NCBI GenBank assembly: GCA_016721005.1
Contig: JADKJM010000016.1
Coordinates: 276,053-340,052 of the forward strand
From: Flavobacteriales bacterium
Lineage (GTDB): Bacteria; Bacteroidota; Bacteroidia; Flavobacteriales_F; PHOS-HE28
Length of the DNA stretch: 64,000 nucleotides
Direction of reading: 5' to 3'
The translations under genes and the position numbers were made by a program. Of the stretch, positions 1-64,000 are shown one piece after another (within the stretch, counting starts at the first letter, position 1; the number at the start of each line of letters is the position of its first letter). The notes under the pieces are model-generated. The model had not been told where the DNA came from, did no database searches, and was given only the letters and a program-made list of their open reading frames with translations.

Positions 1-279
1 CATGCACATCCGCGTGGCACGCAATGCAATCCGAGGCGGGCTTCACATCGAAGCGGATCGATGTGTGGCATGACCTGCAGTCGATGCGCGCATGCACCCC
101 GATCAACGGCATAGCGGTGCTGTCATGGCTGAAGCCCAGCGGGTCCTTCATCGCCGTCCAACTATCCGGAAGGTGACAAGCGGAGCAATCGATCTTGAAC
201 GCTTCACCGTGCGGTGATTGAGCGCTCATCTTCAGCACCAGTAAAACGACCCCGAGGAACACGCTCCACCGGGGCATCC
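1..279 (-). CDS. multiheme cytochrome c family protein, N-terminal part (gene continues beyond window start)
   Basis: Reverse strand reads MPRWSVFLGVVLLVLKMSAQSPHGEAFKIDCSACH...CRSCH...CIACH. This is a hydrophobic signal/TM segment followed by three CxxCH heme motifs. The frame stays open to position 1. Confidence 0.5.
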
Positions 280-629
280 TTCGGTAACAGGCCGGTTCGC
301 TTCGATGGTTCTCCATCACTCGTTAATGGGTGCCGTTCGGGTGGCAGTTATAGCACGCGTTGCTGGTCGACCCTGCTGCTGACCATGGAATGCAGGCCAT
401 GGTCCAAGGTAAGTATCCGAGGGCGCCGTGTCGAGCATGGGATTGGACGAAACGGGTTCGGATCGACGCAGCGGATGGTCCGGCATGTTGAACCATGGCC
501 GTCGGCGGGTACGCGGATGCAACCCTGGAATGGCACTGGCGGCTCAGCGGCTCCGTCAAGAGCAGGTGGGTGGTGAAGATCCCGGGGATCGTGCGGACGA
601 TCGCACGCTCGCAAGGATCAGGAGCACGA

Positions 630-2216
630 CTATTTGTGACAGTCCGCGCATGCGAAACGTTCGATCTTGAAGGAAGCGACCTTCCCATCACCAGCCACCT
701 TGTGGCACTCTTTGCAATCCACTTTCGCGTGCTCGCCCACCAACGGGAACTTCGTGAGGTCATGGTCAAAGAGCTTCGGGAACCAATCGTCGGCCACGTG
801 GCAGCGCGTGCAATCGGTCACGCCGTTCACCACGAGATCATCGCCATGCACGTTGTCGTGGCAATCCGTGCAGTTGGTGCCGATGTTCCGGAAGGTCCAC
901 TTCTTCGTGTCCTTCATGTGGCAGGCGAAACACGGCGTGGCCTGGTGCGCGCCTAGTAGCGGGAAGGGGGTCTTCTTGTGCTCCTCGATCGCGAACATGC
1001 TCACATCGAAACCGTCGGTGAGGAAGTGGCATTCCACGCAATCCGGTGATACGCCGTTCTTCGCGAACTGTCCTTCGTGATAGTCCTCGTGACAGCGAGC
1101 GCAGGCGTCGAAGACGAGCGGATCGGTGTACGCATCCTTGTGGCACTTCTTGCAATCCACACCCACGTGCTTGCCCTGCAAGGGGAAGTCCGTGAGCGCG
1201 TGATCGAAGCCGTCCATGTCCTTCAATTTCTTGAACCCGGTCTCCTGGTGGCACTGCGCGCAATCGGTTCCGAACTTCCCTTCATGCTGATCCGTGTGGC
1301 AGGTCACGCATTGGTCCATCCGCACGCCCACACGATCCTGAAAAACGGTCGCCGGGTCGTTCGATCGCTTGTGGCAGGTGAAGCAGTCCACGCCCTTGTG
1401 CTTCCCGTTCAACTTGAAGGGCGTGATGTTGTGGTCGAAGCGATGCAGACCGGACAACTGGCTGAAGGCCTCGTCCACGTGGCATTGCGTGCAGGCGTTC
1501 GTGAAATGCGCCTTGTGCGGATCAGTGTGACAGGTCTTGCAGTCGGCATGCGGCACGTCGGCGAATTGCTGGAAGGCGGCGCCCTTCCGCGTGGTCTGCT
1601 TGTGGCACTTGATGCAATCCACGTTCACGTGCCCGCCGCGCAGTTTGAATTCCGCGCGGTCATGGTCGAAACGGCTGGCGGGTTTCCAATCCGTCATCGT
1701 GTGGCAATCCATGCACTCCTTCGCTAGCGTGCCTTGGTGCTGGTCCTTGTGGCACGACAAGCACGCGCGGTCCATTCCCATGAAGGTCTTCTCCCGGTAC
1801 TTCGCACGCTTGTCGGTGATGTGCTCCGGCGCATGGCACTTGCGGCAATCCACGGTCTTGTGCGCACCTTCCAACGGATAGCCCGTTAGCGCATGATCGA
1901 ATCCTTTCTCCTCGAAGCGCACCATCTCGAATTTCCTACCGTGGTGCTCGCTGTGGCAGGTGAAACAATCCTTGCCCTTCACCTCACGGCTCACATGGTA
2001 TCCACGCTTCTGCGTGATCAGGCTTTGCAATTCCTTGTGGCACGCGAGGCACTTCGCGTTCGTCACCTTGTTGCCCAGATCGTGGCATTGCGTGCAATTG
2101 CTCAAGCCTTCCAAATTCGCATGTGCCGTGGTCAGGTCGCCCGGAGAGAGCTGCGCAAGACCCCTCACTGCCGATGTCATCAGCAACACGATGAGGTATG
2201 TGCGCAAGCTTTTCAC
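630..2216 (-). CDS. 20-heme c-type cytochrome (doubled-CXXCH / cytochrome c7-like modules), secreted
   Basis: 528-aa ORF with signal peptide MKSLRTYLIVLLMTSAVRGLAQ and 20 CxxCH motifs. They are arranged as repeated FDHxxTxFPLxGxHxxVDCxxCH modules. The 5' end overlaps the upstream gene by 4 bp. Confidence 0.8.
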   Translation of the reverse strand: MKSLRTYLIVLLMTSAVRGLAQLSPGDLTTAHANLEGLSNCTQCHDLGNKVTNAKCLACHKELQSLITQKRGYHVSREVKGKDCFTCHSEHHGRKFEMVRFEEKGFDHALTGYPLEGAHKTVDCRKCHAPEHITDKRAKYREKTFMGMDRACLSCHKDQHQGTLAKECMDCHTMTDWKPASRFDHDRAEFKLRGGHVNVDCIKCHKQTTRKGAAFQQFADVPHADCKTCHTDPHKAHFTNACTQCHVDEAFSQLSGLHRFDHNITPFKLNGKHKGVDCFTCHKRSNDPATVFQDRVGVRMDQCVTCHTDQHEGKFGTDCAQCHQETGFKKLKDMDGFDHALTDFPLQGKHVGVDCKKCHKDAYTDPLVFDACARCHEDYHEGQFAKNGVSPDCVECHFLTDGFDVSMFAIEEHKKTPFPLLGAHQATPCFACHMKDTKKWTFRNIGTNCTDCHDNVHGDDLVVNGVTDCTRCHVADDWFPKLFDHDLTKFPLVGEHAKVDCKECHKVAGDGKVASFKIERFACADCHK

Positions 2217-3556
2217 TTGTGCTTCTTGACGATGTGCCCGAAGCGCTTGGTGATCTCGATGCCCACCTTGGCCAGGAATCCATTCGGGAGCTCGCCACCT
2301 GCGCAGATGTACACCAGGTCGTTCGGCATCTGCCGTGTTTCATCTCCGACCTTGACCAACACGGAATCCTCCGCAATGGACACCACTCCCGACTTGAAAA
2401 GCAGCTTGAGCTTGCCGGACTCATTGGCCGCTGTGGCCAGTTCCTTGTTCTTCGGCTTGCACCGCGGGAACACCTCATCCCGAATGCAGATGGAGACCTC
2501 GTTCTGATCCATCAGCATCATACCGTACTCAAGGCCGGAATCGCCACCGCCCACCACGATCACCTTCTTGCCGGTGATGTTCTCAGGCTCGAGCAGGCGG
2601 TAGGCCACCTTGGGCAGGTCCTCGCCAGGTACGTGCAGCTTGCGTGGGCTGCCCCGCCGCCCGATGGCCAGCAGCACGTTGTGACTGACGAACTCCTCGT
2701 TGGTATTCGTGGATACCTTGAACGTGCCATCCTTCTGCGGAATGATCGCTTCCACTTTCGTGCGCTCGTTGATCTTGATGCCATGCTCCTTGATCACCGT
2801 ATTCCAGAGCGTGAGGAGTTCACCCTTGGATGTGTCGTACAACTTGGCCTTGCCATGAAGCGGGAGGTCCATGGGCGAGGTCATCACGATCTTGGAGCGC
2901 GGGAACGTGAACACGGTGCCTCCGAGCGAGTCCTGTTCCAACGTGACGCTTGTCAGGTTGTGCTTCTTTGCTTCCAGCGTGGCGGAGATCCCCGCGGGGC
3001 CAGCACCCACGATCACAACGTCCAGAACGCCCTCGCGCTTCTCCCTGCGCGTGCCCATGATGTTGTCCATCGCTTGCTGGCCTTGCTCCACGCTGTTCTT
3101 GATCAAGCCCATGCCACCCAATTCACCGGCGATGTAGATGCCCTTGATGTTCGTCTCGAAATTCTGGTTGACATGTGGGAGCTCAACGCCTCGGGTCTCC
3201 GTGCCGATCCGCAACGAGATCGCTTCTACAGGACAGGCATGAAAGCAGGCGCCGTGGCCCACGCAATTGGTGGCATGGATCACGGTAGCCTTGCCATCGA
3301 TGATGCCCAGGATGTCCTTCTCCGGGCACTCCGCCACGCACGCCGCACTGCCGATGCACGTGTTCAGGTCGATGAACGGATGGAGCGAAACGGGTTCGAA
3401 GGTGCCCTCGGCCTTCGCCACCTCCACCTTCTTCACGACGATCGCCGACTTCTTGCTCAGGCTGCGCATGTAGAAGAAGATCACCAGCCCGCAGAGAAGG
3501 ATCACGGATCCGTAAATCGCGATCTGTTCGATGAGCACTTCCATCAGAAGATCCAC
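2213..3556 (-). CDS. membrane-anchored 4Fe-4S ferredoxin-domain + FAD/NAD(P)-binding (thioredoxin-reductase-like) oxidoreductase
   Basis: 447 aa with an N-terminal TM helix. It has two C-x2-C-x2-C-x3-CP motifs (CIGSAACVAECP, CVGHGACFHACP), then dinucleotide-binding motifs VVIVGAGPAGISA and VIVVGGGDSGLEYG. It overlaps the upstream membrane-protein gene by 13 bp. Confidence 0.8.
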   Translation of the reverse strand: MDLLMEVLIEQIAIYGSVILLCGLVIFFYMRSLSKKSAIVVKKVEVAKAEGTFEPVSLHPFIDLNTCIGSAACVAECPEKDILGIIDGKATVIHATNCVGHGACFHACPVEAISLRIGTETRGVELPHVNQNFETNIKGIYIAGELGGMGLIKNSVEQGQQAMDNIMGTRREKREGVLDVVIVGAGPAGISATLEAKKHNLTSVTLEQDSLGGTVFTFPRSKIVMTSPMDLPLHGKAKLYDTSKGELLTLWNTVIKEHGIKINERTKVEAIIPQKDGTFKVSTNTNEEFVSHNVLLAIGRRGSPRKLHVPGEDLPKVAYRLLEPENITGKKVIVVGGGDSGLEYGMMLMDQNEVSICIRDEVFPRCKPKNKELATAANESGKLKLLFKSGVVSIAEDSVLVKVGDETRQMPNDLVYICAGGELPNGFLAKVGIEITKRFGHIVKKHK

Positions 3557-4404
3557 TTGTATCCGAAGGCCAGCGTAACGGCCACGTGGATGATGAGCAC
3601 GATGAGCATGATCAGCGCGAATGGCAGGTGTGCCACATGCCAGTACTTGAACAATTTCTGCATGGTCAGCAAGCGCCCGATGCGGCGCGACAGTGCGAAT
3701 TCCTCCTTCACCATCCTGATGATCGACACCTGCTCGTTTCGCGCAACGTTCCGTTGCTTCAGTGAACTTCGAATGGCGTTGATCGCTTTCCGCTCACGCA
3801 ATTGCTTCGCGAAGAAATTCGGACCCATCACGGTAATCCCATCGGGTTCATCCACGCCGGTGATGAACGCGATCAACTTCTCATCCAGACCAGCGCTGTG
3901 CTTCAAGGTCTCCACCAGGCCGGAGCGCAAACCCTTCACCTCGTTCAACGTGAGCTCGCGGCCTTCGATGCTCCTCGGGATCTGGATATAGATGAAGCGA
4001 CCGATGATACCGCTGGCCACCACCGCCACCATGCTCCAGAACGCCACCGAGACCAAGCCACCGAACTTGAACGCCGTGTGGAAGAGGATCAGGATCGGGC
4101 CGAGCATGCACAGGAAGATGTGGAACTCGAGCAGGTACTTCAGCCGGAGCTGCTTCGCCATGAAATTGTACCGCTTGCGTGCGATGTAGATCGCCACACC
4201 GAAGAGGATGAGAAAGGTGCCCAGGATGCCCAGCCCGTGCCCGAAGGCGCCGCTCGGTTTGAACCATGCGTGGCGCGGATGGTAGAAGCGCTCTTCCAGC
4301 GGAAGGTCGTAATAAGACCACCCCGTATAGGCCAGGTATGCGGTCACCACGACAGTGATCACGACCATGGAGCCGACAAAAACGGCGTGCGTGGTCCGGG
4401 TCAT
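3544..4404 (-). CDS. polytopic membrane protein with His-rich TM helices (candidate b-heme binding), function unknown
   Basis: Five predicted TM helices with His residues inside them (FHIFLCMLGPILILFHTAF; WHVAHLPFALIMLIVLIIHVAV). The start is chosen at MTRTTHAVFVG; the upstream extension to 4536 looks non-protein-like. It is first in a co-directional overlapping four-gene cluster. Confidence 0.5.
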   Translation of the reverse strand: MTRTTHAVFVGSMVVITVVVTAYLAYTGWSYYDLPLEERFYHPRHAWFKPSGAFGHGLGILGTFLILFGVAIYIARKRYNFMAKQLRLKYLLEFHIFLCMLGPILILFHTAFKFGGLVSVAFWSMVAVVASGIIGRFIYIQIPRSIEGRELTLNEVKGLRSGLVETLKHSAGLDEKLIAFITGVDEPDGITVMGPNFFAKQLRERKAINAIRSSLKQRNVARNEQVSIIRMVKEEFALSRRIGRLLTMQKLFKYWHVAHLPFALIMLIVLIIHVAVTLAFGYKWIF

Positions 4405-4806
4405 CGCTTCCTTGGTTCGCAGGTGGCGTTCTCCACGGATCCGGATCGTAAGGTGTGCATGGCTTTGCCCTCTAAGGTCGGGCACTGCGCGCGATGGATC
4501 CATGACATTTAGCCGAGGCGGGGCGGATCCGGCCATGAGACGGACGATGCCTACCGACGAGACCCACGTCCTTCAAGGGTTTCCGGGCCGTTGCAGCTTG
4601 AGGGAACACGGCTTGGAATTGTGAACAGCACCCGGTTCAGATCGACGGATCCGGGTCGAACGTGATCTGATCCAGACGGTCAGCGGGTGCGGAATGACTG
4701 AATGGTACTTCGTGGAACAGCGCTTGAAGATCGATCACAACCTAGAAGGATCTCCCCCGGACCCTTGCCGCCGATGGTCCCGCCGGCGACCCGCCGGTGG
4801 CCCTCC

Positions 4807-5427
4807 TCAAACCAGGACATGTTCCTCGACATACGCCCCTTGCGCTTCATGCGCACGAATGTACCTCTCGAATTTCACCAGCGAGGCTTCGCTGCGAACG
4901 ATGTGATCGAAGCTCTCCGCCTTCCATAGTGTTCCTGTTCTACCGAGAACCTTGTTGATCGACTTGGCTGTGTACGATTTCCATGTATGCGTGATCGTGG
5001 AAAGGTCCACGCCCACTAGCGGTACAACGAGTACATGCACATGGTTCCCTGCCACGGCAAATGTTCCCAAACGATACCGTGGTCCGTCGAAATAGTGAAG
5101 TGCCACGATCATTTCCTCCCTTGGAATCGGCTGTCGTAGCACGCATGAACCGGCACCCGCATCCAACCAGCGCTCCACGCGTTCATGGAAGAGACGGTAG
5201 TACTCACGGCGCTGCGAAGGATCGAGCGTACGAACATCCTTGTCCCCATGCCGCGCCCGCCATGCCTTGCGGTCGCGCTCAAGTTCCCGGAGCTTCACCT
5301 GCGGCAGGCTATCGGCTAAACGCCACGTTACGAAATGGACCTTGCCTTCTTGTTTCCAGTGCGGACGATTCCGGCGAGTAATCTCCAGTTCTTCATGCTC
5401 ATTGAAGAAGAGGTTCTCCGTGTCCAT
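4807..5427 (-). CDS. IS200-like Y1 transposase / REP-associated tyrosine transposase (RAYT)
   Basis: Carries the HVHVLV (HuH) motif and the catalytic Tyr context TWKSYTAKSINK. There are the REP-like hairpin and tandem repeats immediately 5' of it. The start is taken at MDTENLFF; the ORF track extension into the repeat array is unlikely to be coding. Confidence 0.7.
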   Translation of the reverse strand: MDTENLFFNEHEELEITRRNRPHWKQEGKVHFVTWRLADSLPQVKLRELERDRKAWRARHGDKDVRTLDPSQRREYYRLFHERVERWLDAGAGSCVLRQPIPREEMIVALHYFDGPRYRLGTFAVAGNHVHVLVVPLVGVDLSTITHTWKSYTAKSINKVLGRTGTLWKAESFDHIVRSEASLVKFERYIRAHEAQGAYVEEHVLV

Positions 5428-5483
5428 TGGAATACGAACGTACAAGGCATTCGCCACAGCACAAGCGAGGTGGGCGATAAGAT

Positions 5484-5616
5484 CAACAGGCGGGACGCAG
5501 CAACAACCCATCAACAGGCGGGACGCAGCAACAACCCATCAACAGGCGGGACGCAGCAACAACCCATCAACAGGCGGGACGCAGCAACAACCCATCAACA
5601 GGCGGGACGCCTGTTG
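5484..5616. repeat. 4 x 28-bp tandem repeat (caacaggcgggacgcagcaacaacccat) ending in a perfect palindrome caacaggcg-gga-cgcctgttg (REP-like hairpin)
   Basis: Read directly from the sequence. Four identical 28-bp units span 5484-5595. A fifth, truncated unit converts into a 9-bp-stem hairpin at 5596-5616. The element sits between the RAYT start and the sucB stop. Confidence 0.85.
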
Positions 5617-5620
5617 GACC

Positions 5621-6850
5621 TTAAAGCCCCAACAACACCTCTCCCGGATCCTTCCCGCCGAAGACCATCGTCTTGGGATCCTCGATCATCTGCTTCACGG
5701 CCATGAGGAAGCTCACGCTCTCCTTGCCGTCGATGACGCGGTGGTCGTAGCTCAGCGCCACGAACATGATCGGTCGGATGACGACCTGTCCGTTCAAGGC
5801 AACAGGGCGCTCCACGATGTTGTGCATACCCAGGATCGCGCTCTGCGGCGGGTTGAGGATCGGCGTGCTGAGCATGCTCCCGAACACACCGCCGTTGGTG
5901 ATGGTGAATGTGCCGCCGGTCATCTCGTCGATGCTGAGTTTGCCATCACGTGCTTTCACGGCCAGTTCCTTGATCGTGCTTTCGATCTGTGCGAGGCTCA
6001 TGCGCTCCGCGTTGCGGATCACCGGGACCATGAGGCCCTTGGGTGAACTCACCGCGATGCCGATATCGGCGTAGTCGTGCATGATCATCTCCTCTCCATC
6101 GATGTGCGCGTTCACGGTGGGGAACTGCCGCAGCGCTTCGGTAACGGCCTTGGTGAAGAAGCTCATGAAGCCGAGACCGATGCCCTTCTGCTCCTTGAAC
6201 TTGTCCTTGTACTTGTTGCGCAGGTCCATCACCGCGCTCATGTCCACCTCGTTGAAGGTGGTGAGCATGGCGGTCTGGTTCTTCGCCATCACGAGCCGCT
6301 CGGCGACCTTCTTCCGCAGCGTGCTCATCTTCTGCCGACTCTGGTCGCGCTTGCCGCCCCAGCCGCTCATCACCACGGCACCGGCATCCACGCCACCAGC
6401 GACGTATGCCGCCACATCGCTCTTGGTGATGCGACCGTTCGGGCCGCTGCCCTTGAGGGTATTCGCGGCGATCCCTTTCTCCTCCATCATCTTCTGCGCC
6501 ACCGGTGTTGCGTGGGATGAACCAGAGGCAGGAGCAGGCGCCGGAGCAACACTTGCGGTTGCCTTCTTTGCCTCCTGCACCTGCTCCTGCCCCTTCTTGA
6601 CCACGGGCGCAACGCTCGTATCGATCCTCACCACCACATCGCCGACGTTCACGGTCTGGTCCTCCTTCGCCAGCAACTTCACTTGGCCTGCTACTTCGGC
6701 GCTGAGCTCCAGTGTGGCCTTGTCGCTATCGATCTCGCCGAGCACCTGGTCCTTGTTCACCACGTCGCCATCCTTCACAAGCCAACGCGCAATACGCACT
6801 TCGCTGATGCTCTCGCCGGGACTGGGGACTTTGATGTCGATCGTGGCCAT
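5621..6850 (-). CDS. sucB: 2-oxoglutarate dehydrogenase E2 (dihydrolipoyllysine-residue succinyltransferase)
   Basis: N-terminal lipoyl domain ([29 protein letters not shown], with the lipoyl-lysine context), an Ala/Pro linker, and a C-terminal catalytic domain with SYDHRVIDG. Confidence 0.9.
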
Positions 6851-6880
6851 GCTCTGGTGTCGGTTGACGGTTGTTCGTTA

Positions 6881-9658
6881 TCAGGCTTTCGCTTTCACCT
6901 TGGTGGTGGACTTCGCGAAGGCTTTCTCGATGATGTCCGATTGCTGTTTCGCGCTCCGTTTGCTACTGCCGGTGGCGGGCGCGCCGCTGGCGGGCCGTGC
7001 GATCACTTCCCACTTCACCTCATTGAAGTGCATCGCCATGTAGCTCCACGCGCCCATGTTCAGTGGCTCTTCCTGTACCCAGAGGAAGCGCTCCGCCTTC
7101 GCGTACTTCTTGATCACCGCGCGCATCTGTTCAGCCGGTAGCGGATGCAGTTGTTCGAGACGAACCAAGGCGGTGTCCGTGATGTTGCTCTTCTCGCGAT
7201 GATCGAGCAGATCGTAGTGGATCTTGCCTTGGGTGAAGATCACGGTCCTCACCTTCTTCGCATCGGCTGAGGCATCATCAATCAATTCCTGGAAGCCACC
7301 CTTCGTGAGATCGTCCAACGGGCTCACACAACGCGGGTGCCGCAGCAGGCTCTTCGGCGTGAAGACGATCAGCGGCTTGCGGAATTCCCACGCGAGTTGG
7401 CGACGCAAGGCGTGGAAGAAGTTCGCGGGCGTGGTGCAATTCACCACCACCATGTTAGCCTCGGCGCAACTTTGCAGGAAGCGTTCCATGCGACCGCTGC
7501 TGTGTTCGGCGCCTTGACCTTCGTAGCCGTGCGGTAGCAGCAGCACGATGCCGTTCTGCGTATTCCACTTCTCCTCGGCGCAGCAGAGGTATTGATCCAG
7601 GACGATCTGTGCACCGTTGACGAAATCGCCGAACTGCGCTTCCCAGATGGTGAGCACTTCCGGGTTCGTGAGCGCGTAGCCGTACTCGAACCCGAGCACC
7701 GCGTATTCGCTCAGGAGCGAATTGTAGATCTGCAATAAGGCTTGCCCTTCCTGGATGTGCTTGAGGTGGATGAACTCCTCCTCGCTGTCCTCCATGCGCA
7801 CCACAGCGTGGCGGTGACTGAAGGTGCCGCGCTCCACATCCTGTCCGGTGAAGCGCACAGGGTGCCCGTCCACGAGCAACGAACCGTACGCAAGCAATTC
7901 GGCCATGCCCCAATCGAGGCTCTCCTTGGCCATCATCTCCTTGCGGTCGTTCAGGATCTTCTCCAGTTTGCTGAAGAACTTCTTGCCCTCGGGGATCGCC
8001 GTCAACTTCTCGCCGATCATCTTCAGTGTCGCCTTCTTCACCCCTGTGACCGGCGACTGCGCGAAATCCTTCGCCCCTGCGCGCTTGAAGCCTTGCCAGC
8101 GCTCAGCCATGAAGTTGGTGATCTTCCCCACGCGCACCTGCTTGGCCTCGTTCAAGCGATCGTCGAGCATCGCGCTGAAGGAGGTTTCCATCTCCTCCGC
8201 CATTTCGCGCGCGCCTTCCACACCGCTATCGATCAATTTCTGCGTGTAGATCTCCCGTGGATCGGCATGCGCCGCGATCGCCTTGTACAATGTGGGTTGC
8301 GTGAACTTCGGTTCGTCGCCCTCGTTGTGGCCGTGCTTGCGGTAGCAGAGGATGTCCACCCACACGTCCTTGCCGGACATCTGGCGGTAGTCCATCGCCA
8401 ACTTCACCGTGTAGGCCACGGCCTCGGCATCATCGCCGTTCACATGGAATACCGGGCATTGCGTGGTCTTGGCGACGTCGGTGCAATAGGTGCTCGTGCG
8501 TGCGTCGATGTAATTGGTGGTGAAGCCGACCTGATTGTTCACCACGATGTGGATCGTGCCGCCGATCTCGTAGGCTTTCAAGCCTGCCATCTGCACCACT
8601 TCATACACCACACCTTGCCCGGCCACGGCCGCGTCACCATGGATGAGGATCGGTGCGGTGATGCCCAGCGCGAAATTGTCGTCATGCTCGATGATCGCAC
8701 GGCTGATCCCTTGCATCACCGGCCCCACGGTCTCCAAGTGACTCGGATTCGGTGCGAGGGTCAATCGCACTTCCTTGCCCGTGTTGGTGGTGATCAGGCT
8801 GCTGTAGCCCATGTGGTATTTCACATCACCTTCCACCAGGGCGTCGTCGTAGTCCTTGCCCTCGAACTCGCTGAAGATGGTGTCGTAGCTCTTGCGCATG
8901 GTGTTGGCCAACACATTCAAACGACCGCGATGCGCCATGCCGATCACATACTCGGAGATGCCCAGCTCCGCACCGTGCTCGATCACCGTGTCCAATGCAG
9001 GGATCAGCGCTTCGGCACCTTCGATGCTGAAGCGCTTCTGGCCGATGAACTTCTTGCCGAGGAAACGCTCGAAGACCACTGCCTCGTTCAGCTTCTCCAG
9101 GATGTCCTTCTTCTGCTCGATGGTGAAGTCCGGTTGGTTGCGCGTGCCTTCCATGCGATCGAGCAGCCAACGGCGTCTCTCCAAACTGCGGATGAACATG
9201 AACTCCACGCCGATGCTCTTGCAATAGGTCTGCTCAAGCAGGGCCACGATGTCGCGCAGTTTCGCAGCACCGATGCCCACCTCGTTCCCTGCTGTGAACA
9301 CGGTGTCGAGGTCCGCATCACCGAGTTTGTGGTTCTCCAGGGCGAGCGTGGGCGTGTACTTGCGCCGATCGCGTACAGGGTTCGTATCGGTGAAGAGGTG
9401 GCCGCGCTGGCGGTACGCATTGATCAGTTCGATGACCCGGAATTCCTTCTCGAAGCGTTCGTTCCCTGCCGAAGGTGGTGCAGTGGGCGCTGATCCCAAG
9501 GTCGCTTCACCATCGCCATCCAACGACTTGGCGAATTCGAATCCTTCGAAGAAGCGCGCCCAGCCCGTTTCCACACTGGCGGGGTCCTTCTGGTATTGCT
9601 GGTACAGGTCGTCGAGCCAAGCGCTATCGACGTTGCTCAGGTAGGAGAACTTGTCCAT
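6881..9658 (-). CDS. sucA: 2-oxoglutarate dehydrogenase E1 component
   Basis: 925 aa beginning MDKFSYLSNVDSAWLDDLYQQYQKDP, typical of the SucA N-terminus. Contains a TPP-binding region. It lies upstream of sucB, consistent with a sucAB operon. Confidence 0.9.
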   Translation of the reverse strand: MDKFSYLSNVDSAWLDDLYQQYQKDPASVETGWARFFEGFEFAKSLDGDGEATLGSAPTAPPSAGNERFEKEFRVIELINAYRQRGHLFTDTNPVRDRRKYTPTLALENHKLGDADLDTVFTAGNEVGIGAAKLRDIVALLEQTYCKSIGVEFMFIRSLERRRWLLDRMEGTRNQPDFTIEQKKDILEKLNEAVVFERFLGKKFIGQKRFSIEGAEALIPALDTVIEHGAELGISEYVIGMAHRGRLNVLANTMRKSYDTIFSEFEGKDYDDALVEGDVKYHMGYSSLITTNTGKEVRLTLAPNPSHLETVGPVMQGISRAIIEHDDNFALGITAPILIHGDAAVAGQGVVYEVVQMAGLKAYEIGGTIHIVVNNQVGFTTNYIDARTSTYCTDVAKTTQCPVFHVNGDDAEAVAYTVKLAMDYRQMSGKDVWVDILCYRKHGHNEGDEPKFTQPTLYKAIAAHADPREIYTQKLIDSGVEGAREMAEEMETSFSAMLDDRLNEAKQVRVGKITNFMAERWQGFKRAGAKDFAQSPVTGVKKATLKMIGEKLTAIPEGKKFFSKLEKILNDRKEMMAKESLDWGMAELLAYGSLLVDGHPVRFTGQDVERGTFSHRHAVVRMEDSEEEFIHLKHIQEGQALLQIYNSLLSEYAVLGFEYGYALTNPEVLTIWEAQFGDFVNGAQIVLDQYLCCAEEKWNTQNGIVLLLPHGYEGQGAEHSSGRMERFLQSCAEANMVVVNCTTPANFFHALRRQLAWEFRKPLIVFTPKSLLRHPRCVSPLDDLTKGGFQELIDDASADAKKVRTVIFTQGKIHYDLLDHREKSNITDTALVRLEQLHPLPAEQMRAVIKKYAKAERFLWVQEEPLNMGAWSYMAMHFNEVKWEVIARPASGAPATGSSKRSAKQQSDIIEKAFAKSTTKVKAKA

Positions 9659-9759
9659 GGAGGGCAGCGAAGGTAGGATCAGGGGTGTTCACCGCAGAGG
9701 CGCAAAGGCGCTGAGAAATGCAGAGTAATGCACAATGGAATGCACAATGCGTGGCCAGT

Positions 9760-10134
9760 TCAACCCTTCTGCGCGAAGTGTTTGCGCAGTAGCACCTTTT
9801 GCAGGCAGCGCAAAACCATCATGCCAGCGAGTTCGGAAAAGCCGCCGCGGCTCATGGCCGCATCCACCATGCGCTCGGTAAGGTCCACGCGGTTGATGGC
9901 ACGCGAAAGCCCTGTGGAACCGATGCGCTGCCAGCGCTCCAGTGCATGCAGCACATGTGCGCGCAGCGACTCGAAGGCTGCATTGCTCACGGCTGGTAGA
10001 GGCAGATCCGCTTCACCAAGATCCAGATCCTTGCGCAGCTGGGCCACCGTGGCCGCGAGTACCTCGGTACGGTCCAGCGCCAGTACCAAGCCATCAGCCT
10101 CCGCTTTCGACAGTGTGGTGTTCACCCCGGACAT
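9760..10134 (-). CDS. hypothetical small protein (124 aa), uncertain
   Basis: The ORF has protein-like alpha-helical composition. The opposite-strand frame across the same region is Arg/Ser-rich junk, which is typical of antisense to a real gene. No recognisable motif. Confidence 0.3.
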   Translation of the reverse strand: MSGVNTTLSKAEADGLVLALDRTEVLAATVAQLRKDLDLGEADLPLPAVSNAAFESLRAHVLHALERWQRIGSTGLSRAINRVDLTERMVDAAMSRGGFSELAGMMVLRCLQKVLLRKHFAQKG

Positions 10135-10213
10135 GTGGATCGCAAAGGTCGCATGGCGCTGGCACTATTTTCGCCCGGCGCGATCCATTCATCAAGACCA
10201 CATCCCAATAGCA

Positions 10214-11092
10214 ATGCGTTCGACCCTGCTCCTCTCCCTCGCCTTTCTTCTATCGTTCACACTCAAGGCCCAGTACGGAACCTTCGACGCCGCTGCCGTG
10301 AAAGCAGCGAAGGCCACCACCATGATCGTGGTTCTCGATGCGGGTGATTCACCCTACAACCGGACGATCATGAACGCGGTGAAAAGCGAATGGAAGTTCA
10401 CGACCGCTTACGAATTCGTCACGGTCGCGGAGTTGGGCGCCATGCCCATCGACCCGACCAGGACCTATTTGTTGAAGACCGCGAAAGTGGACCCGGTGAA
10501 ATACGAGGCCACCTTCCTCACGCTGGTGCGCGGTTGGAAACAAAAGAAGGGCGAGCCTCTGGAGCAGAAGAACAACGCCTTCACCAGCATCGCCTCCGAG
10601 AATGAACTGGCCTTCATCATGATCGACCCGAAAGCGATCAGCGACAAGAACATGGCGCCGATGCTCATGATCTACATCAAGCACCTACAGGATTACTTGA
10701 AATTGGTGGAGGCCGGCAAGGTCACGGACAAGGCCACAGCCGACCGGACCTACGCGAGCCGGTCCCGTTTGGTGCGCGACACCGAGTTGCTGATCGCTGC
10801 CGATCACCTGGACAAGAGCCTGCCCGATGCAAGTGCGGTGAAGGTGAACTATACGTCCGCCGTGCGCGTAGTGAGTTTGTCGGACTTGGTGAACGCGGTG
10901 AATTCAGGGGATCGCAGCATCACGGTGAGCGATGTGGTGATGACCGGGGAATACAAGAACAAGCATTGCTTCAAGCGCGTCTTCAACGCGGGTACTGGTG
11001 AGTTGATGTACCAAAGTGATGATGCCGCCCTTTATGGAAAGAAGGAAGGCTTCATCGACGTGGACCTGAAGAACATCGAGCGCGCTCGCTAA
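10214..11092 (+). CDS. hypothetical secreted protein
   Basis: ATG at 10214 is followed by signal peptide MRSTLLLSLAFLLSFTLKAQ. The ORF track extension back to 9728 is non-protein-like. No recognisable domain. Confidence 0.55.
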   Translation: MRSTLLLSLAFLLSFTLKAQYGTFDAAAVKAAKATTMIVVLDAGDSPYNRTIMNAVKSEWKFTTAYEFVTVAELGAMPIDPTRTYLLKTAKVDPVKYEATFLTLVRGWKQKKGEPLEQKNNAFTSIASENELAFIMIDPKAISDKNMAPMLMIYIKHLQDYLKLVEAGKVTDKATADRTYASRSRLVRDTELLIAADHLDKSLPDASAVKVNYTSAVRVVSLSDLVNAVNSGDRSITVSDVVMTGEYKNKHCFKRVFNAGTGELMYQSDDAALYGKKEGFIDVDLKNIERAR

Positions 11093-11107
11093 TAGGCTCC
11101 GCTACTC

Positions 11108-11632
11108 ATGTCCCGCGAACGCCTCCTGCGTCAGTTCGATCGTATGGAGCGCGACCGGCAGGATATCTTGAAGCGCTTGGAAGGAGCGGATCCTGAGCGG
11201 CTGGCCACTTCTCCGGGTGAGCATGCATGGTCCATCGCACAAGTGATCACCCACCTCGCGATCGCCGAGGAAGGTGGGCTGGCCTACCTGAACAAGAAAC
11301 TGGAAATGAAGAAGCATGGCCCTGTCGGGATCTCTTCCCATTGGCGACTCTTCCTATTGAACATCGCGGTACGGTTACCGATCAAATACAAAGCACCAGC
11401 GATCGTGGCGGATGTCCCCGCGACATCCTATGCGCAGGCCCGGCAGCGCTGGAGCGCTGTTCGTGAACGGATGCGTGAAGCCTACACGAAGATCGATGCG
11501 TCATTCATCGGACACGACCTCTACAAGCATCCGATGGCCGGTCGGTTCAACCTGATCCAGGGCGTGCGGTTCATGCGCCGGCATGTGCAACACCATAAGG
11601 CGCAGATCCATCGGACCCTCCGCCAAGTGTGA
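11108..11632 (+). CDS. DinB/YfiT-like (DinB_2 superfamily) metal-dependent protein
   Basis: 174 aa with His-containing helices (HAWSIAQVITHLAIAEE ... MRRHVQHHKAQIHRTL), as in DinB-family four-helix-bundle proteins. Confidence 0.65.
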   Translation: MSRERLLRQFDRMERDRQDILKRLEGADPERLATSPGEHAWSIAQVITHLAIAEEGGLAYLNKKLEMKKHGPVGISSHWRLFLLNIAVRLPIKYKAPAIVADVPATSYAQARQRWSAVRERMREAYTKIDASFIGHDLYKHPMAGRFNLIQGVRFMRRHVQHHKAQIHRTLRQV

Positions 11633-11690
11633 TCGTTAGGCCGATCCCGCAGAGTTGTTACATTGTGGTGAATACTAAACCCCATTCACC

Positions 11691-13559
11691 ATGCGTCTTA
11701 CTACGCTTTCCTTGTCCTTCGCCCTTGCCTGCTCGGCTTGGGGCGCCCATTTGCCCGGCGGCAGTATCACATACACCTGCCTCGGTAACAACCAGTACGA
11801 GGTGATCCTCCAGCTTTGGCGGGAGTGTACCGGAGCGCCCATGATCGATCAATCGCTCAAATTCTCGAACGATTGCGGCGTTTCCTTTACGCTGAACAGC
11901 ATCCCCGAGATCTCCATGGAGGATGCCTCTCCCGTTTGCGAAGACCAAGTGGGCCATACCACCTGCGACGGCGGCCAGTTGATCGGCATCCAATTGTACA
12001 CCTACCGGACCACCTTGTTCCTGAGTCCATGCAATTCATGGACGATCAGCTGGGATGTGTGCTGTAGGAACGCCTCGGTGAACCTGGTCGGTGAACAGGG
12101 CATCTACATAGAAGCGAGATTGAACAACGCGAACGGCGTTTGTGTCACCTCCCCGACCTTCACCGAGAACCGTCCGCCCTTCGCATGTGTGGACCAACCC
12201 GTGAGCTACGATCTGGGGGTTACCGGCGGCACCCAGTCCAACCTGCGTTTCCGCCTCATCGCCGCGCGTCGCGCCCTGCCTGATGTGCAGGATGTGAGTT
12301 ACCAGTTCCCATATAGCGGCGATGAACCCTTCACCGGCTTGGTACTGGACACGATCACCGGGAACATCACCTTCACGCCCACGATCCAAGGGTATATCGT
12401 GGTGGTGGTGGAGGTGGATCTGTACGATGCGAACGGTGTATGGCGAGGTAGTATCATGCGCGATTTCCCCTTCGTGGCCGAGGTATGCTCCAACCATGTA
12501 CCGGACGCCGCAAGCGGCACGGTCACCATCATCTCGGGTGATGCGGTGGCTTCGGCCGCCTATACCGTGGATAATTGTTCCTCCGACCACTTCTGCCTTT
12601 CCATGGAAGTGGTGGATACCGACGCTGACCAGGAGTTGTCGTTGACGAGCAACGTGGACATGGTGCTTCCGGGTGCCAGCTTCGAGGTGATGGGTACCAA
12701 CCCAGCGGTGGCCACCATCTGCTGGGATCCCACAGGCGCCAGCCCCGGTACGCGCACCTTCACCATCTCCGCCTTGGATGATGCCTGTCCGGTGCGTGGG
12801 TCGCAGTCCTATACATACGTCGTCAATGTGGGCACACCAACGAATGCGGGGACGAGTTCCACCGTGCAGTTCTGTGATGTGGTCGCGTTGGGAGACACCA
12901 TCAGCCTGTTGGGTGGTACACCCGATCATGGTGGCGCATGGAGCGACCTCGGTGATGGAGTACTGCAATACGAGGTGGAAGGTGTGGGCGGATGCGTATC
13001 GAGCAGTGCCACGCTTACGATCGAGGTGGTCGCTTCCTCCAACGCTGGCGTGGATGGCGAGGCCGAGGTTTGTGCCGTGCAGGATCCTTTTGCAATGGTG
13101 GATCTCCTTGCCAATGCGGATAATGGTGGGACCTGGATCATCGAGGGTGTCGCACACGATGGGATGTTCGACCCGGCGATGGATGCGGCCGGCACGTATT
13201 GCTATGTTATGCAGGCCTCTGCGCCGTGTTTGAACGATACTGCGTGTGCCACCATCACCATCCTGGACCCCACCGATCCGATCTGCATCAGCCTGGGTAT
13301 ATCGGAGATCGGTTCCGACGTGATCCACCTTTCTCCCAACCCGAGCACCGGGCGCGTGGTGGTGACCGGCATGGAGATGACCTGTGTTCGAGCCGAGGTG
13401 TTGGATGCACAGGGCCGCATCGTGTATGCCCAACGGATGCATGCGGCTTCCACCCTTCAGGTCGATCTGCCAGCCGGGGTCATCAATGGCGCGTACATGC
13501 TTCGCCTCCACTTCGCGGATGGGACGACCGATCTGCAACGCTTCGAATTGCTGCGTTGA
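11691..13559 (+). CDS. secreted protein with C-terminal T9SS type-A (Por secretion) sorting domain
   Basis: Signal peptide MRLTTLSLSFALACSAWGA. The C-terminus (LSPNPSTGRVVVTG...GAYMLRLHFADGTTDLQRFELLR) matches the TIGR04183-type Por C-terminal domain pattern. Confidence 0.7.
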   Translation: MRLTTLSLSFALACSAWGAHLPGGSITYTCLGNNQYEVILQLWRECTGAPMIDQSLKFSNDCGVSFTLNSIPEISMEDASPVCEDQVGHTTCDGGQLIGIQLYTYRTTLFLSPCNSWTISWDVCCRNASVNLVGEQGIYIEARLNNANGVCVTSPTFTENRPPFACVDQPVSYDLGVTGGTQSNLRFRLIAARRALPDVQDVSYQFPYSGDEPFTGLVLDTITGNITFTPTIQGYIVVVVEVDLYDANGVWRGSIMRDFPFVAEVCSNHVPDAASGTVTIISGDAVASAAYTVDNCSSDHFCLSMEVVDTDADQELSLTSNVDMVLPGASFEVMGTNPAVATICWDPTGASPGTRTFTISALDDACPVRGSQSYTYVVNVGTPTNAGTSSTVQFCDVVALGDTISLLGGTPDHGGAWSDLGDGVLQYEVEGVGGCVSSSATLTIEVVASSNAGVDGEAEVCAVQDPFAMVDLLANADNGGTWIIEGVAHDGMFDPAMDAAGTYCYVMQASAPCLNDTACATITILDPTDPICISLGISEIGSDVIHLSPNPSTGRVVVTGMEMTCVRAEVLDAQGRIVYAQRMHAASTLQVDLPAGVINGAYMLRLHFADGTTDLQRFELLR

Positions 13560-13577
13560 CCATCACCATGAATTGAA

Positions 13578-13612
13578 CGTCGAAGGGCTCCGAACACCAC
13601 GGGGCCCTTCGA
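13578..13612. terminator. bidirectional hairpin terminator between convergent genes
   Basis: gtcgaagggc-(15 nt)-gcccttcgac: a 10-bp perfect stem lying between the 13559 stop (+) and the 13624 stop (-). Confidence 0.5.
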
Positions 13613-13623
13613 CATTCAATGCC

Positions 13624-14571
13624 TCACTGTGTGCGTGCCATGAGCTGATCGGCCAAGACGAACAACGGCGCTTTGCGTTCCATCGGAACGTTCATCACAT
13701 GCAGATCCTCCAAAGCCTTCGTTTCCAAGCCTTGCACCAGCGCTTCCGCTTCGGCCCGTACACCGGAGCGGCCCAGCGCTTCGATCATCCGTTCCACATT
13801 ACGTGATCCGGCTTCCTTGCGGAGTTCCACCTGCAAAGCATCCAGACCATCCGCGCGTTCCTTTTCCAGACCACGGATCAGGATCCAGGTCTTCTTTCCG
13901 GCCAGGAGATCACCGCCGCGCTGCTTGCCGGTCCGTTGCGGATCACCGAAGGCATCCAGCAGATCATCACGCAGCTGAAAGGCAAGGCCGATGCGTTCAC
14001 CGAACTCACCGATCCGTTCGACATCCGCTTCCGGGGCGTTCGCCAGCGCTGCACCGATCCGCATGGAACACGCGAGCAGCACAGCCGTTTTCAGGCGAAC
14101 CATCTCCATGTACTCCGCCGTGCTCACCCGATCGCGCAGCTCGAAGTCCATGTCCAGCTGTTGCCCTTCACAAACCTCCAAGGCATGCTGGCTGAAGATC
14201 CGCAACGCGCGCGGATCCCGGCCCAACAACTCATACGCCTTCACCAACAAGGCATCGCCACTGAGGATCGCCGCGTTCGTATTCCATTTCACATGCACGG
14301 TGGCATCGCCGCGCCGCAAGGGTGAAGCGTCCATGATGTCGTCGTGCATCAGGGTGAAGTTGTGGAAGAGCTCGATGCCCAGGGCTTCGTCCAGCACATC
14401 CTCCGCTTTGCCGCCATACAGTTCGTGGGCCATCAGCAGGGCGATGGGGCGGATCCGCTTTGCAGGAAGCTGAAGCAAATAGGCCATGGGCGGATAGAGC
14501 CCCAAGGCAGGTAGTCCGGCGCACCACGCCGCAATGCGCGCCTCCACCAGATCCTTCAACCGTTGCATCAC
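13624..14571 (-). CDS. polyprenyl diphosphate synthase (trans-isoprenyl diphosphate synthase family)
   Basis: The two Asp-rich motifs are present: LMHDDIMD (FARM) and FQLRDDLLD (SARM). Confidence 0.85.
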
Positions 14572-15437
14572 ACTTGACCGTCGGCGACTTTCAACAGGTA
14601 CTCTCCGTAGCCGCTCTTGCGCAATGGCTCTGCGAGTTCTCGCAGCCGGTCAGCGTTGATGAAGTTGCGTCGGAAGGCGACCTCTTCGATGCAGCCGATC
14701 CTTCTGCCTTGCCGCTCCTCGATCACCTGCACATACTGTCCGGCCTGCATCAGCGAAGCGAAGGTTCCGGTATCCAGCCACGCGGTACCACGATCCAGCA
14801 CTTGCACTTTCAACCGCCCTTGGCGCAGGTATTCCTTGTTCACATCGGTGATCTCGTACTCGCCACGCGCACTGGGCTTCAGGTCGCGCGCGATGTCCAG
14901 CACGCTATTGTCGTAGAAGTAAAGACCCGGCACGGCGTAGTTGCTCTTGGGTTTCGTGGGTTTCTCCTCGATGCTCTTCGCCTTGAAGGCCTCATCGAAC
15001 GCCACCACGCCGTAGCGTTCCGGATCGCTCACACGGTAGGCGAATACCAGTCCACCATCCACCGCATGGTTCTCCATCAGTTTCGTTCCGAGCCCGCTGC
15101 CGTGGAAGATGTTGTCGCCAAGGATCAAGGCCACATGCTCCTTGCCCACATGCTCCCGGCCGATGACGAAGGCCTGCGCCAGACCGTTGGGTACGGCTTG
15201 TTCCGCGTACGTGAACTCGCATCCGAGGCGTGCACCGTCACCGAGCAGTTTCCTGAAGTGCGGTAGGTCGTGCGGCGTGCTGATGATGAGCACCTCCCGG
15301 ATGCCTGCGGCCATGAGCGTGCTCAACGGGTAGTAGATCATCGGTTTGTCGTACACCGGCATGAGCTGCTTGCTCACCGCGAGTGTCAACGGGTGCAGGC
15401 GTGTGCCGGATCCTCCGGCTAGTATGATCCCCTTCAT
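14568..15437 (-). CDS. rfbA: glucose-1-phosphate thymidylyltransferase
   Basis: [18 protein letters not shown] nucleotidyltransferase signature with RmlA-like length (289 aa). 4-bp overlap with the downstream gene. Confidence 0.9.
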
Positions 15438-17865
15438 GGTCTTGGTTCATCGGCCTTCTTACCGGAGGTGCGCAATGCACTTCCATCGATCGGCCCTTCC
15501 AATTTCAACTCGTCCAGGTCGATATCCGACTCCTCGTCCAGGATATCCAATAACGGTTCGTCGAAGGCTTTGGTGGTAGCGGTCTTCTCGAAGCTCAACA
15601 ACAAGGATGGCAGGATGATGAGGTTGGTACACATCGCCACCAACAAGGTGAAGGAGATGAGCGTCCCCAAAGCTTGTGTGCCGCCGAAGTCGGAGAAGAC
15701 GAAAAGGCTGAAGCCGCAGAACAACACGATGCTGGTGTACATCATGCTCACCCCTGCTTCGTGCAGCGCGCCGAGCACGCTCTGTCTCACGTTGTGGCCG
15801 GTGAGTTTCAGTTCCTGCCGGTACTTGCTGAGGTAGTGGATGGCATCATCCACCGCAATGCCGAATGCGATGCTGAACACCAGCAACGTGCTGGGTTTGA
15901 TCGCGACATCGAGATAGCCCATGAGGCCCGCTGTGGTGATCAGCGGTATCAGGTTGGGGATCAGGGAGACCACCACCATGCGCGCCGAATTGAAGAGCAA
16001 GGCCATGAGGCCGGCGATCGCGATCACCGCGAGGATCAAGGAGATCGCCAGGTTCTTCACCATGTACTTGCTTCCCTCCAGGAAGACCACACTGGTGCCG
16101 GTGAGCGTCACCCGGTAATCCTTTGGTGCATAGATGGAATCCACCTCTGCGCGCAGTCGGCCCATGAGCTCATCCATACGCTCGGTTCCGACATCGGCCA
16201 CCTGCATGGTGAGCCGCGTGGTGCGCTTGTGCTCGTCCAGGAACGCCCGTGCGATCCCGCCCTTGTCCTGTGCCGCTTCCAGATAGGGCAGGATGAAACT
16301 CTTCTCCGTGCTGTTGAGCAGGGCATAGCGTGCGGGATCGCCGCCATAGAAGGCCTGCTTGATGAACTTCACCGCGTCGGCGATGGAGAGTGATCTTGAG
16401 AGTTCCGGATAGGTGCTCAACGAATCCTGTAGGCGCGACATGCGCTTGAGGTTCGCATCCTTCAACGCTTGCCCGTCCTTCCTGGTATCCACCACCACTT
16501 CCAAAGGGAGCACACCTTTGAATCGACTTTCGAAGAAACGCAGGTCCTGCATCACCGGATCGTCCATGGGGAGGTCATCCACCACATGGGCCTCGTCCTT
16601 CAGTTGCATCACGCCCAGCAACCCGACCACCAACACAAGGCCGGTGATGGCATAGACCATGGGCCGGTGATACTGAACGATATCGATCAGCCAGTTCGTG
16701 CTGCGGTCCACCCATTTCCGGTCCAGGTGTGCCAAGTGCTTCTCCTCCGGATCACCTTGGAAGCTCATCATGATCGGCACGAGCAACAGGCTCAAAGCGA
16801 AGATCGCCATGATGTTCAACGAAGCGATGATGCCGAACTGCTTCAGCACATCGCTGTAGGTGAAGATGAAGGTGCCGAAGCCTGCGGCCGTGGTGGCATT
16901 GGTCATGAACGAGGCCCTGCCCACACGGTAGATCACCCGTGTCAGTCCTTTCACCCGGTTGCGATGTGAGAGGAACTCGTGATGGTATTTGTTGATGAGG
17001 AAGATGCAATTCGGGATGCCGATCACGATGATGAGCGGTGGGATCACGGCCATGACCACGGTAAGCTTGTAGCCCAAGAGGCCTATGGACCCCAATGCCC
17101 AGATCACGCTGACGGCCACCACGGTGAGGCACACGAACATCACGCGCCAGCTTCGGAAGAACAGCAGCAGCAGCAAGGCCACCACCAGGACCATAAGCCC
17201 GACGAACATCCTCAACTCGCTCTTGGTGCGCTCCGTGACCACCGTACGGATGAAGGGCAGGCCACTGTGGTAAACAGGGAAACGACCCTTGGCGAATTCA
17301 TCCACACGCGCGGTGATGAGATCCACCATGTCGCCCCGATCCTCACTGTTGAAGCGCTCGGGGTTCACGAATACCATCATCAAGCTGGCGTGCGTGCTAT
17401 CGTTGTAAAGAAGCCCTTTGTAGAACGGTAGGGAGCGGACAACACGGATGATGCTGTCCACCTTCACCTGGCTCTCCGGCTTGCGGCGTACCACCGGGGA
17501 GAGGTTGAACTTCTTCAGGCTGTCATTGCGGATGAGTGTGAAGATGTGCGCTTCGGAGAACACCGAATCCACACCCGGTTGCTGCTTGAGGTCCTGGCCC
17601 AGTTGCCACCACGCTTGAAGTTGTCGAGCTCGTAAAGCCGCGGATCCTCCACGCCCAGTACGATGATGTTCCCGTTCTCGGAGAAATTGGCCAGCAATTC
17701 CTCGTACTGCACGTATGCGCTGTCCGTCTTGGGCAGCAGGCCACCGAACTTGTAACTCACCTTCACATTCCGGGTCTGCAGGCCGAGGAACACGGTGATC
17801 ACCCCGATCACCACCAGGATGCCATAGCGGTTCCGAAGGATCCTACTGGATAGCCAAGCCCACAT
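15434..17865 (-). pseudogene. MMPL/RND-superfamily transporter gene interrupted by a single-base frameshift near 17624
   Basis: The N-terminal 116-aa ORF (MWAWLSSRILRNRYGILVVIGVITVFLG...LGVEDPRLYELDNFK) continues in the -1 frame as AWWQLGQDLKQQPGVDSVFSEAHIF into the 712-aa ORF. One missing G (aaggcg read as aagcg) would restore a single ORF of about 810 aa. Confidence 0.7.
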
Positions 17866-17941
17866 TCTTCCTTGCTCGAAAAGCGAAGGCCCAAAGGTGC
17901 GAATTGCGGAGTGGACGGGCGCGGATGGGCGACAGCGTCTT

Positions 17942-20404
17942 CTATTTCCCCAGCACCAGCCCGATCGTGGCCTTCACCACCAGGTTGTCCGCAGGGTCCG
18001 GGAAGCTGTTCGGTCCCATGCGATAGAAGGCCCCGACGCCAAGGCCGGTGAACCCCAGCCGCAGGACATTATCGATCTGCAAACCGCCCTCATAGAACCC
18101 ATCGGCGAGTGGCGTGAAGGTGTATCCCCGATGTCTTTCCGGATGGCTGAGCGAACCCCACGCGGCATTCACCACGATCACCGGAACCGGCCTGAACCAC
18201 TTCCCTTCATAGAGCAACTTCCCAAAACTGTGGCGGAGGTGGATGCTCCCATAACGATCGGCCAGGAATTCGTTCGGCCGCATGGTCTCGAAGGTGTTCT
18301 GTGTCGCAATGGGTGTGCGCGGTTGGTTGGATCCCCGCAGATCGTAGAGGTAGGTGTAGGGTGAAGTGTCCTCCACGATGCCACCGAGTATGCGCACGCC
18401 CAGCACGCCCAGCATGCGCAACCGGAAGCTCTTCTCGATCATGGCATCCACGCGCCAGAGATCGCGCTCACCAGCATACAAACCTTTCACGGCATTCATC
18501 ACCTGCACATGCAGGACCGGCCATTTGCTCGGGAGCGCATACTGCCTGTCGGGGAGTCGGACCAATTGTTCTCGCCATGCGAAGCGGAAGCCGAGTGAAA
18601 CGGTCCCGAGCAAGGTGCGGTCGCTGAGTACGGTCACGCCCTCCGCGACGGGTTCCGCGTATTGATAGCCGATCAGGTTACGGCGCTCGTTGCGTTCGGA
18701 GGCGAGCCACATCCGTGTGGAACTGCCGACCCGCCACGAAAGCTCCGCGCCGTACCGTTCCACTTGGTCCATGCGATCCACGTAGAGCCACCGGTAGCTC
18801 TCGGTGCTGGTCATGCTGTTGCGCACACCGGGGAAGGCCACGCCGCCGCTTTCCACCACATCGTATTCATAGAAGCCTTTCAACTCCGGTCCGATCCCCG
18901 GCTTCGGCTTCACCACCAGCTCACCGCCGAACTTGGATGCGGCATCCACGAAGCCGTAAGCGTAGTAGCCGCCGATCGACGCGTAGCGCGTGAGTTTGTC
19001 GTTGGTATTGAAGCCAGCTCCCAAACGAAGCCCTTCGTATCCGTTGTACCGCGCGATCCGGTCCAATCGTAGATCGAACGGGCCAAGGGGTAACCGGCCC
19101 GTGGTGAGCCGCTCGAACCATTTGAGCTTCGTTTCGATATGCTCCACTTCACTGATGCTGTCGATGGTATGGTAGGTGCGGAGTTCCTTGGGTTGGAGTG
19201 AGTCCACGCGGAGTCCGTTCCAAAAAGCCTCATCGCGGCGCGCGGCGAGACGATCCATCACCAGTTCCGGTCCGCGCACTTCCTTGCGGGGGATCGGCAC
19301 ATCCACTTCAATGTCCTTCAGGTAGATGCGCCCGATGCCCATCATCTTGAAGGTGTTCACTTGGATGAAGTCGAAGAAGAGGAAGGTGTTCAGTTGCACC
19401 GGGAACCACACGCCCGACACGCGGTCGAACTGCTGTTGCAGTTTGATGTTCGTGCCCTTGTCGCGCACGTTGGGTTCGGCGATCACGTGTTGGATCGCGT
19501 AGCCATCGGTATTCACCCAGAGCACGCCTTTGAGCGCATCGAACTTGCGTCCATGTCGTGGCCGGTAGCTGATCACGTACACCGAATCGCGGCCTTGGTA
19601 CAGCGTGTCCTCCACGATGAACAGGTAACGGTCCGTGCTGTTCGGGCCGATGGGTCCGAGGTAGCTCTTCTCGTTGATGGAGATCTGCGGTGAATAGATA
19701 CTGAACGTCTTCGTGCTCGCCGCCAACGCTAAAAGCGTCGGGTCCTTCAGTCCGCTCACGCGCATGGCCAACACTTCCTCCTTCTCCGCGGCCGGTGGAA
19801 TGAAGCTCTTGCGCGTGGCGCTTTCGATCAGGAGCAAGTGCTGCTTATCGAAGAAGTCGACAGCTTCCTTGTCGCTGCTATCCAATGCGGCTAAGCGCGC
19901 CGGATCGTTCAGCAACGCGCTGTCCATGGCGGCCGTGAACACCGTCTTGCCATAGCTGGTATAGCGGTGCGATCGCTGCCGCATGCTGTCGTTCAACTTG
20001 CGGTTCGCGTACACGCGGTCGATGATCCGGTGCGCAGGATTCTCTCCCGGCAGGATCCGCACTTCCTTCAACTCGAACTGCGCGCGGTGCATGCGGATGA
20101 TCCCTGGGCTTGCATCATTCACCACGACTTGTAGCGCTTCATAGCCCACGTAGCTGAATGCCAACCGCAATGGAAGCACGGGCAAGACGATCGCGAACCG
20201 TCCATCGATGTCCGTGGTCGTGCCTTGGCGTGCATCCACCGGCAACACATGCACGAAGGCCAGTGGTTCCAGTGTGCGGTCATCCACCACCCGACCGTGT
20301 ACCGTCACCTGGCTGTGCAGCTTGGTGAACGATCCGAAAGCGAGTGTAAGAAGGAGCAGGTAGTAGAAGCAACGCATGCGAGGGGCAACGTCCATCGGAC
20401 GCAC
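17942..20404 (-). CDS. CarboxypepD_reg-like domain + DUF5686 family outer-membrane-associated protein
   Basis: 820 aa. Signal peptide, then GRVVDDRTLEPLAFVHVLPVDARQGTTTDIDGRFAI (carboxypeptidase-regulatory-like fold). The long C-terminal region is typical of the Bacteroidota DUF5686 family. Confidence 0.65.
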   Translation of the reverse strand: MRPMDVAPRMRCFYYLLLLTLAFGSFTKLHSQVTVHGRVVDDRTLEPLAFVHVLPVDARQGTTTDIDGRFAIVLPVLPLRLAFSYVGYEALQVVVNDASPGIIRMHRAQFELKEVRILPGENPAHRIIDRVYANRKLNDSMRQRSHRYTSYGKTVFTAAMDSALLNDPARLAALDSSDKEAVDFFDKQHLLLIESATRKSFIPPAAEKEEVLAMRVSGLKDPTLLALAASTKTFSIYSPQISINEKSYLGPIGPNSTDRYLFIVEDTLYQGRDSVYVISYRPRHGRKFDALKGVLWVNTDGYAIQHVIAEPNVRDKGTNIKLQQQFDRVSGVWFPVQLNTFLFFDFIQVNTFKMMGIGRIYLKDIEVDVPIPRKEVRGPELVMDRLAARRDEAFWNGLRVDSLQPKELRTYHTIDSISEVEHIETKLKWFERLTTGRLPLGPFDLRLDRIARYNGYEGLRLGAGFNTNDKLTRYASIGGYYAYGFVDAASKFGGELVVKPKPGIGPELKGFYEYDVVESGGVAFPGVRNSMTSTESYRWLYVDRMDQVERYGAELSWRVGSSTRMWLASERNERRNLIGYQYAEPVAEGVTVLSDRTLLGTVSLGFRFAWREQLVRLPDRQYALPSKWPVLHVQVMNAVKGLYAGERDLWRVDAMIEKSFRLRMLGVLGVRILGGIVEDTSPYTYLYDLRGSNQPRTPIATQNTFETMRPNEFLADRYGSIHLRHSFGKLLYEGKWFRPVPVIVVNAAWGSLSHPERHRGYTFTPLADGFYEGGLQIDNVLRLGFTGLGVGAFYRMGPNSFPDPADNLVVKATIGLVLGK

Positions 20405-20435
20405 GGAGGGTGCCGAAAGTAACAGGCTGTCAACT

Positions 20436-20600
20436 CAAGGGGCAGGGGCAGGAGCAGGAGCAAGTGATCGCTCCAGGTAGGTGGCGCGTTTCCTTTTGTT
20501 GACGAAGCCGCAACGGCCCGCTCGAAGCCACGAACGCTTGCCCCTGCTCCTGCCGACTGCTCCTGCCAACTGCTCCTGCTCCTACGCTCCTACCTTGCTC
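20436..20600. promoter_or_regulatory. large imperfect inverted repeat / CT-rich degenerate tandem in the divergent promoter region upstream of the radical SAM gene
   Basis: Left arm caaggggcaggggcaggagcaggagcaag (20436-20464). Right arm cttgcccctgctcctgcc gactgctcctgcc aactgctcctgctcc (20537-20600). The arms are reverse complements of each other, separated by about 70 bp, and the repeat ends at the ATG at 20603. Confidence 0.4.
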
Positions 20601-20602
20601 CC

Positions 20603-21625
20603 ATGTTCGCGCGCACCCGTGACGCCATCGAGTGGTCCCGCAAGACCACACCCCGGCGGTTGCGCAACGCGGCGGGTTTGTGGACGAGCTACCAGCGCGC
20701 GAAACGCACGAAGGATCCACGCATCGGCGGACTACCCTTCAGTATCAGCTTCGAACCCACCACGGCGTGCAACCTGCGCTGTCCGGAGTGCCCCAGCGGC
20801 TTGCGGAGTTTCACGCGGCCGACCGGAAATTTGAGGACGGACCTCTTCGAACGCGTGATGGATGAGCTCGGCCCCGATCTCTGGGCGCTCACGTTCTACT
20901 TCCAAGGCGAGCCGTTCATCAATCCCAGCTTCCTGGACATGGTGGGGATCGCTCACGCGAAAGGATTGTACACCAACACCAGCACGAACGCGCACTTCCT
21001 CACCGAAGAGAAGGCCGAAGCAACGGTGCGCAGTGGGTTGTCGCGGCTCATCATTTCACTGGACGGCACCGATCAGGAAACGTACTCCGCCTACCGCCGC
21101 GAAGGCGAATTGGCCAAGGTGATCGAAGGCGCGGAACGGATCGTGAAGTGGAAGAAGAAGCTGAAGAGCCTCACGCCGCACGTGGTCTTCCAGTTCCTGG
21201 TGGTGAAACCGAATGAGCACCAGATCCCCGAAGCACGAGCCTTGGCCAAGCGCATCGGCGTGGACGACCTCTGGTTGAAGACCGCGCAGATCTACGAGCC
21301 GAAGGATGATCACCCATTGATCCCCACGCTGGACAAGTACGCCCGTTATCGCCGAACAGCGAACGGCACGTGGGAGGTGAAGAACAGGTTGGAGGACGAC
21401 TGCTGGAAGATGTGGCACAGCTGCGTGATCACATGGGATGGCAAAGTGGTTCCGTGCTGCTTCGACAAGGACGCGCACCACGTGCTCGGCGATCTGCGCA
21501 CACACAGCTTCAGCGAGCTGTGGAAAAGCGATGCGTACAATGATTTCCGTCGGTCGTTGCTGCACGCGCGCAGCAGCATCGAGATGTGCAGGAATTGTAG
21601 CGAGGGGAGCCCGGTGTGGACCTAG
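20603..21625 (+). CDS. radical SAM / SPASM-domain protein
   Basis: CNLRCPEC (C-x3-C-x2-C) radical-SAM cluster motif, plus a C-terminal Cys-rich SPASM-like segment (CCFDKDAHH...CRNCSEG). Confidence 0.8.
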   Translation: MFARTRDAIEWSRKTTPRRLRNAAGLWTSYQRAKRTKDPRIGGLPFSISFEPTTACNLRCPECPSGLRSFTRPTGNLRTDLFERVMDELGPDLWALTFYFQGEPFINPSFLDMVGIAHAKGLYTNTSTNAHFLTEEKAEATVRSGLSRLIISLDGTDQETYSAYRREGELAKVIEGAERIVKWKKKLKSLTPHVVFQFLVVKPNEHQIPEARALAKRIGVDDLWLKTAQIYEPKDDHPLIPTLDKYARYRRTANGTWEVKNRLEDDCWKMWHSCVITWDGKVVPCCFDKDAHHVLGDLRTHSFSELWKSDAYNDFRRSLLHARSSIEMCRNCSEGSPVWT

Positions 21626-21675
21626 GCGCGACTCCGGGTCAAGCCCTGAGTGACAACCGTGCGGCGCTCCGCACC

Positions 21676-22236
21676 TTAGACCTTCATGATATCCTTCTCC
21701 TTCAACCCAAGGAGGTCCTCCACCTTCTTGTTGTAGGTGCCGGTGAGTTTCTCCACCTGACCTTCCAGGTCCTTCGCGTGATCCTCCGGTAAGCCATCCT
21801 TCTTCGCGGACTTGATCGTGTCCATCGCTTTCTGGCGACTGCTGCGAATCCCCACCTTGGCATGCTCGGCCTCGGCGTGTGCCGTCTTCACCAACGTTTT
21901 GCGACGTTCCTCCGTGAGCATCGGCACATGGATGATCACGCTCTCGCCGTTGTTGCTCGGGTTGAAGCCGAGGTTCGCTCCGATGATCGCCTTCTCGATC
22001 GGGTCGATCATCTTCTTCTCCCACGGTTTCACGAACAACGTGCGCGCATCACCGGTGTTGATGCTCGACACTTGCGTGAGCGGTACCATCTGGCCGTAGT
22101 AGTCCACCCGCACGCCCTCGAGCATCGCGGGGTTGGCCGCACCGGCGCGCACCTTGGTCAATTCGTTGTCGAGGTGCTCAACGGCTTTGTGCATGTGCTC
22201 TTCGCACTGCGAAATGGTGGATGCGCTATCGATCAT
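21676..22236 (-). CDS. frr: ribosome recycling factor
   Basis: 186 aa beginning MIDSASTISQCEEHMHKAVEHLDNELTKVRAGAANPAMLEGVRVDYYG; classic RRF. The ORF track extension to 22485 is non-protein-like. Confidence 0.9.
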   Translation of the reverse strand: MIDSASTISQCEEHMHKAVEHLDNELTKVRAGAANPAMLEGVRVDYYGQMVPLTQVSSINTGDARTLFVKPWEKKMIDPIEKAIIGANLGFNPSNNGESVIIHVPMLTEERRKTLVKTAHAEAEHAKVGIRSSRQKAMDTIKSAKKDGLPEDHAKDLEGQVEKLTGTYNKKVEDLLGLKEKDIMKV

Positions 22237-22330
22237 GGGAACCGGTCTTGGAAAGTGGATGCCAAAAATAGACACCTCCATCGGACCAATACGCGGCTTT
22301 TCCGGCAAGTACCTTCGGCGCCCTCCTACC

Positions 22331-23080
22331 ATGCGCACCGCAAAGGCCTTCGGACATCTGGTGGAACACATCCTCCGCCTCGGGCCTGTGCGCGGTCTCC
22401 GGGTCCTGTGGCTGAAGCAGCGCGGTCCCGGGCAACGCGCCACCATCCGGCATCGCGATCTGGCGGGTCCGATCACCATCCGCACAGGAAGCAGTGACCT
22501 CGCGATCTTCGATGAGGTGGTGATGGGCGGCGGCTATGCCTTTCCGCTATCTGCTCCTCCTGCTGTGATCCTGGACATCGGCGCCAACATCGGGTTGGCC
22601 ACATTGTGGTTCAAGCGTCGCTATCCGAACGCGCGCATCATCGCTGTGGAACCCGACGCGGAGAATTTCTCGTTGCTTCAACTCAACACCAAAGGCCTGG
22701 TCGGGGTCGAACTCGTGCGCGCCGCGATCGCACCTGCCGACGGTCGCATCGGCTTCCAGCGCGAAGGGCTCAACCCTTCCGCCTACCACATCCGTTCACT
22801 GGAAACCGGTGAAGAAGGCGTGCCTGCGATCTCCATGACCACGCTGCTCGAACGCTTCGATCTGCAAAAAGTCGATGTGTTGAAGCTGGATATCGAAGGT
22901 GCCGAGAAGGAACTCTTCGAGGCTGCTGACCTCAGCTGGATGGACCGCGTACACACCTTCGCGGTGGAACTGCACGACCGCATTCGACCGGGTTGCGGCC
23001 ACGCGTTCTTCAGTGCGACATCGCGTGCGAAGCGGAACTACGACGTCCACGAATACCTGGTGATCGCGACGAAGGGTTAA
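22331..23080 (+). CDS. FkbM-family methyltransferase
   Basis: [16 protein letters not shown]-binding motif and [14 protein letters not shown] motif. An alternative start lies at 22259. Confidence 0.7.
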
Positions 23081-23790
23081 CCCTCCACCAGCGTCCCGAC
23101 CTTCTCTCCAGCCATCAACCGGCCAAGGTTGCCGGGCTTGTTCATGTCGAACACGATGATCGGCAACTTGTTCTCCCGGCACAGCGTGAAGGCCGTGAGG
23201 TCCATCACGTTCAAGCCTTTCGAATACACTTCGGTGAAGGTGATGCGGTCGTACTTCGTTGCCGTCTTATCCTTCTCCGGATCAGCGGTGTAAATGCCGT
23301 CTACCCGTGTTCCCCTGGGCATCACGTTGGCCTCGATCTCGATCGCGCGCAAGCTCGCCGCGGTATCAGTCGTGAAGTAAGGATTGCCCGTACCCGCACC
23401 GAAGATCACCACACGACCCTTCTCCAAGTGCCGCACCGCGCGACGACGGATGAAGGGCTCGGCGATGGTGTCCATCTTGATGGCACTGAGCAACCGCGTG
23501 TTGTGGCCCTTGTGCTCCAAGGCGCTTTGCAAGGCGAGCGAGTTGATCATCGTCGCCAGCATACCCATGTGATCGCCCTGCACCCGGTCGATCCCATTCC
23601 CTTCCGCCTGCATGCCGCGATAGATATTGCCTCCACCGATCACGATCGCCACTTGGACGCCCGTCTTCACGATCGCACTGATCTCACTGGCATAGTGGTC
23701 CAAGCGGACGCTGTCGATGCCATACGCTTGGTCGCCCATCAGGCTTTCGCCGGAGAGCTTCAGGAGGATGCGCTTGTAGGGGTGGGCCAT
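23077..23790 (-). CDS. pyrH: UMP kinase
   Basis: [21 protein letters not shown]...[10 protein letters not shown]; amino-acid-kinase family UMPK signature. 236 aa. Confidence 0.9.
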
Positions 23791-24170
23791 GCTGCGGGAT
23801 GTGGTCCGAAGGATCGCTCCGGCGGGGCCAAAGCAACGAAAAAGGAGTGGCTCAGGAAGCGCTGGCCGAAGTGCGCGCCGCAACCAATCCGGTAAAAACC
23901 GTCGGTGATCCTGTGGCAGGCATCCTTCACGCGTTGGAACACCAGGGGAACGCAGCACGCGCATTCCAACGCCGCGAGTACATGGCCTTCTATCCACGGA
24001 TCTCCACCGCAACGGCGACACGGGATCTGAAGGAAGCGGCGAGTGTTGGAAGACTTAGAGCAGAAGGGTGTGGAAGGAGTGTGCGGTATCAAGCTACATC
24101 TTGATCAGAGATCCATCACTACTTAGGAAACCTGGCCGAGCTTCCGGAAGCCTACAAGGTGAGTTGCTGC

Positions 24171-24948
24171 CTCAGAACTGGAAGCCGCTATCAGCATAGG
24201 CCGGTCCCACAAGACGTGGTTCGCCGGAGGCTTACTCAACATCTGCAAACTCCACAACGACCCCAAGAACAGCGTCAACCGCAAACGCAAGCCCGCCGCT
24301 TGGACCGACCACTATCTGGATCTCCTCCTCGGATTCAAGACGCGATAGCCCTTGGGTTCATATCAATAGCCCAATGATTCATCTGCCAAACCGGGAATAA
24401 TCATGGAGATGGAATGTCGTGAAGGGATCTTCTTGGGCCAAACTCCAGACCAAGGATCAATGAAAGACCATTACCCCGGCGAGGTGTGGACGGCTGTAAC
24501 GCCAGACCATTGTGTTTCAACCAGGCATATACGTCTCGAATCACAGCAAAACCGGTGGCCTCAAAGAAGACCCGAGCTCCATTCCAAATAACACGAGAGT
24601 ATCGACCACCGAAGCGAATTGCAGAACCTACTTGGGACCGTCTCCATCGTTTGAAACCGTTCTCCAACTCAGAAGGGTAGTTACGTCCATGGCTACTCTG
24701 TAAGCGCTAGGTACGACCCCACCTAATACAACCCCCGCATCCCATGTTTCATACTGTGCCAGATTCATAGCCAAGCCGAAGCCGACTCCGAAGCTCTTGC
24801 ACCTCATAGATGTTGTGCTTAACAATATCGTCTTATTCGAAAGTGGAAGAAACAAGCGCTTATTTGCTTCGCGATCGAGCCATCCAAGATCAACCAAGAA
24901 CGACGTCCGCTCACCTAATTCGTGCCTATAACGGACACCATACATCAA
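24171..24948 (-). pseudogene. remnant of an outer-membrane beta-barrel protein gene (multiple frame breaks), AT-rich
   Basis: Reverse strand ends ...GPAYADSGFQF-stop at 24171, a C-terminal aromatic typical of OM barrels. Protein-like fragments are spread over at least three frames (24401..24667 and 24628..24948). GC falls to about 47% versus about 60% in flanking DNA. Confidence 0.3.
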
Positions 24949-24988
24949 GTCAGGCTTGGGTACATCGACGGCGACTGTCGAACCTTCC

Positions 24989-26396
24989 TGACTCGTCCTG
25001 ATCCGGGTTTACGCAAAAGCGAACCTCATGAAGGACGGAACGGACAAGGAAAAAGGAAGGCCACGCAAATACGATGTGGCGTTCAAACGAATGGGCGATC
25101 GGCGAGTACCGGAGCGGTCGCTGGACCATGGAGCAATTGCGTCGGCGATACGCCTTGGCGGGCAAGAGCTGTATTGCAGAATGGATGACGCAGATGGACC
25201 TTGGTGCGCGGCCACAGCCCTGTGCCGAAGTTTGGGCGATCAACCCCAAGGAGATGCCCCAGCGCAAGAAGAGCGAACGCAGCGCGGACCTGCGCAACCG
25301 GATCAGGGAACTGGAACGGCAACTGGAGGATGAACAGCTCAAGAGCGAAGCCTATTCCAAGCTGATCGACCTGGCGGAGAGCGAGCACCGGATCGCGATC
25401 CGAAAGGCCAATACCAAGTGATCCGTGAGATGAAGGACAGCTATCCGCACATCAGCTTGGTGCGGCTCTGTCGATCATTTGGTGTTACACGACAAGCCTT
25501 CTATCAGCACTTCTGGACGACCCAAGCCTATTGCATGGAACATGAACTGGTGCTGGTGCGCGTGCAGGAGATCCGCCAGGACCATCGGCGCTTGGGTACG
25601 CGTAAGTTGATGGACAAGCTCCAGCCCTTCCTCCTGGAGCACCACATCAAGATGGGCCGCGACGCGCTCTTCGATCTGCTCGCCGATCACGGTCTGCTGG
25701 TACGACGGCTCCGCAAGTACATCCACACCACACGCTCATCGCACTGGTTACGCAAGTGGCCCAACCTGATCAAGGACAGGAAGCTCACCGGACCTGGGCA
25801 GCTCTGGGTAAGCGATATCACCTACTTCAAGACCGGGAAGGAAGGCTACACTTACATCAGCTTGATCACCGACGCTTGGTCGCACCGCATCATGGGCCAC
25901 CACTTGGCCACGGACCTTGAAGCAGCCAGCACATTGGAAGCCTTGCGCATGGCCATCGCACAGGCGGTCACCGTTCCCAAGGGCTTGATCCATCACAGCG
26001 ATCGTGGCGTGCAGTACTGTTCGCAAGCGTACGTGGATGTGCTGCAACAATAGCATCGGCAAAAGCATGACCGAGAGGGCGATCCGCCCGGAGAACGCCG
26101 TGGAACGCATCAACGGGATCATCAAACAGGAATACCTCGATACATGGTGCATCGATACGGTTGCACAGGCGCGTGCCGCTCGGGAACGTGCCGTGTTCCC
26201 TCTACAACTCCGATCACCGCATAACAGCATCAGCAATCTTTACACCTGACCGCGCACACTGGTACAAAAGTCGAACGGCTTTGGAAGAACTCTACCAAGC
26301 GAACACCTGTCAACGCAGTTCAGGACGTTCTCTCAGCTGTAAACCTAACTCCGGACATCAACCCAAAACCTGTAAACCCTTTTCCAGGACGGGTCA
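24989..26396 (+). mobile_element. IS3-family insertion sequence, degraded (about 1.4 kb)
   Basis: Terminal inverted repeats: tgactcgtcctgatccgggtttac (24989-25012) and gtaaaccc...caggacgggtca (26372-26396), with TG...CA ends. Internal orfA/orfB-like frames carry extra frameshifts. Confidence 0.6.
25028..26249 (+). pseudogene. IS3-family transposase OrfA/OrfB, frameshifted beyond the programmed -1 site
   Basis: OrfA HTH/leucine-zipper region is split between frames (MKDGTDKEKGRPRKYDVAFKRM... | AIGEYRSGRWTMEQLRRRYALAGKSCIAEWMTQ). OrfB DDE integrase core (LWVSDITYFKT...IHHSDRGVQYCSQAY) terminates early. The C-terminal remainder is in another frame (26004..26249). Confidence 0.6.
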
Positions 26397-26785
26397 CTAC
26401 GCAATGGTAAATGCGCCCCCATCGGTACTCAGGGCCCCGCTAACGCGGATCGCGATGCGTATGCGCACACAACCCGGCTATGTCTTCCTGCGTCGGTCCC
26501 GGTCAATGCCATGTCATGGTCATCACTCACCACCCCTCAGCCCCGCGATGATGGATAACACACCACCACCTGAACCGCCGCACGGTCTTCCTTCCTCAGC
26601 GCCTCTGCACCACCAAGGGTAGTAGCGTATAGGCCGGATCGATCGCCAGCATTCGGGCGTGCCGCTCACCGCCCCACGAAGATATTTCACCCCCGATGCA
26701 ATAGCCCACGCGCATGATGGGTTGATCGTTCCAAGAGCGGACCGGAAGAAATAGGTCCGCTACCTTCCCCACCATTTCCCGCACC

Positions 26786-29700
26786 ATGTTCCCCAGACCC
26801 GCATTCCGCGCGCGTTCAGCCCTGCCCTGCTCTGCACCCTCCTCTTGGCCGCGTGTCGCGGCAACAGCAACGCATCGAACCCGATGTCGCGTTCACGCCC
26901 TACATCCCCGCGTTCACTGCGGGGCATATCTCGGCGCGTGCGCCGATATCGTGCGCGTGGCGGCCGGGCGCGCTGGAAGGACAGCACGGATGCCGCCATC
27001 CAAGGGCTCTTCGACATCGATCCATCGGTGAAGGGCACGGTGCGCCCGGCAGGATAATCCTCACCCTCGCCTTCCAACCCAACGAACGCTTGGAGCAGGA
27101 CCGCACCTATACCGTGGAGTTCGATGCAGGAAGATTGATCGAGGTGCCCAAGGGCTTGCAGACCTTCAAGTTCCAAGTGACCACCTACAAGCAGGGACTG
27201 GATGTGAAGGTGACGGACATCCGTTCGCTCAGCACCACCGACCTGAAGTGGCAACGCTTGGTGGTGAGCGTGTACACGAGCGACGACGCACAGATGGAAT
27301 ATGGAAGGATGCTTCACCACGAAACAGGACGGCCGCGCATTGGCGATGGCATGGGAGCATGAGCCGAACGGCCGCTACCACCGCTTCACCGCGGACAGTG
27401 TGAAGCGTGGCGAAAGACCTCGCGCGTGGACATCACTTATGGAACGGGAAGAAGATCGGCAGCAACGATGCCGCCACCCTCCCCCTTCGACGTCTCAAGC
27501 GATCGGTGATCTCGCGCTGATCCGCGCGACGACCTTCAGCGATGGCGAGCAGTACGCGACCTTGCAATTCAGCGATCCGTTGGATCCGCGCAGGACGTGA
27601 GCGGCCTCGTGGGCATCGCCGGTGCGGACAACGTGCGCATCACGCAGGATGGCAACAAGCTGGTGCTCTATCCGGGCACGCGGTTGAGCGGCAACCAGCA
27701 AGGCTTCGTGAGCGCGGGCCTGCGCAATGTGAACGGCAAAAAAGCTGGGCAAGGACATCAGCGTGGATCTGGTGTTCGAGGAGTTGAAGCCCGCCGTGCG
27801 CTTCATCGGCAAGGGCACCATTCATGCACCAGAGCGTGTACCCCTGCGAAGGCGGCGATCCGGTGGAGCAACCGCACGAGAAGAGTTGGGAGGAGGAACA
27901 GGCCGCCTACGATGTGCAGCAGGACTACTATTACTACGACGAGTACGACAACTACGACTACGACGAGGGCTACGACTACCAGGAGCGCGAGGATCCGTGC
28001 AAGACGAGCTACTACATGCGCAACACCAGCGCGGCGCGGAACATCCTCGCCTCGGACATCGGGCTGATCGCGAAAGTGGGCAACGATGGCAGCATGCTGG
28101 TGGCGGTGAGCGACCTGCGCAGCACCAAGCCGATGAGCGGCGTGAAGCTGGAAGTGCTGGACCTGCAACGCAAGGTGATGACGCAGACCATCACGGATGG
28201 CGAAGGTTTGGCTACGATCCCCGCCGGTGCGCACAAGCCCTTCCTGCTCACCGCGAGCAAGGGTTCGCAGCGCGGCTATTTGAAATTGGATGACGGCTCC
28301 TCGCTCTCGGTGAGCAACTACGATGTGGGCGGCGAAGCGATCGAGCGCGGCTTGAAAGGCTTCCTCTACGGCGAGCGCGGCGTATGGCGTCCGGGTGATT
28401 CACTCTACCTCAGCTTCATGTTGCAGGATGCCCGGGGGAAACTCCCGAAGGACCATCCGGTGGTGTTGGAGATCAGCGACCCGCGCGGTCGCTTGGATCA
28501 GAAGCAGGTGCGCACCACGAGTGTGAACGGTGTGTACGCCTTCCGCTGTTCGACTTCGCCGGATGCCCCGACAGGCTATTGGAACGCGGTGGTGCGCGTG
28601 GGCGGCACGGCCTTCCACAAGAGTTTGCGCATTGAAACGATCAAACCGAACCGCTTGAAGGTGCTGCTGGACTTCCCGGATGGCCCGGTCGGAAGGAAGG
28701 GCTGCGCCTGAGCGCCGACGGTGGGAACCGTGTTCAACTCCACTCCCACTGGCTGCACGGCGCGCCCGCGCGGAACCTGAAGAGCCGCGTGACGGTGACC
28801 ATGAGCAATGGCTGGCCCGACTTTTCAGGATTTGAGAAGTACCAGTTCAACGACCTGCGCACGTGGGTGCCGAACGAGGAGCAAGTAGCCTTCGATGGGA
28901 CCTTGGATGAAAAGGGTGAAGCGAGCTTCGACCTGGAATTGAACATGGGACGCAGCGCTCCCGCCGTGGTGAACACCAACATCGTGACGCGCGTGTTCGA
29001 GGTAAGCGGCGATGCGAGCATGGACCAAGTGAGCGTCCCGTACTACCCGTACTCCAGCTACGTGGGCATGAAGCTGCCCGAGCTTCGCAATTCGTGGGGC
29101 ACCTTCCAAACGGACACCACTTACAAGTTCGCCGTGGTGAGCGTGGACGCGCACGGCAAGCCGATCGCCAGCCACGCGCTGAAGGCGCAGGTGTACAAGC
29201 TGAACTACAACTGGTGGTGGGATGGCTCCATCACCGGATCGAGCAGCTACATCAGTTCGCCGAGCGTGGAGTTGCAACAGGAACAGCAACTCACTACCGA
29301 TGCGAAAGGCAAGGCCGTGATGAAGTTCCGCATCGATGCGTCCACAGTGGGGCCGCTACGCGGTGCGGATCACCGACCCGGCGAGCGGTCACGCCAGCGC
29401 GGTGCAGATCTACATGGATTGGCCGGGTTGGGAAGGACGCAGTCGCCGACAGGACCCGGACCAAGCGGCGGTGTTGAGCTTCAACGCCGACAAGGAGAAG
29501 TACAACGTCGGCGATAAGGCCACGCTCATCATCCCCAGCGGTGGAAGCGGTCGCGCGTTGGTGAGTTTGGAGACCGGCAGTCGCGTGTTGGATGCGGTGT
29601 GGGTGGAGTTGAAAGCGAAGGAGACGCGGCACAGCTTCATCATCACAGCGGACATGGCGCCGAACGTGTACGCGCACGTCACGTTGTTGCAACCGCACGC

Positions 29701-32108
29701 AAAGACAGTGAACGATCTGCCGATCCGCTTGTACGGCGTGATCCCGATCCCAGTGGAGGACGCGGGCACGCACTTGGAACCGGTCGTGAACCTGCCGAAG
29801 GAGATCGCACCGATGTGCCCTTCAGCGTGGAGGTGAACGAGAAGAGCGGTCGCGGCATGACATACACGCTCGCGATCGTGGATGAAGGATTGCTCGATCT
29901 CACGCGCTTCAAGACGCCGGATCCGTGGAACTACTTCTATGCGCGCGAAGCGCTCGGGGTGCGCACATGGGATCTGTATGATCAGGTGATCGGCGCATTC
30001 GGGCAGCAGATCCAGCGCGTGCTCGCACTCGGTGGTAGCGATGACGCCGGAAAGGGTGATGCCGCGCGTGCGAACCGTTTCAAGCCGGTGGTGCGCTTCG
30101 TCGGTCCGTTCAAACTGGAACGCGGAAAGAAGGCCAAGCACGACTTCACCATTGGCAACTACGTGGGCAGTGTGCGCGTGATGGTGGTGGCCACCGACGG
30201 CGAGAAAGCCTATGGCCACACGGAGAAGGCTGTGCCCGTGCGCAAACCATTGATGGTACTCGCCACACTCCCGCGCGTGCTCGCACCCGGTGAGACCGCC
30301 GACCTGCCGGTGACGGTCTTCGCGATGGATGCGAAAGTGAAGGAGGTGGTGGTGAAGATCGAACCGAACGAGTTCCTGATACCCGAAGGCCCGTCGCAGA
30401 AGACGATCCGATTCACCGCGATGGGTGATCAAGTGGTGAACTTCCGCGTGAAGGTGAAGGAAGCGATCGGTGTGGCGAAGATGAAGGTGACCGTGAGCGG
30501 CGCCGGTGAAAGCGCGAGCGAGAAGATCGAACTGCAAGTGCGGCAACCGAACCTGCCCGCGACGGAAGTGACGGAAGCATTGCTCGATGCGAACAAGGAT
30601 TGGAGCGCGACACCTACACCGCTCGGCGTACAGGGGACAAATGCGGCGTATGGGAGTGAGCACCATTCCTCCGGTGGACATGGGGGCGCCGCTTGCAATA
30701 CCTGCTCGACTATCCGCACGGATGTCTGGAGCAGACCACGAGCAAGGCCTTCCCGCAGCTCTTCATCGCGAAGGTGATGGAACTGCCCGCGCGCGGCGAC
30801 CAGATGGCGCGCAGCAATGTGGAAGCGGCACTGCGGAAGATGTCGCAGTTCCAGCGCAACGACGGCGGTTTCAACTACTGGCCGGGCGGCGACTACTATG
30901 ACAACTGGACGAGCATCTACGCGGGCCACTTCATTGTGGAAGCGGAACGCGCCGGTTATGCCGTGCCGGGGAATGTGAAGAACAACTGGTTGTCCTTCCA
31001 GCGGAAGCAAGCGCGCGAATGGAACGGCGTGGTGCCGGAAGGATGGAGCCGACAAGGCACGCAACTCACGCAGGCGTATCGCTTGTATGTGCTTGCCCTC
31101 GCAAAAGCGCAAGAGCTCCCCGCGATGAACCGCTTGCGTGAACAACCCACGCTCGGCCTGCAAGCCAAGTGGATGCTGGCCGCAGCGTACGCGTACGTGG
31201 GTCGCAAGGATGTGGCGCAAGCGATCGTGAAAGGCGTGGACACCACCATCCCCGCCTACACGGAACAGTACTGGACCTACGGCAGCGATCTGCGCGACGA
31301 GGCCTTGGTGGCAGAAGCGTTGCTCGCGATGGGTGAAACGGAACGCGCCGCACCGGTGGTGCAACGCATCTCGCGCCGCTTGAGCAGCGAAGGTTGGTAC
31401 AGCACGCAGAGCACGGCATTCGGCTTATTGGCCGTGGCGCGCTTGGCGGAGAAGAGCCAATTGGGCAAGGGCATGAGCTTCACGCTCACCGCTGCCGGAA
31501 AGCGCACGGAGAAGTTCAGCGAGAAGGCGATCTGCCGCGTGGATCTACCGGTGCCCGATGGTCGCGCGAGCGTGTCGGTATCGAACACCGGCAAGAACCT
31601 GCTCTATGTGCGCATGGTGCGATCAGGCACTCCGCTGGCCGGGAACGAAAAGCCTTCCAGCAGTGGATTGAACATGAGCGTGAGCTACACGCGCATGGAC
31701 GGCATGGCGCTCGATCCTTCACGCATCGAACAAGGCACGGACTTCATGGCGATCGTGACGGTGACGCATCCGGGTGTTGCAAGCGGCTACCAACAACTCG
31801 CGTTGTCGCAACTCTTCCCGAGCGGATGGGAGATCCGCAACACGCGCATGGAAGGAACGCTGGGCGGCGCGGCGCAAGGTCCGTACACCTATCAGGACAT
31901 CCGCGATGACCGTGTGCTCACCTACTTCGATCTGTGGAAAGGCCAGAGCCACACGTACCGCGTTCTGCTCAACGCCAGCTACACGGGGCGCTACTATCTG
32001 CCCGGTGCGTTCTGCGAAGCGATGTATGATCACACGGTGAACGCGCGCAGCATGGGCCGATGGGTGGAAGTGGTGGCTGCGGGGGATCCGGCGACGGCAT
32101 CGCAGTGA
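26786..32108 (+). pseudogene. bacterial alpha-2-macroglobulin (YfhM-like thioester protein) gene, disrupted by at least 12 frameshifts
   Basis: The 1774-codon span is covered by at least nine ORF pieces that switch between all three frames. It runs from an N-terminal lipoprotein-like start (…LLAACRGNSNAS) through MG-domain-like segments to the thioester region YPHGCLEQTTSKAFPQL (CxEQ motif, 30711-30760) and the C-terminal receptor-binding-like domain. Confidence 0.7.
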
Positions 32109-32195
32109 GTATGGAGTGGTGATGGAAGTACCGAGGAAGCGAATGGGGCATCGAACGCTGTGCGGGCGCGTTGGATCCGACGCTTTTGTTCATCG

Positions 32196-32369
32196 CCCAG
32201 GAGATTCCGGGTCAAGCCCGGAATGACAGACGCGCTTTGATGGGTGGTTCCGCCCGCCGTTCGGCGGGCGGAACCACCCATCTTGCATTTGTCACCCCGG
32301 CTTGACCCGGGGTCTCGAAAAGGCATCCTGCATTCGCAGGCACCATCAAACACGAACGGCGACCAATTG
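32196..32369. other. cluster of four strong hairpins between convergent gene ends (complex terminator / structured element)
   Basis: ttccggg-tcaag-cccggaa (32196-32214). Perfect 20-bp stem gatgggtggttccgcccgcc-gttc-ggcgggcggaaccacccatc (32229-32272). accccgg-cttga-ccggggt (32283-32301), which is also the reverse complement of hairpin 1. gaacggcgacc-aatt-ggtcgccgttc (32344-32369). Confidence 0.6.
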
Positions 32370-32399
32370 GTCGCCGTTCAGCTTTCATGCTGTGTGCGA

Positions 32400-32840
32400 T
32401 CAGACCGCCACCGCGCTCGTCAGTTTGCGCTGTGGGCATGCGCCCACCAAATGGCGGCGCACGAAACGCGCGGTGCCATCGGTGTTCACGAACTTCTTGT
32501 AGGTGTTCGGTTGCACGCCATAGAAGGCGTACTCGCTCCCATCACCGAAGTTGACGCGGAGCACCAGGTTCTTGTACTGCCAGTTGGTCACGCCGCTGCT
32601 AAGGGTCTGCTCGAACTCCTCCGCCTTGGACTCGTTGGTTTCGGGGTGGATCCCCTCCAACAACTTGTAGGCTGAGATGATGCGCTTGCTGGTGGCCTCG
32701 GCCTCCTCCCGCTCGGCATCCACTTGGAAACGGTCCGGGTGGTGCTGCTTCATCAGGCCCTTGTACAAGCCGCTGAGTTCTTTCAAGGTCAGGCCGGGAC
32801 CGGCGCCCAGCAACTTCCGGCTATCTGTGATCTCTTTCAT
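32400..32840 (-). CDS. J-domain-like + KTSC-domain protein
   Basis: MKEITDSRKLLGAGPGLTLKELSGLYKGLMKQHHPDRF (DnaJ-like HPD motif), followed by a C-terminal KTSC-like segment. The ORF-track extension to 32939 is P/S-rich and overlaps a hairpin. Confidence 0.5.
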   Translation of the reverse strand: MKEITDSRKLLGAGPGLTLKELSGLYKGLMKQHHPDRFQVDAEREEAEATSKRIISAYKLLEGIHPETNESKAEEFEQTLSSGVTNWQYKNLVLRVNFGDGSEYAFYGVQPNTYKKFVNTDGTARFVRRHLVGACPQRKLTSAVAV

Positions 32841-32904
32841 GGTCGTTGAAAACGGCCGCGAAGATGGTGGATCCGGGCTTAGCAGCGCAAGCGATGGGAT
32901 TTCC

Positions 32905-33110
32905 GACGGCTGCGACCCCTTCAGGGTCGGATCACGCATTCTGCTGGGATCTACATGCTATGACCCCTCCGGGGTCAACGAACGTGCAGGTCGGACCCCG
33001 AAAGGATCACGATCAGAAGCCCTCTAGTTGAACTATGGTTCGACCCCGGAGGGGTCACAGCATATAGCTCATACCGAGGTAAGGGTCCACCGACCCCGCA
33101 GGGGTCGCAG
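32905..33110. repeat. array of 4-5 short palindromic hairpins sharing the stem GACCCC/GGGGTC (REP-like)
   Basis: cgaccc-cttca-gggtcg (32911-32927), tgacccc-tcc-ggggtca (32961-32977), a weak copy at about 32990, gacccc-gga-ggggtc (33047-33061), cgacccc-gca-ggggtcg (33083-33099). They lie in the intergenic region between two same-strand genes. Confidence 0.6.
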
Positions 33111-33160
33111 CAACGGCGGGCGGATCAAATGCGCCATGCAGCATCTGCAATGGGCACGGT

Positions 33161-33748
33161 TCAAACCCTCCTGAACAGCAGTTCGAAGAAACCACGGTCC
33201 ACATGGATCTCCTGTAGGACACCGTCGCGATAGACGTAGCGGTTGCGGTCCTTGTTGGGCAGGGTGAGGCTGTACTCCCCCACCCCCAAGCATACCAGCG
33301 GACAATCCGCCAAGGCGCTCTCCACGAAGATGCTCGACTCCCCAGCTGGTTCCTCGTAATACATGCGCGCGGTCGTCCAATCGTTCGCGGGTAGCTCATC
33401 GGCATGGACCGAAGTCGGGTGCTTGAAGTACAACCCGCGACCGCCGATGGAACGCAGAAGACTGCTATCCCGCACCGCGTTGTTCATGCGCACGGAACTG
33501 CAACAGCCCGTGACGCGGCCATCGGTGTAATGCGTGATCACCGCCGTGCGCACATGCCGCTTCCAGATCAGGTCGAAGGTGGACGCCGAGATCATGGAAT
33601 AGGATACCGTGTTTCCGGCGATGACACGATCCACGCGGATGCGTCCCAGGACCTGACCACCTCTGAGGATCTCGAAATGACCTACCTGCGCATGTGCAGT
33701 GGACGCCGCGAGGAATGAGAACAGGAACGCGTGCAAGCGGCGCTTCAT
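33161..33748 (-). CDS. hypothetical secreted protein
   Basis: Start at MKRRLHAFLFSFLAASTAHAQ (signal peptide). No recognisable domain. Confidence 0.45.
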   Translation of the reverse strand: MKRRLHAFLFSFLAASTAHAQVGHFEILRGGQVLGRIRVDRVIAGNTVSYSMISASTFDLIWKRHVRTAVITHYTDGRVTGCCSSVRMNNAVRDSSLLRSIGGRGLYFKHPTSVHADELPANDWTTARMYYEEPAGESSIFVESALADCPLVCLGVGEYSLTLPNKDRNRYVYRDGVLQEIHVDRGFFELLFRRV

Positions 33749-33905
33749 TCGACCATGGATCGTGCAGGTGGGGAAGATAGGTGGATGCGATCGAGCAATT
33801 CCGGACCTTCCGTTCCCGGAAATACACGAGCCGACCCGTCCATACCATCGATCCAAGCACGTGGGCCAGCGTGATCCAGGAATGCTGCGTTGAACATGAT
33901 CCCGA

Positions 33906-35561
33906 TCAGTCCACGACCACGATCCGCGCTGCGGCGATCGGGGTTGCTCCGCCGACCACCATGATCATGTACGTGCCCGGCCTCCAGGCGCGCGCATCAA
34001 GATCGAGGACCGTCGTTCCCCCGATCCGTTCCGTGTGGACCACACGACCCGTGACATCGCTGATCACCACCGATCCGGAACCCGACACCTGCTGAGGCAA
34101 CCGGATGGTCACACTTTCACGGGTGGGATTGGGAAACACTTCCGGCGAAGGCAATGTCAATTCGGGGATCCCGATGGGTCCGCACGGGTTCACGCTTCCT
34201 TCCTGCGATGTCGCGGTTCCGACCGGAGCCAACCACCAATGCAATTGTTCCAAGGTGGGGTTCGGGTTGCTCGCTCCCCAGTGGTAGCTCATCTTCCCGT
34301 AGTAGTCCGGTGCGGTCAGGCTGGTTCCGCTCCCACACGCATTCGTTGTGCAACACGACAAGCCGCCGGTGAGTGTCCCCACCAGCTTCTTCGCCGAATT
34401 GAAGATGGGTGAACCGGATGACCCGGGCTCTGTCACACCGTGGCCATTGGCGGTCGCTGTCCACACCACACGCCAATGCGTTCCGTTCGGGCCGCCCCAT
34501 GTCGCGCTGCTGGCGGTTCCGCTGAAGGTGCTGATCTTCTTCACGTCGCTGTCCGGGTGATGGAGGCTCACCCCGCCTACCGGTGCTGCCGTTCCCGCAT
34601 CCCATCCTGCCCAATACGGCGTGTAGCTGCCCGGGATCGCGGAGGTGAGTTCAATGAGCGAATAATCCGAACCCGTCGCACCCCCTTGATCCTGTGATCC
34701 CGCACGACGTGCGCATCCGGTAAGCCCGCTTCCTGTTGCGGAGCCTGTGCCACAGACCGTGCGCTGGAACTGGAACCGGAACTGGTAGCTCGGGTAGTTC
34801 GTGGTCACGCTTTCCTCCGTGCAATGGAAAGCCGTGAGGATGTACCCCTTGCAATCGGAAGCGGTGTTGTTCACCAAGGTGCCGGTGCAGAACCCCGCAC
34901 CAGTTGGAATGACCACGCGGATCCGCACGACCGCATTGCGTTCGTTCACCCAGTTCGCTCCTTCGCTGCAATTCACATCCACCTCACAGGTACCCGACTT
35001 CACTTGCGCGACCATGCGATAGGCGTGTGCGACCTTTTCCAAGTGCAAACTCCCTTCTCCACGCACGGCGGCCGGTTCATGGTATTCCACGGTGCACGCA
35101 TCACCATACACCATATCCGTGGTGAATGAACCATCGGCTTGCACATGCGCGGCAGTGGATCCACCGATCACTTGTTCTCGTGCATCATCATACACATGCA
35201 CTTGCGATCCAGGAGGCAGGTACACATCCGAGAAGAACAACTCCATGGCATGTGCACCGGGTGACACGACGCGCAAACGCCAGATGCGATCGCCGCCGGG
35301 CAGTTCGGTCCACACGCCTGAATGGTCCAGATCCGCTGGAGCAACAACGAAGCGTGCATAGAGCGGAAGTTTGTTCGCCGCATCCCGCACAGCATCGTCC
35401 ATGGCCGCCGCCGTTGCGTCGAACGGACTTGCTTCCAACGTGGGCACCGCGTGCGGATCCAGCCCGTAGCGCATGCTCATCGGTATCGCTCCGGTGAATT
35501 CCTGGGCAGGCAAGTGAGTGGCGAGTACGAAGAAGAGGGAAAGGGAAAGGAAGCGCATCAT
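33906..35561 (-). CDS. trypsin-like (S1 family) serine endopeptidase with T9SS type-A C-terminal sorting domain
   Basis: Signal peptide MMRFLSLSLFFVLATHLPAQ. The catalytic His context LTAFHC and Ser context EPGSSGSPIF are present. C-terminal FPNPTRESVTIRLP...GTYMIMVVGG sorting domain. Confidence 0.65.
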   Translation of the reverse strand: MMRFLSLSLFFVLATHLPAQEFTGAIPMSMRYGLDPHAVPTLEASPFDATAAAMDDAVRDAANKLPLYARFVVAPADLDHSGVWTELPGGDRIWRLRVVSPGAHAMELFFSDVYLPPGSQVHVYDDAREQVIGGSTAAHVQADGSFTTDMVYGDACTVEYHEPAAVRGEGSLHLEKVAHAYRMVAQVKSGTCEVDVNCSEGANWVNERNAVVRIRVVIPTGAGFCTGTLVNNTASDCKGYILTAFHCTEESVTTNYPSYQFRFQFQRTVCGTGSATGSGLTGCARRAGSQDQGGATGSDYSLIELTSAIPGSYTPYWAGWDAGTAAPVGGVSLHHPDSDVKKISTFSGTASSATWGGPNGTHWRVVWTATANGHGVTEPGSSGSPIFNSAKKLVGTLTGGLSCCTTNACGSGTSLTAPDYYGKMSYHWGASNPNPTLEQLHWWLAPVGTATSQEGSVNPCGPIGIPELTLPSPEVFPNPTRESVTIRLPQQVSGSGSVVISDVTGRVVHTERIGGTTVLDLDARAWRPGTYMIMVVGGATPIAAARIVVVD

Positions 35562-35697
35562 GTGCTGGGGACGGGTGCACGAAAATAGACGGTTCGCCGG
35601 TGCATCGCACCCGTGGAGCTTGTCCGTGGCCCATTCAGGCATTCTTCACCCCTCGCGCACAACAGACGATCTTCGCCGTTCGTTATCCGGATCACAC

Positions 35698-38057
35698 ATG
35701 TTCGCGCGCATCTTGTCATGGATCAAGCGGTCGATCCGCCTTCTGCGCTGGGTCATCGTCGCGCTGCTCCTGGTTCTTGTTTGGGCGAAGTGGGGCCGAT
35801 GGATCCGCTCTTCACCACGCCGCGCAGCATGGTGCTGCTGGACCGCAACGGTGAGTTGCTTGGAGCCACGGTCGCCAAGGATGGTCAGTGGCGCATGCCA
35901 TCCACGGACAGTGTTCCCGAGTGCTTCGCCATATGCTTGATCCAATTCGAGGATCGCCATTTCCGGGATCATTGGGGTGTGCGACCGGGATCGTTGGTGC
36001 GCGCCTGGCAGCAGAACCGGAAGGCCGGGCGCATCGTGAGCGGAGGAAGCACCATCACCATGCAAGTGTCGCGTATGGCGCGTGGTGATCGCGACCGCAC
36101 GTGGTGGAACAAGTTCGTGGAGGTCCTGATCGCGTTGCGGATCGAACTGCGCTACGACAAGGAGGAGATCCTGATGCTGTATGCGGCCAACGCGCCGTTC
36201 GGAGGGAACGTGGTCGGCTTGGATGCCGCAGCATGGCGCTGGTACGGTCGTGATGCGAAGTCCTTGGGCTGGGGTGAGAGCGCTACACTGGCCGTGTTGC
36301 CGAACGCACCGTCGCGCATCCATCCCGGTCGCAATCGCGATGCACTTCTTGCGAAACGGAACCGCCTGCTGGATCGATTGCTCGAGGTGAAGGCATTGGA
36401 TACTCTACAGTGGTCCTTGGCGCGCGTTGAACCCTTGCCCGAGTTTCCGCATGCGCTACCTCGTATCGCGCCGCACTTGCTAACGACCATGCTGGTGGAA
36501 GGGCACTCCGGACAGCGCGTGGTTACGACGATCGATCGCGTGTTACAGGAACGCGTGAACGACATGGCCCTTCGACATGGTCCCGTGATGCGGGCGAACG
36601 AGGTACACAACGCGGCGGTGTTGGTGATGGATGTGGAAACCGGCGAAGTGCTGGCCTACATGGGGAACCAGCCCGATGCCGATGCGGATCATGCGGGCAT
36701 GGTGGACGTGGTGCGCGCACAACGCAGCACTGGCAGCTTGTTGAAACCCTTCCTCTACGCGGACATGTTGCAGAGCGGAGAGCGCATGCCCGACCAACTC
36801 GTCGCCGATCTTCCAACGAGCTACGAGGGTTTCGCGCCGCGCAACTACGATGAGCGCTTCGACGGAGCGGTGCCCGCATCGCAAGCACTCAGCCGTTCGT
36901 TGAACGTGCCCGCAGTGAGAGCGCTGCGTGAGCATGGTGTGGAGCGTACGCGCCGCATGTTCCTTGGAATGGGACTCGTGGGATTGGATCGCGGTGCGGA
37001 TCACTACGGGCTTTCGTTGATCGTGGGCGGCGGTGAAAGCAGTCTTTGGGAACTCACCGGTGCATACGCATCGCTTGCTCGTATCGCGATCCGGTACAGC
37101 GGAAGTGCCGCCTCGGTGGAAGGTGCTGTTCATCCGCCGGTGGTCGTGCGCGAAGAACGTACGTGGCACGGACAGCCTGTACTCAATGCGGCTTCGGTCT
37201 TCCATACCATCCAAGCCATGCAAGGGGTGAACCGGCCAGAGACCGAATCCGGTTGGCAGCGATTCGCCGGGAACGAACGGATCGCGTGGAAGACCGGCAC
37301 CAGCTACGGCCATCGCGATGCGTGGGCGATCGGGTTCACCGACCGGTACGCCGTCGGCGTCTGGACCGGCAACGCCAGTGGTGAAGGAAGACCCGGACTC
37401 ACAGGAACACTCGCAGCCGCCCCGCTCCTCTTCGAAGTGTTCGGTGCACTTCCCGATGGCGCTGGGTTCGACCCGCCGTACGACGCGATGGAGCGCATGG
37501 CGGTGTGTCCTGCCAGTGGTTTCCGCGCCGGGCCTGATTGCGCGCATCCCGATGAGCGCTGGATCATTCACGAAGCCGTACGCACAGCTCCCTGTCCATA
37601 TCACCACATGATCACGGTTGACACCGATGCGAGCCACCGCGTTCCACCGGGACCCGGGTCGCACCAAGTGAGTTGGTTCAGCCTGCCACCGGCGATGGAG
37701 TACTACTACGCGCCGACGCATCCCGCGTATCGAACACTTCCTCCGTGGTTGGACACCGACGGTGCAACGAGCACCCAGCGTCCGATGCAGATGATCTATC
37801 CGGAGCAGGGTGCCACACTCTTCGTTCCGGTCCAATTGAATGGTGAACTCGGTCGCGTGGTATTCCAACTCGCACATCAACGCACGGATGCAACAGTACA
37901 CTGGGACCTGGACGGCAATTACCTCGGCAGTACGCAACGCGAACACCGCCTCGCTTCGGTCGTCCCGGATGGTGAGCACACCTTGACGCTCACGGATGAG
38001 AACGGGGATCATCTCGTGGTCCGGTTCAGGACCATCTCATCACGGGACCAGCGGTGA
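35698..38057 (+). CDS. pbpC: penicillin-binding protein 1C (transglycosylase/transpeptidase), with a single-base frameshift near 35793 in a GGGG run
   Basis: The N-terminal TM segment MFARILSWIKRSIRLLRWVIVALLLVLVWAK is in one frame. ...GPMDPLFTTPRSMVLLDRNGELLG, the glycosyltransferase domain, the transpeptidase domain (SxxK/KTG contexts) and the PBP1C C-terminal domain lie in the adjacent frame. Confidence 0.75.
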
Positions 38058-38152
38058 AAGGCTGTTGTGGCTTGACAGTTGTTAACTGCCGCAGGCAACC
38101 GCCAGCCTTGCCCCTACGTTACATTGCCATCATTCCCGCCCACATCCAGCAC

Positions 38153-39760
38153 ATGAAACAATTCCGTTCGGTCGCGCTCGCCTTCCTCGTCGTACTTTCC
38201 ATTCCGTTGCGCGCACAGCAGCAACAACAGGCTGATCCGACCACTGTGGGGAAGTTGGAATCGCTGTTGTACCACATCGATCGGATGTATGTGGATGAGG
38301 TGAACAAGCAGGAACTGGTGGACGCGGCGATCGTCCGGATCCTGGAGGAATTGGATCCGCACTCCATCTACATTCCGAAGGAGGATCTCGAAGAAGTGAA
38401 CGAACCATTGAAGGGCAACTTCGAGGGGGTCGGGATCCAGTTCAACATCATTCGTGACACCATCTATGTGGTGGATGCGATCTCGGGAGGACCTTCCGAG
38501 CGTTTGGGTATCCGCGCCGGCGACCGCATCCTGACGATCGACACCGAGAACGCTGCAGGGGTGGGCTTCAAGAACAGCGATGTGATGAAGCGCCTTCGTG
38601 GAAAGAAAGGCACGAAGGTGACCGTGACCATGGGACGCAGAGGTGAACCCGCTCCATTGGAATTCGTGATCACGCGTGACAAGATCCCCATCTTCAGCGT
38701 GGACGCCGGGTACATGGCCACACCCACGGTCGGCTACATCAAGGTGAGCCGCTTCAGCGCGACCACCATGAAGGAATTCCGCGAGAAGATGGACGAGTTG
38801 AAGGCCATGGGGATGCAGGACCTGATCCTGGATCTGCAAGGGAACGGCGGCGGCTATCTGCGCACCGCGATCGACATGGCGGATGAGTTCCTCGGCGAGA
38901 AGAAACTGGTGGTGTACACCGAAGGACGCACTTCGCCGCGGGAGGACACCTACGCCACCAAGGAAGGCCGCTTCGAGAAAGGTAAGTTGGTGGTGCTGGT
39001 GGATGAAGGCAGCGCCAGCGCGAGCGAGATCGTGAGCGGCGCGATCCAGGATTGGGATCGCGGCGTGATCGTCGGCCGTCGCAGTTTCGGAAAGGGATTG
39101 GTGCAACGGCCGGTGATGCTGCCCGACGGGTCCGCCGTGCGGCTCACCGTCTCCCGGTACTACACGCCAAGCGGAAGGTGCATCCAGAAATCTTATGACC
39201 ACGGGGTTGAGGCTTACCGCATGGAAAAAGGAACGCGACTGGCCAACGGAGAGTTGACCAGTGCGGACAGTATCCATCCGCAGGACACCGTGAAGTTCTA
39301 CACCATGAACAAGCGCGTGGTCTTCGGTGGCGGCGGGATCATGCCTGATGTCTTCGTGCCGATCGATACTTCGCAGAGTTCCGCGTACTTCGGGCAGTTG
39401 GTCCGCAAAGGGGTCCTCAACACCTTCGCCTTGAACTACGTGGACGAGCACCGTGATGAATTATTGAAGCGGTACTCCAGTGTGGAGCATTTCCGGAACG
39501 CATTCGTCGTGGGCGATGTGATGGTGTCCGCCCTGGAGGCGTACGCCATGAAGGAGGGCATAGAGCCTGATCCTGAAGGCATGGAGCGGTCGGGAGGGCT
39601 CATCAACATCCGGTTGAAGGCCTTGGTGGCCAGGGACCTGTGGAATACAGCCGCCTACTGGCAGGTGATCAATGCCGAGAACCCCGTGGATCGGAGCTTC
39701 CAGCGGGCGCTGGAGATCCTGGGGGACAACACCTTCCAGCGGCTGGGGATGACCCGCTGA
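38153..39760 (+). CDS. S41-family C-terminal processing peptidase (PDZ-containing)
   Basis: Signal peptide MKQFRSVALAFLVVLSIPLRAQ. PDZ region present. Catalytic-region contexts VVLVDEGSASASEIVSGAIQD...GRRSFGKGLVQ. Confidence 0.85.
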   Translation: MKQFRSVALAFLVVLSIPLRAQQQQQADPTTVGKLESLLYHIDRMYVDEVNKQELVDAAIVRILEELDPHSIYIPKEDLEEVNEPLKGNFEGVGIQFNIIRDTIYVVDAISGGPSERLGIRAGDRILTIDTENAAGVGFKNSDVMKRLRGKKGTKVTVTMGRRGEPAPLEFVITRDKIPIFSVDAGYMATPTVGYIKVSRFSATTMKEFREKMDELKAMGMQDLILDLQGNGGGYLRTAIDMADEFLGEKKLVVYTEGRTSPREDTYATKEGRFEKGKLVVLVDEGSASASEIVSGAIQDWDRGVIVGRRSFGKGLVQRPVMLPDGSAVRLTVSRYYTPSGRCIQKSYDHGVEAYRMEKGTRLANGELTSADSIHPQDTVKFYTMNKRVVFGGGGIMPDVFVPIDTSQSSAYFGQLVRKGVLNTFALNYVDEHRDELLKRYSSVEHFRNAFVVGDVMVSALEAYAMKEGIEPDPEGMERSGGLINIRLKALVARDLWNTAAYWQVINAENPVDRSFQRALEILGDNTFQRLGMTR

Positions 39761-39864
39761 CCGCTTTTTCCTAACGGATCGTTAAGGACTTGCTCGATGG
39801 AAGGCGCGCCGTGCTATTTTCGCCGCCCGGAATATCCCGTCGCAACGACCCAACCTCCATATCC

Positions 39865-40425
39865 ATGAAAGACAAGATCCAGATCGCCCTGCTCGCCGTG
39901 ATCGCTGTGGCACTCGGTGCCATTGCTTGGGGCCAGCTCAAGTCGGACTCCAGCGATGCCAACACAAGCAACGTGGTGGCCGCTGAACCCGCTGCCCCTG
40001 CTGCGGACGGCAGCTTCGACCCGATGGCCAACACGACCCCGGTCGTGGACAACACCCCGAAGACCACGATGACCTTCGGGAAATACGAGCACGACTTCGG
40101 GACCGTGAAGCAGGACACCAAGAACAAGTACGTATTCGTCTTTACGAATACCGGTAAGGAGCCCTTGATCATTGAAAGCGCTACCGGTAGCTGCGGCTGC
40201 ACGGTGCCGAGTTACCCCAAAGCGCCGATCGCACCTGGTGCAACCGGCCAGATCGAGGTGGAATACAGCCCCGGCAAACAAGAGAACGCGCAGCAGAAGA
40301 CGGTGAAGGTGGTGGCCAACACGGAGCCCAAGGAGACCGAATTGCGGATCAAGGCATTCGTGACGCCCGGTACCGGCGACGCGAAGGCTGCTGGTGAGAA
40401 CCAGACCATCCAGATCGGTAAGTAA
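39865..40425 (+). CDS. DUF1573 domain protein (secreted/membrane-anchored)
   Basis: N-terminal TM/signal segment, Ala/Pro-rich linker, then FGKYEHDFGTVKQDTKNKYVFVFTNTGKEPLIIESATGSCGCTVPSY, a typical DUF1573 core. Confidence 0.65.
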   Translation: MKDKIQIALLAVIAVALGAIAWGQLKSDSSDANTSNVVAAEPAAPAADGSFDPMANTTPVVDNTPKTTMTFGKYEHDFGTVKQDTKNKYVFVFTNTGKEPLIIESATGSCGCTVPSYPKAPIAPGATGQIEVEYSPGKQENAQQKTVKVVANTEPKETELRIKAFVTPGTGDAKAAGENQTIQIGK

Positions 40426-40443
40426 CGGATCACATTGGAATGA

Positions 40444-40474
40444 AAGAAGCCCGCTGATCAGCGGGCTTCTTTCA
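40444..40474. terminator. bidirectional intrinsic terminator
   Basis: aagaagcccgctg-atca-cagcgggcttctt perfect 13-bp stem between convergent genes. It is flanked by T-runs on both strands. Confidence 0.75.
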
Positions 40475-40525
40475 TTTCATAGGGACCGAAGGGGTATGCT
40501 CTTCCGCTTCCCCCTTCCTTCCTCG

Positions 40526-40762
40526 TCATAGCTTGTCGATCGCGTCCGCGAGTTTCAGATCACGTTCGGTGATCACGTTCCCCGCATCGTGCGTGCTCAA
40601 TCGGATGCTCACGCTGTTGTACACATTGGTCCACTCCGGGTGGTGGTCCTGTTTTTCCGCGATCATGGCTACGCGGGTCATGAAGGCGAACGCCTCACTG
40701 AAGTCCGCGAATTGAAAGTTGCGGCACAGCTTGCCGCCTTCCTCGGTCCAGCTCGTGCTCAT
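40526..40762 (-). CDS. phhB: pterin-4a-carbinolamine dehydratase
   Basis: 78 aa [72 protein letters not shown]; PCD/DCoH signature (E-x-x-x-HHP). Confidence 0.8.
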
Positions 40763-42960
40763 CGGTGGATCGGGAGTTGGATCATTCCGGGAAGAGGTTC
40801 CTGCTTCACCACGTCCATTTCCGCGATCAGGTTGGTCGCGCCAGCGTACTTGTCGATGATGAACAGGACATAGCGCGCATCGACGCAGATGTTCCTGCAC
40901 TTGCTCGGATCGAACTGGATATCGCTCATCGTGCTTTCCCAGGTCCGATCGAAGTTGAGGCCGATGAGCTCCCCACGACCGTTCAGGACAGGGCTTCCGC
41001 TGTTCCCACCCGTGGTGTGCAAGGACGAGGTGAAACAAACCGGCATGCTTCCGTTCATTGCATATCTCCCATAGTCCTTGGCCTTGTGCAGGTCGATCAA
41101 CCGTTGCGGCACATCGAACTCCGCATCACCCGGTATGTACTTCTCCATCACACCATCCAGTGTGGTGAAGTACGTGTACGTGACCGCATCACGGGGAATG
41201 CTTCCTTCCACCTTTCCGTAGCTCAAGCGCAAAGTGCTGTTCGCATCCGGCCAGTAGGTCTTCTCGGGATAGAGCACCATCATGCCTTCCACATAGGTGC
41301 GCATGGCACTCTCGATGCCATCGCTGAGTTGGGCATGTGTTGGCCGGACCTGATCCAGGAAGTTGGTGAAGAAGCTGCGCGAGGCTTTGAAGGCTGGATC
41401 GTTCAGAAGCTTCCGCACACTCTTCGACCCGGGTTTGCTGAAGGCCTTCTCCAGCTTCGCAGGATCGGCAAAGACGCTTCGCGCATAGAGCGCATCGACC
41501 CATTCATCACCATCACCCTTGTACTTGCTATCGATCTCCTTGAGGATGGCGGGTGCGAGTTGGGCAGGGACATACTTCCGGTAGATCGGTAGCAGCGCTT
41601 TGAATACACGCTTGTCCACTTCCACATCGTAGTTCGCGAAGTAGGCTTTGGCATTTGTAAGCAGATCACCCACAGCGCTCTGCAACTTGCCTTCCTTCAC
41701 CAGATCCTGTTGTTTCTCGATCACATCCTTGAACCCATCGGTGAAACGCAACACCTCGGGGCCGTAATAGACCATCTCTACGAAGAGGTCCCGCGCCGTG
41801 GCGTATGGGGTGTATTCGGCATAGAGCCTGGCCAGTTCCGTCAAGGCCGCCGCGTACCGCACTGAATCCAACTGCATGGCGCGAGCGGAGTAAGCAGTCT
41901 CGTACTCGCGCTTTCTCTCAAGCGTGTTCAATTCCTTCAAACCCCGCAACTCCCCGATCCATTTCTTCCAAGCGTTGCTGATCCCGCTTTGCTTGTCGGC
42001 GTATTGCAACCGCGTCCGATCACTGCCCAGCATCGCGGCATCGATCACACCAAGGCTCGCGGTCCGCATGGCGATGCGCATCGGGTCGGATGTGTTCATC
42101 ACATACTCCACCGCGTAGCTGCTTACGTAGCGTTGGGTGTTGCCGGGGAATCCGAAGATCATGGCGTAATCGCCTTCCTGAACGCCATCCAAGCTGATCG
42201 GCAGGACATGGCGCGGGGTGAACGGGACATTCGCATCACTGGGATCCGCTGGTGCGTTGTCCGGGCCGGCGTAGATCCGGAACAGGCTGAAGTCCGCATT
42301 GTGCCGCGGCCACATCCAGTTGTCCGTATCGCCCCCGAATTTCCCGATCGCACTGGGCGGTGCACCCACCAATCGCACATCCTTGAAGGTCTCGGTAACG
42401 ATGAGATAGTAGCTGTTGCCGTAATTGAACGGGCGCACCACCGCCTTGTACCCGGTTCCTTCCACCGCTTCATCCGCAATGGCCTTCCCGAGTTTGTTCG
42501 CCAGATCGCGGCGCGCGGCTTCGTTCATCGCCATCTCCGGGGTGATCTGGGAAAGGATCCTATCGGACACGTCCTCCATGCGCACGATGAACGTGGCGGT
42601 CAAACCGGGGTTTCGCAATTCAGCAGCGTGATCGGCCGCCCAGAAACCGTTCTTCAACCGATCGTTCTCCACCGTGCTGTGATCCGTGATCGCACTGAAG
42701 CCGCAATGGTGGTTCGTTAGGATGAGCCCTTGCCGACTGATCACCTCGGCAGTGCATCCACCGCCGAACAACACGATGGCATCCTTGATGCTGCCGTGGT
42801 TGATGCTATAGATGTCGTCGGCGGAGAGTTTCAGCCCGGCGGACTGTAGATCGCCTTCAATGCTTTTGAGCAATGTCGGCAACCACATACCCTCGTGTGC
42901 GCGGAGACCGGAGGTTGGAACGAGGAGAACAAAGAGTACGGCGGTCAGGCGGTTCAGCAT
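40759..42960 (-). CDS. S46-family dipeptidyl-peptidase (DPP7/DPP11-like)
   Basis: Signal peptide [23 protein letters not shown] and [10 protein letters not shown] motifs characteristic of S46 peptidases. Catalytic Ser region near the C-terminus. Confidence 0.8.
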
Positions 42961-43104
42961 GTCGTGTTGATCAATGGCGAATGTAGGTCGCACGGGAAAC
43001 CAACTGGTGGCACGGCAGTGATCAACCGAGGCATGCATGCCAAACGAGATGATGAAATATCCAGCCGGTTTCTTCTACCTTTCAATGCCCTTACCAACCT
43101 GACC

Positions 43105-45393
43105 ATGAACCTCCGTAACCCCGCCCCGGTGGTGCGTGCCTTTTTACTCGGCGTCGCTACCTGTTTTCTCGTAGTGACCCAGGCCCACGCCCAACCCGGA
43201 ACATTAGATCCATCCTTTGACCCGTTGGATGGCGCGGACAACACCGTCAGCGCCATGGTGACGCGTGCTGATGGTTCGGTGGTCATCGGGGGCCAGTTCA
43301 CCTCCTTCAATGGTTCACCAGCAGGTGGCATCATCCAATTGCTACCCTCCGGCCAAGTGGATCCGGGTTTCATCGTTGGTAGTGGATTGAACGGGCCGGT
43401 CATGGACATGGTCCTGCAACCGGATGGAAAATTGCTCGTGGTGGGTCTCTTCACCACCTACGACGGGGTTGCGACCGGTGGTGGCCTTGTGCGATTGTTA
43501 TCCAACGGATCCGTCGATCCAGGATTCGTGCACCCATTCTTCGCGCTTGCGATAGTCAGCGTTGCGCTGCATGCGGATGGGCGCGTGGTCCTGGGTGGGA
43601 ACATGGGAACCTTTACGCAAACCCGGGTGGTTCAATTGCTACCGAATGGTGCGGAGGACCCTTCATTCAACACCTTCCTGCAGTTGAACCAAGGTGTATT
43701 CCATGTGGCGGTCTTCCAGGATGATCGGATCATGGTCGTTGGTGGGTTCACGGCCTATGGTGCCGTGCCGCGTGCGGGCCTGTGTGTGCTGGAACCGAAC
43801 GGCAGCCTCAACGGCACGTTCGATCCGGGGACCGGCGTAAGTGCCGGTGTGGTCGAATCGGTCCTGGTAACAGCGGATGATAAGATCACCTTGGGTGGTG
43901 TATTCACAACGTACAATGGCAATAGCGCTGTTCGATCCATCCGTTTGAATGATGACGGAACAGTGGACGGGACCTACTCCACCGGATCCGGGTTCACCGG
44001 CGGGGTCGTTCTGGACATGGCACTTCGGCCCGATGGCAAGTTGCTCGTCGCTGGAAGCTTCACCACATTCAATGGAACTCCTCGATCACGCGTGTGCAGA
44101 TTGCACTCCAATGGTTCATTGGATGAGAGTTTCGACCCGGGAACGGGACCGGACGGGATCGTCCGATGCTTGGCCACGGATCCGTACGATCGTGTGGTGC
44201 TCGGTGGCGAATTCACCTCGGTTGCCGGAAGCCCCCGGATCCGCGTTGCACGCCTGAACGATTGTACACCTGTTATCTGGTACGCGGATACCGACGAGGA
44301 TGAGCTTGGCGATGCGGGTTCCAGCACCATGGCGTGTGAGGCTCCTGGTGGATACGTGTCCAATGCGGATGATTGCAACGATTCAGATGATTCCATCGGC
44401 GCCGCCACCGTGTGGTACCGTGATCTGGATGGCGATGAGGCCGGGGATCCGACCGACTCGATCATGGCGTGTGAACAGCCACCGGGTTATGTGGAGGACG
44501 CCGGAGATTGCGACGACAACGACGATACCATCACGCCCAGTAATTCATGTGACGATGGTGATCCGTACACCACCAGTGATGTGCTGCTCCCCTACCCGGA
44601 TTGCGGCTGCCTCGGCCAGTCCATTGTGGTAAGCGCACGCGTTTTCCTGGAAGGACCGTACGACCCCATGTCCGGGATGATGCGCGACGACCTTCGCGTG
44701 GCGGGGTTGATCCCCCTTACCGAGCCTTACACCGCCATGGGTCATGCACCGGTAATGCCGGGGTCGGCACCCGGGGGCGATACGATGGATCCCGCTGTGC
44801 TCACCGTGACCGGTCCGGATGCCATCGTGGATTGGGTGATCCTGGAATTGCGGGCCGGCTTCAGTTCCACGGAGCGGATCAGCACACGATTCTGTTTGTT
44901 GCAGCGGGACGGTGATATCGTTGAGTCGGATGGCGTGTCTCCCGTGCGCTTTCCCAGAGGATTTGGGTTCCATCGCCTCGCGGTCACACACAGGAACCAC
45001 ATGGGGATCGTTCAATTCGAACCGTTCCCTTACAATGGGACCTACTACGAGACGACCTCGGTTGATATGTCCGCAGCCGCCTTCCCGACCTTCGGCGGCC
45101 CGGACGCGCGGCGCCAGATCGGTGGTGCGTGGGTACTTCGTGCCGGTGACACCAGCTTCTGTGACGACGTCAGGTACCTCGGTGCGGACAACGACCGCGA
45201 TCCGATCCTGGTCAGGATAGGCGGGGCGGTTCCTACCAACACGGTACCCGGCTATTTCAATGAGGACGTGAACATGGATGGGATCGTGAAATACACCGGG
45301 TCCGAGAACGACCGTGACCCCATACTTGTCACGATCGGTGGCAGCACACCTACGAATATCCGCTCCAACGTGTACCTGTTCGTTGTGAACTGA
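43105..45393 (+). CDS. delta-60 repeat protein with Asp/Cys-rich putative metal-binding motifs
   Basis: Signal peptide. Repeated LDPSFDP...GxVxxxxxQxDGKLLVxGxFTxxxG units (delta-60 / beta-propeller type). DCNDSDDS / CDDNDDT motifs. Confidence 0.6.
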   Translation: MNLRNPAPVVRAFLLGVATCFLVVTQAHAQPGTLDPSFDPLDGADNTVSAMVTRADGSVVIGGQFTSFNGSPAGGIIQLLPSGQVDPGFIVGSGLNGPVMDMVLQPDGKLLVVGLFTTYDGVATGGGLVRLLSNGSVDPGFVHPFFALAIVSVALHADGRVVLGGNMGTFTQTRVVQLLPNGAEDPSFNTFLQLNQGVFHVAVFQDDRIMVVGGFTAYGAVPRAGLCVLEPNGSLNGTFDPGTGVSAGVVESVLVTADDKITLGGVFTTYNGNSAVRSIRLNDDGTVDGTYSTGSGFTGGVVLDMALRPDGKLLVAGSFTTFNGTPRSRVCRLHSNGSLDESFDPGTGPDGIVRCLATDPYDRVVLGGEFTSVAGSPRIRVARLNDCTPVIWYADTDEDELGDAGSSTMACEAPGGYVSNADDCNDSDDSIGAATVWYRDLDGDEAGDPTDSIMACEQPPGYVEDAGDCDDNDDTITPSNSCDDGDPYTTSDVLLPYPDCGCLGQSIVVSARVFLEGPYDPMSGMMRDDLRVAGLIPLTEPYTAMGHAPVMPGSAPGGDTMDPAVLTVTGPDAIVDWVILELRAGFSSTERISTRFCLLQRDGDIVESDGVSPVRFPRGFGFHRLAVTHRNHMGIVQFEPFPYNGTYYETTSVDMSAAAFPTFGGPDARRQIGGAWVLRAGDTSFCDDVRYLGADNDRDPILVRIGGAVPTNTVPGYFNEDVNMDGIVKYTGSENDRDPILVTIGGSTPTNIRSNVYLFVVN

Positions 45394-45427
45394 AGAACGA
45401 ATCCAGCGCGGCTCCGTATGACGGGCC

Positions 45428-46990
45428 ATGCGCTTGTCACGAGATCTGTTCTGGTTCGCTGCTTGGGTTGCTCTCCCACCTGGTGTAATAGCCCAAGGAG
45501 CGCTTCCGGATCCACAATTCGGGAACAATGGCTTGGCTGTGGTCCAGAACTACGGGTCATACAATGACATCATCATCAAGCGCATGGACGAGCAGGTGGA
45601 TGGGAAGATCGTGATGATGGGCGACCATCAGATCGGTTCGGAGTTGACCTTGTTCGCTCAACGGTTCAACGCGAACGGCACGATCGATGGTGGATTCGCG
45701 AATGGCGGCCGGTTCTTAGGACCCGACAGTCTTGCGATGGTCGGTGTGAGCAGTGGGCATGCACTTCCTGATGGCAGGCTTCTCCTCGTGTGCCAATACC
45801 GGAATACCACCATAACGCAGCTGGTCCTGGTGATGTTGGACCAGAATGGTGCGCTGGATGCCACCTACGGATCAGGCGGGGTGCGTCGGGAAACGATCGC
45901 CCCCAACACCGCGATCTACCGTTCCATCCGCGCGCCGGACAATTCCATCTACTTCACCGGAATGCAGGGTGCATGGCCGGTGGTAGGCCATGTGCTCCCT
46001 GATGGATCATTCGATCCGGAGTTCGGTACGAATGGCCGGACATTGCTCAACAATGCCCCGTTCAGTTGTTATGCGCGCGATATGGTCTTCTCGGAATCAG
46101 GCTATCTCGTGATCGTATGCCCCCGACTTGCATTCATCAGCCATGGTTGGTGCATGGCAGCCGTGGATCTGCAAGGTGCATTGGTCCCCTGGTTCGGAAC
46201 GAACGGATTCAAGACCATGGACCTCATCGATAATGATCTTGTCGACGAGTATAGCCAACACATCGCCATGCGTCCGGACGGCTCCTTGATCACCTCCGGT
46301 TTGTGGGTGCATGATGGAGCAGGGCACAACATGTATTGGGCCTTCCATCCGGATGGAAGCATCAATGAAGGTTTCGGGAACAATGGCGTGACGGAGGTCC
46401 AGATGGACAATGCCGGCGTTCTCGGCGAAGTGGTGAGCTTGCTGCCCGATGGCGACATCCTGTTCAGCGGCGCTCAATCCAGTTCGAATGGTCTGCTCTG
46501 CAAGACCCGCGTTGTCCGATTGAATGCGGACGGATCCTTCGAAACGGATTTCGGCACCAATGGGATCTACTATCACTATCGACCAGGTGCCATTTTTTCG
46601 CAGGCCGATCGCGGTGGTCTGTTAGCCAACGGAAGATTGGCAGTGGTCGGTGAGATCTCCGCGCCCGGCCCGGTCACCAAGAACGCGATCATGGTCTTCA
46701 ACCTGCAGGACATTTCCACCGGTACTTCGGAAGCATTGAACGGATCGGCCGCTCCGAGCGTCCATCCGAATCCAACGAACGGTACGGTACACCTGCGCGA
46801 TTGGGATCTGGGGCCTTCGGACGAGTTGATCCTTTTTGATGCGCAAGGCCGTCGTCAAGCGCGATGGTCCGGAGCCTTGGTGAATGGCTCAGCACTTGAT
46901 CTACCCGGATATCTTTCCTCGGGTGCCTACACGCTTGTGGTGAATGATCCCGTGGATCGCAAGAGCGCTCGCATCCAGTTGGAGCGCTAG
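45428..46990 (+). CDS. delta-60 repeat protein with T9SS type-A C-terminal sorting domain
   Basis: Signal peptide. Repeated ...NGxLDxxFGxNG units. C-terminal VHPNPTNGTVHLRDWDL...GAYTLVVND...ARIQLER. Confidence 0.6.
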   Translation: MRLSRDLFWFAAWVALPPGVIAQGALPDPQFGNNGLAVVQNYGSYNDIIIKRMDEQVDGKIVMMGDHQIGSELTLFAQRFNANGTIDGGFANGGRFLGPDSLAMVGVSSGHALPDGRLLLVCQYRNTTITQLVLVMLDQNGALDATYGSGGVRRETIAPNTAIYRSIRAPDNSIYFTGMQGAWPVVGHVLPDGSFDPEFGTNGRTLLNNAPFSCYARDMVFSESGYLVIVCPRLAFISHGWCMAAVDLQGALVPWFGTNGFKTMDLIDNDLVDEYSQHIAMRPDGSLITSGLWVHDGAGHNMYWAFHPDGSINEGFGNNGVTEVQMDNAGVLGEVVSLLPDGDILFSGAQSSSNGLLCKTRVVRLNADGSFETDFGTNGIYYHYRPGAIFSQADRGGLLANGRLAVVGEISAPGPVTKNAIMVFNLQDISTGTSEALNGSAAPSVHPNPTNGTVHLRDWDLGPSDELILFDAQGRRQARWSGALVNGSALDLPGYLSSGAYTLVVNDPVDRKSARIQLER

Positions 46991-47250
46991 GGTTCGACGA
47001 TCGTGGGTGGTGATGGATCCTGCGGGGCATCGCGCTTATCCACCACCTCGCTGATGAACCAGGCCAAGAGCACGATCAGCAACAAGGCCATGAACGCCTT
47101 CGGATCCTTGTACAGCGGTTTGCGGTGCATGAGCGAACGCGCGCGCTGGTAGTTGTGCAGCAATTTCCCACTATCGCGATAGCGCGCCAATTCATTGTCC
47201 GTGGGTTCGGGCCCTTGCCCTTGGGGTGATATGCGGTAGCGATGCTTCAT
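46987..47250 (-). CDS. small single-TM protein, putative anti-sigma factor
   Basis: 87 aa. Cytoplasmic N-terminus, one TM helix (AFMALLLIVLLAWFI) and a short Pro-rich tail. It overlaps the ECF sigma gene stop by 4 bp. Confidence 0.4.
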   Translation of the reverse strand: MKHRYRISPQGQGPEPTDNELARYRDSGKLLHNYQRARSLMHRKPLYKDPKAFMALLLIVLLAWFISEVVDKRDAPQDPSPPTIVEP

Positions 47251-47783
47251 GCCCGTGGAACAAGGTAGGTGCGCAGGGTATGGAGGGTACGGTGTACGCG
47301 CATCTTGGCCGCATCCTCGGCCACCCCGATCACTTGGCCGATCTCAGCGAAGCTCATCCCATCCATGTAGCGCAGGTTGATCAAGTGCGCGCGCTCGTCA
47401 TCAAGCTTTCCCATGGCCACTGCCAGGCGGTGCATATCATCATCATCGTAGGCAAGACCCAACTCATCACTGATACCCGCGACCTGGGTATAGCTCAGAT
47501 CGATCAACACCTCCTTGCGCTTGCGCCAGTGCATGCGCAGTTCATTCAAGGCGATGCGATACAACCACGCCCGGAAAGGCAAGCCCCGCGGCTCATACCG
47601 TGGTAGTGCCATCAGCGCTTTCAAGAAGGTCTGCTGTGTGAGGTCCGCAGAAAGTTCCTGATCTCCGGAGCGGCGCTGGATGAAGCGGAAAATGGTCCCG
47701 TGGTAGGCATTGTAGAGCGGGGTGAACGCTTCGGGGTCGGTCTTCGACGCCCGAACGGCTTGTAGTTCTTCTTCCCCGTTCAT
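47247..47783 (-). CDS. ECF-type RNA polymerase sigma-70 factor
   Basis: Sigma-70 region 2 (FLKALMALPRYEPRGLPFRAWLYRIALNE) and region 4 HTH (MDGMSFAEIGQVIGVAEDAAKMRVHRTL). Confidence 0.85.
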   Translation of the reverse strand: MNGEEELQAVRASKTDPEAFTPLYNAYHGTIFRFIQRRSGDQELSADLTQQTFLKALMALPRYEPRGLPFRAWLYRIALNELRMHWRKRKEVLIDLSYTQVAGISDELGLAYDDDDMHRLAVAMGKLDDERAHLINLRYMDGMSFAEIGQVIGVAEDAAKMRVHRTLHTLRTYLVPRA

Positions 47784-47942
47784 CTACCTGTACTGTTCCA
47801 ACCAATGCTGTTCCGCCACGGAAGTAACGCGTTGTCGACGAATATCGGTATCCGCCCGATGAAACCCCTTGGAGCTTATGCCGTTGAAACCGACAACTCT
47901 ACGTGGGCCCGGACAGCCCACGTGCAAACAAGACACCTCAGT

Positions 47943-50900
47943 ATGCCCACTGCTCAACGGCGATCCTTCCAGCTTATCGTACTGTTGACCAGCCTTTGGG
48001 TTGGACAAGAAACTTTTGGCCAGACCTATTCCTGGCAATGGGGAAAAGGCCTGTCAACAAATTCGGATGAGGAGGTGACGGGGGTTGCGACCCAGAGCAC
48101 CACTGGCGATATCTATAGCTGTGGATATACCGAAGGCACGGGGCTCATCAGCGGAAGTGCAGGAACGGTGAGCGGCGTCCAGGACGCATTCCTGTTCAAA
48201 TACAATGCGAGCGGTATCCAACAGTGGGCGTTCACACCTAGCGGTTCTGGTGAAAGCCGGGCCACCGGTGTGGCCCTTGATGACGCCGGGAACGTGTACG
48301 TGACCGGATGGTTCAAGGGAACCATCGATCTCAACGGCCTTTCGGCAGCCGGGTCCGGTACCGTGATCAGTTCGGGGAACGCCGACTGGTTCATCGCGTC
48401 CTACACACCGGCCGGCGCTTTGAGGTGGCGGACCAAATTGGGCGGAAGCGGGAACGACCTTCCCTCCGGTATCGCCTTGTCACCCACCATGGTCGCTGTA
48501 TTCGGAACGGTGAACGGAAGGATCACCACCTCATTCGGCACCATACCCGTGGCCCTACCGAACAACAAGGACAACCTGGCCCTGGTGGGGTATAACCTCA
48601 CAGGTTCCGGCCAATGGCTGATCTCCGGCGGCAGTGGGGATGATGAGATCGCGCACAGCATGACCATGGCTGGCAGCAAGGCACATGTGGCCTATGATAC
48701 CCAACACCCCACATGCAACTGGTATGGAACCAGCGGAACCTTGCTCACCACGCATGTCGCTTCATCCGATCGGCAGCTCCGGGTTTCGACGTTCGCGAAT
48801 ACCGGGGTCCATCTGTGGACCACCTCGGTGGATGAAGCGGGCAACAACATGCTCGGTTCCGCAGGCCTCGCGGCCGGTTGCGATGCATTGTACATCACCG
48901 GTATCACTGCCTCGCCGACCACCTTCCCCGGTGTGGGAAGCATCTCCACAGGAACGAGCGATATGTTCTTCCTCGGCCGGATCGATCCGGTGACCGGGCA
49001 ATACGAATGGGTGACCACAGGCACTTCGACAGGAAGCAGCAATACGACCGGCGGTGCGGCAGTGACCGTCGGGCGCGCCGGTGTGGTGCATGTGATCGGG
49101 AACTACAAGTCCACGGTGACCATCGGGGGCACGACGCTTACCTCCCCGAACACCAAAATGCAGCCGTTCATCGCGACCTTCCGTTCGACCGGGAGCTTCG
49201 TTCGTAGTGAAAAATTCGTGAGCACGCACGATGCCAGAGGGAGCTGCGTCACGGCCGATGCCACCGGGAATTTCGTGATCGGTGGGTCATTCGACACGGA
49301 TCTCTCCTGCGGGTCCCTCACCCTCGCCGGCCCTGGCAACGCCAACGGGTTCATGTACAAGGGCCTGCTGCCATCAGTAGGTGGAGCGGACCTCTCCTAT
49401 TGGGCCCCACCAGCACCGCTATGCTCCAATGCCGCTCCGTTCAACCTTACAAGCCTGCTCACGCCTACCGTAAGCGGAAGCGCCGCTGCGGTGGCGAACT
49501 CCAATAACGTGGTGGGGCCAGGAGGAGCGGTGGGTGCGGTGCAAGGAAGCTACGCGCAATTCAACACGGCGTCCGGGTATGTGACCCTCGATCTCGGTAT
49601 GACGGTCCCGACCGGAACCTACATCAGCGTACTCTGGCGATCCACCGGCGGTTCGGCCACGGCCAACATCACCTCAGGGACCACGGCCAGTCCACCGGCC
49701 AACTCCAACGGTTCCATCACCACCACATCGACCGCTGCCGTGTATAGTGAACTGCAGCTCACGAGTCCCGCCCGGTACATCCGGATCACGCGACCCGCTT
49801 CCGGCAGCGCCACATTCGAAGTGGACGGGATCTATTACAGCTATGGGAACGATCTCGGCGGCACTTGGTCCGGTACCGGCGTCAGCGGATCCACCTTCGA
49901 CCCGGCCGGTCTTGCGGGGAATATCAACGTTACCTACACGGTCGGCAGCGGTTCATGCGCGAGCGCGACCACGAATGCGATCCAGGTGATCGCGGCGCCG
50001 AACGCCGGAACCAATGGCACGCTTTCCACCTGTGCCGCATCGCCGGCCAGCAACCTGTTCCTGCAACTCGGTGGCAGTCCGCAAGCCGGAGGGATCTGGT
50101 CCGGCCCAAGCCCGGTGATCGGTGGGATGTTCAACCCTGCGACGATGGCACCGGGGAACTACGTGTACACGGTGGTTCCCTCCGGCATTTGCTTGGGCAA
50201 TGCCACAGCCACAGTAGTGGTGACGGTGGGGGCTGCACCGGGTGGCGGAACCTTCACGGGTGGTGGTACGGTCTGCCCTGCCCCAGCGAGCGGGACACTT
50301 TCGATATCAGGCCACAGTGGGACGATCACCGGATGGGCCTATTCCATTGATGGCGGCACCAACTGGAACTTGATCAACAACACGGCCAACAACATCACCT
50401 GGACCAACCTCGGCGTACCCACGATGTACAGGGTCGCTTTGAGCCAGGCTGGATGCGGGAACGGTTCAAGCCCGATCGTCTCCCTTACACCACAAGACCT
50501 CAGCATCCCTGTTCTCATCTGCCCTTCAGTAGAACCGGTTGCGACCGCTTATGCCTCCGGCACCTGCACGATGCAGGTTCCATCCTTTGTTGGACAGTAC
50601 ACGGCAAGCGACAACTGCACTGCTGTGCCGACGGTAGCCCAAACACCGGTCGCGGGTTCGTTCATCCCATTCGATGAGGATGTCCAAGTGACGATCCGAG
50701 CTGTTGATGCCGCCGGAAACGTTTCCTCCACCTGCGTGGCCACGATCATCGGTGTGGACACGTTGGCGGCGACCTTCATCTGCCCGGCGAACAGCGTTGT
50801 CTTCGCACCGGCTAATGTTTGCAGCGCCACACATACGGCCAGCCCGATCGCCTATTCGGACAATTGTTGGGGGAATGGAACCGCAGAGAAGACCTATCTC

Positions 50901-53900
50901 CAAGCCGGGGTCGTGAGCATCACCCCGCTATCCACGTTCGATCCTACTGGCTGGACGGAGATCAGCGCGTCGTTGACCGCAACGCTTCCGATCGGCGATC
51001 ATACCATCGCCTTCGTGCATGAGAACGGGGTTGAGGATGTCGCCCTGTGTTCTTACACGGTATCCGTCGTGGACAACGTCGGTCCCACGATCACTTGCCC
51101 GACCGACATAAGCCAGAACACGGATTTCGGGAGCTGTGGAGCGGTAGTGACCTACTCCACACCTGTGGGCACCGACAACTGCGGTGGAGCGACCACGGCA
51201 CGGACAGCCGGACCAGCATCGGGATCCACCTTCCCTGTGGGATCGACCACCGTAACCCACACCGTTACGGATGCCGTTGGCCTCAGCGCCAGTTGCTCCT
51301 TCTCGGTAACGGTGATCGATGCAACAGCACCCACCATCGCATGCCCGTCCGACATCGCGTTGAACGCCGCTGCCGGTGCTTGCGGTGCGGTGGTCACCTA
51401 CAACACGCCCGCTTTTTCTGACAACTGTCCGGGGGCGACGATAACCCGCACCAGCGGCTTGGCCAGTGGATCTTTGTTCCCTGTGGGTACGACGGTGATC
51501 ACCCATGTGGTCACACCGGTTTCAGGCCCTAGCGCCACCTGCACATTCTGGGTAACGGTGTTCGATAACGAGGTACCCGCCCTCACCGGCTGCAACAACG
51601 TATTCGCCAACACGGCAAGCGGTTGCAGCGCGATCGTGAATTTCCCCACCGCATCCGCTACGGACAACTGCACCACCTGTCCGACAGCGGCGCCTGCTGG
51701 CACCGCTTTGCTAGGCACCTACGATGGCCGCACCTATTACCTGAGCAATTCCGCAGCGCGCTGGTCCGTAGCCAACACGGCGGCCACCAATGCGGGTGGA
51801 CACTTGGCCGTAGTCCGCAATGCGGCGATGAACACTTGGCTACGCGACGCGGTTACCGTTGTGGCGCCGACGGCCGGATTCTGGATCGGCCTGAACGATG
51901 CGGGTGCGGAAGGCACGTTTCGATGGATCAACAGCGCAGCCACGGGCTACCTGCCATGGGACGTCGGGGAGCCGAATAGCGCTGGTGGGAATGAGGACTA
52001 TGTTGAAGTGAAGGTGAATGGTTCTTGGAATGATGAGAAGAACACAACCAGCAGACGCTATGTCGTGGAGGTAGAAGCAACCTGCCTTGCCCCGCAACTC
52101 ATTTCCGGCCAACCCAGTGGTAGCGCTTTTCCTGTTGGTACGACCGCCGTGCAGTACATGAGCACGGATGCAGCTGGCAACTCGAACACGTGCGCGTTCA
52201 ACATCACGGTCACCGACAATAGCGACCCCACCATCACCTGCCCTGCTGCGATGAACGTGAACGCCAACAGCGGTTGCACCGCGACCGGTGTGGCGCTCGG
52301 TTCACCGGTGACCGCCGACAACTGCGGCGTGGCTTCGGTGACCAACAACGCGCCTGCTTCCTTCCCGATCGGTGTGACCACCGTGACCTGGACTGTGACC
52401 GACAACGCTGGACGCACCGCGACCTGCGCGCAGACCGTGACCGTGACGGACAACGTCGATCCGACCATCGTATGTCCTGCTGCGGTGAATGTGTTCACCA
52501 ACAGCGGTTGCACTGCGACCGGGGTGGCGCTCGGAACGCCGGTGACCGCCGACAACTGCGGTGTGGCATCGGTGACCAACAACGCTCCTGCTTCCTTCCC
52601 GATCGGTGTGACCACCGTGACCTGGACTGTGACCGACAACGCTGGACGCACCGCGACCTGCGCGCAGACCGTGACCGTGACGGACAACGTCGATCCGACC
52701 ATCGTATGTCCTGCTGCGGTGAACGTGTTCACCAACAGCGGTTGCACTGCGACCGGGGTGGCGCTCGGAACGCCTGTGACCGCCGACAACTGCGGTGTGA
52801 CTTCAGTGACCAACAACGCTCCTGCTTCCTTCCCGATCGGTGTGACCACCGTGATCTGGACCGTGACCGACAACAGCGGACGCACTGCGACTTGCGCCAG
52901 ACGGTGACCGTCACCGACAACGTCGATCCGACGATCGTATGTCCTGCTGCGGTGAATGTGTTCACCAACAGCGGTTGCACTGCGACCGGGGTGGCGCTCG
53001 GAACGCCGGTGACCGCCGACAACTGCGGTGTGGCATCGGTGACCAACAACGCTCCTGCTTCCTTCCCGATCGGTGTAACCACCGTGACCTGGACTGTGAC
53101 CGACAACGCTGGACGTACCGCTACCTGCGCGCAGACCGTGACCGTGACGGACAACGTCGATCCGACCATCGTATGTCCTGCTGCGGTGAACGTGTTCACC
53201 AACAGCGGTTGCACTGCGACCGGTGTGGCCCTCGGTTCGCCGGTGACCGCCGACAACTGCGGTGTGGCATCGGTGACCAACAACGCTCCTGCTTCCTTCC
53301 CGATCGGTGTAACCACCGTGACCTGGACTGTGACCGACAACGCTGGACGTACCGCTACCTGCGCGCAGACCGTGACCGTGACGGACAACGTCGATCCGAC
53401 CATCGTATGTCCTGCTGCGGTGAATGTGTTCACCAACAGCGGTTGCACTGCGACCGGGGTGGCGCTCGGAACGCCTGTGACCGCCGACAACTGCGGTGTG
53501 GCTTCGGTGACCAACAACGCGCCTGCCTCCTTCCCGATCGGTGCGACCACCGTGATCTGGACCGTGACCGACAACAGCGGACGCACTGCGACTTGCAGCC
53601 AGACGGTGACCGTGACGGACAACGTTGATCCGACCATCGTATGTCCTGCTGCGGTGAATGTGTTCACCAACAGCGGTTGCACCGCGACGGGTGTTGCTCT
53701 CGGTACGCCTGTGACCGCCGACAACTGCGGCGTGATATCAGTGACCAACAACGCTCCTGCTTCCTTCCCGATCGGTGCGACCACCGTGATCTGGACCGTG
53801 ACCGACAACAGCGGACGCACTGCGACTTGCAGCCAGACGATGACCGTGACGGACAACGTTGATCCGACCATCGTATGTCCTGCTGCGGTGAATGTGTTCA

Positions 53901-56900
53901 CCAACAGCGGTTGCACTACGACCGGGGTGGCGCTCGGAACGCCTGTGACCGCCGACAACTGCGGCGTGATATCAGTGACCAACAACGCTCCTGCTTCCTT
54001 CCCGATCGGTGCGACCACCGTGACCTGGACTGTGACCGACAACGCTGGACGTACCGCTACCTGCGCGCAGACCGTGACCGTGACGGACAACGTCGATCCG
54101 ACCATCGTATGTCCTGCTGCGGTGAATGTGTTCACCAACAGCGGTTGCACTGCGACCGGTGTGGCGCTCGGTTCACCGGTGACCGCCGACAACTGCGGCG
54201 TGGCTTCGGTGACCAACAACGCGCCTGCTTCCTTCCCGATCGGTGTGACCACCGTGACCTGGACTGTGACCGACAACGCTGGACGCACCGCGACCTGCGC
54301 GCAGACCGTGACCGTGACGGACAACGTCGATCCGGACCATCGTATGTCCTGCTGCGGTGAATGTGTTCACCAACAGCGGTTGCACTGCGACCGGGGTGGC
54401 GCTCGGAACGCCTGTGACCGCCGACAACTGCGGTGTGGCTTCGGTGACCAACAACGCGCCTGCCTCCTTCCCGATCGGTGCGACCACCGTGATCTGGACC
54501 GTGACCGACAACAGCGGACGCACTGCGACTTGCAGCCAGACGGTGACCGTGACGGACAACGTTGATCCGACCATCGCATGTCCTGCTGCGGTGAATGTGT
54601 TCACCAACAGCGGTTGCACCGCGACGGGTGTTGCTCTCGGTACGCCTGTGACCGCCGACAACTGCGGCGTGATATCAGTGACCAACAACGCTCCTGCTTC
54701 CTTCCCGATCGGTGCGACCACCGTGATCTGGACCGTGACCGACAACAGCGGACGCACTGCGACTTGCAGCCAGACGATGACCGTGACGGACAACGTTGAT
54801 CCGACCATCGTATGTCCTGCTGCGGTGAATGTGTTCACCAACAGCGGTTGCACTACGACCGGGGTGGCGCTCGGAACGCCTGTGACCGCCGACAACTGCG
54901 GCGTGATATCAGTGACCAACAACGCTCCTGCTTCCTTCCCGATCGGTGCGACCACCGTGACCTGGACTGTGACCGACAACGCTGGACGTACCGCTACCTG
55001 CGCGCAGACCGTGACCGTGACGGACAACGTCGATCCGACCATCGTATGTCCTGCTGCGGTGAATGTGTTCACCAACAGCGGTTGCACTGCGACCGGTGTG
55101 GCGCTCGGTTCACCGGTGACCGCCGACAACTGCGGCGTGGCTTCGGTGACCAACAACGCGCCTGCTTCCTTCCCGATCGGTGTGACCACCGTGACCGGAC
55201 TGTGACCGACAACGCTGGACGCACCGCGACCTGCGCGCAGACCGTGACCGTGACGGACAACGTCGATCCGACCATCGTATGTCCTGCTGCGGTGAATGTG
55301 TTCACCAACAGCGGTTGCACTGCGACCGGGGTGGCGCTCGGAACGCCGGTGACCGCCGACAACTGCGGTGTGGCATCGGTGACCAACAACGCTCCTGCTT
55401 CCTTCCCGATCGGTGTGACCACCGTGACCTGGACTGTGACCGACAACGCTGGACGCACCGCGACCTGCGCGCAGACCGTGACCGTGACGGACAACGTCGA
55501 TACGACCATCGTATGTCCTGCTGCGGTGAATGTGTTCACCAACAGCGGTTGCACTGCGACCGGTGTGGCGCTCGGAACGCCTGTGACCGCCGACAACTGC
55601 GGCGTGGCATCGGTGACCAACAATGCACCTGCTTCCTTCCCGATCGGTGTGACCAGCGTGATCTGGACCGTGACCGATAACAGCGGACGCACTGCGACTT
55701 GCAGCCAGACGGTGACCGTGGCCGACAACGTCGATCCGACGATCGTGTGTCCGGCTGCGGTGAACGTGTTCACCAACAGCGGTTGCACTGCGACCGGGGT
55801 GGCGCTCGGAACGCCTGTGACCGCCGACAACTGCGGTGTGGCTTCGGTGACCAACAACGCGCCTGCCTCCTTCCCGATCGGTGTGACCACCGTGATCTGG
55901 ACCGTGACCGACAACGCTGGACGCACCGCTACTTGCAACCAGACTGTGACCGTGACGGATCTGGACACCGATGGCGATGGAACAAGTGACTGTTTGGACG
56001 GTTGCCCCAACGACCCCAACAAGGTGGCACCTGGCATCTGCGGTTGCGGCATCGCGGAGGGGTCTTGTCAGGATTGTCTTGGAGTTCCGTTCGGCCCTGC
56101 TGTCATCGGTTCAAGCTGCAACGACGGCAACGCTTCAACCGGCAACGATGTGTACCAGGCCAACTGTGCTTGCGCTGGTCAACAAATCGATTGCCTCGGC
56201 GTGGCCGGTGGTTCTGCACTGATCGGTACTGCGTGTGATGACGGCAACGCTTCAACCGGCAACGATATCTATCAAGCCAACTGCGCCTGCGCTGGTCAAC
56301 TCATCGATTGCCTCGGCGTGGCTGGTGGTACCGCGCTGATCGGAACGCCGTGCAACGATGGCAACGCTTCAACCGGTAACGACATCTTCCAACTCGATTG
56401 CTCGTGCGCCGGTCAGCTCATCGACTGTATCGGCGTGGCGGGTGGCACTGCGTTGATCGGTACTGCTTGCGACGATGGCAATGCTTCAACCGGCAACGAT
56501 GTGTACCAGGCCAACTGCGCCTGCGCAGGTCAACTCATTGATTGCCTCGGGGTCGCTGGTGGAACTGCGTTGATCGGTACTGCTTGTGATGATGGCAACG
56601 CTTCGACCGGCAACGATGTGTACCAGGCCAACTGCTCCTGCGCGGGTCAACTCATCGATTGCCTTGGTGTCGCTGGTGGAACTGCACTGATCGGAACTCC
56701 GTGCAACGATGGCATTGCTTCGACCGGCAACGACATGTTCCTGTTGGATTGCTCGTGCGCGGGTCAGCTCATCGATTGCCTTGGTGTGGCCGGTGGCGCT
56801 GCGCTGATCGGAACTGCGTGCAACGACGGCAACGCTTCGACCGGCAACGATGTGTATCAAGCCAACTGCGCCTGCGCTGGCCAACTCATCGATTGCCTCG

Positions 56901-59900
56901 GGGTCGCTGGTGGAACTGCGTTGATCGGTACTGCTTGTGATGATGGCAACGCTTCGACCGGCAACGATGTGTACCAGGCCAACTGCGCCTGCGCAGGTCA
57001 ACTCATTGATTGCCTCGGGGTCGCTGGTGGAACTGCGTTGATCGGTACTGCTTGTGATGATGGCAACGCTTCGACCGGCAACGATGTGTACCAGGCCAAC
57101 TGCTCCTGCGCGGGTCAACTCATCGATTGCCTTGGTGTCGCTGGTGGAACTGCACTGATCGGAACTCCGTGCAACGATGGCATTGCTTCGACCGGCAACG
57201 ACATGTTCCAGTTGGATTGCTCGTGCGCGGGTCAGCTCATCGATTGCCTTGGCGTGGCCGGTGGTACTGCGTTGATCGGAACTCCTTGCAACGATGGCAA
57301 CGCTTCAACCGGCAACGATGTGTACCAGGCCAACTGCTCCTGCGCGGGTCAACTCATCGATTGCCTTGGTGTCGCTGGTGGAACTGCACTGATCGGAACT
57401 CCGTGCAACGATGGCAATGCTTCGACCGGCAACGACATGTTCCAGTTGGATTGCTCGTGCGCGGGTCAACTCATCGATTGCCTTGGCGTGGCTGGTGGTA
57501 CTGCGTTGATCGGAACCGCGTGCAACGATGGCAACGCTTCAACCGGCAACGATGTGTACCAGGCCAACTGCGCTTGCGCTGGTCAACTCATCGACTGCCT
57601 TGGTGTGGCCGGTGGTGCTGCGTTGATCGGAACTCCTTGCAACGATGGCAATGCTTCGACCGGCAACGACATGTTTCAGTTGGATTGCTCGTGTGCGGGT
57701 CAACTCAACGATTGCCTCGGGGTCGCTGGTGGCACTGCGCTGATCGGAACTCCTTGCAACGACGGCAACGCTTCAACAGGCAACGACATGTTCCAGTTGG
57801 ATTGTTCCTGCGCGGGTCAGCTCATCGATTGCCTCGGGGTCGCTGGTGGTGCTGCGTTGATCGGAACTCCTTGCAACGATGGCAATGCTTCAACAGGCAA
57901 CGATCTCTATCAAGCCAACTGCGCCTGCGCCGGTCAACTCATTGATTGCCTCGGTGTGGCCGGTGGAACTGCGCTGATCGGAACCGCTTGCAACGATGGC
58001 AACGCTTCAACCGGCAACGATCTCTATCAGGCCAACTGCGCTTGCGCGGGGCAGCTCATCGATTGCATTGGTGTGGCCGGTGGTTCTGCGCTGATCGGAA
58101 CGCCGTGCAACGATGGCAACGCTTCGACCGGCAACGACATGTTCCAGTTGGATTGCTCGTGCGCTGGCCAACTCATCGATTGCCTTGGGGTCGCGGGTGG
58201 AACTGCGCTGATCGGAACGCCGTGCAACGATGGCAACGCTTCGACCGGCAACGATGTGTACCAAGCCAACTGTGCTTGCGCTGGCCAGCTCATCGATTGC
58301 CTTGGCGTCGCTGGTGGCACCGCATTGATCGGAACTCCGTGCAACGACAACAATGCTTCTACCGGCAACGATGTGTACCTGGCCAACTGTGCTTGCGCTG
58401 GCCAACTCATCGATTGCCTTGGCGTGGCCGGTGGTGCTGCACTGATCGGAACTCCTTGCAACGACAACAACGCTTCGACCGGCAACGACATGTTCCAATT
58501 GGATTGCGCCTGCGCTGGCCAACTCATCGATTGCCTCGGTGTGGCCGGTGGAACTGCGCTGATCGGAACCGCTTGCAACGATGGCAACGCTTCGACCGGC
58601 AACGATGTGTACCAGGCCAACTGTGCTTGCGCTGGTCAACTCATTGATTGCATTGGTGTCGCTGGTGGAACTGCACTGATCGGAACTCCGTGCAACGATG
58701 GCATTGCTTCGACCGGCAACGACATGTTCCAGTTGGATTGCTCGTGCGCGGGTCAGCTCATCGATTGCCTTGGTGTGGCCGGTGGTGCTGCGTTGATCGG
58801 AACTCCTTGCAACGATGGCAACGCTTCAACCGGTAACGATGTGTACCAGGCCAACTGCGCCTGCGCCGGTCAACTCATCGATTGCCTTGGTGTGGCCGGT
58901 GGCACTGCGCTGATCGGAACGCCGTGCAACGACGGCAATGCGATGACCATAAACGACCTATGGAGTGCGAATTGCGCATGCGCCGGCACCCCGGTCACGT
59001 GTACGAGCGAAGCCGGTCCGGATCAAACGATCTGCGGCACGATCGCTCAACTGAACGCATCCGGCAACGGAAGTTGGAGCGTGACACCGGGCATCTCGTT
59101 CAGCGCGATGACCAACCCGCTAGCGACCATCACAGCGAGCACTTCCGGCACTTACCAGTTGATCTGGACGGTCGTTGTTGGAGCATGCAGCGCTGCCGAT
59201 ACAGCGACGGTGACCTTCCATCCGCAATCAGATGCTTCCTTCTCCTTTGGCCAGTCGACCTACTGCGCGACCAGCATGTCACCAACCCCATGGGCAGCTG
59301 ATCTGAACGGCAGCTTCAGCGCTACCCCGAATGGCCTTGTTCTGAATACTGCGGATGGATCCATAGATCCCGCAGCGAGCGCACCGGGCACCTATACCAT
59401 CACCCATTCGATCAGTGGGGATTGTCCGGCGATGGCGACACAGACTGTCACGATCGTTGCAGGCGCGAATGCGGATTGGAACATGCCCGACCCGATCTGC
59501 GACAACGCGATCGCTATCGAGTTGAACAACCTGGTCACCGGCGATCTCGGTGGAACATGGTCCGGTCAAGGTGTGATCGGTTCGCAATTCAACCCGACGA
59601 ATTTGAGCGGGGGCATCCCGGTCACCTACACGGTATCCATCGGGGGCTGCCAAGCGCAATCCACACAGTTGGTCCACGTGATCGCTTCACCGATCGCCAA
59701 TGCCGGCCCGGATGCATCCGTGTGCGGCAGAGACTTCGTGCTCGGCGCGATCCCCTCCAATGGAACGGGTTCATGGAGTGTACCTGTGGGCATCTCCATC
59801 AACTCGAGTGCAAGCGATCCGAACGCGCAGATCAGCGCTTCATCCTATGGAACGTACACCATGATCTGGAGCGTGACCAATGGGTCATGCACATCAACGG

Positions 59901-60445
59901 ATATGGTCAGCATCACCTTCCTCGATCCCAACCTGGGTCTGTGGGTGAACGCCGGTCCGGACCAATTCCTGGAGGTGCTATCCAACACCGAGTTGCAGGG
60001 CGATGCCACGCAAGGTGCGAACCTGTCATGGTGGGTGCTTTCCGGATCGGCTACCATCAGTTCACCATCCGATGCCGCGACCGGTATCAGCGGGTTGGGC
60101 ATCGGCGACAACCTGGTGATCCTTTCCGCCAGCATGGGCATCTGCGCCTCCATCAGCGATACTGTGCTGATCCACGTGGATGACCTCTTCATCCCGGAAG
60201 GCTATTCGCCCAATGGTGATGGCGTGAATGATACATGGTACATCACCGGCATGTTGGCCTACCCGGGAAGTGAATTGAAAGTGTTCAATCGCTGGGGTCA
60301 GTTGGTGTACGACACCGGGGGCTATGCCAACGAGTGGGACGGCCACGCCAACAACGGCCGACAGCTCCCGGATGACACCTATTTCTATGTCCTGAACTTA
60401 AAAGGTGAGCGCGCGTACAACGGTCACGTTATTATAAAAAGGTGA
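47943..60445 (+). CDS. giant multi-repeat cell-surface adhesin (about 4,167 codons) with C-terminal T9SS type-B (CHU_C / gliding-motility-associated) domain; reading frame interrupted by three single-base indels (about 52895, 54335, 55195)
   Basis: Signal peptide at 47943. SBBP-like propeller repeats (48.0-49.4 kb), divergent HYR domains (50.5-51.65 kb), C-type lectin domain (51.7-52.08 kb). 16 x 234-bp HYR tandem repeats (52217-55960). 25 x 117-bp Cys-rich repeats (56073-58990). Ig-like segments, then FIPEGYSPNGDGVNDTW...YFYVLNLKGERAYNGHVIIKR at the C-terminus. The four ORF-track pieces (47805..52907, 52274..54565, 54357..55205, 54812..60445) join exactly at the indel sites. Confidence 0.75.
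51700..52080 (+). other. C-type lectin domain with EPN motif inside the adhesin
   Basis: GFWIGLNDAGAEGTFRWINSAATGYLPWDVGEPNSAGGNEDYVEVKVNGSWNDEKN. Classic CTLD WIGL...W...EPN...WND spacing, including the long-loop Ca/carbohydrate-site residues. Confidence 0.65.
52217..55960 (+). repeat. 16 tandem near-identical 234-bp (78-aa) HYR-domain repeats
   Basis: Unit DNVDPTIVCPAAVNVFTNSGCTATGVALGTPVTADNCGVASVTNNAPASFPIGVTTVTWTVTDNAGRTATCAQTVTVT repeated with only a few substitutions. The period is confirmed by 234-bp spacing of the ORF-track fragments. Confidence 0.85.
56073..58990 (+). repeat. about 25 tandem 117-bp (39-aa) four-cysteine repeats of unrecognised type
   Basis: Unit DCLGVAGGTALIGTPCNDGNASTGNDVYQANCACAGQLI (variants MFQLDCSC, IASTGND). 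Four invariant Cys per unit. Confidence 0.8.
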
Positions 60446-61362
60446 ATCCGATCAAGGGCATTCTTGCGATCACCGCCATCGCCATTGCGGCACTGGCACA
60501 GGGGCAACATACGCCCCTGACCAGCCATTACCTGTTCAATGGATTGGTGATCAACCCGGCCTACGCCGGTAGCAGGGATGCGCTTACCGCTACCCTGACC
60601 CACCGCCAACAATGGGTGGGTTTCGATGGTGCACCGATCACCCAGACCATAAGCATTCACGCCCCGGTGAGCCGCTCTAAAGTGGGCCTTGGCCTGCTCA
60701 TCTTCAATGACCGTATCGGGGTGAGCAACGAAACCGGGGTGCTCTCGAACTATTCCTATCGGCTCCGGTTCCCGAATGGCAAATTATCTCTTGGCATCGG
60801 CGCCGGATTTACTGTTCTGCGTGCCGATTGGTCACGCGTGAGCATCCAGGACCAGAACGATCCTTCATTCGCCGGTTTCACACGCGGCGCCATCCGGCCG
60901 AACTTCAGTACGGGTGCGTACTACTACACGAAGACCTGGTACATCGGGGCTTCCATGCCCTTCGCGCTCATCCATCAATACGACGACGGTGGTGGCTACA
61001 ACATCTCGAACGAACGGTTCAACCTGCAACCCATGATCACGGGAGGGCATGTCTTCCCGATCAATGATGACTTCAAATTGAAACCGACCGCTTTGATCCG
61101 TTACCGGATGGACAGCGGCATTCAAGGTGACATCAGTTCGAACGTGATCTACAAGGACAAGGTCTGGGGCGGTATCTCCTATCGCACGGGTGATGCGCTG
61201 GTCGGATCGGTGGAAGTGCTTCCCACGCCGCAATGGCGGATCGGGTACGCCTATGATCTCGGTCTTTCCGCCATCCGGCCTTACCACAGCGGTTCGCATG
61301 AATTGCTGGTCCAATATGAATTCGGATATCGTTTGCGGGTGCGTGACCCGCGCTACTTCTAA
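60442..61362 (+). CDS. PorP/SprF-family type IX secretion system membrane protein
   Basis: GTG start overlaps the adhesin stop (GTGA). Signal peptide, then HYLFNGLVINPAYAGS (PorP/SprF N-terminal signature) and a beta-barrel-like remainder ending in an aromatic residue. Confidence 0.8.
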   Translation: MNPIKGILAITAIAIAALAQGQHTPLTSHYLFNGLVINPAYAGSRDALTATLTHRQQWVGFDGAPITQTISIHAPVSRSKVGLGLLIFNDRIGVSNETGVLSNYSYRLRFPNGKLSLGIGAGFTVLRADWSRVSIQDQNDPSFAGFTRGAIRPNFSTGAYYYTKTWYIGASMPFALIHQYDDGGGYNISNERFNLQPMITGGHVFPINDDFKLKPTALIRYRMDSGIQGDISSNVIYKDKVWGGISYRTGDALVGSVEVLPTPQWRIGYAYDLGLSAIRPYHSGSHELLVQYEFGYRLRVRDPRYF

Positions 61363-61365
61363 GCG

Positions 61366-63600
61366 ATGAGGCCGTTCTGGTCCATAGCACTCCTGTTCAT
61401 CCTGCCATTCACGGCCGGAGCGCAATACATCCATGAGGTTCGCGCGCTTGACGTGCGCCCGACCGGCGAGGACTACGCACCCGTGTTCCAGGACAGCGGG
61501 TTCGTGATGGTCTCTGTCCGGGAGTCGAGTGCCGTGATCGGTTTCAAGGATGCGGAAACGGACAAGCCTCTTTCCGATCTGTACTGGGTACCGTTCAAGG
61601 ATGGGGTTTGTGGACAGCCCGTACTATTCAGCCAGAACCTGACCACACCGGTGAATGAAGGCCCAGCCGCGTTCACCAACGGTGGCAAGACCATTTGCTT
61701 CACACGGAACCAAGTGCTGCCGAAGAAGCTCTCGAACATGCGCGGAGCGAGCGCACAACTCGGACTGTTCTTCTCCGAATTGCAGAATGGCATGTGGTCC
61801 GCTCCAACGCCTTTTGCGCACAACGATCCCAAATACTCCATCATGCATCCGACCTTCAGCATGGACGGGCGCACGATGTACTTCGCCAGCGATATTCCAG
61901 GAGGTGTTGGAGGAATGGATCTCTATCGCAGCATGAAGACCGCCGCTGGATGGTCGAAGCCGGAATCATTGGGCCCGGAAGTGAACACCGTCGCGAACGA
62001 GGTCTTCCCACGGATGAATGCCGATGGCACCTTGGCCTTCGCTAGCGACCGCACAGGTGGACTAGGAAAGCTCGACATCTATTTGACCCGTGAGCGGGAC
62101 GGCCACTGGGATCTTCCGGAGGCATTGCCAGCACCGATCAACAGCCCGGCCAATGATCACGGCTATTCGTTGATGCCCGACGGCTACTCGGCGTTGTTCA
62201 CCTCGAACAGGACAGGTATCGATGCGATCCACTTCGTCAAGCGGACCATTCCGAAATTCCAGGATTGCACCGAGCAACAGCGGAACAACTACTGCTATGC
62301 CTTCAGCCGTAGGCCACACATGGCCACCAGTTCGATCCCGGTGGATCATGTGTGGGACATGGGTGACGGAACGATGATCAAAGGCTACCAAGCGCAGCAT
62401 TGCTACACCGCACCGGGCAACTACACCGTTCGCTCCCTTCTCGTTGATCGGAAAACCGGGGCGGTCTTCTACGCCTTGAGCTCGAATGACCTTGTGGTCG
62501 CGGACATCAAACAGGTGTGGGTCAATGCACAGGATACCGTTCGCACTGGTCGCGCGCTGGAACTGATCGGCACCACCGGTTTCCTCGCGGACATCGATCC
62601 CGGTGAATACCAATGGGACTTCGGCGATGGATCCACGCACGAGGGCTCCCGATTGAACCACGTGTTCAAACAAGCAGGGGTGTATGAAGTGAAGCTGGAT
62701 GTGATCTCCAAACCGGGACCACAAGGAGTACTGGCTCACCAGTGCAACTCCAAGAAGATCATCGTGATCGATCGGTTCAAGGATCAAGAGGACATGGCCG
62801 TAGTGGCGGTCTATCAGGATGCATTGGGTAAGAATCATTCCTTCGAATACCAGGAACTGCCGTTCGACCACACCGAACTCGAGGGCGAGGCACTCACCGA
62901 TGTGGTGTTCTCGGTCCAGCTTTTCGCAAGCAAGGAAAGGATCGATCTGGACGATGCACGGTTCATCGCCATCAAGAAGCAATTCCGGGTGATCGAACGT
63001 TTCGATCCCGAACTTGGAGTTTATACCTACTCCGTGGGCGAGACGAAGAATGTGGAAGAACTCTACCAAGTGTTCCGCAAGGTGAAGGATCTTCAATTCC
63101 TCGATGCAGAGGTCTTCGCATTACGCGAGGAGAAACTGATGGACCTGAGCCAGCTGAACCTTTCCGCCCTGGAGGATCTGAACCACAAAAAGCTCCGGAC
63201 CAGTGCCATCCATTTTGCATACAAGAGCGCGGCACTTGAGCCGGGTTCCGAAGTCGTCCTTGATCAGATCACAGGCTTGATGCGCCAGCACCCCGAATTG
63301 CAATTGGTGATCGAGGCGCATACCGATGACATCGGCAGCCGCCAATACAACATCGAGCTTTCCCAACAGCGCGCTGCCTCGGTGGTGGAGTACCTCGCCG
63401 GTCAGCAAGTCGCGGATGAGCGCCTCCTGCCCATCGGCCATGGCAAGAACCAACCGATCGCCAGCAACAAGACCGAAGAAGGTCGCAGCTTGAACCGCCG
63501 CGTGGAATTCCGCATGGTGGTGAAAGGCGATGCGCCGAAAGCCGGTACCGAGTTAACCGGTATTCCTGCACCTCGCTCGGTCAAGTCGGCGAAGCCCTGA
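61366..63600 (+). CDS. OmpA-family protein with TolB-like beta-propeller and PKD-like regions
   Basis: Signal peptide MRPFWSIALLFILPFTAGAQ. TolB/WD40-like repeats. PKD-like segment (WDMGDGTMIKGYQAQHCYTAPGNYTV). C-terminal OmpA domain (TDDIGSRQYNIELSQQRAASVVEYL...NRRVEF). Confidence 0.8.
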   Translation: MRPFWSIALLFILPFTAGAQYIHEVRALDVRPTGEDYAPVFQDSGFVMVSVRESSAVIGFKDAETDKPLSDLYWVPFKDGVCGQPVLFSQNLTTPVNEGPAAFTNGGKTICFTRNQVLPKKLSNMRGASAQLGLFFSELQNGMWSAPTPFAHNDPKYSIMHPTFSMDGRTMYFASDIPGGVGGMDLYRSMKTAAGWSKPESLGPEVNTVANEVFPRMNADGTLAFASDRTGGLGKLDIYLTRERDGHWDLPEALPAPINSPANDHGYSLMPDGYSALFTSNRTGIDAIHFVKRTIPKFQDCTEQQRNNYCYAFSRRPHMATSSIPVDHVWDMGDGTMIKGYQAQHCYTAPGNYTVRSLLVDRKTGAVFYALSSNDLVVADIKQVWVNAQDTVRTGRALELIGTTGFLADIDPGEYQWDFGDGSTHEGSRLNHVFKQAGVYEVKLDVISKPGPQGVLAHQCNSKKIIVIDRFKDQEDMAVVAVYQDALGKNHSFEYQELPFDHTELEGEALTDVVFSVQLFASKERIDLDDARFIAIKKQFRVIERFDPELGVYTYSVGETKNVEELYQVFRKVKDLQFLDAEVFALREEKLMDLSQLNLSALEDLNHKKLRTSAIHFAYKSAALEPGSEVVLDQITGLMRQHPELQLVIEAHTDDIGSRQYNIELSQQRAASVVEYLAGQQVADERLLPIGHGKNQPIASNKTEEGRSLNRRVEFRMVVKGDAPKAGTELTGIPAPRSVKSAKP

Positions 63601-63715
63601 CCGTATCCGGTGGTCCCTTTCATGTGATCACCCAAGGTTGCGGATCCTTGCGATCCCCTGCACAGCATTCCTCTTTGTCCCGAAAGCGCGGGCGCGATGG
63701 CTACTTTCGTCGGGC

Positions 63716-64000
63716 ATGCATCGGAGCCTTCAGATAGTTGCTGTATCGGTCGCAGGTCTAAGCGGCGCGTGGACAGCCTGTGCCCAATCACGCTTCATCG
63801 AGAACAAAGGGCAGTGGCCGCAGAACGTGACGTACCAAGCCGAAGCGGGCGGTGCGACGTTCTGGTTCGAGCGCGGCGCGATGGTGGTGGATCTCTTCGA
63901 TGCGGACGCCCTTGTTCGCGCGCACGGCGATATCCGCGAAGCTCCGGTAACCTCATTGCGCCACCATGCGGTCCGACTTCGCTTTGTTGACCCAAGCGCA
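63716..64000 (+). CDS. secreted protein, N-terminal fragment (FIENKGQWP-type N-terminus; gene continues past window end)
   Basis: MHRSLQIVAVSVAGLSGAWTACAQSRFIENKGQWPQNVTYQAEAGGATFWFERGAMVVDLFD. Signal peptide plus the FIENKGQWP opening, which I recall as common to SBBP-type Bacteroidota surface proteins. Open to the window edge. Confidence 0.45.
   Translation, partial: MHRSLQIVAVSVAGLSGAWTACAQSRFIENKGQWPQNVTYQAEAGGATFWFERGAMVVDLFDADALVRAHGDIREAPVTSLRHHAVRLRFVDPSA

Follow-up and report, generated by a model that had tools for sequence, protein, structure and literature searches.

A conserved Bacteroidota gene cluster that appears to link a cytoplasmic flavoprotein to long periplasmic heme wires

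The window that we analyzed is a 64,000-nucleotide stretch of DNA from a Flavobacteriales bacterium (contig JADKJM010000016.1). Near its beginning, three translationally coupled genes on the minus strand encode a 286-aa membrane protein with five helices, an oxidoreductase with Fe-S, FAD, and NAD(P)H sites, and a 20-heme cytochrome. A fourth multiheme gene is cut by the edge of the window, and a decayed relic of a multiheme gene lies between it and the 20-heme gene. The features are:

4405..4806, minus strand: upstream non-coding region, presumed to bear the promoter; no feature identified
3544..4404, minus strand: five-helix inner-membrane protein, candidate di-heme b cytochrome (286 aa plus stop)
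2213..3556, minus strand: membrane-anchored Fe-S flavoprotein (447 aa from GTG at 3556, or 443 aa from ATG at 3544)
630..2216, minus strand: secreted 20-heme cytochrome c (528 aa)
326..651, minus strand: degraded remnant of the second multiheme cytochrome gene, which varies in length (identified by tblastn against the relatives' cytochromes)
1..316, minus strand: 5' part of a further multiheme cytochrome (105 codons, 3 CxxCH motifs), which runs off the window

The open reading frame of the membrane protein spans 3544..4536 on the minus strand and would give 330 aa if read from its far end. Its homologues, of which there are thousands, are 284-286 aa long and begin with residues equivalent to MTRTTH, so the true start is almost certain to be the ATG at 4404. 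For the oxidoreductase there are two candidate starts. From the GTG at 3556, its gene would overlap the membrane-protein gene by 13 bp; from the ATG at 3544, which is the start that gene callers picked in the orthologues, the overlap would be just 1 bp (TGATG). Coupling is implied in both cases. The 4-bp GTGA overlap between the oxidoreductase and 20-heme cytochrome genes is real. The fourth gene does not overlap the third: it sits 313 bp downstream, and the relic occupies the gap. The original prediction, which was made from sequence alone, was of an overlapping four-gene operon with 13-bp and 4-bp overlaps and a second multiheme gene that leaves the window. The last gene does leave the window and the 4-bp overlap held, but only three of the genes are coupled, and the 13-bp overlap depends on the GTG start. 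No terminator-like site was found on the minus strand between the genes of the cluster, and no sigma-70-like site was found in 4405..4806 (the scan does not cover Bacteroidota promoters).

An AF2 model of the membrane protein (pLDDT 92.7) has five long helices at residues 3-32, 53-78, 88-109, 116-140, and 222-279, and residues 141-250 form a cytoplasmic helical domain. Loops 2 and 4 are rich in lysine and arginine, so we place them in the cytoplasm. Helices 3 and 5 carry the family's W-x3-H-x13-H motif, with H95 (4122..4120) and H109 (4080..4078) on helix 3 and W255, H259 (3630..3628), and H273 (3588..3586) on helix 5. By the positive-inside rule, the pairs of histidines lie at opposite faces of the membrane. 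Helix 4 carries S131-G-x-x-G135. Residue 91 is leucine in the window protein and its nearest relatives, versus tryptophan in at least 90% of the family. Across 85 sequences at about 30% identity, H109, H259, and H273 never vary; H95 and H256 are kept at 90% or more, as are SGxxG, both Hx13H pairs, and W255. The five helices, SGxxG, and the four transmembrane histidines on two Hx13H helices persist down to about 30% identity. The original prediction of a five-helix protein with histidines inside its helices held, with its length corrected to 286 aa.

This protein has no Pfam match above threshold. The best is DUF4405 (E = 0.12, 13.4 bits vs. a cut-off of 26.7), and Ferric_reduct does not match the window protein. 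Neither Foldseek nor a sequence search of the PDB found a related solved structure. Below threshold, 58 of the 85 family members match DUF4405, 33 match Ferric_reduct, and 21 match Ni_hydr_CYTB, with a best E value of 5.7e-6. Each of these three families either takes its name from membrane heme b or has been shown to bind it, and heme b binding by DUF4405 has been demonstrated experimentally (PMC11334425). We consider the membrane protein to be a candidate di-heme b cytochrome, but its binding of heme b is inferred, and no family member has experimental evidence behind it.

The flavoprotein has an N-terminal transmembrane helix (about residues 9-30; 3532..3467), then a ferredoxin-like domain (residues 60-115) with six cysteines, Ser70, and His101. 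Two cluster motifs had been predicted, and this is only partly correct. Pfam's Fer4_10 (41.2 vs. 25.5 bits) and Fer4_2 (35.8 vs. 24.5 bits) match above their cut-offs, but C67-x5-C73-x3-C77-P and C98-x2-H101-x2-C104-x3-C108-P have just three cysteines each, with Ser70 or His101 at the place of the usual second cysteine. These substitutions are kept in 77 orthologues, in which the six cysteines are invariant; the flavoprotein does not have the eight cysteines of two complete CxxCxxCxxxCP motifs. As each site is one cysteine short, the type and potential of the clusters are not known. The transmembrane anchor had also been predicted, as had a fold like that of thioredoxin reductase (TrxR); this fold is supported by a Pyr_redox_3 match (122 bits) and by the nearest solved relatives, namely YpdA/Bdr (7A7B, E = 1.7e-24) and the TrxR-type ferredoxin-NADP reductases. 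The FAD motif is G184-x-G-x-x-G189 and the NAD(P)H motif is G336-x-G-x-x-G341 (2551..2534); this second Rossmann motif is the sole basis for inferring that the protein uses NAD(P)H.

The flavoprotein shares the two-Rossmann, TrxR-like fold with 7A7B, 6GAR, 3AB1, and 3LZW. It differs from them by its extra N-terminal helix and ferredoxin domain, and its C-terminal FAD-binding strand (residues 127-147) appears to have moved to before the first Rossmann motif. We rejected the identification of this protein as YpdA (145.5 vs. 339.9 bits) or as TrxR (66.6 vs. 343 bits), as both scores are below the equivalog cut-offs. Its GAGPAG aligns to GGGPCG of Bdr, with alanine at the position of Bdr's Cys14. 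It lacks a redox-active CxxC, and C357 and C366 are not conserved among the 77 orthologues.

As predicted, the 528-aa cytochrome has a signal peptide and exactly 20 CxxCH motifs. It comprises six c7-like triheme modules of about 75 aa, followed by a terminal diheme; the FDH modules are five exact copies and one degenerate one. All 40 cysteines fall within heme motifs, and CxxCK, CX3CH, and CX4CH are absent from this protein. Judging by the count of histidines (45), bis-His ligation throughout is possible. Cytochrome_C7 matches four stretches (87.3 bits; cut-off 24.8), and no PDB sequence matches at E = 0.001. The relic begins with a run of codons for a signal peptide (651..583, MRGLSQIVVLLILASVRSSARSP), continues in broken frames, and ends with the conserved C-terminal SNACYNCHPNG (364..332). 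We assigned the relic and the partial gene by tblastn against the second and third cytochromes of four related loci (L002, L004, L005, and L006). The product of 1..316, which matches Cytochrome_C7 only weakly, is 62% identical to the N-terminus of a 472-aa cytochrome from L002 and 47% identical to the second cytochrome, and we conclude that it is the orthologue of the relatives' third cytochrome (472 aa and 19 hemes in L002). Given that the second cytochrome is a relic here, it is possible that the system is reduced or inactive in this organism.

The relatives show what a complete cluster looks like. In 78 of 83 related loci, the oxidoreductase gene adjoins the membrane-protein gene, typically with the same overlap of stop and start, and the two are still adjacent in members with 30-32% identity. 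In one lineage they are fused into a natural 743-aa protein, with the flavoprotein first and the membrane protein second, an order that is consistent with an N-in topology. This fusion directly supports the idea that the two proteins act jointly. The 20-heme cytochrome, or its 23-heme counterpart, comes next wherever the contig is long enough (20 hemes in 15 loci and 23 in 45), and this too holds at 30-32% identity. Then comes the second cytochrome, which starts 22 bp inside the preceding gene and has 13-73 hemes. This four-gene order is conserved in Flavobacteriaceae, Saprospiraceae, Cyclobacteriaceae, Chitinophagales, and one Emticicia plasmid. What usually follows is a predicted outer-membrane barrel of 22-24 strands, a lipoprotein, and a dedicated CcsBA. 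Among 45 long loci, 39 have the barrel, 35 have the lipoprotein, and 22 have the CcsBA, a ResB-CcsA fusion. The barrel protein has about 530 aa; AF2 predicts it to be a large beta-barrel, and its matches include ushers and porins at E = 1e-10. The barrel and lipoprotein genes keep the same strand and a fixed position across families and on the plasmid, which carries the complete seven-gene set on a single strand. We know the barrel, lipoprotein, and CcsBA from relatives only, as the window ends before their expected place.

A gene for a VIT1 iron transporter neighbors the cluster in three loci, and one plasmid homologue is annotated as an "iron reductase." An independent analogue occurs on plasmid pAM1A3 of Alteromonas, where a short membrane-protein homologue has a 7-heme cytochrome on one side and, on the other, a membrane-anchored flavoprotein that is unrelated to ours and carries FAD_binding_6, NAD_binding_1, and 2Fe-2S domains. 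This Alteromonas analogue adjoins a set of NiFe hydrogenase genes.

The closest published counterparts are the PCC3 and PCC4 porin-cytochrome c gene clusters (He et al. 2017, PMC5566968), which were still functionally unverified in 2023-2025 (PMC9900912, PMC12442390). Their inner-membrane protein, for which a di-heme b was proposed (PMC5566968), also has about 300 aa and five helices, with SGxxG on helix 4 and (W)x3-H-x13-H on helices 3 and 5. Their adjacent periplasmic cytochrome has about 20-27 hemes, in steps of three, and they have a second, repetitive cytochrome with a highly variable and very large number of hemes, as well as a large beta-barrel gene (for our cluster, seen in relatives only). 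By a range of about 21-27 hemes for the PCC3/PCC4 periplasmic cytochrome, the 20 hemes here and the 20 or 23 in orthologues still qualify. PCC3/PCC4 clusters are also characterized by an extracellular multiheme cytochrome; the relatives of our cluster have the second cytochrome of 13-73 hemes, whose location is not established, and the window has only its relic. On the other hand, PCC3 is described as a set of four genes in Proteobacteria that lacks a flavoprotein, and a quinone-active role was proposed for its membrane protein. The cluster that we describe adds an Fe-S/FAD/NAD(P)H protein that is anchored by a transmembrane helix and is coupled, or elsewhere fused, to the membrane protein; its hosts are organotrophic Bacteroidota; and it usually includes a GW-domain lipoprotein and a dedicated CcsBA. 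By the shared signature, it looks like a flavoprotein-fed version of PCC3, although we did not make a direct homology comparison to Slit_1449-type proteins. We found no description of a PCC3-like cluster with a flavoprotein in the literature that we searched. So the earlier statement that this is not a standard named complex holds, with the refinement that the membrane protein bears a published signature.

Other known systems are similar in part. NOX/FRE, DUF4405, MsrQ, and PepSY-TM FoxB all pass electrons from NAD(P)H to flavin, to two stacked b hemes, and to an external acceptor, and NOX/FRE and other di-heme membrane cytochromes have the same spacing of four histidines on two helices. But here the dehydrogenase is separate and TrxR-like (Pyr_redox_3), with two Fe-S clusters, rather than FNR-like (FAD_binding_8/NAD_binding_6); the membrane protein has five helices and a 110-residue cytoplasmic domain rather than a six-helix ferric-reductase domain; and the acceptor would be a multiheme cytochrome instead of O2, Fe(III), or MsrP. 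The likeness is functional only, and the cluster does not fulfill the criteria of the NOX/FRE family. In the Hmc and Tmc complexes of Desulfovibrio, a multiheme cytochrome in the periplasm works with a cytochrome b in the membrane and an Fe-S protein in the cytoplasm. As proposed for our cluster, they connect the heme pool of the periplasm with redox carriers in the cytoplasm, and a quinone step is not obligatory. However, homology to Hmc is below threshold (16 vs. 400 bits for HmcA), an NAD(P)H flavoprotein takes the place of an HdrD-like CCG protein on the cytoplasmic side, the NrfD-like and periplasmic Fe-S subunits are absent, and the likely direction is opposite. The polymeric c7-type cytochromes of Geobacter (of the GSU1996, GSU0592, and GSU2210 type) are also chains of triheme c7-like modules whose heme number shifts in threes. 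Here each module is longer, at about 75 aa, and has FDHxxxxFxLxGxH as its lead-in, and the cytochrome belongs to a conserved cluster that also encodes partners in the inner and outer membranes.

We suggest that the three coupled genes specify the inner-membrane module through which electrons enter a conduit across the envelope, running outward from NAD(P)H. We think this somewhat more likely than not (probability about 0.55). Gene order, coupling, the fusion, conservation of the motifs, and the predicted folds are shown; heme b binding, the NAD(P)H donor, the outward direction, and the terminal acceptor are inferred. In this model, the N-terminal helix would hold the flavoprotein at the cytoplasmic face, and the flavoprotein would oxidize NAD(P)H at the FAD and pass on single electrons via its two atypical Fe-S clusters. 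Helices 3 and 5 of the membrane protein would hold a transmembrane stack of two b hemes between them, one on the cytoplasmic side (His95/His259) and one on the periplasmic side (His109/His273), and these hemes would deliver electrons to the periplasm. The 20-heme cytochrome would then take them and hand them to further multiheme cytochromes. It had been predicted that the chain ends at a periplasmic heme wire. The chain is supported, but it probably extends further, as relatives carry a downstream outer-membrane barrel. In relatives, and presumably also past the edge of the window, the barrel and lipoprotein may carry electrons out of the cell. This endpoint is inferred, and none of these cytochromes has been established as extracellular. 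The design would be that of an NADPH oxidase or ferric reductase whose parts are separate subunits and whose acceptor is a heme wire. The path probably avoids the quinone pool, and we picture an electron vent or a metal reductase rather than an energy-conserving step. Against our reading, PCC3 was proposed to act in iron oxidation, which is the opposite direction, and to be coupled to quinones (PMC5566968).

That objection leads to the alternative of electron uptake, in which the cytochromes would oxidize a donor outside the cell or in the periplasm, such as Fe(II), Mn(II), reduced humics, or H2. The membrane protein would then send the electrons inward, either to quinone or to NAD(P)+ by way of the flavoprotein. 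The shared PCC3/PCC4 signature favors this, as those clusters are enriched in iron and manganese oxidizers, and the hydrogenase genes beside the Alteromonas analogue make inward flow from H2 feasible. Nevertheless, we think that uptake is unlikely. Hosts such as Aequorivita, Arenibacter, Lutibacter, Algibacter, and Emticicia are organotrophs. Moving electrons from Fe(II) or humics to NAD(P)+ (about -320 mV) is strongly uphill, and inward movement opposes the membrane potential. Also, profile searches of the window proteins (Pfam and NCBIfam) detected no quinone-site family. It is similarly doubtful that the system is confined to the periplasm, with heme wires that store electrons or reduce soluble substrates or toxic metals and with a barrel that is unrelated or an accessory porin. 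All of the cytochromes that we saw have ordinary signal peptides, we did not notice a lipobox or a type IX secretion tail, none is proven to be extracellular, and the long variable cytochrome is lost in the window. But the barrel (39 of 45 loci) and lipoprotein (35 of 45) keep their strand and position in several families and on a plasmid, and the arrangement resembles known porin-cytochrome clusters (PMC5566968).

The same wiring could serve another purpose, as an assimilatory ferric reductase or an extracellular one-electron reductase (for reductive iron uptake or superoxide production) instead of a vent for respiration or redox balance. The NOX/FRE-like logic, the weak Ferric_reduct matches among members, the "iron reductase" annotation, and the VIT1 neighbor in three loci would fit. 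This too seems improbable to us: up to 73 hemes per protein plus a dedicated CcsBA is a large outlay for trace-metal uptake, and siderophore or Fe(II)-uptake genes are not conserved nearby in the related loci that we examined. We can all but exclude that the cluster is a known system, whether a catalytic multiheme one such as a reductase of nitrite, sulfite, hydroxylamine, or tetrathionate, or a quinol-linked complex (Hmc, Tmc, ACIII, CymA, ImcH, or CbcL). The only support is from sub-threshold NCBIfam matches, to the DmsE-family decaheme (37 bits) and HmcA, which are far under their cut-offs (192 bits for DmsE; 16.2 vs. 400 for HmcA). There is no CxxCK or other catalytic-heme motif, and molybdopterin, siroheme, NrfD-like, and NapC/NirT proteins are absent from the cluster, both here and in relatives. 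No NCBIfam match to NrfA, HAO, or sulfite reductase was found among the window proteins. All curated NCBIfam models of named complexes stay below their cut-offs, and such an identity is refuted at the level of sequence families. A match to a known complex, the loss of the transmembrane histidines, or a lack of co-occurrence had been set beforehand as grounds for refuting the original prediction; we examined each, and none of them applied.

Returning to outward flow from NAD(P)H, the cluster is conserved across many Bacteroidota and appears to be built to move electrons from cytoplasmic NAD(P)H, by way of a putative two-heme membrane protein, to very long periplasmic heme wires. A bolder reading, which we regard as no more than possible, is that five-helix proteins with (W)x3Hx13H are a general, quinone-independent gate for electrons across the membrane, with interchangeable cytoplasmic NAD(P)H flavo-Fe-S partners (TrxR-like in Bacteroidota and FNR-like in Alteromonas). 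If so, then the assumed quinone coupling of PCC3 and PCC4 in iron oxidizers would be overturned. Also, hundreds of supposedly strictly aerobic species of Bacteroidota, including common marine Flavobacteriaceae and Flavobacteriales from activated sludge, would own a complete heme wire from NAD(P)H to the cell surface. When oxygen is scarce, they could dump electrons on minerals, humics, or O2 (as extracellular superoxide).

By analogy, and without any experimental characterisation, the cluster is best classed as a new, flavoprotein-fed form of the PCC3-type porin-cytochrome c gene clusters. The ORFs that the original prediction placed on the minus strand of 1..4536 are present in the sequence. 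Its overall interpretation, a self-contained chain that moves electrons across the inner membrane to a periplasmic heme wire, is supported, and the observation is real. The features are:

3544..4404, minus strand: membrane protein, 286 aa
2213..3556, minus strand: oxidoreductase, with an N-terminal hydrophobic helix, a ferredoxin-like domain and a flavoprotein part (Pfam)
630..2216, minus strand: 20-heme cytochrome (CxxCH count, Pfam Cytochrome_C7)
326..651, minus strand: relic of the second cytochrome (the multiheme gene of variable length that comes next in relatives), with a signal peptide and the C-terminal SNACYNCHPNG (last 11 codons)
316..1, minus strand: partial multiheme gene, orthologous to the gene for the third cytochrome in relatives (identity 62%; the protein has 19 hemes in the related locus L002)
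4807..5514, minus strand: ORF resembling REP-associated tyrosine transposases (sub-threshold NCBIfam and Pfam matches)
5482..5610: perfect 28-bp tandem repeat, unit ATCAACAGGCGGGACGCAGCAACAACCC, 4.6 copies at 100% identity

The gene order and the coupling of the first three genes are shown. The predicted 4-bp overlap between the oxidoreductase and cytochrome genes is there (GTGA), while the 13-bp overlap between the membrane and oxidoreductase genes exists only if the oxidoreductase starts at the GTG at 3556; if it starts instead at the ATG at 3544, then the overlap is 1 bp (TGATG). Because homologues of the membrane protein have 284-286 aa, its true start is almost certainly the ATG at 4404, not 4536. 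The claim that a fourth gene belongs to the overlapping operon failed, as that gene lies 313 bp further on and does not overlap. A site scan found no terminator-like site between the genes on the minus strand, and there is no further CxxCH-rich ORF in the 64-kb window.

The membrane protein has no match in Pfam or NCBIfam, and sources that name its relatives say "hypothetical protein." The family is large: the candidates that we scored include over 6,700 clusters at 90% identity, and there are 2,506 clusters at 50% identity (E up to 0.001). Across 85 full-length members, at about 30% identity, H109, H259, and H273 are invariant and H95, H256, S131, G132, and G135 are kept at 90% or more, so the intramembrane histidines that were proposed as heme ligands are indeed conserved. 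The AlphaFold2 model (pLDDT 92.7) has five long helices and a helical domain at residues 141-250. On counts of Lys and Arg, loops 2 and 4 are cytoplasmic, which puts H95 and H259 towards the cytoplasmic face and H109 and H273 towards the periplasmic one. A transmembrane di-heme b cytochrome classically has this geometry, although the heme b itself is inferred. When the 85 members were scanned singly, there were weak Pfam matches to DUF4405 (58 members), Ferric_reduct (33), and Ni_hydr_CYTB (21), each of which either takes its name from membrane heme b or has been shown to bind it; binding by a DUF4405 protein has been demonstrated experimentally (PMC11334425). Foldseek found no match for the model in the PDB (the best E was 0.3, to F-BAR helices), and the family profile matched no solved sequence in the PDB apart from designed coiled coils, which aligned to the cytoplasmic domain. 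Separately, the stretch 7480..9022 of L002, a short way upstream of the main cluster, holds a 175-aa paralogue with the same two HX13H helices and without the cytoplasmic domain, next to a 12-heme cytochrome. The window lacks this paralogue.

He et al. 2017 (PMC5566968) defined PCC3 and PCC4 in iron oxidisers and other Proteobacteria. These clusters comprise a porin, cytochromes of very many hemes, and an inner-membrane protein of about 300 aa that is conserved but hypothetical. Of its five helices, helix 4 carries SGXXG and helices 3 and 5 each carry WX3HX13H, and the authors proposed that it binds two b hemes and is quinone-active. Our membrane protein has each of these signature features except for one Trp: residue 91 is Leu in the window and Trp in most of the family. 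This likeness does not rest on a direct sequence comparison. The periplasmic cytochromes of PCC3 have 21, 24, or 27 hemes. PCC3 as described lacks a flavoprotein, whereas the Bacteroidota cluster has one. The function of PCC3 was still called unverified in 2025.

The flavoprotein is part of the oxidoreductase. As predicted, this protein has a membrane anchor (the hydrophobic N-terminal helix) and a thioredoxin-reductase-like FAD/NAD(P) fold (Pyr_redox_3, 122 bits), and it also matches Fer4_10 (41 bits) over the ferredoxin-like domain. Because the helix is preceded by acidic residues and followed by a region rich in Lys and Arg, we place the cofactor domains in the cytoplasm. Two 4Fe-4S motifs had been claimed, and this held only in part: the ferredoxin domain has just six invariant cysteines, and the second Cys of the motifs is replaced by Ser70 and His101 in all 77 orthologues examined. 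So the Fe-S clusters are inferred, from sequence alone, to be atypical, i.e., [3Fe-4S] and/or His- or Ser-ligated [4Fe-4S]. The solved relatives closest to the flavoprotein part are YpdA/Bdr (7A7B, E 1.7e-24) and ferredoxin-NADP+ reductases of the TrxR type. A bacillithiol or thioredoxin reductase is ruled out, as the oxidoreductase lacks both the Bdr cysteine (GAGPAG vs GGGPCG) and the conserved CxxC and so is not a disulfide reductase. In the alignment to these solved relatives, the C-terminal FAD-binding strand of the TrxR-like fold (TNIKGIYIAGELGG) falls on residues 127-147 (3175..3115), before the first Rossmann motif, which suggests that the flavoprotein part may be circularly permuted. 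We also note that Cys22 (3493..3491), inside the membrane anchor, is kept in 73 of 77 orthologues and that His106 and His128 are nearly invariant or invariant.

The 20-heme cytochrome is much as predicted, with exactly 20 CxxCH motifs and a cleavable signal peptide. All 40 of its cysteines lie within CxxCH, it has 45 histidines, and we found no variant heme motifs. It consists of six triheme units of about 75 aa and a terminal diheme, with the exact FDH lead-in in five. It scores 87 bits against Pfam Cytochrome_C7 (cut-off 24.8) and has no match among PDB sequences at E 0.001.

A referee might ask if these genes belong together. We scanned one genome per species (185,579 species genomes), and at least 589 places encode a relative; we analysed the best 80 of these plus three more loci. 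The oxidoreductase gene comes right after the membrane gene in 78 of the 83, mostly with the same overlap, and the exceptions are chiefly contig ends, so the expectation that the genes co-occur in other genomes was met. Next comes the gene for a cytochrome, which has 23 hemes in 45 loci and 20 in 15, and after it that for the second cytochrome, whose hemes number from 13 to 73. The number is 3n+1 (13, 16, 19, 22, 25 ... 73) for 44 of 46 second-cytochrome genes, which indicates growth and shrinkage by whole triheme modules. (Some of these repeats are identical at the protein level in locus L005.) Even relatives of the membrane protein at only 30-32% identity have the same neighbours, and in one lineage the oxidoreductase and the membrane protein are fused (743 aa), with multiheme cytochromes on the flanks. 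Of the 45 loci that extend 9 kb or more downstream, 39 have a gene for a protein of about 530 aa, 35 have one for a lipoprotein (about 260 aa), and 22 have one for a ResB-CcsA fusion. The 530-aa family has no match in Pfam. Its AlphaFold2 model (pLDDT 82) combines a barrel of about 22-24 strands with a small beta domain and a signal peptide, and its structural matches are FimD/PapC ushers and porins (E 1e-10). Carriers of the cluster include cultured Aequorivita, Arenibacter, Lutibacter, Algibacter, Ulvibacter, Yeosuana, and Luteirhabdus, and metagenome-assembled genomes (MAGs) of Saprospiraceae, Cyclobacteriaceae, Chryseolinea, and Chitinophagales.

Two relatives are on plasmids. The whole cluster lies on one strand of plasmid pEMTOL02 of Emticicia oligotrophica, a cultured strain (NC_018749.1 78197..90781). 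RefSeq names its seven genes ccsA (a ResB-CcsA fusion), hypothetical protein, NAD(P)-binding domain-containing protein, two cytochrome c3 family proteins (23 and 40 hemes), hypothetical protein, and GW domain protein. This location suggests that the cluster may be horizontally mobile, and the cultured host makes it accessible to experiment. Plasmid pAM1A3 of Alteromonas macleodii (NZ_CP012203.1) encodes a 252-aa homologue of the membrane protein that shares its His and SGxxG motifs. This homologue has a 7-heme cytochrome on one side and, on the other, a membrane-anchored flavoprotein of a different kind (FAD_binding_6, NAD_binding_1, 2Fe-2S). Because the two NAD(P)H-type flavo-Fe-S partners, TrxR-like and FNR-like, are unrelated, it appears that the membrane protein ties cytoplasmic pyridine-nucleotide chemistry to periplasmic heme wires. 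This partner swap is indirect evidence, but it is our strongest indirect argument for such a role. The pAM1A3 module also has a 407-aa membrane protein, and the genes immediately downstream of the module are those for the structure and maturation of a NiFe hydrogenase.

This organism likely has a trimmed version of the cluster. Nucleotide similarity to relatives is 73-76% from 4404 to about 619. The relic starts 22 bp inside the preceding gene, as the second cytochrome of relatives does, and where relatives encode 13-73 hemes its middle is deleted, with broken frames and lost heme motifs. Collapse of the assembly is another way to explain the missing second cytochrome, but the remnant has lost its CxxCH motifs and reading frame, so we consider collapse less likely than decay. 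Exact-sequence look-ups with the cytochrome and the oxidoreductase of the window returned no contig that would extend the cluster past the window edge. Upstream, relatives have the 175-aa paralogue, the 12-heme cytochrome, and a VIT1 gene. The window has none of these there; in their place are the transposase-like ORF (36 vs 80 bits for the NCBIfam REP-associated tyrosine transposase; 22.1 vs 23 for Pfam IS200-like Y1_Tnp) and the 28-bp array, which is why we infer trimming. The array, which occurs nowhere else in the window, is flanked by the sucB stop and the transposase-like gene. As the listed TTG start of that ORF is inside the array, the real start is probably further downstream. The upstream sucB and sucA (2-oxoglutarate dehydrogenase E2 and E1, 5621..9658, minus strand) are neighbours that are kept in the closest Flavobacteriales MAGs (L001-L003).

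Could this be a known complex under another name? Nitrite, sulfite, and hydroxylamine reductases, ACIII, Hmc/Tmc, and Mtr are rejected: there are no catalytic-heme motifs or matching subunits and no family match above threshold. The system works like split NOX/FRE and has an overall architecture like that of Hmc/Tmc, yet it fails the tests for membership in either family. The porin-cytochrome system of Verrucomicrobia (PMC5615132) is a different cluster. In the open-access literature that we searched, we found no description of the Bacteroidota cluster or of the flavoprotein partnership.

We favour an NAD(P)H-fed outward conduit, with a probability of roughly 0.55. Electrons would pass from NAD(P)H to FAD and two Fe-S clusters, all cytoplasmic on the tethered oxidoreductase, then to a heme b at H95/H259 and a heme b at H109/H273 within the membrane protein, and then to the 20-heme cytochrome and the further cytochromes; in relatives, the path would end at the outer-membrane barrel and then the exterior. 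The cofactor content, the donor, the direction of flow, and the acceptor are inferred, while the motif conservation, the fusion, and the predicted folds are shown. Outward flow is favoured because an NAD(P)H-type flavoprotein is present. Reduction of NAD(P)+ driven by Fe(II) or humics would be uphill and against the membrane potential.

The crossing of the inner membrane is the least understood step in most routes of extracellular electron transfer. The role of the PCC3/PCC4 membrane protein has been an untested guess since 2017, and the Bacteroidota cluster offers it a concrete, testable partner. That this NAD(P)H flavo-Fe-S partner is coupled and sometimes fused points to a NOX-like mechanism that would bypass quinones. 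The cluster is widespread in Bacteroidota, and the hypothesis is directly testable. Its occurrence in cultured aerobes and on a plasmid is unexpected for a phylum that is rarely thought of as electroactive. If the system is functional, it would provide a compact module to connect cytoplasmic NAD(P)H with electrodes, and it would revise our view of how marine and wastewater Flavobacteriia balance their redox state, reduce metals, and perhaps produce reactive oxygen outside the cell.

What the first reader, a model, noticed from the sequence alone, without database searches (positions are those of the whole stretch)
47943..60445. Approximately 4,170-aa modular adhesin combining SBBP propeller, HYR domains, an EPN C-type lectin, 16 identical HYR repeats, 25 copies of an unrecognised Cys repeat and a CHU_C T9SS tail
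Single gene, although currently broken by three one-base indels. Its architecture is: signal peptide, then a propeller, then divergent HYR domains, then a CTLD, then a long identical HYR array, then a four-Cys module array, then Ig-like segments, then a type-B sorting domain. The combination of eukaryote-like adhesion modules (HYR, C-type lectin) on a T9SS-delivered stalk suggests a carbohydrate-binding surface filament used for attachment to eukaryotic or polysaccharide surfaces, or for gliding. I do not recognise this exact architecture.
Basis: partly seen in the sequence, partly recalled or inferred. Interest (0 to 1): 0.7.

Follow-up and report, generated by a model that had tools for sequence, protein, structure and literature searches.

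The report
Giant lectin-bearing T9SS surface adhesin
This is one very long gene for a repeat-built surface adhesin of an uncultured wastewater Flavobacteriales bacterium; it belongs to an ordinary class of protein, but it has a sugar-binding C-type lectin domain inserted inside another domain and carries a cysteine-rich repeat that no database describes.

Summary
Window 47943-60445 (+) encodes one 4,167-aa protein once three 1-nt indels in the HYR array are repaired. An intact 3,476-aa ortholog in a sister genome shows it is a single gene.

Confirmed parts:
- signal peptide
- SBBP-like propeller (below the Pfam threshold, supported elsewhere)
- HYR domains
- an EPN/WND C-type lectin domain (CTLD)
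- 16 HYR units that are near-identical, not identical
- 25 units of a 39-aa four-Cys module
- a full CHU_C type-B sorting domain

The next two genes are PorP/SprF and a PorE/OmpA-like protein. [quoted passage not shown] It favours a static adhesin over a gliding one.

New details:
- The CTLD is inserted inside an HYR domain. The same nested arrangement recurs in three other Bacteroidota proteins, one with QPD instead of EPN. It is absent from every sister-strain assembly that covers the site.
- Repeat copy numbers differ between strains.
- The Cys module has no Pfam, NCBIfam or PDB match but about 1,800 relatives, mainly in uncultured Flavobacteriales.

The frameshifts are probably long-read assembly errors, but this is not proven.

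Verdict: a new member of a known kind; moderate interest.

The parts
47943..48023 (+). Start codon and Sec-type signal peptide (MPTAQRRSFQLIVLLTSLWVGQETFGQ)
   Evidence: Read directly from the sequence: a basic n-region followed by a hydrophobic core. It is conserved in the sister assemblies. No dedicated signal-peptide predictor was run.
48024..49382 (+). N-terminal SBBP-like beta-propeller head
   Evidence: Pfam SBBP scores 17.6 bits, below the 20.5 cut-off. NCBIfam SBBP lipoprotein model gives E 4.6e-16. PDB sequence matches to propellers (Bagel designs, 'Cell surface protein', CylK) reach E 7e-10. Homologs of this region carry PF06739.
49383..50507 (+). Unassigned beta-rich region, then Cys-containing modules with a GGTWSG...TYTV motif ('Ig-like' is unproven)
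   Evidence: No Pfam, NCBIfam or PDB match. About 94% identical at the DNA level to the sister strains.
50508..51572 (+). Two degenerate and two canonical divergent HYR domains
   Evidence: Pfam HYR E 6.7e-34. My own HYR HMM maps the domains to mature aa 856-1046 and 1048-1210. From about 51050 onward there is no DNA match in the sister assemblies.
51591..51671 (+). N-terminal half of a split HYR domain (ends ...ATDNC)
   Evidence: Weak match to HYR HMM positions 6-43. It aligns with the uninterrupted HYR of the sister orthologs.
51672..52085 (+). C-type lectin domain inserted into the HYR domain. It has EPN...E...WND Ca2+/sugar ligands, no internal Cys, and flanking Cys residues (TTC...EATC)
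   Evidence: Pfam Lectin_C 53 bits. PDB sequence matches to DEC-205, SP-D, DC-SIGN and MBP at E 1e-10 to 1e-20. A gapless alignment to SP-D puts EPN/ED/WND in register. AF2 core pLDDT is 82-95. Foldseek TM-score (normalised to target length) is 0.7-0.89 against CTLD crystal structures. Among all fetched loci it is present only in the window.
52086..52220 (+). C-terminal half of the split HYR domain
   Evidence: HYR HMM positions 45-77, scoring 37.0 bits on the 250-aa segment and 32.2 bits on the full protein.
52224..55960 (+). Array of 16 near-identical 78-aa HYR units (234 nt). It includes a 4-unit (936-nt) higher-order duplication and the three 1-nt indels (after 52895, at 54334, after 55196)
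55958..56074 (+). Thrombospondin-type-3-like acidic linker (DLDTDGDGTSDC...GICGCG)
   Evidence: Read directly. TSP_3 (Pfam) is annotated on proteins that share this stretch or the Cys repeat. There was no significant Pfam hit on this copy itself.
56075..58999 (+). 25 tandem 39-aa four-Cys modules (C-x13-C-x15-C-x-C), an unclassified repeat family
59000..60190 (+). C-terminal Cys-containing beta-rich modules (putative Ig-like, unassigned)
   Evidence: Only a sub-threshold Ig-like hit. 96.6% DNA identity to the sister strains.
60191..60445 (+). CHU_C / T9SS type-B sorting domain and stop codon
   Evidence: PF13585 at 92 bits covering profile positions 3-84 of 86. TIGR04131 at 69 bits covering 3-85 of 85.
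60442..61362 (+). PorP/SprF-family outer-membrane protein, the predicted cognate shuttle and anchor. Its GTG start overlaps the adhesin's TGA stop (GTGA)
   Evidence: TIGR03519 at 250 bits. Overlap read directly. The arrangement is conserved in all sister loci.
61366..63600 (+). PorE/CHU_0125-like OmpA-family protein with PKD domains and an OmpA_C peptidoglycan-binding domain
   Evidence: NCBIfam CHU_0125_OmpA E 1e-68 and T9SS_PorE E 7e-61, both below the equivalog cut-offs. Pfam PKD and OmpA on the identical sister protein.

Best explanation
The locus encodes a single giant cell-surface adhesin (4,167 aa after repair) of an uncultured activated-sludge Flavobacteriales bacterium.

Proposed pathway:
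- The protein is exported by Sec.
- Its type-B C-terminal domain carries it across the outer membrane through the type IX secretion system.
- It is handed to the PorP/SprF-like barrel encoded by the overlapping downstream gene.
- That barrel is tied to peptidoglycan by the adjacent PorE/OmpA-like protein. The adhesin is therefore a fixed fibre, not a mobile one.

The C-terminus is at the membrane. The 25 four-Cys modules and the 16+ HYR domains therefore form a long stalk. My rough estimate is on the order of 100 nm if extended. The stalk holds the N-terminal head away from the cell. The head consists of an SBBP-like propeller, unassigned beta modules, and a Ca2+-dependent EPN-type (mannose/GlcNAc/glucose/fucose class) C-type lectin looped out of an HYR domain. 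Its predicted role is to bind glycans on flocs, exopolysaccharide or other cells.

The head-proximal cassette and the repeat numbers vary between close lineages, as expected for a surface adhesin.

The three frameshifts are most likely consensus errors of a long-read assembly inside near-identical repeats, not real inactivation.

Shown here: domain identities, gene order, an intact ortholog, strain differences. Inferred: secretion, anchoring mode, sugar class, adhesion, and the frameshifts being errors.
For: - One ORF results after repairing three 1-nt indels.
- The ortholog is intact at 3,476 aa in GCA_016705955.1. Another assembly has a different single frameshift, inside the Cys array.
- CHU_C and TIGR04131 match over their full length.
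- PorP/SprF scores 250 bits and has a 4-nt GTGA overlap with the adhesin's stop. A PorE/OmpA-like gene starts 4 nt after PorP ends.
- PMC9143113 reports that type-B cargo binds PorP-like proteins. [quoted passage not shown] PMC12618676 reports that type-B cargo needs its cognate PorP/SprF shuttle.
- The CTLD is supported by Pfam (53 bits), by PDB collectin and DC-SIGN matches, by a gapless EPN/E/WND register with SP-D, and by a confident AF2 core with TM-scores up to 0.89 to CTLD crystal structures.
- EPN, the acidic residue and WND are conserved across bacterial relatives.
- For the frameshifts being errors: the two copies of a 936-nt higher-order duplication differ by 2 indels and only 1 substitution. 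The sister assembly's contig names are typical of a long-read assembler. Short-read assemblies break inside these repeats.
Against: - There are no reads, transcripts or proteomics, so real pseudogenisation in this strain cannot be excluded.
- None of the three indels lies in a long homopolymer, the classic long-read error site.
- The 16-unit HYR array is seen only in this assembly (about 4 units in the sisters). Its copy number could therefore be an assembly product.
- Sugar binding is predicted from motifs only. This CTLD lacks the canonical internal disulfides.
- The nested HYR halves were modelled with low confidence (pLDDT below 50).
- The OmpA-family neighbour is below NCBIfam's PorE equivalog cut-off.
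- Nothing in the window shows whether the organism glides.
Confidence: 0.62

Rival explanations
1. The gene is a real pseudogene in this strain. The frameshifts are genuine mutations, and only a roughly 1,650-aa N-terminal fragment without a sorting domain could be made.
For: - The deposited annotation treats the pieces as separate proteins. MBL0128548.1 is 1,654 aa.
- None of the three indels is in a long homopolymer.
- The sister lineage carries a much shorter HYR array, so a large array may be dispensable.
Against: - All three indels lie in the only region where short-read polishing cannot work.
- They nearly compensate each other (-1, +1, -1). All downstream domains remain stop-free in their own frame for more than 5 kb.
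- Recently duplicated copies differ by 2 indels and 1 substitution, an error-like ratio.
- A different assembly of the sister strain has its own single indel elsewhere in the repeats, while a third assembly is intact.
Confidence: 0.2
2. It is a mobile gliding-motility adhesin like SprB, propelled along the cell surface.
For: - It has a type-B CTD and an adjacent PorP/SprF-like gene, as for sprB-sprF (PMC9143113).
- It is a very long repetitive filament.
- Homologs are annotated 'gliding motility-associated C-terminal domain-containing protein'.
Against: - A PorE/OmpA-like gene follows porP. PMC9143113 notes that sprB-sprF lacks such a neighbour and proposes that PorP-PorE pairs hold non-mobile cargo.
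- No SprB-repeat (PF13573) match was found.
- No gld genes were seen among the window ORFs I scanned.
Confidence: 0.1
3. Part of the architecture is an assembly artefact. The 16-unit array, the Cys copy number, or the CTLD-bearing cassette could be a collapsed, expanded or chimeric join between strains or paralogs.
For: - Copy numbers differ sharply from two other assemblies: 16 against about 4 HYR units, and 25 against 34-35 Cys units.
- The array contains an almost exact 936-nt duplication.
- The CTLD cassette has no counterpart in any sister contig.
Against: - The window lineage is a distinct population, about 95.7% identical in the flanks, so real differences are expected.
- The cassette joins in frame at domain boundaries.
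- The CTLD sits at exactly the same position inside an HYR domain (after ...DNC, with flanking Cys) in three independent proteins from other genomes. A chimeric join would not reproduce that.
Confidence: 0.15
4. It is not mainly an adhesin. It is a glycan- or particle-capture device for feeding, or a defensive or anti-predator surface coat.
For: - The lectin and propeller head could bind soluble or particulate polysaccharide.
- Relatives of the Cys module occur with an M43 peptidase domain, with GEVED and with Fib_succ_major domains.
Against: - No catalytic or transport domain is present in the protein or its operon.
- The fixed cell-wall-tethered stalk architecture is typical of adhesins.
- This reading overlaps with the main explanation rather than excluding it.
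Confidence: 0.1

Closest known systems
[quoted passage not shown]
   Same: [quoted passage not shown] The predicted anchoring is non-covalent, through PorP to peptidoglycan.
   Different: The cargo here is about 4,170 aa and has a completely different passenger (propeller, HYR, CTLD, Cys repeats). The OmpA-family partner carries PKD domains and scores below the PorE equivalog cut-off. No experimental evidence exists.
SprB-SprF of Flavobacterium johnsoniae
   Same: A giant repetitive type-B CTD surface filament encoded upstream of its PorP-like partner.
   Different: No SprB repeats are present and a PorE-like gene is. The prediction here is a static protein rather than one propelled along the cell. 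The head is lectin-bearing.
RemA of F. johnsoniae (a T9SS-secreted mobile cell-surface lectin; from my own knowledge, not checked here)
   Same: A T9SS-delivered adhesin whose binding module is a eukaryote-like lectin domain.
   Different: As I recall, RemA has a SUEL/rhamnose-binding lectin domain and a different class of CTD. Here the lectin is a C-type (EPN) domain nested inside an HYR domain.
Animal collectin and DC-SIGN-type C-type carbohydrate-recognition domains (SP-D, MBP, CL-K1, CD23, DC-SIGN)
   Same: Same fold (TM-score 0.7-0.89). Same EPN...E...WND Ca2+-site-2 ligand set in a gapless register.
   Different: There are no internal disulfides. A Cys pair flanks the insertion point instead. 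There is no coiled-coil neck. The domain is embedded as an insertion in an HYR domain of a bacterial fibre.
HYR (hyalin repeat, PF02494) arrays in bacterial 'HYR domain-containing' or 'gliding motility-associated C-terminal domain' proteins of Flavobacteriales
   Same: The same domain family and the same general SBBP-HYR-...-CHU_C layout. Head regions are 54-82% identical in P0289-P0293.
   Different: This copy has a 16-unit near-identical array, a CTLD-split HYR, and a 25-unit Cys-module array.

Membership tests
T9SS type-B cargo | C-terminal type-B sorting domain (CHU_C PF13585 / TIGR04131) at the extreme C-terminus | tested here: met
   PF13585 at 92.1 bits (cut-off 27), profile positions 3-84 of 86. 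TIGR04131 at 69.1 bits (cut-off 35), positions 3-85 of 85, ending at the last residue.
T9SS type-B cargo | N-terminal Sec signal peptide | tested here: met
   By inspection only: MPTAQRRSFQLIVLLTSLWVGQETFGQ has a basic n-region and a hydrophobic core. It is conserved in the sister strains. No predictor was available.
T9SS type-B cargo | Genetically linked cognate PorP/SprF-family gene | tested here: met
   TIGR03519 at 250 bits for 60442-61362. There is a 4-nt overlap with the cargo's stop codon. The arrangement is conserved in six sister loci.
T9SS type-B cargo | T9SS-dependent secretion and surface localisation | not testable with these tools
   This needs genetics or proteomics in an uncultured organism.
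Non-mobile PorP-PorE-tethered cargo (model of PMC9143113) | porE-like (OmpA_C peptidoglycan-binding) gene next to the porP-like gene | tested here: met
   61366-63600 matches CHU_0125_OmpA at E 1e-68 and T9SS_PorE at E 7e-61, both below the equivalog cut-offs. Strong matches to OmpA_C-containing models cover aa 613-716. The assignment is therefore family-level only.
SprB-like gliding adhesin | SprB repeats (PF13573) and no porE-like neighbour | tested here: not met
   No PF13573 hit in any segment at E up to 0.1. A PorE-like neighbour is present.
HYR domain (PF02494) | Match above Pfam's gathering score | tested here: met
   116.5 and 132.2 bits against a cut-off of 21.7. My own HMM maps 16 full array units, 2 canonical units, 1 split unit and 2 degenerate units.
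C-type lectin-like domain (PF00059) | Sequence match above the gathering score, and the CTLD fold | tested here: met
   53 bits against a cut-off of 22.6. AF2 core pLDDT 82-95. Foldseek E about 1e-9 and TM-score (normalised to target length) up to 0.89 against DC-SIGNR, CD23, SP-D and MBP.
C-type lectin-like domain (PF00059) | Ca2+-site-2 / sugar ligands: EPN (mannose-type) or QPD, an acidic residue, and WND | tested here: met
   A gapless alignment pairs GEPNSAGGNEDYVEVKVNGSWND with SP-D's [23 protein letters not shown]. These positions are invariant or nearly so among bacterial relatives.
C-type lectin-like domain (PF00059) | Two conserved intradomain disulfides of canonical animal CTLDs | tested here: not met
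   There is no Cys between TTC (start) and EATC (end) of the insert. Only flanking Cys residues are present. Several bacterial relatives also lack them at these positions.
C-type lectin-like domain (PF00059) | Ca2+-dependent carbohydrate binding | not testable with these tools
   This needs recombinant protein and a glycan array.
SBBP beta-propeller (PF06739) | Match above Pfam's gathering score | tested here: inconclusive
   17.6 bits against a cut-off of 20.5. Support comes from the NCBIfam SBBP lipoprotein model at E 4.6e-16, PDB propeller hits at E 7e-10, and homologs annotated with PF06739.
Any described Cys-rich repeat family (the Pfam and NCBIfam libraries as a whole, which should include EGF, TSP, LNR and Dictyostelium-repeat models, and PDB chains), for the 39-aa module | Significant sequence or fold match | tested here: not met

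The most novel reading that the evidence does not exclude
Two reusable building blocks in this protein may be undescribed.

(1) The 39-residue C-x13-C-x15-C-x-C beta-hairpin module may be a new disulfide-rich fold. It would act as a stalk element in T9SS surface proteins of uncultured Flavobacteriales.

(2) The 'CTLD looped out of an HYR domain' composite may be a cassette whose sugar-specificity motif varies between lineages: EPN here, QPD in P0291, and absent in the sister strain. That would make it a bacterial system for varying the glycan target at the tip of an otherwise conserved fibre.
Probability: 0.4. Interest if true: 0.5.

Novelty: new member of a known kind. Interest (0 to 1): 0.36.

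Why it matters
Uncultured Flavobacteriales are common in activated sludge and lakes. How they attach to flocs, filaments or eukaryotes is largely unknown.

This locus gives a concrete, testable candidate: a cell-wall-tethered, lectin-tipped fibre with a predicted mannose-class specificity. It also shows that close lineages differ in whether the lectin is present and in stalk length.

It flags a repeat family of about 1,800 clusters that has no database model. It also flags a domain-in-domain arrangement (CTLD inside HYR) that annotation pipelines report only as two separate hits.

Finally, it is a cautionary example. Long-read MAG assemblies split such genes into several 'proteins', which hides their architecture in protein databases.

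Tried and rejected
- AF2 of the nested HYR-CTLD module. The CTLD core was confident, but both HYR halves had pLDDT below 50. The nesting therefore rests on sequence alignments, not on a model.
- I scanned JGI metagenome contigs for the sequence around indel 3, in either the in-frame or the frameshifted form. There were zero matches of either kind, so the scan was uninformative.
- Literature searches for HYR with T9SS, for bacterial C-type lectins in Flavobacteria, and for the source BioProject gave nothing specific.
- I considered phase variation or programmed frameshifting and rejected both. The three sites have no simple-sequence tract and no shared motif.
- I considered a link between the indels and methylation motifs. 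One indel deletes the T of CCTGG, one lies 2 nt after GATC, and the sister assembly's indel deletes the C of GATC. This is post hoc and untested, so I kept it only as a note.
- The hits are all short fragments. I first read this as widespread breakage of such genes. The tool returns hits of only about 0.56-1.75 times the query length, so that sample is biased and I did not use it as evidence.
Full report
**1. What is in the sequence**

On the + strand between 47.8 and 60.4 kb, four long ORFs alternate between two reading frames: 47805-52907, 52274-54565, 54357-55205 and 54812-60445. Tandem Repeats Finder reports two arrays:
- 52242-55959: period 234 nt, 15.9 copies, 92% matches, score 6124.
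- 56117-58938: period 117 nt, 24.1 copies, 83% matches, score 3334.

Aligning the 234-nt units shows three units of aberrant length, 233, 235 and 233 nt. The causes are three single-base indels:
- an A missing after 52895 (TTGC^GCCAG, against TTGCAGCCAG in the other units of the same variant)
- an extra G at 54334 (GATCCGGACC, against GATCCGACC)
- a T missing after 55196 (GACC^GGACT, against GACCTGGACT)

Repairing them yields one stop-free ORF. It is 4,213 codons from the ATG at 47805, or 4,167 aa from the ATG at 47943. The second start precedes a typical signal sequence, MPTAQRRSFQLIVLLTSLWVGQETFGQ.

**2. Domain map (mature numbering, Met at 47943 = 1)**

| Residues | Assignment |
|---|---|
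| 1-27 | signal peptide |
| 28-480 | SBBP-like propeller |
| 481-855 | unassigned beta-rich, Cys-containing modules (no family match) |
| 856-1046 | two degenerate HYR-like domains |
| 1048-1210 | two canonical HYR domains (Pfam E 6.7e-34) |
| 1217-1243 | N-terminal half of an HYR domain |
| 1244-1381 | C-type lectin domain (Pfam 53 bits) |
| 1382-1426 | C-terminal half of the same HYR domain |
| 1428-2673 | 16 tandem HYR units |
| 2673-2711 | thrombospondin-type-3-like acidic linker |
| 2712-3686 | 25 units of a 39-aa module, C-x13-C-x15-C-x-C, spaced exactly 39 aa |
| 3687-4083 | unassigned Cys-containing modules |
| 4084-4167 | CHU_C / TIGR04131 type-B sorting domain, matched end to end |

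For the propeller, Pfam SBBP is sub-threshold at 17.6 against 20.5 bits. The NCBIfam SBBP lipoprotein model gives E 4.6e-16. PDB propellers match at E 7e-10. Homologs of this region carry PF06739.

The HYR units are near-identical, not identical. Identity is 87-100% at the amino-acid level, with 10 distinct sequences among the first 15 units. Units 5-8 and 9-12 form an almost exact 936-nt duplication.

**3. Source and relatives**

Exact-sequence look-up shows that the flanking proteins and the first ORF are deposited as MBL0128545-552. The first ORF is 'HYR domain-containing protein', 1,654 aa. All come from a 742-kb contig of a 'Flavobacteriales bacterium' MAG.

Neighbouring genes led to sister assemblies. 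The flanks are about 95.7% identical to the window.
- In GCA_016705955.1 the ortholog is a single intact 3,476-aa ORF from HYR to CHU_C. The pieces in the window are therefore one gene. The isolate is EsbE_18-Q3..., and its contig names are typical of a long-read assembler.
- In GCA_964269035.1 the ortholog is split once (2,017 + 1,470 aa). The cause is a 1-nt deletion in a Cys unit.
- All short-read contigs stop inside the repeats.

The sister gene has only about 4 array HYR units but 34-35 Cys units.

Identity along the gene is mosaic:
- 94% DNA identity over the first 2.46 kb
- 84% over the next 0.65 kb
- no match for 51.05-52.24 kb
- 96.6% over the last 1.5 kb of the gene, after the arrays

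**4. The lectin**

The CTLD is found in the window only, not in any of the sister contigs that cover the site. In the sisters, the corresponding HYR domain is uninterrupted.

In the window, the CTLD is inserted immediately after the conserved ...DNC of an HYR domain. The rest of that HYR resumes after ...EVEATC. My own HMM places HYR positions 6-43 before the insert and positions 45-77 after it; the second half scores 37 bits.

The same nested arrangement occurs in three independent proteins:
- P0078, from a Bacteroidota MAG: 40% identity, 99% coverage.
- P0076.
- P0291, from a Flavobacteriales MAG. Its head is 54% identical over 1,060 aa. It carries QPD...WDD instead of EPN...WND.

The CTLD matches collectins, DC-SIGN, CD23 and the mannose receptor by sequence at E 1e-10 to 1e-20. 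It aligns without gaps to SP-D across GEPN-x5-ED-x10-WND. These positions are invariant or nearly so in bacterial relatives. The AF2 core is confident, with pLDDT 82-95. It superposes on CTLD crystal structures with TM-scores of 0.7-0.89.

The domain has no internal cysteines. AF2 did not resolve the flanking HYR halves.

**5. The Cys module**

No Pfam, NCBIfam or PDB-sequence match exists at any permissive threshold.

A profile search of 1.84 billion representative proteins finds 1,768 members at E up to 1e-3, and 910 at E up to 1e-10. In ten members scanned, the repeat is never covered by a Pfam model. It co-occurs with T9SS type-A tails, TSP_3, PKD, GEVED, HYR, M43 peptidase and Fib_succ_major domains.

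Among GTDB species representatives, at least 524 loci encode it. Almost all of the 80 best loci returned are uncultured Flavobacteriales MAGs from sludge and lakes, with a few Chitinophagales, Saprospiraceae and Cryomorpha. Several loci occur per genome.

**6. Context and mechanism**

The adhesin's TGA stop overlaps the GTG start of a PorP/SprF-family gene (250 bits). An OmpA_C-containing, PorE/CHU_0125-like gene starts 4 nt after that gene ends. The order is conserved in all sister loci.

Published work shows that type-B cargo binds and depends on its cognate PorP-like protein. It proposes that cargo whose porP-like gene is paired with a porE-like gene is non-mobile and tethered to peptidoglycan, unlike SprB-SprF (PMC9143113, PMC12618676).

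I therefore infer the following:
- The protein is exported by Sec and then by the T9SS.
- It is held at its C-terminus by PorP and the PorE-like protein.
- The Cys modules and HYR domains form a stalk.
- The stalk presents the propeller and the EPN lectin distally for Ca2+-dependent glycan binding.

Secretion, anchoring, sugar class and adhesion are all inferences.

**7. Are the frameshifts real?**

Evidence for assembly error:
- All indels lie in near-identical repeats, where short-read polishing fails.
- Duplicated copies differ by 2 indels and 1 substitution.
- Different assemblies of the sister strain are intact or are broken at a different place.
- Every downstream frame stays open.

Evidence against:
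- The indel sites are not homopolymers.
- No reads were available.
- A metagenome scan for either allele found nothing.

I put the probability of a true pseudogene at about 0.2.

**8. Verdict**

The system is a new member of the known class of giant type-B T9SS adhesins with PorP/PorE partners.

Two features appear to be undescribed in the libraries searched: the HYR-nested CTLD cassette, with lineage-specific presence and a variable sugar motif, and the 39-aa four-Cys repeat family.

Noticed in passing
window 47247-47783 (-) and 46987-47250 (-): An ECF-type sigma-70 factor (TIGR02937, 82 bits) is transcribed divergently from the adhesin, 159 nt upstream of its start. It is followed by an 87-aa ORF with no family match, possibly an anti-sigma factor. 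The pair is conserved in all sister loci. It could regulate the adhesin operon.
   Followed up: partly
window 42895-45393 (+) and 45428-46990 (+): Two tandem delta-60-repeat (TIGR02608 / DUF5122) proteins. The second has a weak T9SS type-A sorting tail (19.6 bits, cut-off 23). This is another secreted-protein pair directly upstream.
   Followed up: no
window 63697-64000 (+); L001/L002 13276-17870: The window ends in the start of a second type-B cargo. In the sister loci this is 1,169 aa with DUF7948, PKD and CHU_C, followed by its own 362-aa PorP/SprF gene. The region is therefore a tandem cluster of cargo-shuttle modules.
   Followed up: partly
window 55194-55198 and 54329-54335; CAX sister gene nt ~5930-5948: Three of the four indels seen across assemblies touch classic methylation motifs. 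One deletes the T of CCTGG. One adds a G 2 nt after GATC. The sister assembly's indel deletes the C of GATC. This may reflect systematic long-read basecalling errors at methylated sites. It is post hoc and untested.
   Followed up: partly
P0291 aa ~1060-1215 (Flavobacteriales MAG protein): A homologous adhesin carries the same HYR-nested CTLD but with QPD...WDD in place of EPN...WND. This suggests that the lectin's sugar-specificity motif diversifies within the family.
   Followed up: partly
L037, L038, L049, L052, L070, L080 (one MAG, JADKHI01): A single uncultured Flavobacteriales genome holds at least six separate loci encoding the four-Cys repeat. The module is heavily reused within genomes.
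   Followed up: no
window 630-2216 (-): A 528-aa ORF gives a sub-threshold match to a DmsE-family decaheme cytochrome model (E 2.5e-9, 37 bits against a cut-off of 192). A multihaem-like protein would be somewhat unexpected in a Flavobacteriales genome.
   Followed up: no
window 33906-35642 (-): A 578-aa protein with a T9SS type-A sorting tail (30.8 bits) and no other assigned domain.
   Followed up: no

Follow-up and report, generated by a model that had tools for sequence, protein, structure and literature searches.

A tandem four-cysteine repeat of 39 residues in a putative T9SS-secreted giant adhesin of a Flavobacteriales bacterium

The window, a 64,000-nucleotide stretch of Flavobacteriales DNA, encodes a giant surface adhesin in which about 975 residues are made up by a four-cysteine repeat: 25 units follow one another without a gap, each exactly 39 aa (117 nt) long. 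The repeat is real, and the array lies far beyond chance. We put the probability at roughly 0.6 that the units are autonomous disulfide-rich mini-domains which, head to tail, would form a stiff, protease-resistant shaft (stalk or spacer) of an adhesin secreted by the T9SS. No catalogued family covers the unit, and it recurs in a large number of other proteins, nearly all from Bacteroidota.

The repeat array and its host gene

Translation of ORF 54812..60445 (+) and parsing into units gives the copy number that the initial annotation had estimated, within limits (Table 1) that replace its 56073–58990. Tandem Repeats Finder (TRF) independently reports a period of 117, 24.1 copies, 83% matches and 0% indels over 56117..58938. 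Cysteines at positions 2, 16, 32 and 34 are invariant, as had been proposed, and so within the window are D1, G4, V5, G8, A10, I12, G13, D18, A21, T23, N25, D26, A35 and G36. Two sub-variants were described, and both exist: 16 units are of the [VIL][YW]..NC[AS]C type (consensus VYQANCAC) and nine of the MFQLDCSC type. They are interspersed, however, and do not strictly alternate as was claimed. A window-wide search found the unit motif nowhere else in the window.

Nucleotide identity between units averages 82%, with pS 0.49 against pN 0.083, dN/dS of approximately 0.10–0.11 and dS of approximately 0.78; the invariant residues are encoded by many synonymous codons. With dN/dS near 0.1, the array frame is therefore coding and every unit is under purifying selection. 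The units are old duplicates, not a low-complexity expansion.

An array without function, produced by recent slippage or low-complexity expansion, by faulty assembly of repeats or as part of a dead pseudogene, might be suspected from three 1-nt indels in the neighbouring HYR array (by unit alignment, a deletion at ~52898, an insertion at ~54335 and a deletion at ~55197), with which the HYR reading frame shifts 0→2→0→2 along the gene. Units 5-6 and 9-10 are also 100% and 99% identical, indicating a recent four-unit duplication, and the exact proteins of the window have no record elsewhere. Nevertheless, the units differ at 18% of nucleotides, chiefly synonymously, the 2925-nt array holds no indel or stop, and the unit is conserved across hundreds of proteins of other genomes. 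None of the frameshifts falls within the array; they are in 92%-identical repeats, which are prone to assembly errors, and an orthologue on another MAG contig (462,659 bp) is fragmented alike (P0065, P0008 and P0308). For the repeat itself this explanation is largely refuted, and we consider it highly improbable. Given the frameshifts in this assembly, the adhesin may not be produced at all in the organism.

Table 1. Features of the adhesin gene and its downstream neighbours (window coordinates)
Feature	Position	Strand	Basis and remarks
Giant surface-adhesin gene, ~4200 aa	47805..60445	+	ORF list, translations, Pfam
HYR array, ~16 near-identical 78-aa domains	52242..55959	+	TRF, Pfam HYR; upstream part of the shaft
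Cys-rich cap ahead of the array	55958..56071	+	TSP3-like DLDTDGDGTSDCLDGCPND, then APGICGCGIAEGSCQ; translation
Four-cysteine repeat array	56072..58996	+	25 tandem 39-aa (117-nt) units; consensus DCLGVAGGTALIGTPCNDGNASTGNDVYQANCACAGQLI
Four to five Ig/PKD-like domains with 'AGPDQxxC' starts	58997..60190	+	Translation; between stalk repeat and sorting domain
T9SS type-B C-terminal sorting domain (CHU_C / Bac_Flav_CTERM)	60191..60442	+	PF13585 1.2e-24, TIGR04131 7e-19
PorP/SprF-family outer-membrane protein	60442..61362	+	PF11751 7.3e-72, full length
PD40 + PKD + OmpA-family protein	61366..63600	+	Pfam OmpA 2.3e-19, PKD_4 5e-24, PD40 2.9e-19

The adhesin gene falls into four ORF pieces (47805-52907, 52274-54565, 54357-55205 and 54812-60445). 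Its true start is probably the Met at 47943, followed by RRSFQLIVLLTSLWVGQETFG, which by eye resembles a signal peptide. Pfam recognizes SBBP, many HYR, Lectin_C and CHU_C domains, and the order is head domains, HYR array, four-cysteine array, Ig-like domains and CHU_C. The HYR array has a TRF period of 234 nt (15.9 copies, 92% matches; Pfam HYR 3.7e-69). The cap includes a lead-in, 'APGxCGCGxxEPG', that also opens arrays in homologues. The Ig/PKD-like block is kept in orthologues (46–57% identity), several of which have a precomputed K319L-like_PKD (PF22352) assignment.

The sorting-domain match takes up the last 84 residues of the adhesin, and the start of the PorP/SprF gene overlaps the stop codon of the cargo gene. 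Type-B cargo is anchored by PorP-like proteins (PMC9143113), and the anchors of Bacteroidetes fibrillar adhesins are CHU_C and Por_Secre_tail (PMC8286594). The sorting domain and the adjacent PorP/SprF gene identify the host protein as a T9SS type-B cargo, with the PorP/SprF-family protein as its likely cognate anchor or shuttle. The OmpA-family gene is the third of the usual cargo/PorP/OmpA trio.

Predicted fold and cysteine pairing

AlphaFold2 modelled a single unit, in the phase used here, with pLDDT 95.0 and pTM 0.62, and four units with pLDDT 96.3. Strands at residues 23–28 and 34–39 and a bridge at residue 15 appear in both models; the unit is thus predicted to fold autonomously as a beta-hairpin with a Gly-rich loop. 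One hairpin per unit does not accord with the beta-helical analogue suggested initially. Mean-field DCA on 1032 two-unit segments (Meff 623) supports the predicted hairpin independently of AlphaFold2: the top couplings, 24-39, 29-33 and 24-37, define it. Further couplings link residue 28 to 5/10/11/14 and, across the unit boundary, residue 39 to residue 6 of the following unit.

In the proposed layout, a Gly-rich loop (2–15) would be followed by an acidic/polar loop, C-[ND]-D-G-[ND]-x-x-T-x-[ND]-D (16–26), and by the hairpin, whose aromatic residue 28 would pack on the loop. The four cysteines would probably make two disulfides, tying C2 and C16 of the loop to C32 and C34, which form the CxC at the tip of the hairpin. 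Residue 39 would touch residue 6 of the next unit, so that successive units would be locked together.

Cysteine counts behind the arrays of homologues fit pairing within the unit. Where the last unit has no extra Cys, the number of cysteines behind it is even in 130 of 185 cases (20 with none); where it has an extra Cys22, that number is odd in 62 of 65 (56 from one protein family). Alternatively, C2 of unit n+1 may complete the set of core n. This pairing fits the array ends in the window better: it explains the five upstream cysteines together with the first C2, and the conserved extra Cys immediately after the last unit. It would also explain why Cys22 cores never precede a one-Cys linker (0/248 vs 1562/1624).

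Relation to catalogued families

Searches of Pfam and NCBIfam for the repeat gave no match at E≤1 with one unit, four units or the whole protein; a 'Haemadin' line in the family search comprised 0 significant stretches. PDB sequence and profile searches with the repeat were empty, and Foldseek found nothing in the PDB at E<1 for the four-unit or the one-unit model. The PDB searches yielded no solved structure for the 39-aa unit or for Dicty_CTDC (PF00526), the latter being listed among repeat families without known structure (PMC8078820). As no family covers the unit and the repeat occurs elsewhere, neither of the outcomes against which the initial annotation had set its proposal, a confident hit to an existing family or a repeat confined to this locus, was found.

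Several small disulfide-rich extracellular tandem modules are comparable in kind. The C-x-C-x-G motif is reminiscent of EGF, but the unit has four cysteines instead of six; for the EGF-like analogue suggested initially, there was no EGF family match on the window protein or its units and no EGF fold by Foldseek. The sole EGF line is EGF_4 (E 0.47), on homologue P0032. The D/N-rich loop recalls thrombospondin (TSP) type-3 repeats (PF02412 / PF18884), to which arrays can be physically adjacent, but no TSP fold was matched, and the TSP_3 matches fall on inter-core linkers of P0032 and P0162, not on the unit. The Myxococcus cysteine-rich repeat (TIGR02232 / DUF4215) gave no NCBIfam or Pfam match at E≤1.

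The statement that the repeat belongs to no named family therefore holds for the unit as a whole, but a partial placement can be made, since the core aligns with repeats like Dicty_CTDC, the repeat of the slime mold Dictyostelium. With hhalign, the unit profile matched CTDC-like segments over 21 columns (unit residues 15–35) at 87% probability and E 4e-6, the CTDC side being 12 bacterial segments chosen by pattern, not the Pfam seed. Both are short extracellular Cys-rich tandem repeats, with a start of the form C-[DN]-D-G-N-x-(C)-T-x-D. The two can share a protein, as in P0162, where true CTDC repeats adjoin the four-cysteine array, and one can take the other's place in orthologous adhesins, as CTDC repeats do in P0357. 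Core variants of homologues that bear Cys22 match PF00526, although at 14–18.6 bits only (gathering score 27 bits) and over model positions 1–10 of 24.

The 39-aa repeat could on this evidence be a divergent member of PF00526, in which case no new family would be needed and the earlier failure to place it would reflect model sensitivity. We consider this quite unlikely. PF00526 does not match the window units even at E≤10, and the hhalign comparison set is small. A standard CTDC unit has 24 residues and the pattern C-x5-C-x4-C-x4-6-C, which the 39-aa period with Cys 2/16/32/34 does not follow. The CTDC cysteines at 7 and 12 (its second and third) are missing, Ser/Met22 and Val/Met27-Tyr28 standing in their places, while C-x-C-x-G and a Gly-rich loop of 14 residues (DCxGVxGGxAxxGT), which contains a Cys itself, are additions in the unit. 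The core, approximately 25 aa, resembles Dicty_CTDC only weakly, below the Pfam threshold.

A second relative is an unannotated 30-aa repeat of Bacteroidota adhesins, DCxGV[WF]GGTAFxDNCGxCVGGNTGxxAC (P0314, P0327 and P0006), which likewise has four cysteines per unit and no Pfam model. Its first ~12 residues (DCxGVxGGxAxx) are common to the 39-aa unit, while its second half, DNCGxCxGGxTG, differs from the C[ND]DGN..T..D..CxC core. The 39-aa unit has the appearance of a mosaic, with the loop of the 30-aa repeat joined to a core of CTDC type. What is conserved is the core of ~25 aa, C[ND]DG[ND]xxTxxDx5CxCxG; the 39-aa period is only one among several.

Distribution and proposed role

A four-unit profile matches 1613 protein cluster representatives, nearly all from Bacteroidota, and 733 proteins match the whole array. 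In homologues the array usually has N-terminal domains ahead of it and a T9SS sorting domain behind it. Among 230 full-length homologues, a median of 590 aa precedes it and 178 aa follow, 76% of arrays end in the C-terminal quarter of the protein, and the number of cores ranges from 3 to 31. The N-terminal partners vary (GEVED/PKD_6, reprolysin-like, fn3, He_PIG and HYR).

Orthologues with the same Ig-like and CHU_C tail differ in the repeat at the array position. P0308 has the 39-aa repeat there, P0314 and P0327 have the 30-aa repeat (DCxGVWGGTAFxDNCGxCVGGNTG), and P0357 has genuine Dicty_CTDC repeats (67.9 bits). That different Cys-rich repeats can fill one position speaks for interchangeable modules serving as stalk or spacer. 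The initial proposal of a stalk module for T9SS adhesins fits this swapping, as it does the type-B host and the position of the arrays in homologues.

The stalk domain as a concept for bacterial fibrillar adhesins comes from earlier work (PMC8286594, PMC9210967), with Ig-like, HYR and SprB repeats in T9SS cargo as examples. As in those stalks, modules of equal length stand in tandem, in varying copy number, between adhesive or enzymatic domains and a CHU_C/Por_Secre_tail anchor. Known stalk domains are beta-sandwiches of 70–100 residues with a hydrophobic core or isopeptide bonds; the 39-residue unit, in contrast, is a predicted hairpin module that appears disulfide-dependent. We suggest that the adhesin would be exported by Sec and then oxidized and folded in the periplasm. 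The T9SS would carry it across the outer membrane via the type-B C-terminal domain, and the PorP/SprF-like and OmpA-family proteins encoded directly downstream would retain it at the surface. The Cys-repeat array, more than 20 HYR domains and the Ig-like domains would together hold a 'head', formed by the N-terminal beta-propeller and the C-type lectin, away from the cell.

The array might instead be a multivalent binding surface, in which the acidic/polar loops, probably with Ca2+, bind a ligand and 25 copies serve avidity, not length. The ligand could, for example, be a polysaccharide, or the array could bind a mineral surface or another cell. Apart from the cysteines, the residues conserved most strongly do lie in this loop: in 2254 unique core instances from homologous proteins D18 and D26 are invariant (both fixed by the collecting pattern), T23 is 95% conserved, and positions 17 and 20 are nearly always N or D. 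The loop (D18, T23, D26 and [ND]17/20/25) is conserved beyond the need of a passive spacer, and could be a ligand or Ca2+ binding site. The core also occurs alone beside Ca2+-binding TSP type-3 repeats in many proteins, and in single copies in otherwise different proteins, where a pure spacer would not need it. However, the Asp, Asn and Thr residues may be structural, as turn formers or structural Ca2+ sites (cf. TSP3 and LDLR-A modules), and arrays are located between other, recognizable head domains and the anchor. Orthologues also substitute unrelated-looking Cys repeats, and the gene context points to no ligand. A binding role for the array itself is therefore considered unlikely, and a stalk remains the preferred reading.

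No new biological principle is involved, as tandem modules rich in Cys are well known and so are the stalks of adhesins; the repeat is real but uncatalogued, and matters mainly as a domain family awaiting cataloguing. Tentatively, at a little under even odds, it represents a new mini-domain family, without structure or model, in which two disulfides fasten a beta-hairpin to a Gly-rich loop. This family, the 30-aa repeat and the bacterial CTDC repeats would then make up one superfamily of disulfide 'Lego' modules that are interchangeable and recombine, used by Bacteroidota (mostly uncultured Flavobacteriales and Saprospiraceae) to build the stalks of T9SS surface proteins and tune their length. 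The 39-aa domain is tiny, confidently predicted and apparently autonomous, and no structural relative was found, which makes it a cheap structure target; it may also be useful as a rigid building block. Giant T9SS adhesins abound in metagenomes from wastewater, freshwater and marine sites, where most of them are uncharacterized, and at least 1600 protein clusters with large repeat parts are now labelled 'hypothetical' or after a flanking domain. Profiles for the 39-aa repeat and its 30-aa sister would allow the surface proteomes of Bacteroidota to be better annotated.

The repeat array and its host gene

The array consists of 25 back-to-back units, each of exactly 39 aa, which occupy residues 421–1395 of the translated product of ORF 54812..60445 on the plus strand. 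All 25 units in the window have Cys at positions 2, 16, 32 and 34 (C2, C16, C32 and C34), and 14 further positions are invariant. Translation and TRF (117-nt period, 24.1 copies, 83 % matches, no indels) bear out the approximately 25 four-cysteine copies described in the initial annotation. The two sub-variants said to alternate are instead interspersed, with a VYQANC[AS]C-type hairpin in 16 units and MFQLDCSC in nine. A window-wide search found no unit motif elsewhere in the window.

Nucleotide differences between units amount to 18 % (array mean identity 82 %) and are mostly synonymous (pS 0.49, pN 0.083), with a dN/dS of about 0.10–0.11. This pattern marks the array as an old coding repeat under selection and rules out a slippage product or artefact. 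The low dN/dS and the many homologues elsewhere also speak against the low-complexity expansion that had been considered as an alternative. As the synonymous-substitution pattern agrees with the plus frame, minus-strand ORFs within the array (e.g. 56486..57118) were treated as by-products of the GC-rich repeat rather than as genes. The sole sign of recent duplication in the array is the 100 % and 99 % nucleotide identity of units 5–6 to units 9–10, which indicates that a four-unit (468-nt) block was duplicated recently by unequal recombination.

The adhesin encoded by the host gene has a signal-peptide-like N terminus, near which lies an SBBP-type (SBBP/LipL53-like) beta-propeller region, and then several unique HYR domains together with a C-type lectin domain. 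C-terminal to this part, about 16 nearly identical HYR repeats of 78 aa lead to a TSP3-like/CGCG cap and the array of 25 Cys units. Four to five Ig/PKD-like domains separate the array from a CHU_C type-B T9SS sorting domain, which both Pfam and NCBIfam match. The Pfam lines Haemadin, DUF5608 and Csa5 were rejected as tiny matches summed over repeats, with 0 significant stretches or scores below cut-off. Genes for a PorP/SprF protein (7e-72) and a PD40-PKD-OmpA protein lie directly 3' of the adhesin gene; adhesin, PorP/SprF and OmpA-type genes are the usual trio for type-B cargo, which PorP-like proteins hold at the cell surface (PMC9143113). Just upstream are genes for two adjacent DUF5122 beta-propeller repeat proteins, and a family S46 dipeptidyl-peptidase gene lies on the opposite strand. 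The best homologues (52–76 % identity) and a GC content of about 59 % suggest a Flavobacteriales-like organism.

Three single-base indels split the adhesin gene into four ORFs in the present assembly; the Cys array is intact, unlike the frameshifted HYR array of the same gene. As the indels fall in near-identical repeats, and the orthologous gene of another MAG (462,659-bp contig; protein fragments P0065, P0008 and P0308) is broken up likewise, this suggests consensus errors in MAG-assembly repeats rather than true pseudogenes.

Features of the adhesin gene and its surroundings in the window
Feature	Position	Strand	Basis or remark
Family S46 dipeptidyl-peptidase gene	40759..43038	-	
DUF5122 repeat protein genes	42895..45393, 45428..46990	+	
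Giant adhesin gene, ~4200 aa	47805 (probably 47943)..60445	+	ORFs, translation, Pfam
C-type lectin domain, PF00059	51759..52064	+	3.4e-13; aa 1319–1420 of ORF 47805..52907, embedded between HYR domains
HYR array, 234-nt repeat, 92 % identical	52242..55959	+	1-nt indels near 52898, 54335 and 55197
Four-Cys unit array	56072..58996	+	translation, unit parsing
Units 5–6 / units 9–10	56540..56773 / 57008..57241		near-identical pairs
Last Ig-like domain before CTD	~60000..60100	+	…SASMGICASISDTVLIHV

Distribution and relation to known families

Searches of Pfam-A and NCBIfam (E<=1) yielded no family for the repeat, whether the query was a single unit, four units or the entire protein; phmmer and profile searches over all PDB sequences were empty, and no published description of the 39-aa repeat was found in the literature. 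A preprint on diatom adhesives reports Cys-rich repeats, which belong to other families. The domain and structure libraries queried thus lack the unit, in line with the earlier view that it has no named family. NCBI names of its homologues derive solely from flanking domains (T9SS sorting, fn3, TSP3 or HYR).

The repeat is common in other Bacteroidota genomes, where the initial annotation had proposed to look for it. A whole-array search at E<=1e-5 retrieved 733 proteins, almost all from Flavobacteriales MAGs and with up to 19 units per single array, and an exhaustive HMM search with a four-unit profile retrieved 1613 cluster representatives at E<=1e-3 (806 at E<=1e-10). The window's 25 units form the longest single 39-aa array among those examined; the homologue P0162 has 31 cores, split over two arrays.

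The conserved entity in these sequences is a core of approximately 25 aa, C[ND]DG[ND]xxTxxDx5CxCxG, because the same core sits in repeats of many periods (29–30, 35–37, 39, 41, 46, 49 and 86 aa) with differing linkers. In the 39-aa unit, a Gly-rich loop of 14 residues, DCxGVxGGxAxxGT, is added to this core. A degenerate DNA pattern of the core, for which we estimate about 0.03 chance matches in 596 Gb, was scanned over one genome per GTDB species and matched at least 120 loci. Tallied by record labels, the 120 loci among the matches listed include about 50 of Flavobacteriales type, 48 Saprospiraceae/Chitinophagales, four Spirosomataceae (one being the isolate Runella aurantiaca YX9, with a single core), 13 unclassified Bacteroidota and five non-Bacteroidota MAGs. 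Single core copies also occur in MAGs labelled Comamonadaceae, Luminiphilus, Gammaproteobacteria, Absconditabacterales and one archaeon (loci L003, L009, L047, L058 and L091); in the first three the core adjoins another Cys motif, C[TN]DxxACNYDxxAxxDDGSC. These copies may reflect horizontal spread or bin contamination.

Judged by sequence, the nearest named family is Dicty_CTDC (PF00526), itself of no known structure. A genuine CTDC repeat (30.4 bits) adjoins the unit arrays of P0162, core variants with an extra Cys at position 22 (Cys22) match positions 1–10 only of the PF00526 model, below threshold, and an hhalign comparison of the unit profile with 12 CTDC-like segments from bacteria aligns unit residues 15–35 at a probability of 87 %. 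The core is probably a distant relative of CTDC and not a family member.

Predicted fold and disulfide pairing

AlphaFold2 models of four units, a multi-unit fragment as the initial annotation had recommended (47-row alignment; pLDDT 96.3, pTM 0.65), and of a single unit in the phase of the initial annotation (pLDDT 95.0, pTM 0.62) agree on strands at residues 23–28 and 34–39 and an isolated bridge at residue 15; the multi-unit model has a further bridge at residue 6 of each following unit. Independently of AlphaFold2, mean-field DCA of 1032 two-unit segments recovers the hairpin (couplings 24–39, 29–33 and 24–37), packs aromatic residue 28 on loop residues 5, 10, 11 and 14, and places residue 39 in contact with residue 6' of the next unit. 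Models and couplings together predict that the unit is a hairpin under its own Gly-rich loop, bridged to its neighbour. The EGF-like or beta-helical analogue previously proposed gives way to this single hairpin: with one hairpin per unit in both AlphaFold2 and DCA, a beta-helix was rejected, and the predicted unit is not of the EGF fold.

Disulfide pairing was assessed from Cys parity in natural variants. After cores lacking Cys22, the Cys count of the next linker is odd (one in 1562 linkers, three in 36 and five in 25) except for a single linker that has none; after cores with Cys22, it is even (two in 235 linkers and four in 13). At array ends, Cys22 and a following C2 hardly ever occur together. 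This agrees with a shifted phase, where core n would be completed by the C2 of unit n+1, and such a phase suits the window's own array ends better than does a closed set. C-terminal parity favours the closed unit instead: counting all Cys past the last core, the remainder is odd in 62 of 65 ends with Cys22 and even in 130 of 185 without it (20 of them with zero), while N-terminal parity is uninformative (89 vs 66). The C-terminal parity and the confident single-unit model favour a closed set {C2, C16, C32, C34} in each unit of that phase. In such closed units, Cys22, where present, could supply one more link to the following module. The Ig-like domain nearest the CTD contains a single conserved Cys without the customary partner, as does that of the orthologue P0322; this Cys would be free under one disulfide model and bonded to the extra Cys ending the stalk array under the other.

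Position within adhesins and putative stalk role

In 230 full-length homologues, a median of 590 aa lies N-terminal to the arrays and 178 aa C-terminal, and 76 % of arrays end within the C-terminal quarter. The arrays follow very diverse N-terminal domains and precede a sorting domain of type A or type B. Proteins orthologous to the C-terminal 482 aa of the window's adhesin (46–57 % identity) keep the Ig-like and CHU_C tail, and the repeats just upstream of it differ between proteins: the 39-aa repeat in P0308, a 30-aa repeat accompanied by one or two cores in P0314 and P0327, and bona fide CTDC repeats (67.9 bits) in P0357.

The 30-aa repeat, DCxGV[WF]GGTAFxDNCGxCVGGNTGxxAC, is a second Cys-rich tandem repeat, also present in the homologues P0006 and P0043; it has no copy in the window and no Pfam match. 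It has its first ~12 residues in common with the 39-aa unit, both starting with the Gly-rich loop DCxGVxGGxAxxGT, and stands in place of that unit in orthologous T9SS type-B adhesins.

Since small Cys-rich repeats swap at one position and copy number varies from 3 to 31 among homologues, the array probably acts as a stalk or spacer that sets the length of a fibrillar adhesin, a concept already described (PMC8286594). The initial annotation's suggestion of a T9SS-adhesin stalk module gains from array location, module swapping and variable copy number, and we put its probability at roughly 0.6. The very conserved D/N/T loop might give the array a multivalent Ca2+- or ligand-binding role, which seems unlikely and would be compatible with a stalk. 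The unit would resemble known adhesin modules as a short, disulfide-rich, extracellular tandem stalk module, distantly CTDC-like. The repeat represents no new biological principle; it is of use for annotation and as a small target for structural work.
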